Assembly: GCA_024137785.1 (NCBI GenBank)
Contig: JAHRHZ010000068.1
Location: forward strand, 2,366,928-2,430,927
Direction: 5' to 3'
DNA length: 64,000 nt
DNA from: Ginglymostoma cirratum
Taxonomy: Eukaryota
The notes under the pieces are model-generated. The model was not told the origin of the DNA. It made no database searches and was given only the letters and a program-made list of their open reading frames with translations. Shown piece after piece: positions 1 through 64,000 of the stretch. Each line of letters opens with the position of its first letter. The first letter of the stretch is position 1. Both the position numbers and the translations under genes were made by a program.

Positions 1-1009
1 CAAAGACTGGGTCAGATGCAGTAAGTTAGCATGTTACGAATTTACCTTTGGAACCGGGATTTAAAGGCAGTGTATTTTATGGAATTAAAACTCCCACTTT
101 CTCTGGGTGCTTTTCCAAGGTTAGGGCTGTAGGCTATTTCGTTATCTGACTTGAAAAAGCCAAAACATAAAATGAACATAAATGACAAGAATCAGCTTAA
201 ACAATTAAGTCTCAAGACAGAATCAACAATAATATAATTCTTTTAAGTATGAAAATTTAAATTTAATTCATTTAACTATCATTCATGCAGTCAGGAATAG
301 TACGTGTAGAACTTGTAATTTAATGGTTTTAAATTTAAATTTGACTTATGCTGTAATAATACAAACGAACATGCAGTAAATATAGCATGAGTCTCATTGA
401 GAATGTATTTTTTAAAAATTTAGAAAGTGTATTAAGATTCCATTAAAGTTGCTTTATATTTCCTGCTGTTTTTTGAACTTCAACGGGACTGAAAAGCAGG
501 AAGTTTCAGTCACACAATAGAACTTCAAGCATTACCTCTGTAATTAGCATGTCGATGTATAAACAGCTCCCTCAGCTTCACCAAGTTGATTAAACTTGAA
601 AATTAAACAGAAAATTGTCAAAGATAGATTTTCCTGAATAATAAAATATCATAAATAAGAAAGGCTACAATCCAATTTATTGTTTGATTTTAATTGATTT
701 ATTAAATAGTCACTGCCCATTTAATGTAATAATAAAGGTTAATATTATGTGGAATAACCACAGAATAACTCTCTATAATGCAAATAGTTGGTTTTGAGTG
801 GTGACAGGGAGATTCTTCTATTGTAAAGGTGAGTTCAGTATTGCCCATGGCTTCACTGCTACACATGTCATTTTGGTCCCAGAATGGTGTTTGTGCTACA
901 TACACACACGGTTCCAGTATGGTTTATACTGAACACAATTTTGGGTCAATGTTAACACTGGTGAGAGGAGTTTGCACTAGAACCATACAGTATATGCAGA
1001 TCATCATTT

Positions 1010-1333
1010 TAGTCATAGAATCATGGAGTTATACAGCACGGAAACAGACCCTTTGGTCCAAATTGCCTGCGCTGACCACACATCCCAATCTGACGTAGTC
1101 CCATTGGCCAGCCTTTGGCCCATATCCCTCTAAACCCTCCCTATTCATTTACCCATCCAGATCCCTTTTAAATGTTGTAATTGTACCCACCTCCTCTGGT
1201 AGCTCATTCCATACATGCACCACTCTCTGAGTGAAAAAGCTACCCCTCAGGTCCTTTTTAAATCTTTCCACTCTCACCTTAAACCTATGTCCTCTAGTTT
1301 GGGACTCTTCCACGCGAGAAAACGACCCGTGCA
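1010..1333 (-). mobile_element. CR1 LINE 3' fragment
   Basis: Minus ORF 1149-1334 reads TRGHRFKVRVERFKKDLRGSFFTQRVVHVWNELPEEV, the CR1 ORF2 C-terminus. It is followed by a CR1 3'UTR (ggaccaaagggtctgtttccgtgctgtat) and a short-repeat tail. Confidence 0.9.
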
Positions 1334-2462
1334 ATGCTGATTTGACATCACCTCTGCTATTTTCAAACTTGTTGCTCTAACTATCATCTTCTGTCAACAC
1401 ATTCGGTAGCAGGACAAACATTCCTCAATTTCACCCATAACAGTAGATTTTAAAGGAATCTAGCATTTGAAGGGTAATTAACCTCTACCTGTCTTTTTCA
1501 GTTTGTGGGAGTACTTGCTGAATTAAGGAGTTGGATATAGTTGTTGATGTTGACACAGACTGTTGCTACATGTAGAAAAGAGAAGGCTTTGTTTGTAATT
1601 TCTCACATTCTGTACTCAGTCATGGGTGCTGTAAATGAAATCTTTCTTATGCTGATCATTACACAGAGAGATAGAAGACAAGAACGGAAAGGATAAGATG
1701 ATCAGAAAGGGAGGAGGAGTGGGAGAAGACTTCTCAACAGGAGGTTATCCAATTGGAATCTTCTAACACTTGCCTTGTCTACACCTAAAAAAAGAGCAAT
1801 GAGTAAATCATCTACCATTTATGAAAAAAATGATCATAGAAATCTCTAACTTGCAACCAGACCTGTAACCTTAAAGCAGGACAAGGACAGGGCTGCCAAT
1901 AGCTATGAAAGTGACTATGGTGTTGAATGTCTTCATTAATTCTGATTCAACACCACCTATCCAGAAACTTGAATGCATGATATATCTGTATACACCACCT
2001 TCAGACATATTGATGTCACTTCGATAAAGAGAGAAATTTCCCAAACAGATTTCCCTGGATAGTGTCCAATCCTTTAACTTGCACAGTTTTCTAAATAAGT
2101 GATATTAATTCTTCTGAGGTATCTGCATTGAATTATATGAATTCCATACCTCTTGGATCAAACCTTGGACAAATTATCCGAGAGTTCAAAGCGATGACGT
2201 GACCAGAGGTCATTATTATTGGATTGTTTGCACTGGTCACTTTGAAGTCCTTCATGACTCAAGCAGGTGAAATGAGCAGCATCCTTCAGTTTGCCATCCA
2301 TTGCTGCATCAGAAAGGCAATTGATGTTCTTCAAGCCAAGGGAAGAAAGTATATTGCACCCTCTCTGAAATACCCATGGCTTTGCCAGAAGAGCAGACCT
2401 CCCCATTGTGAAGGGTGCCATCAATATAATACACATGTGGTACAGTGAACAATAGGTTAGTA

Positions 2463-2600
2463 AAAACCAAAAGAACTGTAGATTCTGTAAATCAGGAACA
2501 AAAATAGAAATTGTTTGAAAAGCTCAGCAGGTCTGGCAGCATTTGTGAAAAGAAAATCAGAGTTAATGTTTCCAGTGACTCTTCCTCAGAACTCTGAAGA
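2463..2600 (-). mobile_element. Short PLE-tail element, family B, with degenerate hammerhead motif
   Basis: Minus strand 2596-2558 reads cagagtt CTGAGGA AG AGTCACTG GAAA CA TT aactctg: a 7-bp helix I with helix II partly deleted. The tail follows (gctgccagacctgctgagcttttc). TSD-like aggttagta at 2454-2462 and 2604-2612. Confidence 0.75.
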
Positions 2601-3475
2601 ATAAGGTTAGTATATCTGTACTACTTCAGATGAGACCTGATCAACAATTACATCCTTTAGCTCACCTAAGTCAGTGATCTTTTATCTACACCAAAACCAA
2701 ATCCAGAATTGTTCGTTTTATGAATGAACACTTAGACATCTTAAACAAACAAACCTTCTACCTCCACAGACCAAATCTATGACGCATCCTTCAGGATATT
2801 CTCAAACAAAAAAGCAAGTTAATTGTTTTACCTCTCACACAATCTTTGATGCTATAAATCATATTACTTATCTCTAATAGAGCTTTATGACCCTCTTTCC
2901 TAAAGACATTTCTATTTATTAGCTTCTTGCCTGGGGCTAATAATGGACGTTCTGGCTATACCAACAGATATAGAAATGGGTCGTTCGTTAGTCAGTGATT
3001 ACAACTTCTAATTCAGACCTTGAAGATAAACGTGGGTTAGTTTTTGGTAGTAATTAACTCTGAGCTTATTTGAATTGCGTGACCTTCAGTGTTGTTTAAC
3101 AGCTTTGAAATCAAATGCTGCCAGTTATCTACAGTTAAGGTGACAATTCCTAAAATTTCGATCTCCCACATCCTGGCCTTTATGACAGCACGACCCTTGT
3201 CTCCATGAATGGGGTGAGAGGCTGAAAGGTAGGATGACAATTCGGTGGCAGATATCTGTCCAGCCGGGCTGTCTGTAATCATCTCATTCAATGATCTTCT
3301 CGTTCACAAACAGAAACCCAAAATCCCATTGTACAATACTCACGCACATTACCACTCCTCCATTATGATCCATCAGTGTCCCTTTGGCCACAATGCAAAA
3401 AATATAAAAGCCACCGCAAAACAACTATTCTGTCTAAAAATCATTCAGTTCACAAAGACAACAACCATTCTTATG

Positions 3476-3641
3476 TGAGATAGTAAGAACTGCTGATGCT
3501 GGAGTCTGAGATAACACAGTGTTGAGCTGGAGGAACACAGCAGGCCAGGCAGCATCGGAGGAGCAGGAAAGCTGACGTTTCGGGTTTCTGAAGAAGGGTC
3601 CTGACCGGAAACGTCAGCTTTCCTGTTCCTCTGATGCTGCC
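3476..3641. mobile_element. Palindromic (fold-back) PLE-tail element, family A, with hammerhead motif
   Basis: The arms gcagcatcggaggagcaggaaagctgacgtttc and gaaacgtcagctttcctgttcctctgatgctgc are reverse complements. Plus-strand core CTGAAGA A GGGTC CT GACCG GAAA CG TC at 3588-3615. Weak TSD attcttatg/atttttatg. Confidence 0.85.
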
Positions 3642-4279
3642 TAATTATTTTTATGCATTCCCTATTGGACTGTTCTTGTAAACACTTAGACTCATGCTTC
3701 CATGCAGTGTTAGCCCTGAGCCTGTAGTTTGGCAGAAGGCTGCTATCATTCAGTGGGGAAGACTGCAGGTGGCCTTGTTCTGGGCCTAAAAGGCCTGGCT
3801 TTATACTGTGGCACTTCAGCAGTGGTGGCAGCACCTTGGACTACAATCAAAGCATGGGAAGTGGTAAAAGGACAAATGCTATTACATTTACTGGACAATT
3901 TACTGGATTGCAGTGAGACTCCACAAGCCTCCTGGAGCACTGGTGCCTGCAGCCATGACAACAGCAAGCAAAGACTTCTTGGCAGGAAACTATGGCTCCA
4001 TGGAATAAGATATGATTTCGTGAAAAAAGCACGCATTTTGTGAAATGACCACAATTTTCATGCTGGGAAGGATGGACTCCAGATATAAAGCACTATGCCA
4101 AACTGGTACCAAATTCTACCTGCTCCTTAACAGTGCCACCAGGATTTCTATCAACACACTATGCATACCAGAATACATAGCCATTAGTATCTATGTCACT
4201 ACATCCCAGTTCTCATGCAGCAGATGTTGTGCATGAGTTTGCTTCCCAACGAGCTAACACATTCACTATCTGTAGTCAT

Positions 4280-4505
4280 TGTAACGAGGTCAGCCAGGCA
4301 AAGCTCATAGAATATGAGCTCCCTGATTGGGGCTGTTAACCTGGTCAATGTGGAAGCCCTGGCCGACAGATGTAAGCAGGAGTGTCAGACATCTTGTTCA
4401 CTCTGAGAGCTGGCTCTGAGGAAACTGGACCAGCGTCAAGTACTATGTATGTGTAAATAAAGGGTGACTTTGTGATGGAATACCAGTCTCTGCGGAGTTA
4501 TTTCA
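4280..4505 (+). mobile_element. Probable solo LTR
   Basis: About 226 bp bounded by TGTAAC...TTTCA, with an inverted CCAAT (attgg) and AATAAA at about 4456. No clean TSD. Confidence 0.55.
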
Positions 4506-4729
4506 CTATCCGTATGCCCTGTACTAGAATCCACCTCCTGCTCCAAGGTATTCAATGTTGCATCAGGAAAGCTTAGCACACAGCTTCTGGCCGACTGCAC
4601 TATTTCCAATCTGTTCCCTTATCACAAACTCCTTTTTAATCAGTTGCATCATTTGATGCAGTCAAAATGCACTTTGCTGTTAGGTCCAGGCTGTCTTTAA
4701 TTAGTGTGACATACTTTTAGCACTAATGC

Positions 4730-4764
4730 AACAAAATACTGCAGATGCTGAAAATCTGAGATAA
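4730..4764 (-). mobile_element. PLE-tail terminal fragment
   Basis: actgcagatgctgaaaatctgagataa matches the reverse complement of the family-A 3' end (ttatctcagattctccagcatctgcagt). Confidence 0.55.
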
Positions 4765-4775
4765 TAGCATAAATT

Positions 4776-5110
4776 GTGGCACGATGGCTCACTGCTGCCT
4801 CGTAGCACCAGGGACCCAGGTTCAATTCCATCGTCGGGCAAATGCCTGTGTGGAGTTTGCACATTCTCCCTGTGTCTGCATGGGTTTCCTCCAGGTGCTC
4901 CAGTTTCCTCCCACAGTCCAAAGATGTGCAGGCTGGGTGGATATGCCATGCTAAAATTGCCTGTAGTGTCTAGGGATGTGTAGTTTAGGTGGATTAGCCA
5001 TGGGAAATACAGGGATAGGGTAGGGGTTGAGTCTGGGTGGGATGCTCTTTGAAGAGTCAGTGTGGGCTTGTTGGACCGAATGGCCAGTTTCCACACTGTA
5101 GGGATAATAT
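4776..5110 (+). mobile_element. HE1-type tRNA-derived V-SINE
   Basis: A/B-box head (ggttcaattcc), V-domain (gtgtggagtttgcacattctccctgtgtctgcatgggtttcctcc) and CR1-like tail (ggaccgaatggccagtttccacactgtaggga). Confidence 0.9.
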
Positions 5111-6056
5111 TCTCTACTCAACAGAACTGGCAGGGTGTGTGGAGAAAATAAAAATACATCCAAAGGTTCGGGCAACCTTGCATTAGAATTGGTGTATGTT
5201 CTGAATGCTACCCTTATCCTGTTTTTGCATCTTTGTACTTCTTTTGTACGGAATATTAAAATGTTCTTTCCATTGACAGTTAATGAATCTGAACACATAA
5301 TATTGGTAAATATTGATTCTAAATGCAGAGTCATTGATTATAGCAATCATTATTGTTAGACAATAGCTTGTCCAGGTCTCTCATTGCCTAAACTGACAAG
5401 TTTCATTTCAATTTCAGAATTTATTTCACGTAAATCTTATTTTATTTGTTAAAGAGATTGGAATAATATTCTATATTGCAGCAGTATTATTGATCTCAAA
5501 GTGAAGAGTAAATAATATGCTTAAATGAAAGTATTAATGCTCTTATTGTATAATTTTCAACAATGCACAAGTAATATAGATACAGGCAGATTTTTCTTGG
5601 CATATAGAGGTAATTCTAACCTAATCGGTCAGCACGTAACCCACAACATCAAGAGGAATTTCACACTTTTACAGATGTCCCAATATTGACTTCAATTGAG
5701 AAGAAAATTGGACTGGATGCAAAAACAGTGGTGTATCAGTCCATTCAGTTTCCTAATGGTAAGTTAGGTTAATACTGTCTACCAGCATCTGAATTCTTTA
5801 ATGGCAGCAAACTTGCCTGAACAGTAGTCAAAATACCACTGAGTTTCTTGTAAAATGGATTTAGTTTGTTACAATGGGTGTCTATAGAACATATTCAAAA
5901 AAGGGCAGTTATTTTGACTGATGTCTTATGATATTGCAATAAACTACTGTGTCTATGCTTGATTTTGAAAAATCTGAATGCTCAGCAGTAATTAATATTA
6001 AGTGAAGAAGGTAAATTACGTAGAACAGCTTCTCATCACCCACCTATTAAACTTAC

Positions 6057-6114
6057 CAAAGATGGTGTTAATTATCTTTCCATATCCTTGTTTCAGCATA
6101 ACACATCCCGCAGC
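6057..6114 (-). pseudogene. SDR-family dehydrogenase exon (substrate-binding region), likely pseudogene
   Basis: Translates AAGCVMLKQGYGKIINTIF, matching the SDR G-x-I-I-N-x-(A/S)-S strand. It starts in phase 0 after cagAG, compatible with the upstream exon, and ends at a GTAAGT donor. The expected catalytic Ser after INT is missing. Confidence 0.75.
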
Positions 6115-7126
6115 CTCTGACAGAACTTTTGCAAAGACAAATTACTGTTTCATGAACATACCAATATTCGCAGGATAACAAATTACAGTCCACCCTCTTC
6201 AGGTGGGTTATACTCTTGTGTAAAGGAAGCACCCACTGTAATACAACATACCTTTTAGTCTTTCTGTCAAATGCAAAGACATAAGCATCATGTTGCTGGT
6301 TCTTAACAACTAATTTCGTCCAAGTAAAATAGTCAATAATGTTTAATCAGTTTTCCTCCAACTCTGCAATTTCCCCTTTATGCTGCACTTCTGGAGCAAC
6401 CAAACCACTCATGCCTATAACCAAAACAATCTACTTTTATCTATTATTTCATCTAAGAATATTGGGCCTCATGCCAATTAATCCATTGCTGAAATGCTGT
6501 CTTCTAATTAGATGGACCTCAGTCCAAATCCCAAGTTAATTGTCACCATGAAGACAAGTTTTGCTAGTTCTTCCACATATTGTTTTTCATTGGAGCGTGG
6601 CGCGATAGTCGAAAATCTGGGACTTTTTTCATTTGACCCCTGAAATTAGCTTGTGTCATCTCCTAGAGATTGCTCGATAGATGATTATGGCACACTATTG
6701 GCTATGGCTGGAATGTTGCTGGAGGCAAGTCCTTTCTGCTCTCACTGTTAAACTAGAATACAAGGAAGCCATTTCTTTGGAACGAGGCAGGCAATAAAGT
6801 TAACAAGTATTGTAGTTCCATCAATGCAGCATTGATCTATTTATTTCATGAATGTTTTAAATACAGAATGCCCCAGTAGCTATGCATAGTTTAATAATTG
6901 CTAAATACTGTTCAAGTGAATTATAGTTTCGCAAAGACATATCCTTCTTTGTGTAGGGCAGGCTATGTCAATATTAAAAGCCTAATGCCCCAGTTCCTCA
7001 TGTACAGAGGAATTTAGAGAATATGGAAAGGAGTAACATGTTCATCTGCACAAAGCTAATCAGCATTTGGTCATATTGTCACTGTCTTTTATCTCAGTTT
7101 TATGACGCCACCTTGTTAATGTAATA

Positions 7127-7545
7127 CTTAATACCCTTGCCTAATATGTAATGTCTGCTGTAAAATCTTTATTTGCTGTAACCTCAATAGTTTTTGGAGG
7201 AGAGAGTTCCAATTTTCCACTATCCTTTGCGTGAAGAAGCATTTTCTGACATGATTTCTGGATGGCCAAAGTCTAATTACAAAGTTATGTCCTTTTAATC
7301 TGAGCTTGTCCACTAGAATGAGTAATTACTCTGTCTACACTTTATCAACTTCTTTAATCATATTAAATACATCCCATCGATCACTCCTTTGTCCTACAAA
7401 CCCAAAGGAACACAAACTCAGTCGACAACTAGTCTTCATAATCTAACCTTTCAACCCCAATACCATTTGGTGAGTCTACCTTGCACCTTCTGCAAGGCCA
7501 AAGTATCTGTTTTGAGGTGCAGTTCCCAAAAATAAATACATTGTT
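7127..7545 (-). mobile_element. Degenerate CR1 LINE fragment
   Basis: Minus ORF contains KGHNF...VRKCFFTQRIVENWNSL. Upstream sequence resembles the QFWAPHLK motif. Confidence 0.75.
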
Positions 7546-7575
7546 GGGCCCCAAACAGAACTGCAGCTGCAGACA

Positions 7576-7674
7576 TTCTGAGGAAGGATCCCCAGACCCA
7601 AAATGTTAACTCTGTTTTATTCCTTCACAGGTGCTGCCAGATCTGCTGAGCCTTTCCAGCAACTTTGTTTTTGT
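7576..7674 (+). mobile_element. Short PLE-tail element, family B, CpG-decayed hammerhead
   Basis: tt CTGAGGA A GGATC CCCA GACCC AAAA TG TT aactctg, then the tail gctgccagatctgctgagcctttccagcaac shared with the 2.5 kb and 35.6 kb copies. Confidence 0.75.
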
Positions 7675-7799
7675 ATGGGATAGAGAGTGCTCAGCTTACC
7701 AATTTAGCTACAGAGATCTAGTGAAAATGTGGTTTGTTTGACTACACAGTTGGCAGCAAGAATCATCCTATTAGAGAAAATAGAGATTGATTTGAAAAG

Positions 7800-8330
7800 C
7801 TCCTATAACCACAATATTTCCTATAAACAAAATCTCCTAAGATATTTCACAAGTAGTTTTAATAAAAATTGATGCCTTGTCTGGAAAGAAGAGGAGAAGG
7901 GGTCGCAAAATGCTCAGTCAAATTTGTAGTAAAATGGCTTAGTGGGTACTCCAGAAGGTAGATCCAAAGCTTTGCCACCAATCATAGGCCAAATAAGGTA
8001 ATGGGATGCTCAGACACCTTAACTCAGGTATATAGAGAATTGGAGGGTGTGGGGGGAGGTGAGAGGGTGTGAAATGGTATATAGGCTTCGAGGACAATTG
8101 GATCAAGGCAGTGGTTGGATTTATAAATTAAGACAAAGCACTGAATTTAGCTGTTTTGCAGTTGGGAACCTCTCATAGGTCAATGGTCAAAGGAGGTAGG
8201 GAAGATGAATGTGTGGGATTTAACGTAGATCAGGATGTGTGCAGCAGAGCTCTTGGGAATGGTTGGCATGTGCAGTGTGTTTCCCAAGACAGGAGTTAAA
8301 GCACCAATTGAGGCAGAACACAAACAGTTT
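7800..8330 (-). mobile_element. Highly decayed L2-like LINE fragment
   Basis: Purine-rich strand resembling antisense L2 3' sequence (e.g. gcagcagagctcttggga). Recalled similarity only. Confidence 0.4.
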
Positions 8331-8765
8331 CAGCATGTGCTGTTCTTGATAAAGAAAGGTACCCATTCTCACAAATGCTTTCCTCAACAACACTTCCATT
8401 TGGATGAGACTAAATATTTATGATATAAGTAATTGACAGCCTCACCATAAGATAAAATTCAACAGCTGAACTTTCAAGCTCTGGTACACTGCAGGCATTC
8501 AGAAGAAAACATTGAATGATGTTCTGTAGTTACCTGTGGATAATAATCAGTTTAAATCTTACCATTTGAAATTCCTGAGTTTTTAAAATTGCTCATCTCA
8601 TTTAACCTTTCTTGTAATAACTTGAATTGTGAGTCAATTAAGTTTTGAACATAACAAAAATGAAGTTTATTAAACTCAGTTGTATTTATCCACAGGTGTG
8701 GTGCCTGGGGCAAAAAGAAAGGTCTCACCTTTGGCCCACACAAAAGGCTAATGCATTGTACACAC

Positions 8766-8974
8766 CTGGCAGCCCATAATTACTCCTCATGGATTGACAT
8801 CAAAAGCCTTGCCCCACTTTGCTGACAGCGTCTCTTCTCTCACTGAGTTCATGTTTATTCCTGCATTGTTGCAAGCTGTGTGAAGTGTGCCCCATTTAAC
8901 CACAGCCGTATCAACCATCTTTCTCACGTCCTCAGGCTTGCCTACATCTGCTGCAACTGCCACACACTGTATAC
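8766..8974 (-). pseudogene. SDR-family (polyol/sugar dehydrogenase-like) exon with in-frame stop
   Basis: 209-nt exon between an acceptor (ttttaatcctaattgCAG) and a donor (CAG|GTGTG). It encodes GIQCVAVAADVGKPEDVRKMVDTAVVKWGTLHTACNNAGINMN...WGKAFDVNP*GVIMGCQ, with the SDR ADV, NNAG and VN motifs. TGA at 8787-8789. Confidence 0.85.
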
Positions 8975-9907
8975 CTGCAATTAGGATTAAAATTAATTGC
9001 TCGTCTAATGGGGAATTTGGAAACGAAGGAGGCAGCATTTCAGAATATGCAAATATTTTCAGTTAACTGATCTGTATGGACCCAAGGGCTTTCTTCATTA
9101 TAAATGGTTTATGTACAAGGACCTAATCAAGCAAGAACATTTTCCTCTTGAAAACTTTATTTCAATTTATTTCCGGGCTAAGAACAGACCACGTTTTCAC
9201 GTTTTAACATATATCCATACGTTAGTACATTAATTTAAAAGTTTGAGCAACTGATGTGTTCGTGACAAAACAGGAATAATTATATACATATTACAAAACT
9301 TGTCATGACTGTGACATTAGTTCTGGTCAACAACAAAAATCTCTCTTTATCCATCATATGAATCATATTGACTCCTGTAGCACCTGCCACTTAAGTAATT
9401 CATGAATAACTTTTCTCACCTCTTTAAGGATAAAGGAAAGAAAACACCATCTCACCTTGCTATAATAATAAAATGTTTGAATAAGAAACTACAGTACTTC
9501 ATAATTAACTTTATTTGGATTAAATTCAAATGAGGGGTCTCAATTTTGCTCTCAGATGCCAACCGACCTATTGTGTATTCTCAACAAATGCACTTCTCAT
9601 TTCAGGCAATTGTAGCTTTTTCCTGTAGTTTTCCCTTTACATGAAAAACTTTGTATTGTTAATTCAATGCTTTATCAACATCACAGCACCTACAATTAAA
9701 AAATACATTTTACCATGCGTGCATCAACATTACAGTGATTTACCTAACAAGATATTAGGATATTTTTCATTACTTAGCAGGTGGCAATTTTTTGTGCTAT
9801 TTTGTACAAAACATCAAATAAAGCGTGTAATTGACTCAAGAAGTTGCACAATAAAAAATACTTCCATTCACTTTGACTATTGTTGCCAAGGTTAAAATCC
9901 TGTGAAT

Positions 9908-9927
9908 GGAGCACCACCTAGTGGTAA
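9908..9927 (-). promoter_or_regulatory. Candidate CTCF site
   Basis: Minus strand ttaCCACTAGGTGGTGCtc is one transition from the CTCF core CCACTAGGTGGCGC. Motif match only. Confidence 0.45.
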
Positions 9928-11497
9928 AATACAAATGTACTTCCCATTGTTGAAATTTATATATTCCTCCCCAAATTTTATAATTCAATTCATCAATTAA
10001 GATTGTTAACTAAAACGTAAACTGGGAATTTGAGCAGTGCCCTTGTGTATAATGGCAATATGGAAGGCTATAAAAGTCATTCACAAATGTCAAATGGCAT
10101 TAAACGGTCACAGATTTGTATTAAATTTATAAACTAAAGGTGCCTCATTTTATGATGGCAGAAATATATTTCTGTGCAAAATTGACCATGAACCTGGAGA
10201 CACTGTGACTATGTGAGGCAGGATGAAATGCCTAGCTGCTTTATCTTGTGCAACTCTTTTATACGTTCATTTCTTTATTAGTAGAAATTTAGCTTCCAGA
10301 AAAATGAGTAAAGCAAATAAGCAGGACATCCACCATACGTGCTTCAGACTGCTGTTCTTGGTCCTCAATCCGAGCCACCACTGAAAGAGTCTGCTGGAGC
10401 TTGCAAAGGGTGAGAAAGTCTTTTAACCATGTTATTTCTCTGGACATTTGTATGTATTTTGCTGCCGGCTTAGGCCTCTCACCAACCATCTCTCCCCTTC
10501 ACTTCCACTTCTAGGTCATACTTACAAAGCTGGAAAAATTAGGGGAGAAGCTTCAGGTCACCTCAAATGCTATTCACAGTGCACTGGCATTATGAAGATG
10601 AAGCCCAAAGCCCAATTTTAAATGGGGCTTGGACCAAGTTCTTCACATCATGCTGCCCAGTTGAATATCACCTTCTTTGAGTCATAGCATGATCAACTGT
10701 GGCAGTGCCTGGTACAATCATTCTGAGGCTGCACACTTAACCAAATACAATCAATTTACATGCACATCCCTGTAATTCTGAGTTTGGCACTAGATCATAG
10801 GAACTGTTCAGCATTATAAATCTGACAATGTAAAAGGCATGCATTTTCGAACATGATAATATTCAATACGATGCCACAAGAGAAAGTAGAGCGTTTTTAT
10901 GATAAATAAGGTGAGATTTGTAAGTTATATCGATTATACTTGATGTTTCACAAATTTAGCAGTCTCAAAACTACGGTAGAATGAAATGAAAAGCATTAAC
11001 TAGATAAGAAAAAACTAAGCATGAATTTTGCTACATACTTATTGGACGTAGCAATAATTTTCTCAGAAAACACAGCAGCAATCAGCCTCTAATACAAAGT
11101 GTTTTAATTCTGTGGTTGCTTACCATGTATTGCCTTTGTCTCATGTATAAGGGAAGCAGAGATTGAGTCAGGTAACATGGTTGGATAGTCAAGGATTTTC
11201 CCCAGTGTCATGCTTTCTACTTGTTTCATCAAGTCAGAACAATGTTGCACTTTCCTAAATTAAAACAAATCTTAATTACATCAAAAGGAATCTACAGTGA
11301 GTACGTCAGCTTGATTTAATTGATCGTGATTTTACCTCTGAATTAGAAAGCTTGGCATTCATATTTTTAATTATGCCTGCAAAGCTGCTTGAATTTTTTC
11401 TCAATGGTAAAGGTGTTATATAAATGCAAGGATTTGTTGCTAATTGTGGTGCACGTCCAATTATGAGCTCATAATTAAAACAGTAACAAAGCACTCC

Positions 11498-11798
11498 TTT
11501 GTCAAAGGTTCAAGGTTTTGGATGAGATATTAACTGAGGCCCTTTTCCACCTCCCCAGTTTAACAGATTAAACCCTGTGGATTATTCAAAGAGGAGTAAG
11601 GTTTCTTAGCCGACAATTCTTGTTCAACTGCATAGAAATTAGACAGTGTACTTATTCGTTCACTGTTTGCAAAACCTTGCTTCATGAAATTCACTGTTGC
11701 ATTCCAACAATTAAAATGTAATCAATTTTGTTATAAAGTGTTTTGTGACATCCGAGGATGAGTTAAGATGCTATATAAATCCAAGTACTTCCTTCCTT
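11498..11798 (+). mobile_element. Old Deu-domain SINE (SacSINE1/AmnSINE-like)
   Basis: ggatgagatattaactgaggccc ... tail gtgacatccgaggatg..agatgctatataaatccaagt. Confidence 0.7.
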
Positions 11799-14139
11799 CA
11801 TTGTTGATGATTAGGAAATCATTACAGAGGATATGCCTTCTTTAAAGGCTCATTTCTCAATCGTTCATTTATTCTTGGACTGACGTTAAGTGACTGCAGA
11901 AAAAAACTATTCTCCATGATTCATTATGCCATGCAACGTCTCAGAACATAATTCTGCCCATTTGATTCGTCTGCTACTTTGTGCTGTCAAATAAACGTTA
12001 ATGATGCTGTTTAAAGGCCTTTATTTCAGATGGAATTTTCAACAGAGATCAAGGAGAAAGTTGCCTTATATGCCATTTTACAAATTTTGGAGACGTTCTG
12101 TTCCAAAGGTGAAAGGGCAAGAGAACATTTTAAAATTAAAAAACATAATAGCAATCCTAAAGAAATATTTGTTTCTGCAGTGGTTTCTGTCATGGGAAAA
12201 TCATTCCTCCAATGAATATGTACAAGCCTCCTATCTTAGACGGACTTGCATTATTTCCCATTATGTCCCATTTCTCTTCTAGTCAGTAATAAGTGAATTC
12301 TGACACAGCATAACTGTACATGAGATGCAACCTGCAAAGTGAGGCTGAATATACTTGCTGCCGGGGGGGCTTTGTTGTTTTCATGCTCTATTTCAGGGCT
12401 TATAATTATGGACAAGCAAACTGTTTATGGCTTCTTTAAGTTGAGACAGAATCACACTCAGTTGTGAGTCTCTCATCGGTTTAATTGACTTGTAATTCTC
12501 AACCTCTGGACTGCCATATAAAAATGGCTGCCTGGTTAATGAGGAGGAAGCTACATCTTATGAACTGTAAACCATTAAGAGATGAATTCAGGGCAAGAAG
12601 AAGCTAAGAAGTAAAAACAAGTGATGTAATTCTGGGTCCTGCAAGAATATGTTGCCACACATTACAAAAATTGAGCGCAATGGCATTTTTGTTGATCCAG
12701 CAACATTATGATTCAATTAACATCTATAGGCCTAAAGCAGAAAAGCTGCATGTAAAACCTTCTGGAAAAGATGAACATGGCCTTTTATCTTTTGAATTTC
12801 CATTGCCTGTGCATTCTGATTCTTTTTTCTTATTTCGATCCATTGACTTTTTGTTAACCACATTCACTTGGACATCACTTGTTATAGGCCTCAATAGGCA
12901 TTTGATGTAGCCAAACAGAGTTACAATTAGAACACTAAAAGGTTTCATGGTTCACTACCAGGACAGTTCACAATGTCAAATTCCTAACAGTCTCAGCTCA
13001 GTTTAAAGAGAAGTCAGTCATTTATCAGGCCATCCAAGAGCTGTAATCAGTAAACATCTAGAGAGCATTTCTTTTCATGTAACTCACCCATCTTACAAGT
13101 CCTCAATGATTGTAATAAAGTATGACAGCAATAACATGAAGGGATATTGTACTAATTAGCCAACATTTTTGTCTGGTTTGAAAATATTTTTTAGCCTTAT
13201 AATTGACTATTCAATGAAATCTCACATGTAATGAGACTTCAGTACATTAAAGGTGAATTTGAGTACTATTATACTGTAGGCAACCTTCCTCTAAAAAATA
13301 TTTAATTATTTATACAGAGAATGAACTTAATGTTAAAAAGATTTAGGACACGTCTGCAATAGAATTTTTAAGCAGTAAAGTGTCACTTTTTTCACATTTT
13401 GTCATGACAATTAAAGACAAAACTTAATTTTATTCAAAAGAGTAACAAATGGCCTAGCAGCCTGCTCACACACAAGAATGGGTGCACGGTGGGGTACAGC
13501 ATGAATTATATTTAGCGTTTTGTAAGGCTGTTCAAGCCAGGCAAAATTTGTACAGGGACCATACTGCCAGCCCAAACCCATTAACTAATTGTCTCCTGGA
13601 TTGTTTGGGGTCTGAGAAAAACATGTAAAAGTAATCATCATCTTCTTAAAGGGAAGCTGCATTCTGCCATAGACGGCAGGAAAATGCCAGAAGCAAAATA
13701 ACTTTAAGAGCTGCAGGAAGGGCAATATGGATTTCCAATGCAACGTTACAGGCATTGGGAATGGTTCTGGTTTGGGGCAGAAAGGGTTTCAAATAATCTC
13801 TCCTCAAGGAAATCACTAAACAGGTCAATGCCATGACCTTTGCTGCAAGGATGCAATGGGGAGAGAAATCGAACAATTGCAGCATGTTAGCCAGGTAAGA
13901 ACCCAATTCTCATCTCATTTACTCTATCCTAGCATATGCTGCTGCAGTATTTACAATATGTCCCAATGTGACCTCCTTTACTCTCCTACCTTGACTGTAT
14001 CACATATCATTTCAACATCTCTTCCTCCTACAGTTCACATTCTCCACCTCCAATTTTCATCAGTGAAGCAATTCTCACTTCTTCACACCTCACATTTTGT
14101 ACGCAAACTCTACCCTGGCCTAATCTCCCATAGCTTTCT

Positions 14140-14990
14140 CCTCTCTTCTTTGGCTGTCCCTCTTGGTTGAAGATGACTTTCTCTGGTGTGCGGTGAAGAT
14201 GGTGGTGTTTCTGTGGTGGCTGAATCATCCAATCATGTAGCCGCAGACTCTGCCGTTGGTGGGCAGGTGGGGTTTGAGGTAGGTAGGTGGGTGGATGAGA
14301 AGCTTTGGATTCTGGTACACTCTTTCTGCTGCTTACACTTGGCCTTCACATCCTCCATTGGTGGTGCTCAAAGGGATTGGTTCCTTCATAGATGCTTCTT
14401 TACCAGCTTGTATGTTCTAGGGCATGTAATTCTCACGGCTGGGTGCTGATGTTGCATTTGCTTAAACAGGCTTCCGGGGTGATCTTGTAATGTTTGCTCT
14501 GCCCTCCTAGTAACCTATTCACCCATTGTACACATACATTCTCAATACACTCACACTCTTTACTTTCTTGTAGTGGAAAGTTGCACTCAATGTAATTGTA
14601 GCATTTGGTGGTAAGTGGAGGAGAGCCATTCAACCTGCATGCTCTTAGGCTGGGGACGATGGACATTGGGTGTGACAACTTGCAGGACTGGTGAATATGT
14701 TGCGTCAAATTTCTTCGCACCATTAGCTCTATTTCCCTTTTCACTTCTATCCAAATAGGCAGTCTGCATGACTGCCTGCAGAAACTTCCAGCTGGTACAT
14801 ATCCCTCTCAGGTCTTCTTTGTAGCTAAAGTTGCATCCCTCTCTCACATTTCAAGTGCCAAATGTTTTGAGATCTGTGTCCCATGTCAAGAAGAGTGAAT
14901 TAGCCATCCTGAAATTGCAACATTATTCGACTGACCATAACTGTGTCAGCCTGAGCTGAGCACACATCTGCCTTTCATTGTCTGACTTCC
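14140..14990 (-). mobile_element. RTE-clade LINE remnant (3' end, possibly joined to a 5' endonuclease start)
   Basis: Minus strand encodes GGQSKHYKITPEACLSKCNI and a decayed C2H2 knuckle (CP..GRVCG..IG*FSH.R.H). The 3'UTR is gtcatcttcaaccaagagggacagccaaagaag. At 14842-14859 it reads GT*NVR, resembling the APE N-terminal GTWNVR motif. Confidence 0.7.
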
Positions 14991-15300
14991 TGAAAAGAGT
15001 CACAAACCATGGCTAGGTTAGTTATCTGCTGTGACAGAGAACTAAACTGCTGTTTAAGGAAATGCTATCCCTTTCCACTGAGAAACAATATGCTAAACTG
15101 GTGATTGGCATCACACAAGTTGTCAATAACACCCTAAGAAATTCTGCAATGCAACTGATTCCCAATGCTCCCTCAGACTGCTTGCCTCTGTCCATTGTCA
15201 CTTTGTTATGTATTCCTCTTGGTGTAGATCCAGTAAAATAGACCATCTGGGAAATATCACTGTAGTCATTATAGCATTGCTGAATTTCTAGCTTAATATT

Positions 15301-16561
15301 TGGCTCTGTGAGGGGCAGGTCATGCCTCTCAAGCCTTATTGAATTCTTTGGGGATGTGACAAAACACATCGATGAAGGTAGAGCAGTAAATGTGGTGTAT
15401 ATGGATTTTAGCAAGGCATTCGATGAGGTTCCACATGGTAGGATCATTCAGAAGGTAAGGAGGCATGGCATTCAGGGAAATTTGGCTGTCTGGATACAAA
15501 ACTGGCTGTCCAATAGAAGACAGAGGTTGGTAGTAGATGGAAAGTATTTAGCCTGGAGCTCATTGTCCAGTGGTGTTCCACAGGGATCTGTTCTGGGACC
15601 TCCGCCCTTTGTGATCTTTATAAATGACTTGGATGAGGAAGTGGAAGGTTGGGTTAGTAAGTTTGCTGAGGACACGAAGGTTGGTGGAGTTGTGGACAGT
15701 ATGGAGGGCTGCTGTAGGTTGCAATGGGACATTGACAGGATGCAGAGCTGGGCAAAGAAATGGCAGATGGAATTCAACCCAGAAAAGTGTGAAGTGACTC
15801 ATTTGGGAAGGTCGAATTTGACTGCAGAATACAGGGTTAATGGCAGGATTCTTGGCAGTGTGGAGGAACAGAGGGACCTTGGGGTCCATGTCCATAGATC
15901 CCTCAAAGTTGCCACCCAAGCTGATAGGGTTGTACAGAAGGCGTATGGTGCATTGGCTTTCATTGCTAGGGGAATTGAGTTTAAGAGCTGTGAGGTTATG
16001 CTGCAGCTCTATAAAACTCTGGTTCGACCACACTTGGAATATTGTGTTCAGTTCTGGTCACCTCATTATAGGAAAGATGTGGAAGCTTTAGAACGGATGC
16101 AGAGGAGTTTTACCGGGATGCTGCCTGGACACGAGGGTAGGTCTTATGAGGAGAGGTTGAGGGAGCTAGGGCTTTTTTCATTGGAGTGAAGAAGGATGAG
16201 GGGTGACTTGATAAAGGTTTACAAGATGATGAGAGGTATAGATAGAGTGGATAGTCAGAGACCTTTTTCCCAGGGCGGAAATGACTATTATGAGGGGGCA
16301 GAATTTTAAGGTGATTGGAGGAAGGTATAGGGGAGATGTCAGAGGTAGATTCTTTACACAGAGAGTGGTGGGTGTGTGGAATGCGCTGCTGGCAGTGACA
16401 GTGGAGTCAGATACTTTAGGGACTTTTAAGCGACTCTTAGATAGGAGGATAGTAAAATGTAGAGTATGCGGGGTAGATTGATCTCAGTAGGATAACAGGC
16501 CGGCACAACATCGTGGGCCGAAGGGCCTGTACTGTGCTGTACTGCTCTATGTTGTATGTTC
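15301..16561 (+). mobile_element. 5'-truncated CR1 LINE (RT domain to 3' tail)
   Basis: ORF 15308-16189 has GRSCL, YMDFSKAFD, SGVPQGSVLGP and KFAED (catalytic FADD mutated). After a TGA at 16187 it continues to FFTQRVVGVWNAL. The 3'UTR is gggccgaagggcctgtactgtgctg. Possible TSD taatatt at 15294-15300 and 16562-16568. Confidence 0.97.
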
Positions 16562-17640
16562 TAATATTCTGAATTTGTTTCTCTAATGTGATTGTGAGAT
16601 GATTACCAATTTTTGTCTACCATTTGATATTAGTTTTGCTCCATCCTCAAGTGTGCTTCTGTTTGTTGACAAACTGACTAACATTGAAAAGTAAATAATA
16701 AAAATATTTATGAACTCTATTAACTAGAGAAAATTCAAAATAGGACAGGAGTGTTATCACTTTGTTTACCAACAAACTGGAATACACACCAGCAAGCACC
16801 ATCATACTTATTGAGATCATGAAATTGTTGTATGATGTTCCAGGATTGTTTGAGACTATGCATACTGATAAACGTCAATATTTTGAATTAACATTAAGGA
16901 CACATCTACAAGTTTTATAATGTATTGTGGGTGCTTGATTCTATGAAGTATAGTAACGAAATGGCATTGAGTTTCTCCATTGATCCAATCACAGATATAC
17001 CAAGGCATAATAGTGCATTGCATTCACTTTACTCCAGAGTTATGGTAAATCTGAAAATACAAAGAATCACAAAATTCCAACAATGTGACAATATTGTAAC
17101 TCTACATAAAAAAACCTACAAGTTCCCCTCCAATTCACACACCACTTTAACTTAGAAGTACATTGCCATTCCTTCATCATTGCTGCTCTAATGTATATGT
17201 GTCTTTAAAGGTGCTTGTCTTAAATGGCTGTCAATCAAAGTTTGTGACGTAGAATCCCATGACTCTGGAGGTGGAAGACAGCAGCAACTCTCATGCCCCA
17301 AACAAGCCCATTCTCAATTTTTTTTTGAGTGACACCTTTCTGGAATGAACATTGTCCCAAAGAGAACAGTTATCCATATAATATTCTATCTGCAAATTTC
17401 TCTCAGAATGCTCCTTGTATAAAGTTTCCTTCAAAATATCAGACAAGCACACCCCAATTTCTCTTGCTTCTATCAGTGGCCACGTTTCAGCAGCTAAGTT
17501 GCTTTTTATTTTTTCAGCTTCTCAGACCAATGGACAACATTTACAATTCTTTCCCACCAAAAATATGATAAATCCTGCCATACTAGAATATCTGTTTGGA
17601 AGATTGACATGTAAAACATGGCTAAAAATGACTAACTTCG

Positions 17641-17772
17641 TGGAGTCTTAGAGCATGGAACAGACCTTTCAGTCCAATGAGTACATGCCAGACATAATCC
17701 CAAACTAAACCAATCCTACCTGCCTTCTCCTGGACCATATCTGTCCAGACTTTCCTAAATATGTACTTATTG
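17641..17772 (-). mobile_element. CR1 3' end fragment
   Basis: Reverse complement contains attggactgaaaggtctgttccatgctct, a CR1 3'UTR motif. Confidence 0.75.
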
Positions 17773-18404
17773 TAAGGAACGTATTTTACAGTTATTTTTG
17801 TTTTTTTAATTGTGAACTGATAGAGCAAATTACTGCGTTAAAAGTGAAACGTTGTGAAAAGACTTATGCACTTTTGAAAAAATGTTGCTTGAACCTATCG
17901 AAAGAGCAGTATGCACTACAGTTTGTTTAAGATAATTAGTTGTAGACAAAATAGTGCCAGGCAGTGCGTACATAATGGAATTCACTTGGCCAACATGTAA
18001 CTGTTTGGTCTGTGGAGTAGGTGACTATTTATTGTTGACAAAGGCCTTCCGTCTGCCAAGAGCTATATGTGTGGTTCCCAGGTATTTGAAAAACTTGGTG
18101 GATGTGAACAAGGTAGCAGAAGCTATTGGTCCTCCACAAAGGAAGGCACTGTCCTTTTCTCTATCGTTGAAAACACCTCAAAACTGAAGAAAGCCAATTT
18201 ATATCCCCTTGTCATTTGCTGCAAGCCGTGGCTTTTAAACCAATAAGTCAGAGACTGTTTAAACATGAACTAGTTGCTCTGCACCTTCTGCAAGCAAGTC
18301 AAAGTATCTGGAGAAGGACTCTTAATGAGCAGCAATTCCTAACAAGCTAAAAGGATCATCTCAGTGAACCCTACAGTCATCATCCATTAAAATGCCATCC
18401 CACT

Positions 18405-18533
18405 TGTTAAGGCATGTGGGCCAAGTTCTAGATAATGAAATTAGAATAGTTAGGTTGCTGATTTTGACCAACACAGACTCGATTGGCCAAAGGGCCTTTT
18501 TATTCACTCTAGATTACTAAGACTGTATGACTC
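18405..18533 (+). mobile_element. CR1 3' end fragment
   Basis: cacagactcgattggccaaagggcc followed by a tatgactc-type tail. Confidence 0.65.
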
Positions 18534-19778
18534 CCTCTGTTCATGACACCTGGATTTTTGGTGCCTGTATGTATGTGCGTACGTAGAGGGAGATTTATGA
18601 AAGGATTAGAGTTTTAACTAGTAAAAATATACATTGACAGTTCGTAATAGTTTCCATGTCACTAATGATATTCAATGCCATATCTAAAACAACTGTTAAT
18701 CATTCTCTGAGCATTTATGGGATCCATTCTCCTGTTGTAGTCCCTCAGTATCTGTTATCTGTCATAACTACCCAAGGTGTCTTTATCAACACTCCCTCTG
18801 GTTCTGATCCTGCTTTCATTTGATGCACGAGTCGTATACTTGGGCAGTCTCAAATATAACTGAATCCTCAATTTTTTGTGTGACTGCTGTATGTCCCATT
18901 TGTGCATTCAAAGCTGGTGGAAAGTAATGTTTTCCAAGTTGTTCTTTTAAAGTTTGTGACATCTGTCTCAATCATATTTCTTTCTAAAAATTTAACTCCA
19001 ACTAATATCACATTCGACATCTTAGCACAATCCAATAATTTGATGACAAGTACTGAGTTAGAAATCTACAAGCAGAACACATGCAGCCTTGCACATGACC
19101 TGTAAATTCCATGTTATAGTCCTGCATATAATATCTGTACAGCTTGTCAAAATTTATCTTCAAACTTTTAGCAATATCCAATTGTTAAGCTCCTATCTCT
19201 GAGAACACGTTACACCTGGTCCTGCTTCTAGCAGGAAGCAAAATACCAAAGCCATATTTGACCTTTGTCTTGATGAAGACATAATCTGTGTCTACATACA
19301 CACGTGATTGATCAGCAGACTCAGCTTCACAAAAACATTTTAAAAAGACAAAAAACAGAATCAGGCATCTACCCTCGCCCATTACTGGCCCCAACACACA
19401 CCCTTCAGCCAAGGCAATGACATCATTTGTTTCACCAGTAGGTCCAAAAACCCCTCCACCCAGGACCAAAAACCATCTTCCCTCACCACCAGGCAAAACA
19501 CCCTGCTGCCAAACCTGACACCACCCTTTCCCCTGGATGTGACAGCAACCCCCAGCTACCAAACCCAACACCCTGCTCCCTGCCATTATACCTAACACTT
19601 CCCACCATGCCTTTTACTGATAGTCAACCCCTTCCACCTGGTACCTGACACTCCACCCAACTCCATGAAACCCAACAGCCCCACTTCCCTGCCGGACTGA
19701 ATAACCCCTGCCAACTCCTAACTACACAAAACACTTCGTTTCTTGCTTGACCACATTTCACACCTGGCCCCCTATTTA

Positions 19779-20090
19779 CCTAATACTCAATCACCTAATA
19801 CTCACTCCACCTAATACTCACTCCACCTAATACTCACTCCACCTAATACTCACTCTGCTCAGCACTCACTCTACTCAACACTCACTTTGTTCAACACTCC
19901 TTCTACCACTCAATCCACTTATCACTCACTCTACTCAACACTCACTCCCCCAAATACTCACTTCACCGAAAACTCACTCTACTCAACACTCACTCCCCCG
20001 AATACTCACTTCACCGAAAACTCACTCTACTCAACACGCACTCCACCAAACACTCATCTACTCAACACTCACTCCAATGAGCACTCAGTC
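19779..20090. repeat. 16-bp minisatellite with 48-bp higher-order repeat
   Basis: cctaatactcactcca occurs about 4-5 times and drifts to ctcaacactcactcta. The 48-mer ctcactctactcaaca-ctcactcccc(c)(a/g)aata-ctcacttcaccgaaaa is duplicated from about 19925. Confidence 0.9.
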
Positions 20091-21570
20091 CACCTGTCAC
20101 CTTAACCAGCTGGCACCCTGGCACCCTACCCCTACTCACTTGGCAAGCTGTCCATCTTGAACCCTAACCTCAAGTGATTTATGTACTTTTCCCTTTCATA
20201 AGAGCTGACTATGTGTCTGTCTGTGCTGCTTGACACTTCAATCACAGAATTCAGCAACTACTGGTATGGAAAAGGAAATGTGTTTTGGCTTCTCCTAACT
20301 ATCTTGCAGTGTGAGGAACCATCAGATTGAAAATGTGTTCCACGTTTCTGAAGAAACCCTGATCAGAATCTCTTGCCAGAAATGTCAAGCTCTATTGTAA
20401 CGTAAAAAAGTTGCAGCAGAGTATCAATTGATGCCATTCCTTAGAAATCTGTCCTAATATTTAATAAAAGCAGTTTTTTTTTAGCCAATCCAATTCAGGA
20501 AGTCAGTTCATGATGCGAGATGATTGGGCACAGGTTTCTTTTTCTGGTTTCTGGACTGAAATTTTTCTAACATTTTCAGTCTTGCTTTTTCTGCTCTAAA
20601 CCATAAGTAATCAAGGTTTATTAGCTCATGTGAGCCATTATCTGCCATGCATGGTCAGAGACATACTGAACTCAAATTGGCTTATAAAAGCATGCACAGT
20701 TCATTTTGCATTGATAAGTATTGTCCTTTCAGTTCCAAAAAAACCCCCACATCTTTTCATTTCCTTCATTTCTGGACAGTGGGCTTAAAAAAAAACTGCT
20801 TTAAACCAAGGAGACTATGCAAAAAGGTGGTTACCATTTTAAAAAGCCATGGTTACTGGAACAAATTGTGATTCGTATACAGACTTAAATTTAGATTAAA
20901 GTGTGCAGGAAATTTTGACCATTGTGCAAGAGAACAATGAAATATAGGCAAATTCTGTGCAATGAAATAAACATAATAGCATAGAACATATGTTAATAGT
21001 TTGCAACGTAGCATCATTGCCCAGTGACGGAAAGACTGAGGATATATAGATAGCCCTTGTACAAGAGAATCCAAAGTAGTTATTGAGTCTTATGCCACAG
21101 ATTCACAAGTTTTGAGGATGATTTAATTGAAGAGGCAATGCTAAAGTATTTATTTGCATCAGAATTGCAGAAGACTCTAATCCAAGAGTATTGTCATGGG
21201 ATTCATGGTAACCCTAACTTTAGATACTGACGCAATGAACTTCACTTGAGAACCAAATGAACTTGACCTTTTTATTCTGTTTCAAATGAAGATTTAAATA
21301 CAATCATTGGGTGTTATTATCCTAGATTAACATTTTTTTTGGAGTAAAATACTGGCTGGAGTAAGTTAATAGAATTTCTTGATTATGAAAAATACTTCTT
21401 GTTGGAAGTTTTAAATCTCAGAATGCAAGACTGTTCAGGTGGAGGCTACTAATTCAATCTTTCAACATACAAACTTGTTCACATTTCTGGTAAGGAAGTT
21501 GCCTTGTACTGAACACAAGCATGGGGCTGGATGAACACAGCAGGTCAAGCAGCATCATAGGAGCAGGAAA

Positions 21571-21606
21571 ACTTGACGTTTCGGGCCTAAACCCTTCATC
21601 AGAAAT
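21571..21606 (-). ncRNA. Minimal type-I hammerhead ribozyme motif (inverted arm)
   Basis: Exact reverse complement of 22251-22286. Confidence 0.65.
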
Positions 21607-22250
21607 GGGGGAGGGGAAGAGGGTTCTGAAATAAATAGGGAGAGAGGGGGAGGCGGATAGAGGATGGATAGAGGANNNNNNNNNNNNNNNNNNNNNNNNN
21701 NNNNNNNNNNNNNNNNNNNNNNNNNNNNNNNNNNNNNNNNNNNNNNNNNNNNNNNNNNNNNNNNNNNNNNNNNNNNNNNNNNNNNNNNNNNNNNNNNNNN
21801 NNNNNNNNNNNNNNNNNNNNNNNNNNNNNNNNNNNNNNNNNNNNNNNNNNNNNNNNNNNNNNNNNNNNNNNNNNNNNNNNNNNNNNNNNNNNNNNNNNNN
21901 NNNNNNNNNNNNNNNNNNNNNNNNNNNNNNNNNNNNNNNNNNNNNNNNNNNNNNNNNNNNNNNNNNNNNNNNNNNNNNNNNNNNNNNNNNNNNNNNNNNN
22001 NNNNNNNNNNNNNNNNNNNNNNNNNNNNNNNNNNNNNNNNNNNNNNNNNNNNNNNNNNNNNNNNNNNNNNNNNNNTCCTCCCTGGACTGACCTATCTCCT
22101 CCCTACCCCCCTACCTACACTCACCTTTACTGGCTCCATCCCCGCCTCTTCGACTTGTCTGCCTCCTCTCCACCTATCCTCTCCTCTATCAATCCTCTAT
22201 CCGCCTCCCCCTCTCTCCCTATTTATTTCAGAACCCTCTTCCCCTCCCCC

Positions 22251-22286
22251 ATTTCTGATGAAGGGTTTAGGCCCGAAACGTCAAGT
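22251..22286 (+). ncRNA. Minimal type-I hammerhead ribozyme motif
   Basis: attt CTGATGA A GGGTT TA GGCCC GAAA CG TC aagt: complete core, 5-bp helix II (3 GC + 2 GU), minimal helix III and 4-bp helix I. Predicted cleavage after C22282. Activity untested. Confidence 0.7.
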
Positions 22287-24139
22287 TTTCCTGCTCCTAT
22301 GATGCTGCTTGACCTGCTGTGTTCATCCAGCCCCATGCTTGTTATCTTGGATTCTCCAGCATCTGCAGTACCTTTTATCTCTGCCTTGTACTGAATGTAA
22401 CTTATGGAATATTTTAAGGATTTGAAAGACGTTAAAATATTCCAGGAGACTTGAATAAGGGGAGCAGTGAGGATGGATGGATGGAGACCTTGCTGTTGCT
22501 GTCTGTATGACACATACCTTGTGTTGAGATGAATTTTGAAATTAGATTAAGGTAGTAAAGATCACATGCTTCTATTTCCTTCACTTTTCGGACAGTGAAA
22601 AGGAGAATGCTGCTTTAAAGCAAAGAGACTGTGCAAAGAGCTGGCTGAAATTTTAAGAACCATGCTTACTGAAGCACATTGTATACAAATCACAATGTTA
22701 AGTTTCCCCTAGAACAGTGACAGCAAAATCTGATGCCACGGTGTCAATCAATTCCGAACTTAGGGAAAACTACTTGCCAACAGCACGTTGATTATCTCCT
22801 AACTAGATGACCATGGCTTGTGTGGAGCCAGTGCTGCAGAGAATTAGCCAGCTTGCAAAAACAAATATTCAAAAAATCTCTATATCTCTCTCTCTGTCTT
22901 CTGTAGGAACTAGAAAGTCACCAGTCGTAGCTAATTGCCTCCCACTCATTTTCGTCTGTAAATCCCCTATTGAAGGAGAAGTAAAACATCTTTAACGCAG
23001 TGAAAGAGCAATTTCTCAGCCAGCAAATAAAAGACAGCATTGGTGTGCATACAACCTCATCTCAGTTATCTCATTGGATGGCTTGATTAAATCTTTTCAC
23101 AACTGCAGGAATAGTGGGGCTTGATTTCATCTCAAGACCCTAGGAGGTTGTGATACTTGGCTTCTTCAAAATTAACGCTCACCTGACAGATATCACTTGT
23201 ACTTTTATTGTTTGACATGACTTTATAAGATCATCCCTGGGATATCTAATGAAAGTGAAATTGCAATTTAAGGTCAGCTCTTTTGTATCAATTTGTCTCT
23301 CTTAGATTATCAACTCCATCTGCCATTACCAAGATAAGATGGCACCAATGAGGTATTTAAGCATCTGCTTAGAAAATGTAGTGTCATCTCCTAGTGATTT
23401 ACTATCAACCTAAATGTCCCAATTAATACATCTAAAATGATCAAATAAGACTATCAAACTTGTTACAGAACACAATTCCAAAGTTTTATATATCCAAGAA
23501 TTTTTTATTTTAAATTATTCATTCATGGGATGTGCACGTCACTAACTGGTTTGAACAATATGATTGACCAGACATTAACAAATATAATCTTATCTTCAAA
23601 TGAAAAACACACATTATTATCTTACCAACCCTTGTCATATGATTGGCACATTTGTGTTAAAGAGAAGAGTTAGCAGGCATTGGATCAAAAACCTAGAACC
23701 CACTTCCTAACAACATTGTGAGAGTACCTACATGATTAGTATTTTATATAACTGACTGTCCAATTCAAGGACACAAGGCCAACATCCAGCTTCAGAGGAA
23801 TGCCAGACCGGTTTAGTGTAGACCCTGTCCAGTTCCTATGCTCTAAGGAAGAAAGTAGGGTAAGAACTGAAAGGATATTATTGTAAAAATTGAACAGTCT
23901 ATGCCAGCAGTGCAAATATCAGGGGCAAATGTTAGTTAGATTATGTGAAGATTTTAAATTGACCGTATATCAGGTACTAGAAAAGCAGTGCAGGCAGAAA
24001 GAGAGTTATGATACGATTCATGTGAGAAAAAGTAGTCTGAAATAGAACTAGAATGTTAACATGAATGAATATCGCATAAATGAAGAATGGTCCTTACACT
24101 TGTTTATTTAAGATGTTTGGTATGAAGGTGAGGTTGGTT

Positions 24140-24372
24140 CAGCAGGCTCAAGAACAGCATCTTCCCTGCCATTATTAGACTGATGAATGGACTGTCTAAC
24201 TTCAAATAATATTGATCTTGTTAATGTCGATCTTGCTTCATGCACCTCCTGTGCGATGTAACCTGTATGTCTCCTCTGTCTAAGCACCTTATGATCTGTA
24301 TGTCCTTGCTTAGTATGATCTGCCTGTGCTGCACGTAAACAGGCGTACAAATGACTACAATAAATCAAATCA
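24140..24372 (+). mobile_element. Rex1/Babar LINE 3' end
   Basis: Encodes RLKNSIFPAIIRLMNG (the clade's R.KNSFFP.AIRL.N C-terminal motif) and ends caataaatcaaatca. Confidence 0.75.
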
Positions 24373-24979
24373 GTTGTCAAATCAATGTAGATCATATTTT
24401 TGACTTCAGACATTCATGAAGAAGGAGGAAGTTGGACAAAAACCAAACTAATTCTGTAGTTGTAATACAAGCAGAACACCAATAGTTGGTCTGATAAAAG
24501 TGGAGTGTGAAACCTGTTCAGGTTCAAATCTGAGAGACATATCTGATGAAAGTGAAATTGCAGTTTATGGTCAAGGGAAAATCGATTCTTGTTACTGAAA
24601 ACTTCTCAGTCTTGAGCCTAGGTAATCCAGGTCTTTCCACAAGTTCTGGATGTTTGAGTCAAGAAAGGAGAAAGTGCCTTCAAAACAGGAAACGAGGAGC
24701 TGAGATACATTTACAGTTGAATGTAAATTGAATGTTCTGTAACATTTTGAATATTATATAATATATTCATTAAAGAGAGAAGACTGTAATAGCAGTCTCT
24801 CGTGATTTTTTTAATGCAAGAATAAACTAGTTTGAGTTTGGTGTTGATTTTTCATGTGCTCCACTTGTTTTCGTCTGTCCTGCAAAGATATAAAAGACTC
24901 TTGTGGCCACAATGTTTATGTTAAATGATCAGTTGAGTTTAGTAATAGTGACTAGTCAATGTTCACAGTGGGGGGAGTC

Positions 24980-25505
24980 AACAGCAGAAATGTCATTAAA
25001 TATGATGGGGAGATGGTTAGATTCTTCCTTGATGGAAATGGCCACTAACTGGCACTGAGGTAACACATGTTGTACTCCACTTATTAGCCCAAACATAAAT
25101 GTTGTCCAGATCTCATTGTTTATGGGGTGCAGACTCTTCCATGATCTGAGGAGTTGCAAATAGAACTGAGCATTTCAGCAATCATGAATGAACATCCCCG
25201 TTTGTGGCCTTAATATAGAGTGATGGTCATTCATGAAGCAGTTGCAGATGGTTGGCTTGAGTCTACTTCCCTGAGAAACTCAGGCAGCGGTATTCTGAAG
25301 CAAAGATGATTGGCCTTCAACAACCACAATTGTATTCCTTCATGTGAGACATGAGTTCAGCCAGCGAGGAGTTTTCCCCAGGTTCCCACTGACTTCAATT
25401 TTATTTGACTGCTCACTACCCTTCTCATCAAATGCTTCCTTGATGTCAAGGGCTCTTTTGTCCATGTTTACACCAAAACCTGTAACACAGTCTGGAGCCA
25501 ATGAA
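24980..25505 (-). mobile_element. Decayed CR1/L2-group LINE ORF2 fragment (endonuclease region)
   Basis: Recalled similarity to antisense ORF2 of a shark CR1/L2-group family (ttccttgatgtcaaggg...ttttgtccatgttt). No open frame. Confidence 0.5.
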
Positions 25506-26574
25506 CTGTGAGCACCTCATTCAGTGCTTCTGTTCTCAGTTCAACTAGTGAAGCTCCGAGGCATTCTTTTGAAGATTATTCATTGAAGTAATCTTACTGA
25601 TCAGCTTCTTCCTCTGTGGAGATTGGGCAACTCAGTTTGTCATGCTGCGATCAAGTTCTTAATAGATTGCTTAATGACACAGTGGATGTACCATTGCTAG
25701 GATTATATATCACATTCTCATTCTATTTACATCTTTATTCCACTTCTTAAAAATATACAAGCCAAAACATTTTCCCACTACTCTTCACATTTTACGATTT
25801 AGGGAATAATGTTTCTTTCTTAAAACCAAAGCTTTGTAAGACTTTTTGTTTAAAAATTAGCTATAGACTGCAAATATCAATGGGAGTAAAGATCTGAATG
25901 GTTCAGAATTTGCAAGTTAATAAGATGGAATGATTAACAATTCTACAACATAAGGGTAACATTCTCTCAGGTGGTATGGTAATAATGATCAGAGCATAAT
26001 AATTGCTTTGGGAGGCAATCATCATGTAAGTGAGGTATATGTGAATTAGTTCATTTCAATTAGCCCTGCAGATACAAAAACCTTTTTTAAAAAAAAATCT
26101 AGCACCTAAATTAAATGTATTAGTTATATGTTTACTTTGATAAGCCTGGCACACAAGAGATAAATCTCTTTTGACAGAAGCCCTGTACGACAACATTACT
26201 ATTTCTAATGTAAAATCCACGGTAGCAACTCAAGTTTTAGTTTCTCTAAGGTCATGCAAAAGCTCCTCTGATGCCCTGACCTCTTCATGTTACTTTGAAT
26301 GTTTGTCCCGCAGGTCTAAGATGAGAATGTAGAGCACAGAATATGTCATCTCTTGCCATCCTTTTCCTTTGTTAGAGTGTAAACGTCAAATTTCTGAATC
26401 GCCGTTCACTGAAGCAACAAGAACTGCAAAAAAATTAATTAATGAAGATTGCAGCATAACATTAATATTTAATTTTAGTTTTCTGATGAGTGTTAGAGAC
26501 TGACAAATAATAAATCATGTTGAGTTTATGAAAAAGCAGAACCATTTATAGTTAATATTGACAAAGCCATAAAC

Positions 26575-26870
26575 CTTCTGCCTTTGAGTCAGAGTTTGGT
26601 CAATTTGAGCTCCATAACGAGTGACTTGTGTGCACAATCCAGACTGTCACCACAAATAGTACAGAAGAAGTCCTGCACCATCAACTGCACAATCTGATCA
26701 ATTATATAAAACCAAAGCCATTCTGTCTTCTCAGGTAGATGTAAACATTCTCATAGCAATGTTTCACAAACAGAAGGGAGATCTTCCTGATGTCTTGGAT
26801 GGTTTTATCCTTCATCCAACATCATTAAAACAAATAACCAGGAATGAGAGAACTGACAGATTGTGGGATC
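26575..26870 (+). mobile_element. Old Deu-domain SINE
   Basis: ctgcctttgagtcaga head, then ctctcaggtagatgtaaa...ttttatccttcatccaacatcattaaaaca. Confidence 0.65.
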
Positions 26871-28069
26871 GCCCTTCTGTATATAATTTAAAATCATAGT
26901 TTAAAAGTACTATACATAAATTCACATATATATATATATACATAGATATTAAAAATATGTAATGTCTGTTCATTGTTCTTTCTTCCTCATAAAGCTGGAT
27001 AATGAAGACTGATGCCTTGCCCAGTCTGGAATCCCTCCTGTCTGACAGTTAGACTCTCTGCTTTAGGAAGGATGTGTTCTGAAACTATGTTTCATGCCTA
27101 ATCCAATTTCATAGGATACATTCTATCAAATCTGCCTTGATTCTATGGTCATCTTGGTATTCATAGAGAGAACAGAAGGGGATTTAAAGGAATTCCAACC
27201 ACAGGAAATTCTAGGGAGTGAAGATTTCATATTCAACCCCAATCATTTTCATTTGAATACCTGAAGACAAGTTTGTTTTTTGACAAGATTGCCTGCATTT
27301 CCCGAGTCCTATGGAGGAGTTGGTCCTTAACATCTTGCTGTTGACTGCAATGCAGGCTGTTGCCCTTAATGTCACTGACAATATTGAACATGGTGGCTTT
27401 TTCCTGCCTCATACACCTTCTCAATTCCCAGCTTACCCTTGCAATGCTTGCTGGTATAGTGAAAAAGATATTGCTGGCATGATTTCTTGCTTCTCACATT
27501 ACTTCTCTTCCTTCCCCCGCACCCCCCGACACCCCACCCAACCTCTTTGGATTTCCTGTTTTCATAAACTCAAAAACTGCTGCCTGTCTAGCTCCAGCAA
27601 TCCCAGGAGCTTATGAAGGACCAACAGCACAAGCCTCATCAAAAAGACATGTTAAACACTGCAGGCACCAGCTCAAATATTAGCTCAGCATGTAACAACA
27701 CATGATGAGTCATAAATGGCTGCAGCAAAGCCAAGGTTGTTTACCGGAGGGCTAGGCCTCAGATGAGTTTTGTTACAGAGAATACAGATGAGAAACTGAT
27801 AGGTGGCATACAGGAGAATTCAGGTGGCCATGAGCACCAAGTGCTGGGTACATTGGCTGGCGAAGCCTCATGTTTCTTCTGCCCACAGTCACCACTAATA
27901 CCTTTTGTGGATATTCATCACCTTGAAAATCTCTCTCATTGCCCTGCTATTCACATTACAGCCATTTCAATATCTTTCAAAGCCAATTCCCATTACCTCA
28001 ATTTGAACAGTCATAGGCAGGTTGCAAATTGTGACACTCATCCAAAAAATAGGCCAACTAAGTTTCTTT

Positions 28070-28506
28070 TAGACGTAAGAGCAGAAATTAGGCCATTCAG
28101 CCCATCAAGCTCAGCCATTCAATCATAGAATTCCTACAGTGTGGAAACAGGCCTTTTGGCCCAACAAGTCCACACTGAACCTCAGAGCATCCCACCCAGA
28201 CCCATCCCCCGATAACCCACCTAATCTACACATCCCTATGGGCAATTTAGCATGGCCAATCCACCCAACCTGCACATCTTCGGGCTGTGGGAGGAAACCA
28301 GAGCACCTGGAGGAAACCCACACAGACATGGGGAGGATGTGCAAACTCCACACAGACAGTCACCTGAGGCTGGAATCAAACCCAGGTCTCTGGAGCTGTG
28401 AGGCAGCAATACTAACCACTGAGCCAATCATGGCTGATCAGTTCCTCAACCCCATTCTCCTGCTTTCTCCCCATAACACTTGATCCCCTTGATAATCAAG
28501 AATCTA
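28070..28506 (-). mobile_element. CR1 3' fragment interrupted by an HE1 SINE
   Basis: The host resumes across the insertion: gccattcaatcat|...|caatcatggctgatc...ttctccccataacacttgatccc. Confidence 0.75.
28127..28424 (-). mobile_element. HE1-type V-SINE
   Basis: Reverse complement of the 4776-5110 family. TSD caatcat at 28120-28126 and 28425-28431. Confidence 0.92.
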
Positions 28507-29149
28507 ATAAGACCATGAAACATATAAGTTTAACTTGACTCATTCAAATTGACATTGATCACATTGGTGTTTTAACCACATTTTTATTCAGGGAAATAAT
28601 CTACTTCTATTTAGAATGGTGATATATAGTCACATATTAACAGTGATTCAAAGAGCCCTTTTCCTTAAATTTTTTTTATGGATGCCGGAATTCTGTATTG
28701 AAGCATAGTGCGAGACCAGAAATCATGCTTTTAGGCTTCTAGTACATATTGAAATCCTAATGACACTCCTTCTACTTTGAACTAGGACAATATTTCTCAC
28801 GCAAACCATACCATGTTTAAAATAGATGAAGCCACCATCTTAGTATCTTGAAACAATGAATAACCATTAATGCCAGACATTGCAAAACCATCATGACTTA
28901 TCCAGCTTCATCATGTTTTTTTTATATATTCCTTAGATGTATTAGTTTCTTTCCCAATAACTTGTTGAATTATTTATCACTTTCATACAAACTTAGAAAC
29001 TGGTAGGTTTCAGACTCAAAATAAACATCTAGTGTTGGCGCAGCAAAAACAGAAAAAAATATTTTTAGAACTCATTCATATCAGCATTAACAAAATTGAA
29101 GTATCATTTAATATTCTCGCAAAGGTACAAGGTGACATTCTGTCTTTAC

Positions 29150-30325
29150 AGAATTACATAATTACAGAATTGTTACGGTGTTGAATGAGGCTATTTGGCC
29201 TATCGTGTGTGCGAGTGTTGATCTCACGAGAGTTAATCTCCTGCCTTTTCCCTATATCCCTGCACACCATTTCGATCCAAATAATTCAATGTTCTCTTGA
29301 GTGCCTCGATTGACCTGCTTCCATCATGTTTCGAGGCAGTACACTATACACCCTAACTTCTCACAATGTGATATTGAGTCATCAAGGTCTACAACATAGA
29401 AAAAGGAACTTCAGCCGACTTAGTTTTTTCTGACATCACCCCTGCTTCTTTTGCACATCACATCTACATCCCATCCTTTTTTTTCTCTTTTGATCAGGTA
29501 CAACTTATCCCTGTCTACTTGTTCCCACCCAATCATGATTTTGAAAAACTCTATCAAATTTCCTCTCAGCCCACTTCTCTCCAAGACAAATCGTACCAAC
29601 TTCTTCAATCTCCCTCGTAGTTGAAGTTTCTCATTCCTGGAACTATTCTTGTAAATCGCTTCTGCACTCATTGCACTGTATTCGCATGTTTCCTGCAATG
29701 CGCTACCCATAGCTGTATACAATATTCCAGCTTAGGTCCAACAAGTGTCTTGTGTATGTTTAACATCACCTCCCTGTTCCTGTACTCTGTGCCCCTGTTA
29801 ATAAAGCCGAGAACACTTTATGCTTTATTAGCTGCTCTCTCCACCTGCCTTGCTACTTTCCATGATCTGTGCACATGTACACCCATTTCCCTTTGTTCTT
29901 GCACCCACTTTAGAAGTGTATCCCCTATTTTATATTGCCTTTCATTGTTCTTCCAACCAAAGTCATCACCTCCCATTTGTCTGCATTGAACCTCATTTGC
30001 GATCCAGCCGCCCACTCCATTAACTTGTCAACATTCTTTTGGAGTCCTACATTGTACTCCTTACAGTTTACTTTTCTCACTAGTATAACATCATGTGCAA
30101 TCTTTGAAATTGTCCCCTGTGCACCAAGATCAAATTCTTTTACATATATATAGAAAAGTGAGGGGAAATATATATGGAAGATACTGGGGAACTCCAGTAC
30201 AAAACTTCTTCCAGTCTGAAAAATGTTCATTGATCTGTTTCCTATCACTCAGCCAATTTGGTATCCACGTTGCTACTGTTTCTTTCAGACTATCACCTAG
30301 AACTTTCCTCAAGTCTGTTGTGCAT
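29150..30325 (-). mobile_element. Degenerate CR1 LINE (RT C-half and 3' end)
   Basis: Minus ORF pieces read WIPNWLSDRKQ, GVPQ, ISKIAHD, QMRFNADK, QREMGVHVHRSWKVARQV and LRGNLIEFFKIM. Confidence 0.9.
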
Positions 30326-32206
30326 TGCATCTTGTTTTGAACGGCTACAGTTAACAATTGAAAGTTAACCACAATATAGGATACTTTTCAGGATGCGCTT
30401 GACTTACTGACACACGAAGAACATGGGGAAAAAGAGGAGATCCCCGAAGGTAGGTAAAAAAACTGCAAGTGCCTGCCAGGCCCCATTAAGGAAAGGTAAG
30501 AGAAAGGGAATTGTAACTTGCATTTTCAAACCACTAAACAGTCTTGGAAAGTTTCCCTTCTCCCTATGGCTTGCCGTGGTGCTGTGGACAAACTCAAGGG
30601 CCTTTACTGTTGGCCTCCCTCAGGTCAATCTGTGCTTCTTTGCAACTGTTTCAGACATCTGTAAAGGGAGATCAAAATATGGCATAGCCACATTGTTAGC
30701 CAATTCATCTTATGGAGTCTTCTGGTGAGAAAGCTGTCCTTAAGAATCCCAAATCATTAAAATCTACACTAAGGGTACAAATGCTTAATGCGTTCTAATA
30801 AAAATTCTTCCCCTCCCTGCTATATAGTAAATCCAATTAAAAATAAATGGATAAACATCTCTGAAATAACGTAGGAGGGATTTGCAAACAAGCATATTAA
30901 GTTATTGGTACACTCAAATTGCATGGTGTGATTTCTTTTGCTGTTTTCTCTTGATCTATTTTTGGTGCAGTCATAAGCATGGTAAAGCAAATTGTTTGTA
31001 ATTATCCCGCTTTGAATTTTCTATGCGCTGCCTCATTTTTCCCATTAGGACAGCGTTTTGCAGCTAGGACTCAGAATGACACTGCCCTAATGGTGCAAAT
31101 TAATCTGTTCATTCAATTACACAGTTCAATTGTTCAAGAATGGCATTTGTTCAAAACTTGATTACATGATGTTTTCTGAATTTGAGTCTGTGCGTAAAGT
31201 AAAAATCAGTTATATTATACTAATGTCTGAATTGGAAAACACAAGAAATGTCATATCACCTCATTATTCTAACTTACCTGTTATATACATGAGTCATGCA
31301 GAACCAAATCTTCACATATACTCAGTGCTTGGCCATTTTAATCACAGTGTTTCTTGCACATGCAGATAAAGCCGTGGAAATTCAGGAGATTGCCGTCAAT
31401 GTTAAACTTGCTGTGGCCAATGTAGCTATCTTCCCAGCATCAATGACATGCTTGTCAAACTGTGCCCTGGCAATGCACAACCCTTTTTGAGATAAATAAA
31501 ATGAAGCAAAAATATTCTACAAAACATTAGTACCCACATGAGGTGCATAAATATTTAATTGCTCACTGAGAATATTAAAGGTTTTAAATGAATATTCATC
31601 AGAAAATAAATGTAAACAATTATGCAATAAAGTGTAAACTGTACTGTGTTAAAGTCCCCGACGTTTAACGACTGTCCCTCAATAGCAGCAGCTTTAATTT
31701 TGGTGTCAATTTGCTATTACTTCTAAACTTGATACAAAGTTGAAAGTAGGAGCTTTCACTCAAGCTTTAGTGCATATTTTAACCCAAGTTAGCTATGGGT
31801 GTGCTTAGTCCCAATCTGAACTTGTGTGAACCTTATTCAAAAGTATGACAGATGCAGTAGACAAAGGCAGTGTAGATTTCCCGAATCGATGAAGGTCCAG
31901 TATTAAAACACACATTATATGACTGCTTGGAAAGTTGATCGGAATAATTTTAAGGAACAGTACTTGAAATGAGGAAGGGACAACAATTATTTTACAATAT
32001 AATGGAGGTGATTGCTCTGATATCAGAGTGTTGGTAAGTGGTGGCCCAGCTGAATGCCCATTCCTCACCATGACAAAGTTTTAACCCAAAACAAGAAATG
32101 AATTGAATAATGTAATCAACTGATGCAAATGAATAAAATTAGAACTATAAAATTCAATTTTTTTAAATAAACTATTCATATTTCATCCACTCAAAAGCTA
32201 TAGCAC

Positions 32207-32330
32207 TTTTTTTTATTTGTTCTTGGCATGTGGATGTCCCTGCTAGGCTAGCATTTATTACCCATCCTGTTTACCCTGGAGAAGGTGCTGGTGGTGATGA
32301 GCTGCCTTCTCGAAGCACTACAGTCCATAA
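32207..32330 (-). mobile_element. L2/CR1-group LINE 3' end
   Basis: Reverse complement of the tail seen at 59364-59532 (gggtaataaatgctagcctagc..acatccacatg). Confidence 0.7.
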
Positions 32331-32429
32331 AGAGAACTGGTCACCATTGACGGTCTGAGCAAAATAATTAATATAAGACTTCTTCTCTATAGCACAATTC
32401 AGGACCTTTTACCCAATGGAGTACATCTG

Positions 32430-32800
32430 AAATACAGTCATTGTTGTAATGTGGGAAGTATGAAAACAAAATTGTGCGCTTGAAATTTCCAGAAAAGTAA
32501 TGATTTAAATGACCGGACAATCTGTTTTTGTGATGTTGATTGAGGGTTAAATATTGACTCGGATACTAGAGTAAATTCCCCCATTCTGCTTCAGAAAAGC
32601 AGCATGGGACCTTTTAAATAGCTTATATTTAGACAGGACCTCAATTTAATATTTCATCTAGAGTACATCTACTGCACAACCAATAGTGCAGCAGGCTGTT
32701 AGTACTGCATACTAGTGCCAGCCAAGATATTTGCGCTCAAATGTCAGGAGGGGGACTTGAATCCATGGCCTTCTGACTCAAAGGTGAGAGTGCTACTGAG
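32430..32800 (-). mobile_element. Deu-domain SINE
   Basis: tgttgattgagggttaaatattg (Deu domain, antisense) and the antisense tRNA-like head gggacttgaatcca..ccttctgactca. Confidence 0.75.
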
Positions 32801-33379
32801 GAATTAACGGATATTTTGAATTGTCCTTGTTTCAAAAACTTAGATAAAGATCTGTGCCTCAATAGCATTGGCTTTTATTGCCTTTTATTTTCTTTCCTTA
32901 CCATAAAGTATATTCTGGAAATGTGAACATTTTAATTTCAATGTTTTCACATTCCTATTTATAAATATTATGGCAGTGACAGGGCTAATCTCTGCAGAAG
33001 TTCACAGCGTGTCAATGTGAAGCACTACTATTAATCACTATTGTTTGTTTTCTTTCAAGGGAATAACAGGACTTTGGGGTCTGTTCATGAGAGACAACAT
33101 AGCGGATGATGGAGGAAGAACCCATGATAAAAATGTTATGATAAGGTTTATTCCATTTTTCAGTGTGCTAGCATTGGTATGCCATTCCGATTTGTTAGAT
33201 AGGTAACAGATGTATGCAAGATTATTGACAAAATAGATATTAGTAAAGAAACAATAACTAATTAACAAGATTTCTTGAATATTCATAGGGAGGAAGCAAC
33301 AGAGGAAACCATGGCTAACTTTATTTTGTAGCTCATTAAATACAACTGTGTCACCCAAGGTTTAGAAAATAGCTGATGT

Positions 33380-33720
33380 TTTTTTTTATAAAGTCAGAAA
33401 CATGATCCTGCAAATTTATGGGACTGTGTTTGACATCTATTGTAGGAATAACATCAGTGCCTGTTATAATGGTAATATGCTTCAAAAGAATCAAAGCAAG
33501 AGTTCTAAGCCAAAATGGGCTCTGGAAAGGCAGGTCATGCCGCACAAATGTATTGAATATGTTTAAGAATATGTATTTGATGGGATGCTACTTAGAATCT
33601 TTATGGCAAAAGTCAAAAATGTTTGCATAAATTAGAATACCGTAAAATGGATAATAATCTGCCAAAACAAAGCCCTTCTATTGTCTATTCAGACTAGAGA
33701 AAGGGAGGTATCCCCAGATT
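33380..33720 (+). mobile_element. Decayed CR1 RT fragment
   Basis: SQNGLWKGRSCRTNVLNMF corresponds to SQHGF.KGRSCLTNLLEFF. Confidence 0.6.
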
Positions 33721-33787
33721 CCTTGCTAATGTTTACCCAGCAGTTAAAGTTACCGTTACACACTAGCATACTTTATCTCAATACTAT

Positions 33788-33925
33788 TTGTAGGAGATTT
33801 CTGTGCACAAATGGATATTGCATTTGCCATATTGCATTAGTCAAATTACTTCAAACGTGCTACATTGCCTGTCAAGTATTTTGGGATATGATGAAATCAT
33901 GAAGGGCACCATATAAGAGCAAGTG
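33788..33925 (+). mobile_element. Deu-SINE 3' fragment
   Basis: ctgtgcacaaatgg...ttttgggatatg..tgaagggcaccatataagagcaagt. Confidence 0.55.
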
Positions 33926-35571
33926 TGCAAGGTTTTCATCTTTTCAATAATGCAAAACAAATAATAGTGATGAATTGCTGTACTTTAGTTGACTGGTTGT
34001 GTCCAACGATTAGACTTAGGACCTATAAGTACTGCTGTGCTCATATTTTAATTTCAGAATCGAGCTGGTGTGCTTCAAACTTCTATAATTTTTCTGTGCA
34101 TTCATTTGTATCTGAAAGGTAAGGTAGCTAGTACTGATAAAGAGTATTATAATGTCAGTTCGTGAGGTAATGGACAGCCGAAAAGCAATTATAGTTTCGA
34201 CTTTTCCTTTGTAAAAATACAAGACTCTGAAATGGGAGGGTGAGGTGACAGCCACTATCTGTCTACGTAACAGCTGTGAATAAAAGTACACTTCTTCACT
34301 TTTTGGGTACAAAAATACTGATTTTTGTCTCTACAAAAGCAAACAAAGAACAAGTTATATTGCACTGATACATGCATAGGTCAAAAGAATAACAACATGC
34401 CATAGGCTAATACAATCTAGTGCCATTAAGATCAACAATGATTTTTAATTACATTTGAGATCTAAACAAGTAATTACATCATTGTAGCTTTTAATTAAAT
34501 AATGACAACTCTTCAAATAGATCTTTAAAGATTCATTGTCCTCTGCAGGCTGTTACGGAGCTGGATCCACAGAATAATAAACAGCTTCTTAGAAGAGAAA
34601 AGAATCATTTTCAGCAGGAAATGTAAGACATCAGCCTAGAAATTGTTGACAGTAGTAATGCACTTATATTTAATACACTCATATGACAATTGTTTCTCCC
34701 CCATTTTAACTCAGGTTTATTGTGCTATTTATTTTAAATTGTTTAACATCCAACAATAAAATAGCAGACAAAGAAATCTTACATGAGCAGGTTTAGCATT
34801 TGTCAGCGAATAACACCAATAGCAATATTTAATGACATCATACGTCCACTCACATTGGTTAATAATTCTCAGAAGGACAGCTTCCCCCTTAATTAACCAT
34901 TACCAAATAAATGCTGTATATAATGCATTGATTCCAATAAAACATTTCCTGTTGCTCTCACTGGCTTTGAAATTTGTTGTGAGGTCATTAACATGCTTAT
35001 CTTGTTGTTTTTTGCTTGTTAATTTTAACCAAGGTTTTAACTTATGTCAATTTGATAATGGTCTCAATCCACTCGCAGTGAGGTTTTCCTTGAAAATAAT
35101 ATTGCAATATTGAAAAAATTGCTAAAATACTTTGTGATTCATAGCTTTCCACAGCTTTCAGTTTGCAAACAGACTGTTATGTCAATGAAAGATAAGAACT
35201 TCAGTTGAAATTTTCATGTTGCACTGGAACAAAAATGTTTGGTATTGTAATCTCCTAAAGTTCATGATTTCTTGAGGGCTGTACCAGGGATCTCACTGAA
35301 TAAGATGGCAATTGCATACAAATAAAAGAAAAGACAAGGAGCTTATAAAAATGCCTTTAGATCAGCAACGATCATTCTTCTAATATCCCAACCAAGTTTT
35401 ACACAGACAGGATCAAGCTTGCCTGGGGTATCTTATACGTAACATTCAAATAGGGAAGTTCAGTCCATCAATACATTCCAAAGAATAAGGGGCAATGTTC
35501 CAGATGATGTTGCAGTGCATCTTAATGTATTAATCATCATCAACATTACAAAGGTAGTCTGAAAATATTAG

Positions 35572-35678
35572 ACTATCAGTTCTGAAGGAGGGTCACTGGG
35601 CTCAAAATGTTAACTCTGCTTTCTCGCCACTGATGCTGCCAGACCTTCTGAATTTCTCCAGCAATTTCTGTTTTTGTT
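35572..35678 (+). mobile_element. Short PLE-tail element, family B, decayed hammerhead, 14-bp TSD
   Basis: agtt CTGAAGG A GGGTC ACTG GGCTC AAAA TG TT aact, followed by the tail. TSD tctgaaaatattag at 35558-35571 and 35679-35692. Confidence 0.82.
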
Positions 35679-36299
35679 TCTGAAAATATTAGCGTTCTAT
35701 TTTTCGGTTACCTCTCTATTGAAGATTTTTCTTTGCTTTAGTGTTCTGCAGTATAATTACCAAAATAGAAAACACATAGGGACACAAACAAAATCAGTAC
35801 ACTTAGTGATTATTAATAAGTGACAGTGTAAAAATGCAGAAAGAGAAACAGTTAGTATTCAACTGTCAGTTCAATATGAGGTACAACCGGACTCACAAAT
35901 TGGTATTTGCAGCCAAAAAATCTGAAAACTTGTAATTTCGATACATTTAATTGTGCAGACCTCATTTGAAACATTATTGCTACAAATCATAAATATTCAC
36001 TTCGGTATTTCAGAAATACACAACCAGTCAGTTAGAGCAAGGTTAGTTTTTTAAAACATGGGTTTAATTATAGTTTGCAAAAAAAAGGTGGATAAATTAT
36101 AGTGTCTAAATTATTTGCAATGAACTTCTAAAGTTTAAATTGATTGCAAATTCTAGATGTGCTCCACGTTAATTCTTTTTAACTTTTGATTCATGAAGAG
36201 GAAATTTAAAACAGAACAAAATTAATTTAAACAATTTATTGTTCACATCAAATCTTGCTGGCAAGTACATGGTCAGACATTCCATTCTGTAATGTAATG

Positions 36300-37810
36300 T
36301 CCAATATATTACTTCCCTAGTTCCAAGTTAAAGGATGTACCTGAGCAGACGTTTTATATTCATTGAAAAGGAACAAACAAAAGCCTTGGCCCATATTAGA
36401 ACCAATGAGATAGGTGGAAAATGTGTTGGGATACTTCTAGAAGAGTTTCAAGATGTAGCAGAAGGACTAAAGTACAAAACTGCTCAGGGAATAATCTCAG
36501 AATTACTTCCAGTGCCATCTTCCAGTGAGTTTAAATGTGTGGCTAGAGATAAGGTGCGGGAAGAAACATTTAAGATTCTTGGGGCATTAGGATCAGCTCT
36601 GGAGAAGGGGCACCTGTCAGAAATAAGGATAAACATGAACAGAGCTGAATAGGATGAATGACTAAATTAGAAGTTAAAATAATGCTGTTGGGAAGGTTCA
36701 AACAAATTTAGCAGGGGACAGGAACCTGACAAAATGAGGATTGGAATTTTAGTCAGTGAACACAAATATGAACAACAGCAAAACCTAGAACTATTGCAAA
36801 ACATTGCAGACAACAGATTGAGGAAAATACTGAATATTCAAAGGAAAATTATATTGTAAATTTGTCAATGTCCATAGTGTGAATAGTTAAGTTCATGAGC
36901 TGTGTGGACAAATTGCTCCATGGGGTTTTTGGAGTCAGAGGCTGCATTAACAGATAATGAAAAGCAGGATTAAGTTCTAATATGTCTGTTAACAACTATT
37001 CAAGAAGGATGGTGAAAGAAGGAAAAAGTACTGATTAAGGTTGATGCACATTGTTAAATAGAAAGTATTTATGATATGATTCTATTTTTGAATCTATTTG
37101 TCTCAAGTTAAGAAGGAACAAGGACACTCTTATATTGATAGGAGCTTTCATTGAGCCCTAAAAGTGTGAGGTAAGTAGTTATTTGTCAACATATTTCAAA
37201 GGCAAATAACAAAAACAAAATCGGAAGATTAGTAGATAAACTGAGAAAAGCATAATGCTAAGAACTGAGAAGGTGAACAGCTTCAGTTAATTGTGCCTGA
37301 AAAGCTTTCTTGGTCAATTTATTCTCAGTTCAACAAGGAGTTGAAGCTGAGTTCTGAGAAACAAAGAAGAAATTAAGAACAGGATTGTGCTACCGTGGGA
37401 GATCGTCTAGATGCACTGTCATCCACAACATAATTTGTTTTAAAGTGACTTAAAAATGGAGTCAGAAATGTCTAAAGTAAAAATGTTCAACTTTATCCTC
37501 AAATGTCAAGAACAAGATTCAATTAATAACCAAGAACAAAAGGGAATTGAAATTTAATAATGACTAGCAGGGAATATTAAATTAAATGCTGAAACATTTT
37601 ATAAATAAGAAAGATTAAACAGTTTGCTATGGAAATGATTGTCCCTAATAAGGATGCAAAGGTAAATCTTTCTGTAAATGGTGAGAACATAGATGATGTA
37701 CTAAACTTTGTACCTGTCTTCACAAAGGAAGCAGATGATGTAAAGTGTACACTAAAGAGAAAACATTTTTGGAGTGCATAGTAACCAAAAGGATTTACAA
37801 ACATGAGTAA
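36300..37810 (+). mobile_element. Old CR1 LINE 5' part (ORF1 SGNH esterase plus ORF2 endonuclease remnants)
   Basis: ALAHIRTNEIGGK...EEFQDVAEGLKYKTAQGIISELLPVP resembles the CR1 ORF1 H(I/V)GTND...IISGLLPVP motif. Decayed APE motifs lie downstream (ttcaagaaggat, similar to FRKDR). Confidence 0.7.
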
Positions 37811-38095
37811 ACCATTTGGGCCTCAGCCATTCAGTAAGATCATAGCTGATCTGATTCTAGTCTTAGTGCCGCTTTCCAGTCTGCACTCCCCACCACTGCA
37901 CTCCCCACCCCTGTCTCTCACCCCACATTCCAACATCTATCAAAAACCACATAACTAAATTCAATGCCTCAGCCTCCATTATTTCCAGGGGAAAATAATT
38001 CCATACACTAATGACCCTCTGCGAGAAAACACTTCTCCATCTTGAAAGGGAAACCTTCTGTCTTAAATTGTATCCCCTGATCTGATCTGGGTCTT
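37810..38095 (-). mobile_element. CR1 3' fragment
   Basis: gccattcagtaagatcatagctgatctg and aattccatacactaatgaccctctgcgagaaaacacttc are the antisense of the FFSQRV..LWN region. Confidence 0.7.
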
Positions 38096-40499
38096 TTTCA
38101 CTTGAGGAAGCTTCCTCCTTGTACTGAACAGGGACTCAGTGAACAGAATGTAGAGGTGCCATTTATAGAACTTTACTCACAGAATGAGCCCCTTATAGGT
38201 GGGTTTTATCCCAAGTTTTCCCATGCCAGGGTTACTCATTTTTCTGGAAACTATATGGCAGGTGGGAAGATAGTACCTCTCTAAAATAAAGAGCAGTCCA
38301 AGGAAACTGAAAAGTCTAGAGAAAGCTTGCAGAGTTCTCCAAAGATGCTGAAAGCCACAGAAGGTTCAAATGTGAGGGTTGAGGAAATCTAAAGAAAAGC
38401 CCATGGAATTGAAGCAGACAAAACCAGCTAGCAGTATTGGAACAGGATCCGAATGGAACCCAATGGAGGTAAAAAAAAAGTTCACAACCGGGTCAGTGGC
38501 ATTAAAAGAAGTCAAGCATGGACCCATGGAGTTTAAAATGCCTGAAACAACTGAAACAGAGGTTCAATGAGCAACCATCATCTTTCCAGATGCAAATAAG
38601 ATTCAGAGAAATTCCCTAGTGGACAAACAAAAAGTGAGAGAAACATTGTAATTTGTAGAAGAGCCATAGGGAATACAGCAGGAGTTGGGTAGCCAACTAG
38701 AGGCAACAGTATCCCAGAAGATATGGGTAATTAGGGGCAGATAAATAGAAAAAGGGGAAAGGGAAGTTAACGTACCCTAAAACAAATACCCCTCTGGATG
38801 CTACAAGTAGCATAGCAATGAAATCCTTGTAGAATTATTCACTGGTGAATCTACTTTGCAAGTTGAAATCTAAACCCAGCAACAATGTAGATGTGGAATT
38901 CATTGAAGATGAATCAAGCCTAACCACATTAACAGTGCTTAAAACCAAGTTGCATGCCTTTCACACCCTGGAATTAGTTTCCCAGTGTACCAGAAGCAAA
39001 TCTATTCGATTCATGGTCTGTAGAGGTGACCAGTGAAGGCAGTGAGAGGTTAGAATTTGTAACCACACCTAAATGCAGTGAAGAATATTTGCATAATACA
39101 AGCAAATCTCTGCAGCAGCTTATGGGTGACAATTCTAACTGCAGTGATAGCAACATGGTTGATTTCTAGACCCAATGTTAGAGAACATCCAAACCCACAA
39201 ATGAGCCATTATCAGGATTAAATGAAGAGAAAAATTATTCTGCATCAATACCTGACCTAAAAGTAATCAATAAGGTTGAGAACCCTAATTTAACACTATG
39301 AAGCCTGTGCTTTTGCAACTGTAACTAAAAAACGGGGGCAAAAGTTTTGTCTGATTAACTAAACATACTCTTACTTAGTTAACCAAAAACAAACTACCAT
39401 ATAGCATGGCTATAACAGTAAAGTTAAAAATGTGTAGGTTTGTGTGCATCTGTGTGTGTTGCTTTTGTTTTGTCCCTTGTAAGGAAACATATCTCCAGTT
39501 CATGCTTCAGTCCTCATGGTATCATGAAAATGTGCTTTATCAAAGATTAACTTTTAATTTCATGGATTGGTTTCACAGATTAAACTTTTATAAAAAGCTA
39601 CTTCACCAAAACAAAGTGACATTGAATTAAAATGGCTACTTTGCTTCTATATAGCTACGTTCCATTTCATAGAGACGCGAAGAGTGTGCAGACCTCAACA
39701 GAGACATTGATCGCCCAGGAGTTGTGAAAAGCTTGGTTCCTCCTACATACAGATGGAAGAATGAACCATTCCGGGGTTAAATGCTGGAGAGCATTAAATA
39801 TTAATCCTCTCAACTTCCCAATGGCTAAGAGAAACTATACCAGACATGAACCAATTAAATTCACTCTGGAAGTTACAACTGCTGTTTGAGCTACTGTTGA
39901 CCAAGTTGGACAGGAGTTATATCACCCAGTTCTTTGTATATGGATGCTGGGATTGGAACAGACAGATATAAATTACCTGCCTCTCATTCTTTCTCTCTCA
40001 ACAACTTTCCATTTGACTCTTGAATCCCGTTAATTGAGTTTGAATTGTGCCTACATTCCAGGAAATAAAGAACCTCTGTGGAAGAAAGTCAATGGATTTC
40101 TACAAGTGCCTCCAGGAGAAAAGGGACATACCAGCCACAAACTAGAAACACAACTGCCTCAGCTGAGAATCAAAATTTTCAGATACAACTAATGAATCTT
40201 TATTGAACTGCCTTTGCATTTGTTCCTGATCTCGTCTGATGTTAGCTTCACATACTCTATAATTTGTGTTTTGGCATGTTTAGATTTGAGTGTCATTGTG
40301 AAAAATGGGGCATACTTTTATACTTAAACCTGCTTAATTTTAATTTAGGCAGGTTTTAACACAAGAAACCAACTCCTTCCTTGTTTAACACAAGTAAACC
40401 TGTTTTGTTTTTGCAACTAGCATGTTCGTGCTTAAGTAAACGCACTGAATTGTCTAAACAATCAAATCTCTGCTATAATTTCAACACTTCTCACCTTGT

Positions 40500-40990
40500 A
40501 GTACAACCTGCAGTCTATGTGTGATCATTTACCAGGGCATCCAAATCCCAAAGTCCAGCAATCTCACTCCATGTATGCTGCATTTACCAAAGAGGGCAAG
40601 TTCACATTTTCCGACATTGTATTCCAAATGCCAATTTTTCACCACTTATTTAACTTATCTTTATTTCTTTGTAGAGTCTGAATTCTCTTCATAATTTACT
40701 TTGCTACTTATCTTGATGCCATTGGCAAATTTAGCTATTGTACATTTAGTCCCTTCATCCAAGTTATTGTTATGGATTGTATCAAGACCCAGCACTGATC
40801 CTTTTGGCACTCCACTACTAACAGATTGACAATCCAAAAAATACTCATTTTTCCTTACTGTCACCTCCTATTAGCTAATCAATGTATGTACCATGACCTC
40901 CAATCTTGCATAGTAACCTTCGGCAACTTATCAAATCATGTCAACAGCTTTGCCTTTACTCACCTTGTTTGTTACTTCCTCAAGAACTCA
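40500..40990 (-). mobile_element. CR1 RT fragment
   Basis: Minus ORF reads SVSSGVPKGSVLG...NNLDEGTKCTIAKFANG. Confidence 0.8.
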
Positions 40991-40991
40991 A

Positions 40992-41075
40992 ATGACGTAG
41001 TGACTCTCACGTTACCACCACCAGTCATCTCTCTCTAATGAGAGGGCAACCCTCCAGGTCTATGGTGACTTTACA
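40992..41075 (+). mobile_element. SINE 3' fragment (same family as 62370-62570)
   Basis: ccaccaccagtcatctctctctaatgagag...tatggtgactttac. Confidence 0.6.
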
Positions 41076-41139
41076 TGGGACTGAAGAATTTTGAAAGTTA
41101 TTCCAATACTTAAGAATAGGGAAAGAGTAAACTGCAAAA

Positions 41140-41580
41140 CTGCAGCTATGCTTCATAAATAGAATACAAAAACAAAATTGTTATGTTTAAAACAATGGTT
41201 CACCTTCAACTGGAGTATTGCATCCAATTTTGGGCACCAAACTTAAGGAAGGCATAGATGAAAATCCATGAAAATTTCATGAGAATGGTTTCAGGGATGA
41301 AAACTTCAGTTAGGCGGATAGATTGGAGATGACAATGGGTTTCTCCTTGTGCAAGGGAAGCTTAAGAGGATATTTGATAGAAGCGTTCAAAATTATGAGG
41401 GGCTTGGACAGAGCAGATAGAGAGACACTGCTCCCAATGGCTCAGATTTAAGTGAGGCCTTTAAAAAAAGGTAGTTATCTGAAGAGGCAATATTAGCAGG
41501 GTCTTTGGGTAAAGGCAAGGGAAGGGATAAGTGGGGTGCTCTTGCAGAAAACTAGAATGGACATAACAGTCAAATATGTG
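41140..41580 (+). mobile_element. Degenerate CR1 3' fragment
   Basis: ctggagtattgcatccaattttgggcacca (LEYCIQFWAP) and ttaagaggatatttgatagaagcgttcaaaattatg (LRG.LIEAFKIM). Confidence 0.8.
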
Positions 41581-43343
41581 AACCCAACAAATGCTGCAAA
41601 CCCAACAGATTTGGGCACCTTGGCTCTCTGTCTCAGTTCATGGCACCACAGGCTCCCCATTGAATTTTAAAAAGAGCCAATGATGAGAAAGTTTGATGCC
41701 AAGGAGACCTTCAGCAGCTTTGGCATAGTTCTTCCTGCTAAACATTTAAGGCTCAACCTGCATAACAGTTTCATTTTCATATTGTTAACTTTCATATGCA
41801 GTGGCGTGTGAATGGTTCTACATGGCTGATTGTACATTAGTTCTCACCTGCTCCCAAAATTGCTGTGAAATCTTAATGGTCCTTGATTTGAACAGGTACT
41901 AAACGATGGGTCATGGCTGGCAGATGGCTGGTTTTAGCACTTAGAAATTAGTGACTCTCCGTTTGTACTAAGTGTTTGCCTTCAATTTAAAGGCTTTAAT
42001 GGACTGCTTGCACAATAGTTTTTTTTCCAATTTCATTTCTGATTTCATCTTTCAAATGTGTTTTTGTTCTGCCTAAGCAAGCAGAAACATACTTGGGGAG
42101 CCTCCCACTTGCACTGCACGTTCAAAGATGTCGTGGTTTGGAGGGGGCACTGCAGCAAAATGGTTGTTGTAAAGTTTTCTTTTGATTCATTCTCCTGTAC
42201 CGTCTCCTCTTCCAACTATGCTTTCATTACAATTACTTTTGATCACCATCTTTTTCTCCCTCCCCTCTGACCTACTTCAGTCACCTCCACACCACCCCCA
42301 CAACTGTTCATCTTGACTGATTTGTGATCTCCTTGGACATTCCTTCTCCTCCACCTGATCAAACTCACATTGACATCTCCCTGCCCAACCTCACTACACT
42401 CCCTTGAGTCAGTTCCATTGCTATTTCTCCCTCTCCATCTCACCAAGTTACCTCATTATGTTCCTCATCCGTAATATCCTTATTGCCCGTTTAACTGGGA
42501 TTCTCCAGGTCCTCTCAGTTTGTCCCCTCCAGTCTCCATAGTCAGACAATTATAGATGAATTGCCTTCCTTTCCTTTACTGTCATATGAACTTTGTGTCA
42601 ATTTCAGCAGACCTTTATATTGCATATCCATTTACTTAATTGTCCCTTCTAAGTTGAACCTCCTTTTGTGTTCAGACTGTTTGCCTGTCCTGCTCATGTT
42701 TACTTGGTTGAACCAGTGTGGCTATCTCAATGGGGCAGGTTGGTGGACCTCATTAGCCTTCACCTCTGAAACTGTAATTTGATTGGGGAAGTCTGGGCTC
42801 CAACGACTGAGCTGTTCAATGTAGTCAGCCATCATCAAGTCACTGTTAGTGCTTGCGCAAAAAGAAGGCATGTTTCCGAAGGAGCCAAATACTCACTGGA
42901 GCTTGGAGAAAACAGTTCATGTCACCAAGTACATCTAATGTGTACGGCTTGGTTTGCAGATACTTGTGTTTGCATAACATAATTCCATTCAATTGGGGTA
43001 GTGACATGTTGACATGTCAGGCTATTGAATGGAAAAGAGGTAAGCTAATATGCCTGAAAGCTCCTAAGAATAGTCTATAAAAATTGTAATTTGTCATCAG
43101 GAAATTGATATTTTTCCTCCCACTCAAATATTTTCTCCACCATAAAATCTGTGGGCAGGCCTGAAAAGTATGCCCGAGCCACTGTCAAACTGCTGATCTA
43201 AAGTGACTGGTACAAATCCTTTCTATTATCAAACAAGAACAGTTATCTGTACCTGCTTTGGAAGCTGAGTAACCAGTCCCCATCAAGTGTTTTTCTTTAA
43301 TCAGTTTCATAATTTTTCTTTAAAATTCAAGTTATTTTTCTGA

Positions 43344-43448
43344 TCAGCCTGGTCAGAGATGTTATTACACACCTCTGAAGCAGGTGGGATTGACCCCTGG
43401 CCTCCCAGTCCAGGTGTGGGAATGCTACCACTGAATCACAAGAGGGCC
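43344..43448 (-). mobile_element. tRNA-derived SINE head
   Basis: Minus strand has a cagtggtagcatt A-box-like and a ggggtcaatccc B-box-like sequence. Confidence 0.55.
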
Positions 43449-46073
43449 TTATAATTTTGGTTCATCTTGTATTGGAATAGGGAACACCAGTGTGTACGAG
43501 CAGAATGACAAAATGATAATGCCTTTGAAAGTGCTCAGAGAAGGGTTTGCAGAGTCTTCTTGGCCCATATTACCATAGTTACTCAGTTACGTTGTACATC
43601 ATGATCTGGAGACATGCAAAAATAGGCACCACAAACAGTGATGTTCTTTCACAAGATCACCAAACTCCAAATCGAACTCCAAACTTAACTTCTTGCTGCC
43701 CACAGAGAGATCTCAAAGCAGCTACCAGCTAAAATACTAAATGAGTTAAATTAAAATGTTAAATTACAAGATTCAAGGATGTCAACGCCATATTTCATCA
43801 GCACAGTGAATAAACTCTAATGACTGCTAAACATTGAATCCTGATCACATAAAGACCCTAATGTAATAACTAATATTTTAATTTTCTCTGCTCTTTCTAT
43901 TTTGTTTTTGCAGTTTAATATCTTACTTGAAAAAAATGATTACGTGCAAACAGTAGCTCCATTTGACTATTGGCCGTAACGGAAAGTGACTTTAAAAAAT
44001 AAAGTGTTGATGAATGAATGAATAAATAAATAAATAGCTACCATTGTGAAAAATAATATTAGGATATCTGGGATTTATAAATTGAAGAATATCATATTAA
44101 AAAAGATCATGCCAGAACTTTAACAAGCCCAATGGCCTCCCCCCTGTGATATCAGTAGCAGAAATCAGCTGTCATTGTTGTCACGTTTCAGAGTTTCTCT
44201 CCATGAAGAACAGCTGGTTTTGTCACACTATTATCTCAAACTCACTGCATTAATTAGGTTGCACAGCCCATGGTGGGCTGATTGTCTATACTTGTCAGAT
44301 TTTCCGACTCACAACAGTGAGAAGTATTCACTACTGCCAAAATGTCTGATCTTTAAATTCAGTACCATGTTTGAAGTCCAACCATCAGCCCAGTCAAGTG
44401 CTCACAGTCCAGAATTACCCTTCATTGTGCACGTGGTGAGACAGTAATCACAACCAAAGCTTCTCAGGGCACATAAGTGGCTGAGCTGATGCGTTCCCAC
44501 ATCCAATGCTGTTCAAGCACCAGGGGACGCAGCTTACCTATCCTTAGCCACATTACACTGTGCAACCCTCTCTAAGTTCCTGCTACTCTTTTTCTGAGGT
44601 TTTGAGGTGTGGATGAGGGGACAAAGTACAAAAAGTCAGGATAAGGCTGTAAGCATCAAAGCAGGCCGAGAAAGTGGGCAAGCAGCCCTGAGATGCCCCA
44701 GTCCCATACCATGACCTGAATGTTTGTCCCTAAGCGCAAAGTGCCTTTGCAATAACATTGCAATGAAAGGTACTGGCATGTTCCAATGTGCAACATTGAA
44801 GTGCAGCAGATTGGCGATGTGCCATGATGTTGTTATGAGGATCATACATCTTAGATGCCCAGTTCCGTGGATGTGGGCTGCATGTGATTGCTGCCTATGA
44901 AGTGTGCCCTGAGGTAATGGTGCCAAATACCCAAGACGGAAGCCAGGAAGAGCAAGTGGTGAGCTGCAGTCTTTGGGTAAACATACGAACTTCCATGTGG
45001 CGAATTTTCCACTTCAAGATTCTAACTGGTGAGAGGACATGATGGGAAACTATATATTAATGAGGAAGAATTTGGTAGTAATGAGGGTGATAATGAGTGA
45101 TAATCCATGTAAATGGGTCTTTCATCTCTCACTCGCAAGAATCTGGTCTCACTGTCCAACATGGTTAGAAAATTAGACTTTATGATCTTAGTGTCATGAA
45201 GATGCTTGCTGGACATCTCACCCAATTTTCCCAACGCTCACACAACGGCACCCATCATTCAGGTGGTCAGAAGATTTCATCCTAATATAGTATGATATAG
45301 AAGCCTTGATATTATTGACTATTTATGGTAATTTCTCCTTGTTAACAGCATTTTATAGCACTTTTCAGTTTCTGTTTTATTTGTCACGTTTCCAACATTA
45401 TTCTCAGAAGTTTATTAATAAGAAGTCTTCCCTTCTAATATTGCTTTGGCAACAAAGGTGGACAAAATGGATATAGAGAACTTTTCTCTAATATTTTCTC
45501 CAACTTTGCTCTGATAGGCACCTACTAACTTATTGTGATGAATTCTGGAACTGGTCATATTATGATCGTTGAATGGAAACTCTTTGTCATCAACCAGGCT
45601 TCATTTATACAAGGAAGGGTTTAGCTTCCACATTGTTCTAGTGTTATTAATTTGGGTGTAGATTATGACAGACTGCATTATTATATCCCGTACAGTCTAT
45701 TTCCAGTTCATTTGGTGGTTGGTGCTTGAAAATACAGAAAGTATGTTGTACAATGTTATTGCTGAATTTGCAACCTTAGCAACACTGGTCGCATGGGACA
45801 TTTTCATATTCTTGAAATACAACGATAGGACAGCAGATTCTTTTAAATTGTAAATTTTAAATTGTAAAAGATAATATATACCCACTGCGAAATATTGCAA
45901 AGCAATGGATTGCTGTAAGGAAAGTGACCTCTCAAAAAATTTGTCAACACTTTGAAACTTTTCAGATGGCGATTACTTATGCTACAGTTTGACTCTGTTG
46001 AAGTTGCCTGTGATCTGTGCAGTTAAAGTTGCAGATGTCTGCCTGATCAACATAAATCCCCTTGATGCGTCAG

Positions 46074-46434
46074 TTTTATTTCTTTATTCATTCACGGGAT
46101 GAGGATGTCACTGGCTAGGCAGCATTTATTGCCAAAACCTAATTGCCCAAAGGGTAGTTATGAGTCAACCACATTGCTGTAGGTCTGGAGTCACATGTAG
46201 GCCAGACCAGATAAGGGTGGCAGTTTCCTTCCCCAAAGGACATTAGTGAACCAGATTGGCTTTTCCAACAATCAACAATGGATACATGGTCGTCATTAGA
46301 CTCTTAATTCCAGATATTTATTGAATTCTAATTCTACTGTCTGCCGTGGTGGGATTTGAGCCCGGGTCCCTAGAACATTGTCTGTGTCTCTGGATGAGCA
46401 GTTCAGCAATAATTCCACTAAGCCGTCACCTCCC
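46074..46434 (-). mobile_element. tRNA-derived SINE with L2/CR1-group tail
   Basis: Minus head gggaggtgacggcttagtgg...cccgggctcaaatccc. The tail gcaataaatgctgcctagccagtgacatcctcatcccgtgaatgaataaa is shared with the LINE end at 59364-59532. Confidence 0.85.
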
Positions 46435-46752
46435 GGTGATGCTGGAAAATAAGGATGGGATTAAGACTGTATCTAGTGAGAAGGTAAATGTATGTTGCAA
46501 TGCTGACCCATATTAGCTCCAATAGACCACACACAGAAATTTAACCCCAGTTTCTTATTCAAAGATTATAATAGATTCCACAAATAAACTGCGCATCTTG
46601 TGATCTGGGTTCCAGGTTGTACAGCCCAGGGTCAGTAATTATTAACTTTATGAGAGTCTATTATTATGAGTAGAGCACTATTGTTGCTTTTTGATTTAAT
46701 TAAATCAGCGTAGCATGCAATTCCATCTTCCAAAAGAATCATATTCATAAAT

Positions 46753-48333
46753 GGACACCACCCCAAGGTCTCCTACCCTCCCTTGACCTCTTCATCTCCA
46801 ACTGCCGTCGAGACATCAATCGCCTCAACCTCTCTACCCCTCTCAAACACTCCAACCTCTCCCCCGCAGAACGTGCAGCCCTCCACTCCCTCCGCTCCAA
46901 TCCCAACCTCACCATAAAACCCGCGGACAAGGGAGGGGCAGTCGTAGTATGGCGCACTGACCTCTACATTGCTGAGGCCAGGCACCAACTCTCTGACACC
47001 TCCTTCTACTGCCCCCTGGATCATGATCCCACCCCCGAGCCCCAAACCATCCACAACCTCATCACCTCAGGTGACCTCCCACCCATCGCCTCCAACCTCA
47101 TCGTTCCCCAACCCCGCACCGCCCGCTTCGATCTCCTCCCCAAAATCCACAAACCTGAATGCCCTGGTCAACCCATTGTCTCCGCCTGCTCCTGCCCCAC
47201 CGAACTCATCTCCACCTACCTAGACTCCATTTTCACCCCCTTGGTCCAGGAACACCCTACCTACGTCTGTGACACCACCCACGCCCTCCACCTCCTCCAG
47301 AACTTCCAATTCCCAGGTCCCCAACACCTCATTTTTACCATGGACTTCCAGTCCCTATATACCTGTATTCCCCATGCTGATGGCCTAAAGGCCCTCCGCT
47401 TCTTCCTGTCCCGCAGAACGGACCAATCCCCCTCCACCGACACCCTCATCCGCCTAGCCGAACTCGTCCTTACCCTCAACAACTTTTCTTTCAATTCCTC
47501 CCACTTCCTACAGACAAAGGGGGTGGCCATGGGTACCCGCATGGGCCCAAGCTATGCCTGCCTCTTTGTAGTTATGTGGAACAATCCCTCTTCCGTACCT
47601 ACACTGGCCCTAAACCCCACCTCTTCCTCCGTTACATTGATGACTGCATCGGCGCCGCCTCGTGCTCCCACGAGGAGCTCGAACAGTTCATCCAATTCAC
47701 CAACACCTTCCACCCCAACCTGAAGTTCACCTGGACCATCTCCAACACTTCTCTCTCCTTCCTGGACCTCTCTGTCTCCATCTCGGGCAACCACCTAGAG
47801 ACAGATGTCCATTTCAAGCCCACTGACTCCCACAGCTACCTGGAATACACCTCCTCCCACCCACCCTCCTGCAAAAATGCCATCCCCTATTCCCAATTCC
47901 TTCGCCTCNNNNNNNNNNNNNNNNNNNNNNNNNNNNNNNNNNNNNNNNNNNNNNNNNNNNNNNNNNNNNNNNNNNNNNNNNNNNNNNNNNNNNNNNNNNN
48001 NNNNNNNNNNNNNNNNNNNNNNNNNNNNNNNNNNNNNNNNNNNNNNNNNNNNNNNNNNNNNNNNNNNNNNNNNNNNNNNNNNNNNNNNNNNNNNNNNNNN
48101 NNNNNNNNNNNNNNNNNNNNNNNNNNNNNNNNNNNNNNNNNNNNNNNNNNNNNNNNNNNNNNNNNNNNNNNNNNNNNNNNNNNNNNNNNNNNNNNNNNNN
48201 NNNNNNNNNNNNNNNNNNNNNNNNNNNNNNNNNNNNNNNNNNNNNNNNNNNNNNNNNNNNNNNNNNNNNNNNNNNNNNNNNNNNNNNNNNNNNNNNNNNN
48301 NNNNNNNNTTCATCCAGCCCCATGCTTGTTATC
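46753..48333 (+). mobile_element. 5'-truncated Penelope-like retroelement (RT coding, C-rich)
   Basis: The frame contains IKPADKG, LPKIHK, TMDFQSLYT and GVAMGTRMGPSYACLFV. After a 1-nt frameshift at about 47570 it has RYIDD, FLDL and SHPP..K.AIPYSQFLRL. The family-A tail follows the gap. TSD tcatattcataaat at 46739-46752 and 48334-48347. A GIY-YIG domain, if present, lies in the gap. Confidence 0.93.
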
Positions 48334-51300
48334 TCATATTCATAAATCACAGTTTTTATTTTGAAATTCATTCTGTAATCCTCTGATTGACAAAGAACAC
48401 TAATTGTTCAATTCTGATTTTCTTAGAAGGTAGAATTGCTCAACAAACTGAATTAAATTGTTGTACTGCTCGGTCCCCAACAATGCAGACTTTCATAATA
48501 GCTTCCTGACTGTGTAATACAATATTGCAGATAGTTGAAGGATCACTTCAAAATACAATGATGCAACTTTTAATGTTTGGCTGAGCTGATCACCTGGATG
48601 AAAATAAGGCGGGTGGATTTGTTTGTCACTACAAGTTTTTATTGATGATCAATTTGGAAGACTCGTTCCAAATTTGTGTCTTTCTTCAGGAACATCAATC
48701 TCATGAAACTGGGGAAATCACTGTCTTAACTGTTTTAAATGTAGTTCTTCAGGTTCACACAACCATTTTCAGGACAATGATACCTCGTAACTAATGTAAA
48801 TAGCTTACTTATTTTTAATACTGTCTATTAGGTATCTACAATTTACCATTAATCCTTCCACTTCCTTCTGCTCTCAGTGCCAAAGGCACTGCTGTTGATA
48901 CTAAGAACATTACTTTCTTACTATCAAACCCTGCTGCCCTGCTGCCTCTCTTTCTACCAGCCTTGCTTCTGATCTTGCTAATAGCGAACCTGCTTCTCTT
49001 CCCACAGATGTTGCACCATTGCTGAGAACAACAATATTCTTAGCTTAGGGCTTGGGGGAGTATTTCTAAAAGTTGGGATTAGATTTGGGAACAGTGTTTC
49101 ACTGGAGATAGGTTCAAGATATCGTAAATTTGTTAGTCCTACAGAACCGTTGTCATTTCCTAAGGCATTCATTGATGGAAGTGGGCATCTATGACTTTCA
49201 CGGCTGTGGGCCAAACCTAGCAGACTAATATTTGGAAGATAGTTGGCTTACATCTTGGACTCCTAATTTTGCAAGGGCTTGTTCAGCTTTCTGTGGGCAT
49301 GTAGTCGTAATTAATCAGACATATTAAAACAGCAAGAATAAAACCACTATTGTTTCAACAAAATGGCAGTTTTTTTTACTAGTCTCATTAGATGATTGAA
49401 ATAGAGAGAAATCCAAGTTATTTTTAACCTAACTTATGATTTATTTTTGCAAAACATTTATTTCTACAAAGTCAGAATGGTATTGAGATATATAATGGAA
49501 ACATGCCCTGACACAATGAGTATCAGCACTAATTTTTGAAGATCATAGCTCTAAAAAACAGCAAACTGTGCTGATGATAAAGGGTCATTCAAATAACATA
49601 ACAAAATAATAAAGTGTTTTTTCTGGTTTATTTATATGTTGATTGGCTAGGAAAGTGTCTAATCACACACAAAAAAAATCTTACCTACATCATTGACATG
49701 GAAAAGAGAGTTGATTGAAGACGAGACTTGTTCAGTTGAAGCTTGTTAACCCCTCAATCATATGCCCCCTCAATCATAGTCCAATTTACAAGTTCAACTT
49801 ATATTTCCAAATTTAATTCAAAGATTAGAGATATTACTTGTTTTGCAAAATGTTTTTGATTAGAAAAACATAACTGTTACATTGGACGCAGCTTTAAAAA
49901 AGACAGAAATCTGAAACATGCTATTGACGTGTACATTTAAGAAGTTAAACTTGTAAAACTATTTGACAAATTAAGACAATTTAAGAATGTATCGTTCCCC
50001 TGAGAAAAAAATTGATGTTTGATTGTTTCCGAATGAATCCAGACATTTGCACAGTATGACAAGTATATGCACAGGATGGTCACTAGAACATTTTGTTCCA
50101 CACTCCAAGCACTTTCCAGGAGCTTGTGGACAGAAACTCTTCATACTTACAAACACCATTCTATTGAATACAGTTTATATGCATCGCTTGAATTGAATCC
50201 CAGGAGAGACTTGAAAGGAAATGCAATTTCTGGTAATAACGGCTCATAGCAGAGAATACTACCTACTTATCCCAGCAATTTCCAGCAATTTCTGACTCCT
50301 TTCAGAATTAACCTTTCATATCAAAGGAGCAATTCTGCACACAAGAGACAGCAGCGCAATTTCATGCATAATTTATTCGCACTGTTCAACACACAACACA
50401 AAGTCCTTGACTTTGTCAAGGTGGATTTTACTGGCAGTCCTTCCAGCCAAGAGAATATAAGTCTGGGCTGTGTAATGTAACCTCATAACCCCCACTGATT
50501 TGACCATAAAATGGTATTTACCCAAGAAAGCCAGGCTAATATATATTTTAAGAAAAATGACAATGGGCCTTTTATTATTAATCATACCTTGTAATACATT
50601 ATCTTAGATTGTTTAATTTGTAATGTTCTGTTTTTAACCCTATTTAATATCTGATGCTGATTTCAGCTAGCATCTCGTACTTCCATCGTCTACTCCATTA
50701 TTTTAATATACACACAGCATATCCTAAGTCTATGCAAGGTTCAGACTAAAGACATTCAAAACTATATGCGGAATGATCAACACTTAAAATACATAAAAGT
50801 GAAAATATAGCAAAATCTCCCTTGCTTTATATTTGAACAGTAACTAGCCTTCTTATATAGAATTCCAAGAATATGCCTTCTCTGGAACTAGATTTAGAGT
50901 CAAATTGTCCTTAATTGACATCAAATGTCTTTTATAAAATGAGAATATATATAGCATATACCCCAGTTCCATTTCGGCTTTTATTTTAGCAAGTTTAAAT
51001 GTTCACGTATGCATTCACAATAGCAAAACATTGCGCACCTAGTGAAACCTCTATATATGTATAAAAGATAACGAGGAGTTCATGAAAAAAGAATATGATT
51101 GAAAAGTCAAAACAAGCTCAGTATTGTTAAACTGTCACAATGATAGAAGGCTCACTTATCAAATGTGAATCAATCTCCCCAGAGAACCAGCAATCATGTT
51201 TATCTCATTCACACTAAGCAATATCACTATTAATTTCTGCAAACATTTTTATGGCTATTGAAGATTTCAATTATATGAGCACAAACAACTTACAAGTTTT

Positions 51301-54300
51301 TGATAATCTTTATAAATTATGTTCTTGAGTCATGATATAACTAGCTGTAAAACATCATCATTACAGCTGTCAAAAAGAGACGACAAACAAAGCCATTTTT
51401 GAATCTTGAGATTTATTCCGACAATCTGAGCTTCTTCGGATATTAATTTGTATATTCACAGCAATTTTGTCTTTAAAATTAATCATCTATTTACAAGGAG
51501 TATTCCACATAAATTTAATTGTTAGAAGTGGGTATATTGTGGGCAAAGTCAAACTCAAAAATAGACAAAGTATCTGCTTATTTGAAATGAAGATGAGGCA
51601 ATAATACCTTCTAGTCCCCAGCCTTGCCTTAATTTGTTTTCTAGTTAACTGAAAGCAGAGCATGCAGAAAAATAGGTCTAATTTATAAAGATATCGTTTT
51701 GAAGTGGTTGTGCTCCTTAACACCATTGAGATTGCAGTTTGGAAGGAACATCAGCATAGTAAACCCTACCATTCATTACACAATTCAAAAGGAAACATCT
51801 GGTATACAATGGAGTTTTGAATACCGAGGTTGAGATCAGACTCAAAACCCTGACTATTTCATTTAAAATAATGAAAAACTCTCCACTGCAAAAAAATTTT
51901 GCAGCTTTGTAAGCAGCACCATCCTGTGGATGACAAAAGCCTATACATGTGACCAGCAAGAAGAAATGAAAAGCAATACTTGGTACTGAATGTAGGGCTA
52001 AATGTTTGCCAGTACAGACAGCAGGAAACAAATATCCATTAATGAAGGAAGAATGATATTGGGGTGCCTTTACTGATCAATAAGGAGTTCTTTAATCAAG
52101 GTTAGCGAGATGAACATGTAATCAATGTACTAAAGCAAATGCTGGAGTGCATTGTAGAGCATAGTTAATTTTAACTGTTTGAAACTATCTTATTTTTTCC
52201 ATAATTAAGGATGATAATTGAAGATCTCAAGCGAAGTTTGTGCAATGTCACTTTTAAGAGAAACAGCATGATTGTTAATTGTTAGAAGGCTTTTATTCTG
52301 TCAGAGAAAGTTTAGGACCATTCAATAAGGGTGAATTTATGAATCAAACAAAATAAATGTCTTCAATCATTTTGGCATATTAATGGTGACAGAATGATGT
52401 TTCGTAAGGAAACTCCAGCAGAAATAGCTCTTGCAACTTATGCACCTTTAAGTGCTTCACTAGACATTCTAAATACTTTGTGAACCCGCTTCTGATTTCC
52501 TTGCTGAAACCACACAGGCCCATTTTGTTTCTGTTGGCCATTGGGGTTGTAGATGAAAGTTTCCTGGTTTAACTTTGCGATTACATTTCAGGCAAGCTCT
52601 TGCTTAAATATAAAATAACCTGCAATCAAGTGAGGCACTTTTAAATTTCAAACACTGTTATTTCTGCATGTTTGAGACCATGCTTTCAATTTTATTTTGT
52701 AGTCATCACTGCTGTAATGCAGAATTCTACCATGTTTTACCTTCTCCTGCGTTAGAGTAAAACCCTGATAGATGTTGGCCCTTCCTGTCCCACTTTCCAA
52801 CTCTTCACTTAGCTCAACTCAGGAGCAGGCATAGACTTTTTCATACCATGCCATTTTTATTACTGAGAAGCATGATCAGCAAAGACAAGAATCAAAGAGA
52901 GTCAGCCTACCAGATATAACTTATACTATTCAAATCCTGAGCACAGGCATTGGCTATGGAAGAGCCTGAACTTCAGAGAGCTGAAAACGAGAAAAAACAT
53001 CCCTTCAGAGGTCCACATGAAAAAATATAAGGAGCACAAAAGGCAGTTATTCTCAGGAGTCTTCTCTTCATGACTTAGGATACTAGCACACTTCAGTTTT
53101 ATCTCAGCTAATTATCAGCAGCAAAGTTAATGTTTACAATAAATGAGATTCCCCCTTCCTGTATAACTGAAATCTCCAGGAAGATTAAAGCACATTTTAA
53201 TTTAGAATAATAATTGCAGAGTGCAAATGAATATTTACTTTCTTCTCATTAACATGAGGTTTATCCAGGAGCCAAGACTTTTCTTTCTATCTATTGTGCT
53301 CTGCTCCTTCTAAGTACTCCTCAGGATCAATGTTACAGAACATGGCTGCCTCCTCATGGGGTTTTACAGAAAGATCATTGGGCTAAGGTAGTCCTCATCA
53401 CTCAGAGGCTGGTCCTGGGCAATGATATAGCAATGGCTGCATCTCAGGAGGGTGCATGTGGATAAGATAGTATCATGCCCCACATTCCCCTCGCATAGTA
53501 TTTACTTTGTAGTGGAGCACAAGGCCAGAGATCTGGCATATGCTATTCTCTTGACTGATGACAGAATGGACTCCAGCTATCACTGCTCTACTGAAGTCTC
53601 ACTGATCAATGGAATATCTATTTCATGGTAGTTATCAAACTCTTAAAGCCATGTAACATAGCAGTCTCCTGCTCAGAAAGTTGTGATTCCTATGGGGTCC
53701 AATCTGCACCCTATTGTCATGTTACAGTTGTGTTTCCTGAGATGGGGGGTGCACTATGTGGTCTCCAGCAGTATCTATCTGGCTAGCTGTTGAAGAGGTC
53801 AATTTAACTGATGCTTGCATTGGTGCATGCAAGGAAGATAAGGTATTGTCACAGGTGAAACAGTGGACTCAGCAATCATACATGTTATTCACTCTGCATC
53901 TTAAGTGTATATTTTTAAAGCCTACTTGCAATGCATTATGTTCAAACATTCATTGCAATCACCTTAAACGGGGTTCGGTGAAGATGTGAAGTTGTGAAAG
54001 CCTGTTTCCAAAAAGTGCAGATTATCTTGGTGATTAGCGGGAGAAAATATGAATTGATAATGTGGTCAGTGTATTCATTTGCCACCTCGATCAATTGTCT
54101 GAACTTCTGGCTGCACAGTTCTGCACTCCTGTGATTGAAGGAACAGTTTCTTAATCGCAGTGCAACCTCTCATTAAGAATCATGGATTACATTGATAGGA
54201 AGTGTCTGTATGATCAGCCTTTCATCTCAAATGAAAGATTGAGGACTTCCACTAAATTCTGTTGGCTTTGTTATGAAGATAAGTTCATGGGCTGACTTGC

Positions 54301-55619
54301 TCTTACTGAGTTAAAGATAGTTGAAGGGCATTAGGTCCTTAAAATGTTTTCATAAGCAGCAATAATTAATTTGATTTTTGAATTACCATCCCAGTATTAG
54401 AAGACTGAGTACAAAATTAGCAAACTTCTATACAGTTGTTTGAAAGACATTGCTAAGAATATCTAATGTCATAAAAATCCATTGTCGAAGGAGGATAAGT
54501 AGATGAAAATGGTCAAACATTCTGTGGAACAACATTGATCCTTTGGCATCAGAGTAGCAGTGTAAATTAATATATTATCTGCATATTCTGAAATTCTTGC
54601 TTAGAAGAAATTTGAACAGAATTCCCTGCCATTCTTTTGGACTGTACTTATCATTTTTCACTTCCCACGGCAATTAGGTAGATTGAGGAAATTTTATGGT
54701 ATTTCAAATTGTACACTCCCCAATAGAGGTTCTGCTCAATAAACCAAATAGCCCATTTATGTTCTGTAGTTTACGACCAGATTTGGACTTACTGTGCTTT
54801 GTCTATGGTTTCCAGAGATTAGTTTGGGGGACTTGACATTAACCATGAACTGATTGGATTCTGGTTTATCTTAGAAATTAAGCTATCAGGAAGTTTCATT
54901 TGGCCCTAGAGAGTACAGTAAATGGTAGGTTAAAGTACAAAAGTTCAATACCTTTAAACACATAACATAGCTCAGACTGACAGTGATTTCATCAAGAAAC
55001 AATGATAAAAGCAATAATGATTCTGCTGACAGTTTGGTTCAATGTTGTTTATTAAGCTGAAAATCCTAGTTTGCCTATTCTAACAAATATTTGAAGGCAA
55101 TACATCTCTCATTTAGTCACCTGTAGCTGACCTGAAATAGGTCATTTTACACAAAGCTCAAAAGATAATTGATATCCCTTATTTCAACATTAAACTCCCA
55201 TTTCCGTGACTTGTGATTTGTATAATGTGTATATAAATAAATGAATGTATGAAAGCCGAATAACTGAAGACAAAATGCCTGCTCTTTTATTAACATGAAG
55301 ATTTAATGAGCCATATCACTATGCCGAGTGCACAAAAAGCATAGGGTACAAAGGGTCGCTACTGGGCAAAGCAGCTTCCCAGTTGGCCAAACATTAGACA
55401 GGGATAACTCTGTTCTGCCAAGTTTAATTCAACAAGCTATTTCAAATATAAAAAGTGACTCTGAAGGCAACTGGATGAATTGAACATTTATTTTATAGTA
55501 GAAAACACTTAATGTAAAACTTCTTTATAATATGTGCATTTCATAGAATTTGAAAATAGAAATATGAAAGGATAAGGTCCAGAATATTGACTCTGCACAA
55601 AATGTTGCAGTACAAATTT

Positions 55620-56190
55620 TCATATGGACTTGAAACATCAATTCAGCGCCACAATTTGTGCCATCTCAAATAGGCAATAAAAGATTTTAAACGTTGCTAA
55701 AAGGAGACACAAAGTCAAAGCTACATAAAGGATATAAGGAAGAACGTGACTACATTGGAATCAGTTCAGAAGAGGCTTACCCCAATAATATTTGGAAAGG
55801 ACAGGTTGTCTCGCAAGTAAAGGCTGGACAGGCTAGGCTTGTATCTGATGGAATTTAGAAGAATAAGACACAACTTGACTGAAACATGCAAGATCTTAAG
55901 GCGGTTGATAGGGTTAGATTTGGAAATGGATTGTCCCCTTCTCTTCTAGGAGAATCCAGAACTTGTGGTCATTGTTAAATAAATAAAGGGTTAATTTAAA
56001 ACAAAAATGGGATAGTTTATTATCTTTCAATGTGTTGTAAGGCTTTGGAACTCTCTTCCTGAAAAGACAGGGGAAGTCTTTGAATATTTTTAAGGCAGTG
56101 GTAGATAGATTTATAGATTTGAGGTTACAATCCTATCAACCATGTCCTTATTAAAAGGCTGAGCAGGAATGGCATCCTTTATTTGTTTCT
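55620..56190 (+). mobile_element. Degenerate CR1 3' fragment
   Basis: ttggaatcagttcagaagaggcttacc (LESVQKR.T) and gttgtaaggctttggaactctcttcct (VVRLWNSLP). Confidence 0.75.
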
Positions 56191-57233
56191 TCACATGAAG
56201 CTATTTACCTTGCATTCATTAGGACTGAGATGCATGAAACAAGCTTGATAAAGGAGACATCAATTTATATAGCATGAGAAAATGGTGCTAATTGGTTGGG
56301 CCATTGCTGGTGTGGAGATGCAACAGAAACAGCTCGCTGTCAGTCTTAGTCTACAGAACGGAGTCTAATTGGTCAGAATGTTTCCATGGGCAATGCAGCA
56401 GCGATTGGTAGCCTCTATGATCCCTTTCTCAATGCTAAAGTTGCAGTAGATGTATGAATTCCTTATGCCTACTTAAAATAGGGTTTTGTATGTTATGTGG
56501 CTTCTAGTACTCACAAATGCATCACACTGTGAGCTTGACAGAGCTCATAAATTGGTTTTTGTTGTATTTCATAGCTCAGTGCTTATTATTTAGTAAATTT
56601 TATCCAAAAACAGAATCATGTCTAAAGTTAGATATGATGTTCTGAGGTTTTCAGGCACAGGCTGGTTGAGCTGATTGGCATGCTGCTGGCTGCAAATGGT
56701 CAAGCATGTTGTTTGATATGGCCTGCTAGCCAATGGGACATATGACCTATAAACCTGTAATCAAGTTCCTGTGCTGGAACTCATAGATCACATTACTAAT
56801 TTGTGCAGTGGGCAAAACAAATCTTTAGCTAGATGGCTGTATTTTGTTAGAGGAAATAAAACTACTACAAAGTAGCAACACGAGATAGTTGGCTTCACCT
56901 ATTGTTCAAATGCACGCAGTACTTTCCACTTCCAGAGTAATCTGAGTCAGACTTGGCACTTTCAGCACTTAATGTGATGGTCATAAACCCTTTCATAAGT
57001 TTGAACAATATGGAATGAGTGATGATTTAATCAGGGTAGCCATTATCATGCAAGATAGTTTTTCCCTGCCTTATCACAGCATCAAGCACCAAGCAAACAG
57101 ATGCTTGGGGGCCTTTTCACAAGTTTGCCAATAAGATTGACCTTGTACCACGAAAGGATCAGTCGGATTCATTGTGCGTTTATTGGCCAGTGAGTATAGG
57201 CTACTGGTGGATAGCCAGTAGAAGCATGATTGA

Positions 57234-57440
57234 TACAGAGATAGTAGGAACTGCCGATGCTGGAGAATCTGGTATAACAAGGTGTAGAGCTCGATGAACA
57301 CAGCAGGCCAAGCAGCACCAGAAGTGCAGGAAAGCTGACGTTTCAGGCAAAGAAGGGTCTAGACCTGAAACGTCAGCTTTCCAGCTCCTCTGATGCTGCT
57401 TGGCCTGCTTTGTCCATCCAGCTCTACACCTTGTTATACC
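57234..57440. mobile_element. Palindromic PLE-tail element, family A (gap-free)
   Basis: About 75-80 nt inverted arms (tctggtataacaaggtgtagagct...ctgacgtttcagg / cctgaaacgtcag...agctctacaccttgttataccaga). The centre has a truncated core aagaAGGGTCTAGACCTGAAACGTC. TSD agaagcatga(t/c)tga at 57220-57233 and 57441-57454. Confidence 0.9.
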
Positions 57441-59004
57441 AGAAGCATGACTGACAGGTTTTTCAACTAATAAATCGAGGACAGAGAGCTCAGTTGATTT
57501 TTCCAATTCAATGGTAAATTTGAGTACAGGATGGAGTTTATTAGTCTATGTAAGAAGTTATTTAATGCAGCTATGGGTTCAAATATCACAAATAAGTCAT
57601 CTACTCAACAGAAACATGCAAGAAATAGGAGGATAGAAGAGGTAGTTGTCATTTCACTGAAGATAAGCTTCTGAAAGTGTCCAAGGAAGATGTTAACAAA
57701 AATTAGACCTGGAGGGGATCAAATGGCAATGTAATTTTTTTGGGCACACATAGTGCCTTTGTAACTGAACTCGACCATGTGACTAAGCTAAAAGTCCTTT
57801 TTTTTGGATTGGAAAACCAGCGGTTAAGTGGCTTGCACACTATAACTTGATAATGGTGTTGGCGATTGCCCTGGCACATTGATAATTGATGTTGAAAAAG
57901 TTAAAATCTTTCACCAATTTTTTTTATGAGTGGGATCTTTCCACTCAGCAGTTTTATATTATCTTTGATGCAAGATTCCTTGCTCAGTTGAGATAGCAAT
58001 GCACTAACTCATTGTAAGCAAAAATTACTAGCTTAATGTTCTAATACACATGTAGATTTCTACGTACAGCAGCCCTGCGAGGCAGTTCTTAATGCTATCT
58101 ATACTTCAACATGTGGAATCCCTTCATCAGTGGCTAATACATTGCCCTAATGAAGCTCCGATTACTGAGAATGATCAATTAGGAACAAGGAATATGCCTG
58201 TCAATCAAAAAGTAAGAAAAAATATCTATTTTGTTGCACTAGACAATACAATTTGAAGTAGCACTAGTGTGAAGGACATTTTTATGCAGTCTCTGCAGGC
58301 CACTTCAATGCATTTCTCTTCATAAAATTAGTCCCAGATCACCTGCCCCAACCCTTTGTTTATTTTAGCCCAATTAATAGCACATCATTTATCATTTATT
58401 TTTTAAAAAATAATAAGCCGACTGTTAGATTAAATGGGAAGAGATGGGTAATTGTGAGATAATGAATGGAATATTTGGAATAAATATATGTGGCAACTAG
58501 ATGAAATGATTCTCTATTTGCTGAAAGTATTCAATGTGAAGTTATTAGTAACAGTAAACAAGAACTATGATGCTTTTTGAGACTGTACGTGAAATTCAGA
58601 CTTATACAACAAAGCATGTTGGACGTAGATATTTGCTATATGGAACATTGCTTGTGAAAATATCTGTTTTGAGTTCCTAATCACATCAGAAATTAAGAAA
58701 ACATGCTTATGTCAAAAAATGATTTTTGACTCTACTAGCTGGAAATTCTTAATTGATCTGTTTTTTTTAAACAGACCAAAGCCACAATTCAGCACCTCAA
58801 ATTCACAAGCAAATAATGCAGTCCATATGCATCATTGCACCTTCTGCATTCTAAAAACACTGCAATGGATACAACCTGAAATCAACACCAGGAATAGTGC
58901 TTTTGAAAGATTGGGGGTGGGACATTTATTTTTCTTTCCTCACAACTGGGTGGATGCAAATCATTAGACAAATCACTTGGACTATGGATTTAGTCAATGT
59001 GTGC

Positions 59005-59300
59005 ACTGCAATGTCCCATGAATAGCAATGTGTGATAATGACCAGGTGACCTGTTTAATTATAATGCTTGAGGGATTAATATTGACAGCACACTGGGGAG
59101 ATTTTTTCCTTATTTTTGAAATAGCACTAAGAGATCCTTTATGCCCACCAGAAAGGATAGGCAGATCCCTGGTTTAACATCACAATTGAAAGTGTGACCC
59201 TTCACCAGTGCAAACTCCCCTGATACTGCATTAGTGTGCTCGACTTCAGAATTTGCGCAGAAGTCACTGAAATGAAACTTGAACCCACGACCTCCTGACG
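59005..59300 (-). mobile_element. Deu-domain SINE
   Basis: ttgagggattaatattg, ctggtttaacatc and the antisense head acttgaacccacgacctcctgac. Confidence 0.75.
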
Positions 59301-59363
59301 AATCTCAGTTGGTTGTTGATGTAAGAAAAATCTAAACTAGGATCTCCATTCCTCCTATTACTG

Positions 59364-59532
59364 AGTCAAAACCTTGCAACTCCATTCCTAACAGCACTGT
59401 GGGTGTTCCTATAGAACATGAGCCACTGTTGTTCAAGGAGCTGACTCACGACTGCCTTCTCAAGGGCAAGTAGGGATGGGCAATAAATGCTGGGCCAGTT
59501 AGCAATGCCTACATCCAATGAATGAATTAAAA
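59364..59532 (+). mobile_element. L2/CR1-group LINE 3' end
   Basis: aactccattcctaacagcactgtg (NS.PNSTV)...ttcaagg...gggcaataaatgctgg...catccaatgaatgaattaaaa. Confidence 0.8.
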
Positions 59533-61778
59533 CAAGGATCAATTCCAAGTTCTTAAATCTTTGGAAGATTGTCAAAGAACATGAATTATGACGTTTCTGG
59601 AGATTGATCAATTCCATCTTTCTGAGTAAGAATATAATGGCTAAATGATGAGTGAGGAGAGAGAACACGAGGGGAGGAAGAAATGGGGACTCTAGTGAAT
59701 AAAAGTAATTCCTTTCCAACTGGATCCAAGAATTCTGGCAAAATATAATGATGTAGTCATAACAGTGAGTTTAAATCAAACTGTCATACTTAATTAACAG
59801 TAAAAGCTATTTTCATTAAGCTTTCAGTTGAATGCAGTCCACTGAAGTCACTTAAAAATAATTACACTGTACTTCGATTTGATGATGCATCAAAACAGAG
59901 ATTTCTTTCAGTTTAAATTAAATCCTCACAGCTCGTTAACAATAAAAGATATCTGCATCAAAATTTCAATAGAGTGGTGCACTGAAAGTTCAATTAGAAA
60001 CAGTTTCATGCCACAGTTCATTGCCATCAAAGCAGAGAATTAATTGGATAATTGACTAATCCAGATAATTGATTACCTAATTGGATAATCTGAATTTTAC
60101 GAACTAATTGATAAACTCCTGCAAATCTATATCATCCACCTCTAAACATAGCCACCTAAACTGATGTACAAACAAATATTTATCTTGATTCAAACATAAA
60201 AGAAAGTTTGTTTTATGTTTATTCTTAAAAGTCACAGCACTGAAGGGGATAAAACATTCCTTCTCAAATATACATTTTGTTGTTATCAGTCGAGAGTTAA
60301 TGAGATGTCTGTCCCTACCATTATCAAATACACAAGCAGAACACATTGGGGAAACCACCTGAATGGAATAGGCACTGCTAATAAGGTTGGTCTATTCTGT
60401 CCCTATTAACATACTTCTCAAGTTTCTGTGTGATTTGGGTTTTGTTGGACTAGGAAGTTATTGGCATTTCCGAGAACTTGCATGACAGCATTTTTAAATA
60501 TTGTAGGAGGTGCTCCATCTTGTCTTTTAGATTGCTAGTACAAGGGGGAAAAAACTCAAATATGAATGTGCACGGAATACCTCAAAATGTTCTTCAAAGG
60601 GATAGGCAAAGCTGGAAGTCATGCTGCTGTCCAAATGGATAATTTTTATTTGAAGGAAGGAAGGAAGGAAGTGAGTGAGGAAGGCAGAAATGTTTTCAAA
60701 ATAGAACTAGAGTTGTGGTGGAACTGCTTAAACAAGTGCTCAAGGAGAGAACAGAAGTGTATTGACCCTTCTGAAACATTCATATCATTAAGAAGAATAT
60801 TGTAGGGTATTTTAATTGAAGTAGTGCAATTCTAAGCAGAGCACAGGGACTAGCAGGACCAAATCTTTTCTGGTGGCAGACAGGTTGAGAAGACTTTTTG
60901 AGACAGGCAGAACTCATGTATTTTCAAGTAGAGACATAAGGCAAAATGTTTGAACTGAGTCTCCAGCAAAACGTTGAGATACGCAATGGGTCAGGAATCT
61001 GATTGCTACGAGAATAGGCTTTGCTGTGTCTGTGAGTTTCTGGGTTTATTATTGGCAGTGCCCAGATAGAGAAGGCAAAAAGGTGTCTGTCAAAGGAAGA
61101 ATTTCTAATCAAAGGAATCCCAGAAGAGGACAGAATAGCTGAAGCAAACATGGATTTCAACAAGTATGGAAATGAAGACAAGATGTAGGAAGGATGCCAC
61201 AAGTTTCTTCAATGTTACCTGAAGGGCCTGCTGCAGGGATCTGACCTGAGAGATTGCAATGTCGTACATTCTATCAAGGATTATCACAGAAGTTTTAGGT
61301 GACAGTACGTAGGACGGTCTGGACAAACTGTTAACTCTGAATGCATGACAAATGTCAGATCCAGGGAGATGAGTGAAACTCTGGGATAAGATATCTTAAC
61401 GACAGAGTTGTATGCGAGTTTGAGGGATTGGAGTGACCAGGACCTTCTGGAGGTGTACAGGAGTCTGCATCTAGCAAGGAAGGATATTATTATCGTCATA
61501 TACATCCAGAAAGCGGAAATCAATGACTGATTTCACTCTTAAAGTGGATCATCACATTCTTTTCCAAGTGATCGCCAATTGAGGCAAATCTACTCTGGAG
61601 TTGTTGAGGCACACTGACCAAAGTGATACACAACATCTCTGAGAATCTGATACTACTCAGGGATGCAGTTACCTGTTTGCAGAACATGGGGTAGGGACCT
61701 ACCTTTTAAACCTAAACTGGGAGACCTGGCAGATATCAACAGAATAATATACACCTACAGTCAACACGGTTGGCTGGA

Positions 61779-62370
61779 TAACAAGGTGTAGAGCTGGATG
61801 AACGCAGCAGGCCAAGCAGCATCAGAGGANNNNNNNNNNNNNNNNNNNNNNNNNNNNNNNNNNNNNNNNNNNNNNNNNNNNNNNNNNNNNNNNNNNNNNN
61901 NNNNNNNNNNNNNNNNNNNNNNNNNNNNNNNNNNNNNNNNNNNNNNNNNNNNNNNNNNNNNNNNNNNNNNNNNNNNNNNNNNNNNNNNNNNNNNNNNNNN
62001 NNNNNNNNNNNNNNNNNNNNNNNNNNNNNNNNNNNNNNNNNNNNNNNNNNNNNNNNNNNNNNNNNNNNNNNNNNNNNNNNNNNNNNNNNNNNNNNNNNNN
62101 NNNNNNNNNNNNNNNNNNNNNNNNNNNNNNNNNNNNNNNNNNNNNNNNNNNNNNNNNNNNNNNNNNNNNNNNNNNNNNNNNNNNNNNNNNNNNNNNNNNN
62201 NNNNNNNNNNNNNNNNNNNNNNNNNNNNNCCCTTCTTCATTTTCTGAAGAAGGGTCTAGGCCCAAAACGTCAGCTTTCCTGCTCCTCTGATGCTGCTTGG
62301 CCTGCTGCGTTCATCCAGCTCTACACCTTGTTATCTCAGATTCTCCAGCATCTGTAATTCCTACTATCTC
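61779..62370 (+). mobile_element. Palindromic PLE-tail element, family A, spanning a gap
   Basis: The left arm ataacaaggtgtagagctggatgaacgcagcagg... is the reverse complement of the right arm. The core CTGAAGA A GGGTC TA GGCCC AAAA CG TC at 62244-62271 has G12->A. TSD gttggctgga at 61769-61778 and 62372-62381. Confidence 0.88.
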
Positions 62371-62570
62371 AGTTGGCTGGAAGGCTGATTTGTGATGTAG
62401 AGTGATGCCAGCAGCATGGGTTCAGTTCCTGCATCGGCTCATGTTACTGTGAAGGACTCTCCTCCTCAACCTCCCTCCTCACTTGAGGTGTGGTGACCAT
62501 CGGGATAACCAACACTCTAATGAGGGAGAAGCCCTATGGTCTGCTAGGACTATTATGATTTTACCTTTTT
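62370..62570 (+). mobile_element. tRNA-derived SINE interrupted at its A-box by the palindromic element
   Basis: cagttggctgga...gggttcagttcct (B box)...ctctaatgagggagaagccctatggtc. Confidence 0.7.
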
Positions 62571-64000
62571 CTGTGAGAGAATGAGGTCATACGTGCAAGG
62601 GAGTGGTGGCTATATGCTTTGGACAATGCAGCTTTATGTCTGCTGTGTCATCATTTACCAGATTACATGCACTTGTCTGGGTACACAACAGCCTCTCAAA
62701 GATATCATAGATGTAATGAATGCTGATCTTTTGATGGGTGTCCCATGAGCAGTGGATTGTTCCAGGAACCATGTGCTGTAAAATAGCAATAGAATTGGAC
62801 ATAGTGGATGTCACAGGGACAGATTAGATAGTTACGGAGGCATGTTTGTTAAGATATGATGAGAAATTTCACTGGGCAAGGATTCATTCAATTTACCTGC
62901 TTATTATTGATTTACTAGTGTATAATGAAGCTATACAATTTCCATCCATCCAAATCCAATATGGGGTCAATTAAAGTTTATTTGCCAATTTTCACAAACA
63001 ATCATTTCTTGGAATGAAACTTTAGTTCTCTCGTATTTTGTGAGGGGAGACAGCTGAGGACCATTACCCTATCTTTGTTGTCAACCTCCAAAACCTCATT
63101 TCTGTGACCCATGTTTTGTTGTAAGATTTTATGCCCACATCAATGAGCTTCAGTTTAAGACAGATAAATCTTGTAGAAGGCAAGATCAAGAATTGCCTTC
63201 AGGCTTGAGCTTCTTTTCAAAACTTTATAAAACATATTAAGAACCAACACCACAAAAATGGTATTCAGAGATTTACCAGCTTCTCATTTTATTGTTACAT
63301 TATCAAAAGACTATTTAATTAACTGTTCAGCCTAATACCAGTAACCTGACTTCCAATGCTTCTCTGTTCTCTCTCTCTTAACTCCATCCACACTCTGTTA
63401 TTTATGATGAGTGAGGAACAGCTCCATGACATGATCACGAAGTTATCCCAGAGTCCTAAAACCCCTATGTAAATATCCCCACCCCATGGAATCCCTCCTA
63501 ACACACTACCTGTGGCCCGAGTTACTCCTCACTCCCAGGGTTCCAGTGGCTGTTGATCCAGCAGTAACCAGGACCTCCCTTAAGACACTGCCATTCAAAA
63601 GAGCTGCCTGCTTCGGATTAGCCAACAACTCTCAGTAGATGAGATTTTCGGTCCCAGAGTTGATCCTAGGAAAAGCTTGCTAATTGTCACAAGTCCCTGA
63701 CTGGCACTTAAACCAGCTGTCCTTCTCAGAAAAGGCAATGGAGGACCCTTGCTAGCTCACTCACCAGCAGGTGAGACCCCTGTGTCCTCAGAAGAGGATG
63801 GGAGTAAATTAAAGAAGTAATGAAAATGTCAAAATATCATAAAATCAATCATGCTGGTATGTAGGCAAACTTGGCATTTATTTTCAAGCACTAAGAGTTT
63901 ACAAATAGCAATGAAATAAACAACCGAGTATAACTGTTTTATTGAAAGACAAAATGTCCACTGGTACCCTACTACCCTGAAGTTTCAGCCTGGATCATGT

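Follow-up and report, generated by a model that had tools for sequence, protein, structure and literature searches.

Hammerhead-bearing fold-back insertions in a shark genome and their relation to an autonomous Penelope-like element

The closest described systems are the Penelope-like elements (PLEs) and the minimal hammerhead motifs found with them. The available text of PMC4209133 already reports both pairs of minimal hammerheads, lying on opposite strands at a distance of 100-700 bp, and single motifs that derive from truncated PLEs; we found no mention of sharks there among the hosts of PLE hammerheads. The PLE tail has likewise been described (available portions of PMC3846280, PMC8557442 and PMC11167929), a putative TATA and Inr have been noted in the pLTR of the rotifer Pen2a (PMC3846280, PMC8557442), and the Penelope element of D. 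virilis has an internal, TATA-less promoter (PMC2377424). What we report is ordinary PLE biology, in a shark PLE family of which a literature search on Penelope, hammerhead and shark found no description; the search also found no account of truncated PLE copies marking a transcription start or initiator.

The window, that is the whole stretch of DNA analysed, comprises 64,000 nucleotides of Ginglymostoma cirratum contig JAHRHZ010000068.1 (positions 2,366,928 to 2,430,927, forward strand) and holds an insertion at 21500..22395 (Table 1). It was compared with a sample of 1,248,021 readable bases (1.25 Mb) from 25 large contigs, which is non-random, 100 of its 160 stretches adjoining earlier readable ones.

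Structure of the insertion and its hammerhead motifs

The insertion at 21.5-22.4 kb is bounded by the 14-bp TSD already recognised in the initial annotation (21500-21513 and 22382-22395), a 14-mer that occurs only twice in the window when both strands are searched. The inverted arms (21515-21675 and 22182-22342) match over the 161 nt previously claimed, with a single mismatch at 22191, but they are unequal, 39 nt being present on the right only, and 161 nt is a lower bound because the left arm stops at the 400-N centre. The same block masks the full length of the element and its fold-back junction. Intact hammerhead cores do lie on both strands, CUGAUGA-A-GGGUUUAGGCCC-GAAA-CG-UC being read at 22255-22282 (+) and 21602-21575 (-), and the predicted cut after C22282 had been correctly placed on the motif.

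The motif has the features of a minimal type-I hammerhead: a CUGANGA / GAAA / UH core, a helix II closed by G-C, a palindromic helix III and a stem I. Over 874,965 readable bases of the sample, a strict descriptor found 20 matches; a Markov-1 control yielded 0. An Rfam scan of the window returned no hammerhead family at E<=5, its best matches being hairpin-driven miRNA families far below the gathering score, and free-energy folding did not yield the hammerhead fold, the 50- and 61-nt stretches folding no better than shuffles (z -0.27). Among 114 arms, G-C is the commonest form of helix II pairs 1-3 in all subfamilies, pair 4 shows a one-sided change (U-G/U-A) and stem I pair 3 a two-sided one from U-G to G-C, with a U-C mismatch in subfamilies B and B2; covariation is slight. 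Departures from the core outside CpG amount to 0.4% (A), 3.8% (B) and 3.2% (C) in 26, 26 and 28 rows; downstream they reach 5.0% (A) and 5.5% (B), a figure that includes subfamily differences. The CpG position G12 decays at 8-35% across copies. Since copies decay at CpG, including G12, selection is readable only between families, and a core-conservation test on genomic copies is misplaced.

Seven TSD-type insertions had been grouped as one fold-back family with a common core. A flanking repeat of 9-14 bp is indeed present at five of them (2.5, 21.5, 35.6, 57.3 and 61.8 kb), but none of at least 6 bp was found at 3.5 and 7.6 kb; only four of the seven are fold-backs, the other three (2.5, 7.6 and 35.6 kb) each consisting of one arm, from family C. 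The common core does not hold: the motif is fully intact only in the 21.5-22.4 kb copy, which accounts for both window matches to the strict descriptor. AAAA replaces GAAA in the 7.6, 35.6 and 62.2 kb copies, CUG is missing at 57.3 kb, the 3.5 kb copy has a G-G closing pair, and at 2.5 kb helix II is shortened and CA stands in place of CG. A longer copy of the same family, at 46739..48347, ends tail-less at 48309-48333, like the left arm of the 21.5-22.4 kb copy. A Pfam search of the window's own frameshifted PLE frames gave zero matches.

Table 1. Parts of the insertion at 21500..22395 and other PLE-derived copies in the window
Feature	Position	Strand	Remarks
Left TSD	21500..21513	+	14 bp
Inverted tail-less arm	21515..21675	-	5'-truncated copy of PLE 3' end/pLTR; abuts N block
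Left-arm minimal type-I hammerhead motif	21575..21602	-	Intact; C3 at 21602
Central N block	21676..22075	.	400 N
Direct arm	22076..22381	+	PLE 3' UTR, pLTR and tail; 99% identity to 3' end of ORF-bearing copy L002
TATA-like TATTTAT	22220..22226	+	First T 31 nt upstream of initiator-like A; putative promoter element
Initiator-like CCATTTC	22249..22255	+	A22251 (-4 from C3) is the pile-up position of genomic copies and first base of hammerhead stem I
Minimal hammerhead motif	22255..22282	+	CUGAUGA, extra A, 4-bp helix II, GAAA, palindromic ACGU helix III; C17 is 22282, predicted cleavage site
Stem I 3' strand AAGU	22283..22286	+	Pairs with AUUU 22251-22254
PLE tail	22343..22381	+	39 nt; right arm only
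Right TSD	22382..22395	+	14 bp; matches left TSD
Single arm, second PLE-end family (C)	2454..2612	-	9-bp flanking repeat; degenerate core
Short fold-back pair, older subfamily	3477..3642	.	Left arm tailed, right tail-less; no TSD found
Single arm, family C	7575..7675	+	Degenerate core; no TSD found
Single arm, family C	35558..35692	+	14-bp TSD; degenerate core
Longer 5'-truncated copy, same PLE family	46739..48347	+	Frameshifted RT coding stretch; 400-N block; 14-bp TSD
Short fold-back pair, older subfamily	57220..57450	.	10-bp TSD
Fold-back pair flanking 400-N block	61769..62381	.	10-bp TSD; G12 mutated

The parent element and its copies in the genome sample

In genomic copies, the arm is contiguous with an ORF at 96-100% identity (L002 and L008) or 93% (L029), and it also follows open frames of 769-775 aa in L123-L125. 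Pfam recognised GIY-YIG in L123 at 24.1 bits (cut-off 22.6) and scored RVT_1 at 27.6 bits, about 2 bits short of its cut-off of 29.6; ADKG, YIDD, CX4CxxC and CCHH motifs are visible in the translations. In L002, L008 and L123-L125 the arm is thereby linked to a single ORF with RT plus a C-terminal GIY-YIG with CCHH, as in an EN+ PLE. This coding evidence comes from the other genomic copies, the 21.5-22.4 kb copy itself having no readable ORF. The identification of the arm as a PLE pLTR carrying a minimal type-I hammerhead motif was sound: the arm continues into copies encoding RT and GIY-YIG, and the core features are present. A pLTR also lies upstream of the ORF, as a partial tandem, in a single example, L121, which has two segments each starting 5 nt above C3, the first running through hammerhead and tail to the ORF start. 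The CX4CxxC between RT and EN conforms to the CX2-5CxxC linker by which the Neptune clade is defined (PMC8557442) and which is common to Nematis; as read from the translations, the parent PLE has a Neptune/Nematis-type linker. The closest protein relatives are carpet-shark proteins (78-92% identity), in line with the shark genome suggested in the initial annotation. The PLE family looks young, with open frames of about 770 aa and 97-99% identity between copies, so in vitro reconstitution of the kind achieved with the anole element should be feasible.

The abundance estimated from the window, about 1 per 9 kb, is borne out by a dense population in the 1.25 Mb sample: 370 arms, or about 1 insertion per 4.2 kb. 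Paired arms are head-to-head in 76 cases versus 2 tail-to-tail. Tail status could be classified in 59 pairs (17 more being unclassifiable): one arm is tailed in 50, neither in 8 and both in 1. Single arms are tailed in 73 cases and tail-less in 80, and the one-tail excess of the pairs is significant (p=3e-8). TSDs of at least 8 bp enclose 20 of 28 pairs vs 1/28 controls; repeats of that length flank 10 of 38 single short arms vs 1/38 controls, the remaining 28 showing none. The 39-nt tail of the 21.5-22.4 kb copy, on one side of an inverted 5'-truncated copy, has the 30-40 bp length characteristic of PLEs. Finally, the 41 short fold-back junctions are all distinct, so the hairpins were built at insertion.

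Formation of the insertions and their 5' boundary

The proposal that PLE machinery made these insertions agrees with what we observe directly: the TSDs, the head-to-head arms with a tail on one side, the unique junctions and the identity of the arms with the ends of copies encoding RT and GIY-YIG. One insertion very probably consists of two 5'-truncated, head-to-head 3' ends of an autonomous EN+ PLE, one of them tailed, two primings on the opposite strands of a single staggered cut being the likely origin. Following the in vitro work on the anole element, the protein would nick both strands and cDNA synthesis would begin at a pair of internal RNA positions, one on each side of the tail; each arm would be a separate cDNA and the two would be joined at their far ends, as suggested by the anole PLE. 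Transcription would start at the first base of hammerhead stem I, driven by the promoter in the pLTR (an initiator-like A, with the TATA-like box at -31). Any cDNA primed in the first pLTR would run off its template after about 95 or 130 nt, which would account for the many inserts that hold just the hammerhead, and arms primed in a downstream pLTR, such as both arms of the 21.5-22.4 kb copy, would continue into the 3' UTR. Short copies, which lack the TATA-like box, are likely dead on arrival. The hammerhead motif probably cleaves only as a dimer or with the help of a protein, and the copied template would be uncleaved.

The inverted arm could instead derive from self-priming (snap-back), whether on a single cDNA or an antisense template, with no second independent priming, as put forward for rotifer PLEs (PMC3846280); we regard this as somewhat unlikely. 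Several short fold-back junctions are palindromic or contain short repeated filler, and the arms of the 21.5-22.4 kb copy differ at just 1 of 161 positions, which would suit such a process. However, the arm that is longer at its 5' side can be either one, internal deletions occur on either side, and in vitro nicking and extension by the anole protein affect both strands (available text of PMC11167929).

The 5' ends were placed relative to C3 in 252 of the 268 arms with at least 85% identity, 16 being dropped at N or edges. They number 79 at -8..+2, 5 at -44..-9 and 62 beyond -45; in other words, 79 of the 151 ends within -44..+40 fall in 11 nt at the upstream edge of the hammerhead vs 19.5 expected if uniform. 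The modes are -4 and -3, and the pile-up is found in both families, in family C alone with 34 of 83 ends, and at the same boundary in every subfamily. Among the genomic copies no pile of ends was found at the hammerhead cut site; a small number of family C ends near +29 follow alignment breaks caused by CpG decay. Nine of the 30 best genomic matches seemed to share a hotspot some 65 nt above the core, which was discarded as a search bias, coinciding with the single variant base that sets apart the right arm of the 21.5-22.4 kb copy.

Initiators follow the consensus YYANWYY. A TATA-like motif stands 29-33 nt above an initiator-like A in 56 of 60 long arms, in surrounding sequence that differs between the two families, and the spacing is exactly 31 in 44 of the 51 family A/B long arms having the motif; both kinds of site were recognised by eye, as matches to a short consensus. 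The TATA-like box is absent from the short arms. On these signals, the pile-up likely arises from reverse transcription running off a transcript that starts at the hammerhead edge. An extra G at -5 (15 of 24 non-C bases, p=2e-4; 5 of 9 in single arms alone, p=0.056) might be a cap-derived copy, which is suggestive only: some extra G's can be traced to repeated filler or to the partner arm, and one falls within a TSD.

It is unlikely, though the PLE origin would be the same, that the ends instead pile up at an RT stall, a template switch or an RNA-processing point at the hammerhead edge, whether set by structure, a C-rich tract or a 3' splice site. A C-rich tract lies directly upstream in family A/B, but family C has the same boundary and no C-run. 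Splicing is brought to mind by the CAG just ahead of the boundary in family C and by the D. virilis intron that ends at helix I (available text of PMC4209133), but many family C short arms retain the AG or CAG that splicing would remove. The transcription start is read from sequence signals rather than RNA ends, but the TATA-to-A spacing is kept in both families and the few ends just upstream, 5 in 36 nt, are as expected for a hard RNA end.

The initial annotation's separate non-autonomous, MITE-like family did not survive. That the ribozyme is carried by a SINE- or MITE-like family that has short masters of its own and is mobilised in trans by the PLE is very improbable, even if PLE derivatives of that kind are known, namely non-LTR retrozymes (10.64898/2026.07.22.740005) and non-autonomous Chlamys (PMC8557442, both in their available text), and even if the sharp 5' boundary and very high copy number would fit. 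A fixed internal unit copied whole, as in MITEs or SINEs, is contradicted by the 41 distinct junctions, and the short copies have no lineage of their own: on the tree they lie among the long arms, the two classes share identical 92-nt sequences, and in each subfamily the distances between short and long arms are like those within a class. Autonomous copies, besides, have this arm as their 3' end. The short arms are mildly clustered on a poorly resolved, 87-row tree, with 22 short/long label changes vs 28.0 when shuffled (3-5 of 500 shuffles as low). Moreover, the box-less short arms would likely need a TATA-like box for transcription, the boundary is one and the same in every subfamily, and the 21.5-22.4 kb copy reaches into the autonomous 3' UTR for 305 nt or more. 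An assembly artefact around the gap is scarcely credible: the left arm runs up to 400 N, and N blocks of this kind are frequent at inverted junctions of other loci, but both arms lie within one unique 14-bp TSD, they are told apart by one base and by the tail, and gap-free copies have the same layout (L003, L004, L007, L018, L019 and L023).

Taking the insertions as paired ends of an autonomous PLE, we advance a broader proposal to which we lend evenly balanced confidence: the transcript would begin on the first base of the hammerhead through a TATA/initiator kept across shark PLE families, the insertion complex would prime once per internal site, one per DNA strand, and about a million run-off cDNAs would record both the RNA start and the uncut template ribozyme, pointing to decapping or a translation/copying switch rather than release from a longer transcript. 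Such hairpins are liable to mis-annotation as MITEs or microRNA precursors. The useful part lies in the population statistics: the near-strict one-tail/no-tail rule, together with a 5' boundary placed at a TATA/initiator-like site, yields testable predictions on how inverted pLTRs form and on what the hammerhead does in the PLE cycle.

Comparison with known systems

Relative to the min-HHR of metazoan PLEs, as given in the available text of Cervera and De la Pena 2014 (PMC4209133), the shark motif differs in a helix II of only 4-5 bp. Non-LTR retrozymes (10.64898/2026.07.22.740005, available text) are also derived from PLE pLTRs, carry a type-I hammerhead and are present in one chondrichthyan, but they form head-to-tail tandem arrays, whereas the shark arms are dispersed, single or head-to-head, with TSDs; no head-to-tail units each with a hammerhead occur among the window copies, which are single or head-to-head. 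Poseidon_Ac of the green anole (Frangieh et al. 2024, PMC11167929), as far as the available text goes, likewise has two classes of 3' end, separated by about 30-39 nt, and its genomic copies also retain the uncleaved hammerhead, with no ends at the cut site. Unlike Poseidon_Ac, the shark PLE has a Neptune/Nematis-type linker, and the ORF ATG of L121 lies 40 nt past the tail, not within the hammerhead; the 5' run-off boundary seen in the shark PLE is one for which we found no description in that text. The canonical EN+ PLE units (PMC3846280, PMC8557442) differ in two respects, the shark family having about 1 insertion per 4.2 kb in our sample and 5' ends that pile up at the first bases of the hammerhead. 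Otherwise the two are alike, with head-to-head inverted arms, a one-sided tail, a TSD of about 8-17 bp, and RT followed by a C-terminal GIY-YIG with CCHH.

The main copy and its probable autonomous source

The fold-back copy of the window (main copy, see the table) partly bears out its initial annotation: it is bounded by a unique 14-bp TSD, its inverted 161-nt arms differ at a single position, and both strands carry an intact minimal hammerhead motif. The arm length holds only as a minimum because the left arm halts at a central block of 400 N, so that arm and element lengths are lower bounds. A 400-N block also stands in the window's other Penelope-like element (PLE) copy, at a place where a related copy has ~1,160 bases, and such blocks may therefore not keep the true length. 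In stretches fetched from this genome (L001-L060, L121-L134), N runs of exactly 400 (also 100 and 10) are often found where PLE copies meet in inverted orientation or overlap in tandem. The seven insertions annotated together as TSD-type copies sharing a core are less uniform than proposed: flanking repeats of 9-14 bp occur in five and not in the rest, four are fold-backs, and the strict hammerhead descriptor is passed by the main copy only.

A genome search with the right arm of the main copy (44 matches from 40 scored candidates; 30 loci fetched) revealed, in several loci (L002, L008, L029), a long reading frame upstream of the arm and continuous with it. Searching again, this time with the RT stretch of the window, and fetching more widely gave ORF-bearing copies: in L123-L125, open frames of 769-775 aa are followed by the same end as the main-copy arm at 97-99% identity. 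The PLE ORF scores over the Pfam cut-off for GIY-YIG and slightly under it for RVT_1, its translations show ADKG, YIDD, a CX4CxxC linker and CCHH motifs, and its nearest named proteins, all uncharacterised, are those of whale shark (92%), zebra shark (87%) and bamboo shark (78%), which points to a carpet shark as the probable host. Such a linker is a mark of Neptune or Nematis PLEs (PMC8557442) and would place the shark family in one of these two types. In L121, the hammerhead and the tail (the 39-nt extension of one arm class) continue into the ORF start, with the ATG 40 nt past the tail; a second, tail-less segment starts at the same base as the first, both at -5 relative to C3 of the hammerhead core, with a template jump between them and one TSD around the whole. 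The main copy very probably consists of truncated PLE ends.

Features located in the window and in stretch L121
Feature	Position	Strand	Remarks
Main copy	21500-22395		Fold-back PLE insertion
Extra bases (39)	22343-22381		Right arm of main copy only
RT-bearing PLE copy	46.7-48.3 kb		14-bp TSD; same tail-less end as main-copy family
Chimeric PLE insertion	L121 3590-5441	reverse	Hammerhead edge, tail, ORF 5' half, jump to second tail-less copy; 12-bp TSD
Tandem-repeat stretch of PLE ORF	L121 ~4300-4620	reverse	Ala/Thr/Pro-rich, variable length, between N-terminal region and RT; also L042, L046
CUGAAGA...GAAA-UG-UC motif	20348-20390	+	Longer, poorly paired helix II; possibly older PLE end
150-bp duplicate flanking main copy	20748-20902 and 22536-22696		Diverged (~80%); sub-blocks reordered, one 17-nt block inverted
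301-aa reading frame	15284-16189	+	RVT_1, E 3e-20; presumably a CR1/L2-type LINE fragment
SINE-like repeat, ~300 bp	4793-5105 and 28130-28408	opposite orientation	Two copies, 75% identical

Hammerhead motif and 5' boundary of the arms

Judged by the commonest letters in 114 arms, the core is conserved, as are the extra A and the palindromic ACGU, and N7 and H17 differ from family to family. By the same measure, helix II keeps G-C at pairs 1-3 and alternates between U-G and U-A at pair 4; in stem I, pair 3 changes from U-G to G-C in family C, with B and B2 showing mismatched U-C there. This pattern, with little true covariation, fits a predicted ribozyme kept by selection in the source elements, the genomic copies decaying at CpG, G12 included. 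Free-energy folding of the motif did not yield the hammerhead fold, as expected since the motif lacks helix III. Minimal type-I hammerheads cleave weakly, as dimers (PMC4209133), and the anole PLE hammerhead depends on the protein of its element; insertion in vitro does not require this hammerhead (PMC11167929).

The 5' ends of 252 arms (268 at >=85% identity, less 16 dropped for N or stretch edges) fall at -8 to +2 from C3 in 79 cases, at -44 to -9 in 5, beyond -45 in 62 and inside the motif or further down in 106, with modes at -4 and -3. Within -44 to +40, 79 of 151 ends lie at -8 to +2 vs 19.5 expected if uniform, and the boundary is present in both families; no excess of ends was seen at the hammerhead cut site among the arms examined. 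The A at position -4, where stem I starts, belongs to CCATTTC in families A/B and to TCAGTTC in family C, both of which fit the initiator consensus; 29-33 nt upstream of it, 56/60 long arms carry a TATA-like motif. The preceding base is C in 57/60 long arms; an extra G stands there in 15 of 24 non-C cases (only 5 of 9 for single arms), and some of these G's derive from other sources. A similar G in L1/SVA has been attributed to cap copying (PMC3287187), a reading that is suggestive only at the PLE boundary. The 5' boundary is probably a transcription start.

Proposed origin of the head-to-head arms

Seeded with seven natural copies, the arm search covered 160 stretches of 10 kb on 25 large contigs, 60 taken first at round coordinates and 100 adjoining them (1,248,021 readable bases), and found 370 arms, equivalent to ~294 insertions or one per 4.2 kb, which corresponds roughly to 1 million PLE-end insertions genome-wide if the sample is typical. 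Pairs less than 400 nt apart are head-to-head in 76 cases and tail-to-tail in 2. Among the 59 that could be classified (17 could not), 50 join a tailed to a tail-less arm, 8 have no tail and 1 has two, vs 73 tailed and 80 tail-less single arms.

These insertions are of PLE origin, and TSDs, head-to-head arms, tail asymmetry, unique junctions and a 5' boundary are seen among them. We propose that both strands are nicked and that each nick would prime one cDNA, starting at either of the two internal sites on the borders of the tail. A cDNA primed in the first pLTR would run off at the transcription start after ~95 or 130 nt; one primed in a downstream pLTR would read into the 3' UTR and ORF until truncation, and both main-copy arms would be of this type. 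The inverted arm could alternatively arise by snap-back self-priming, an idea taken from PMC3846280, but we lean towards two independent primings. Fold-back junctions such as those of L139, L177, L182, L215, L216 and L222 often contain small fragments of the boundary sequence in repeated form, which would look like several rounds of re-priming by the polymerase at the RNA end.

The sequences speak against PLE ends that replicate as a hairpin or stem from a short master of their own: all 41 pairs made of two short arms (>=85% identity) differ in their junctions, and in families A/B identical rows are common to short and long arms, with within- and between-class distances alike per subfamily. 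On a tree built from 87 arms of these families, short and long arms cluster mildly (22 label changes vs 28.0 in shuffles). Of the initial interpretation, the link to the PLE and the abundance stand, and the separate non-autonomous family with its own short copies is not borne out.

Relation to known systems

In the papers searched, we found nothing on this shark family or its 5' boundary. Opposite-strand hammerhead pairs 100-700 bp apart were already described (PMC4209133), a putative TATA and Inr have been noted in a rotifer pLTR, and Penelope of D. virilis is TATA-less (PMC2377424). Tandem retrozymes of pLTR origin, described from one chondrichthyan (bioRxiv 10.64898/2026.07.22.740005), have a layout unlike the PLE arms described here. 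EN+ PLEs as a rule have an inverted pLTR, a tail on one side and a TSD (PMC3846280, PMC8557442, PMC8969392).
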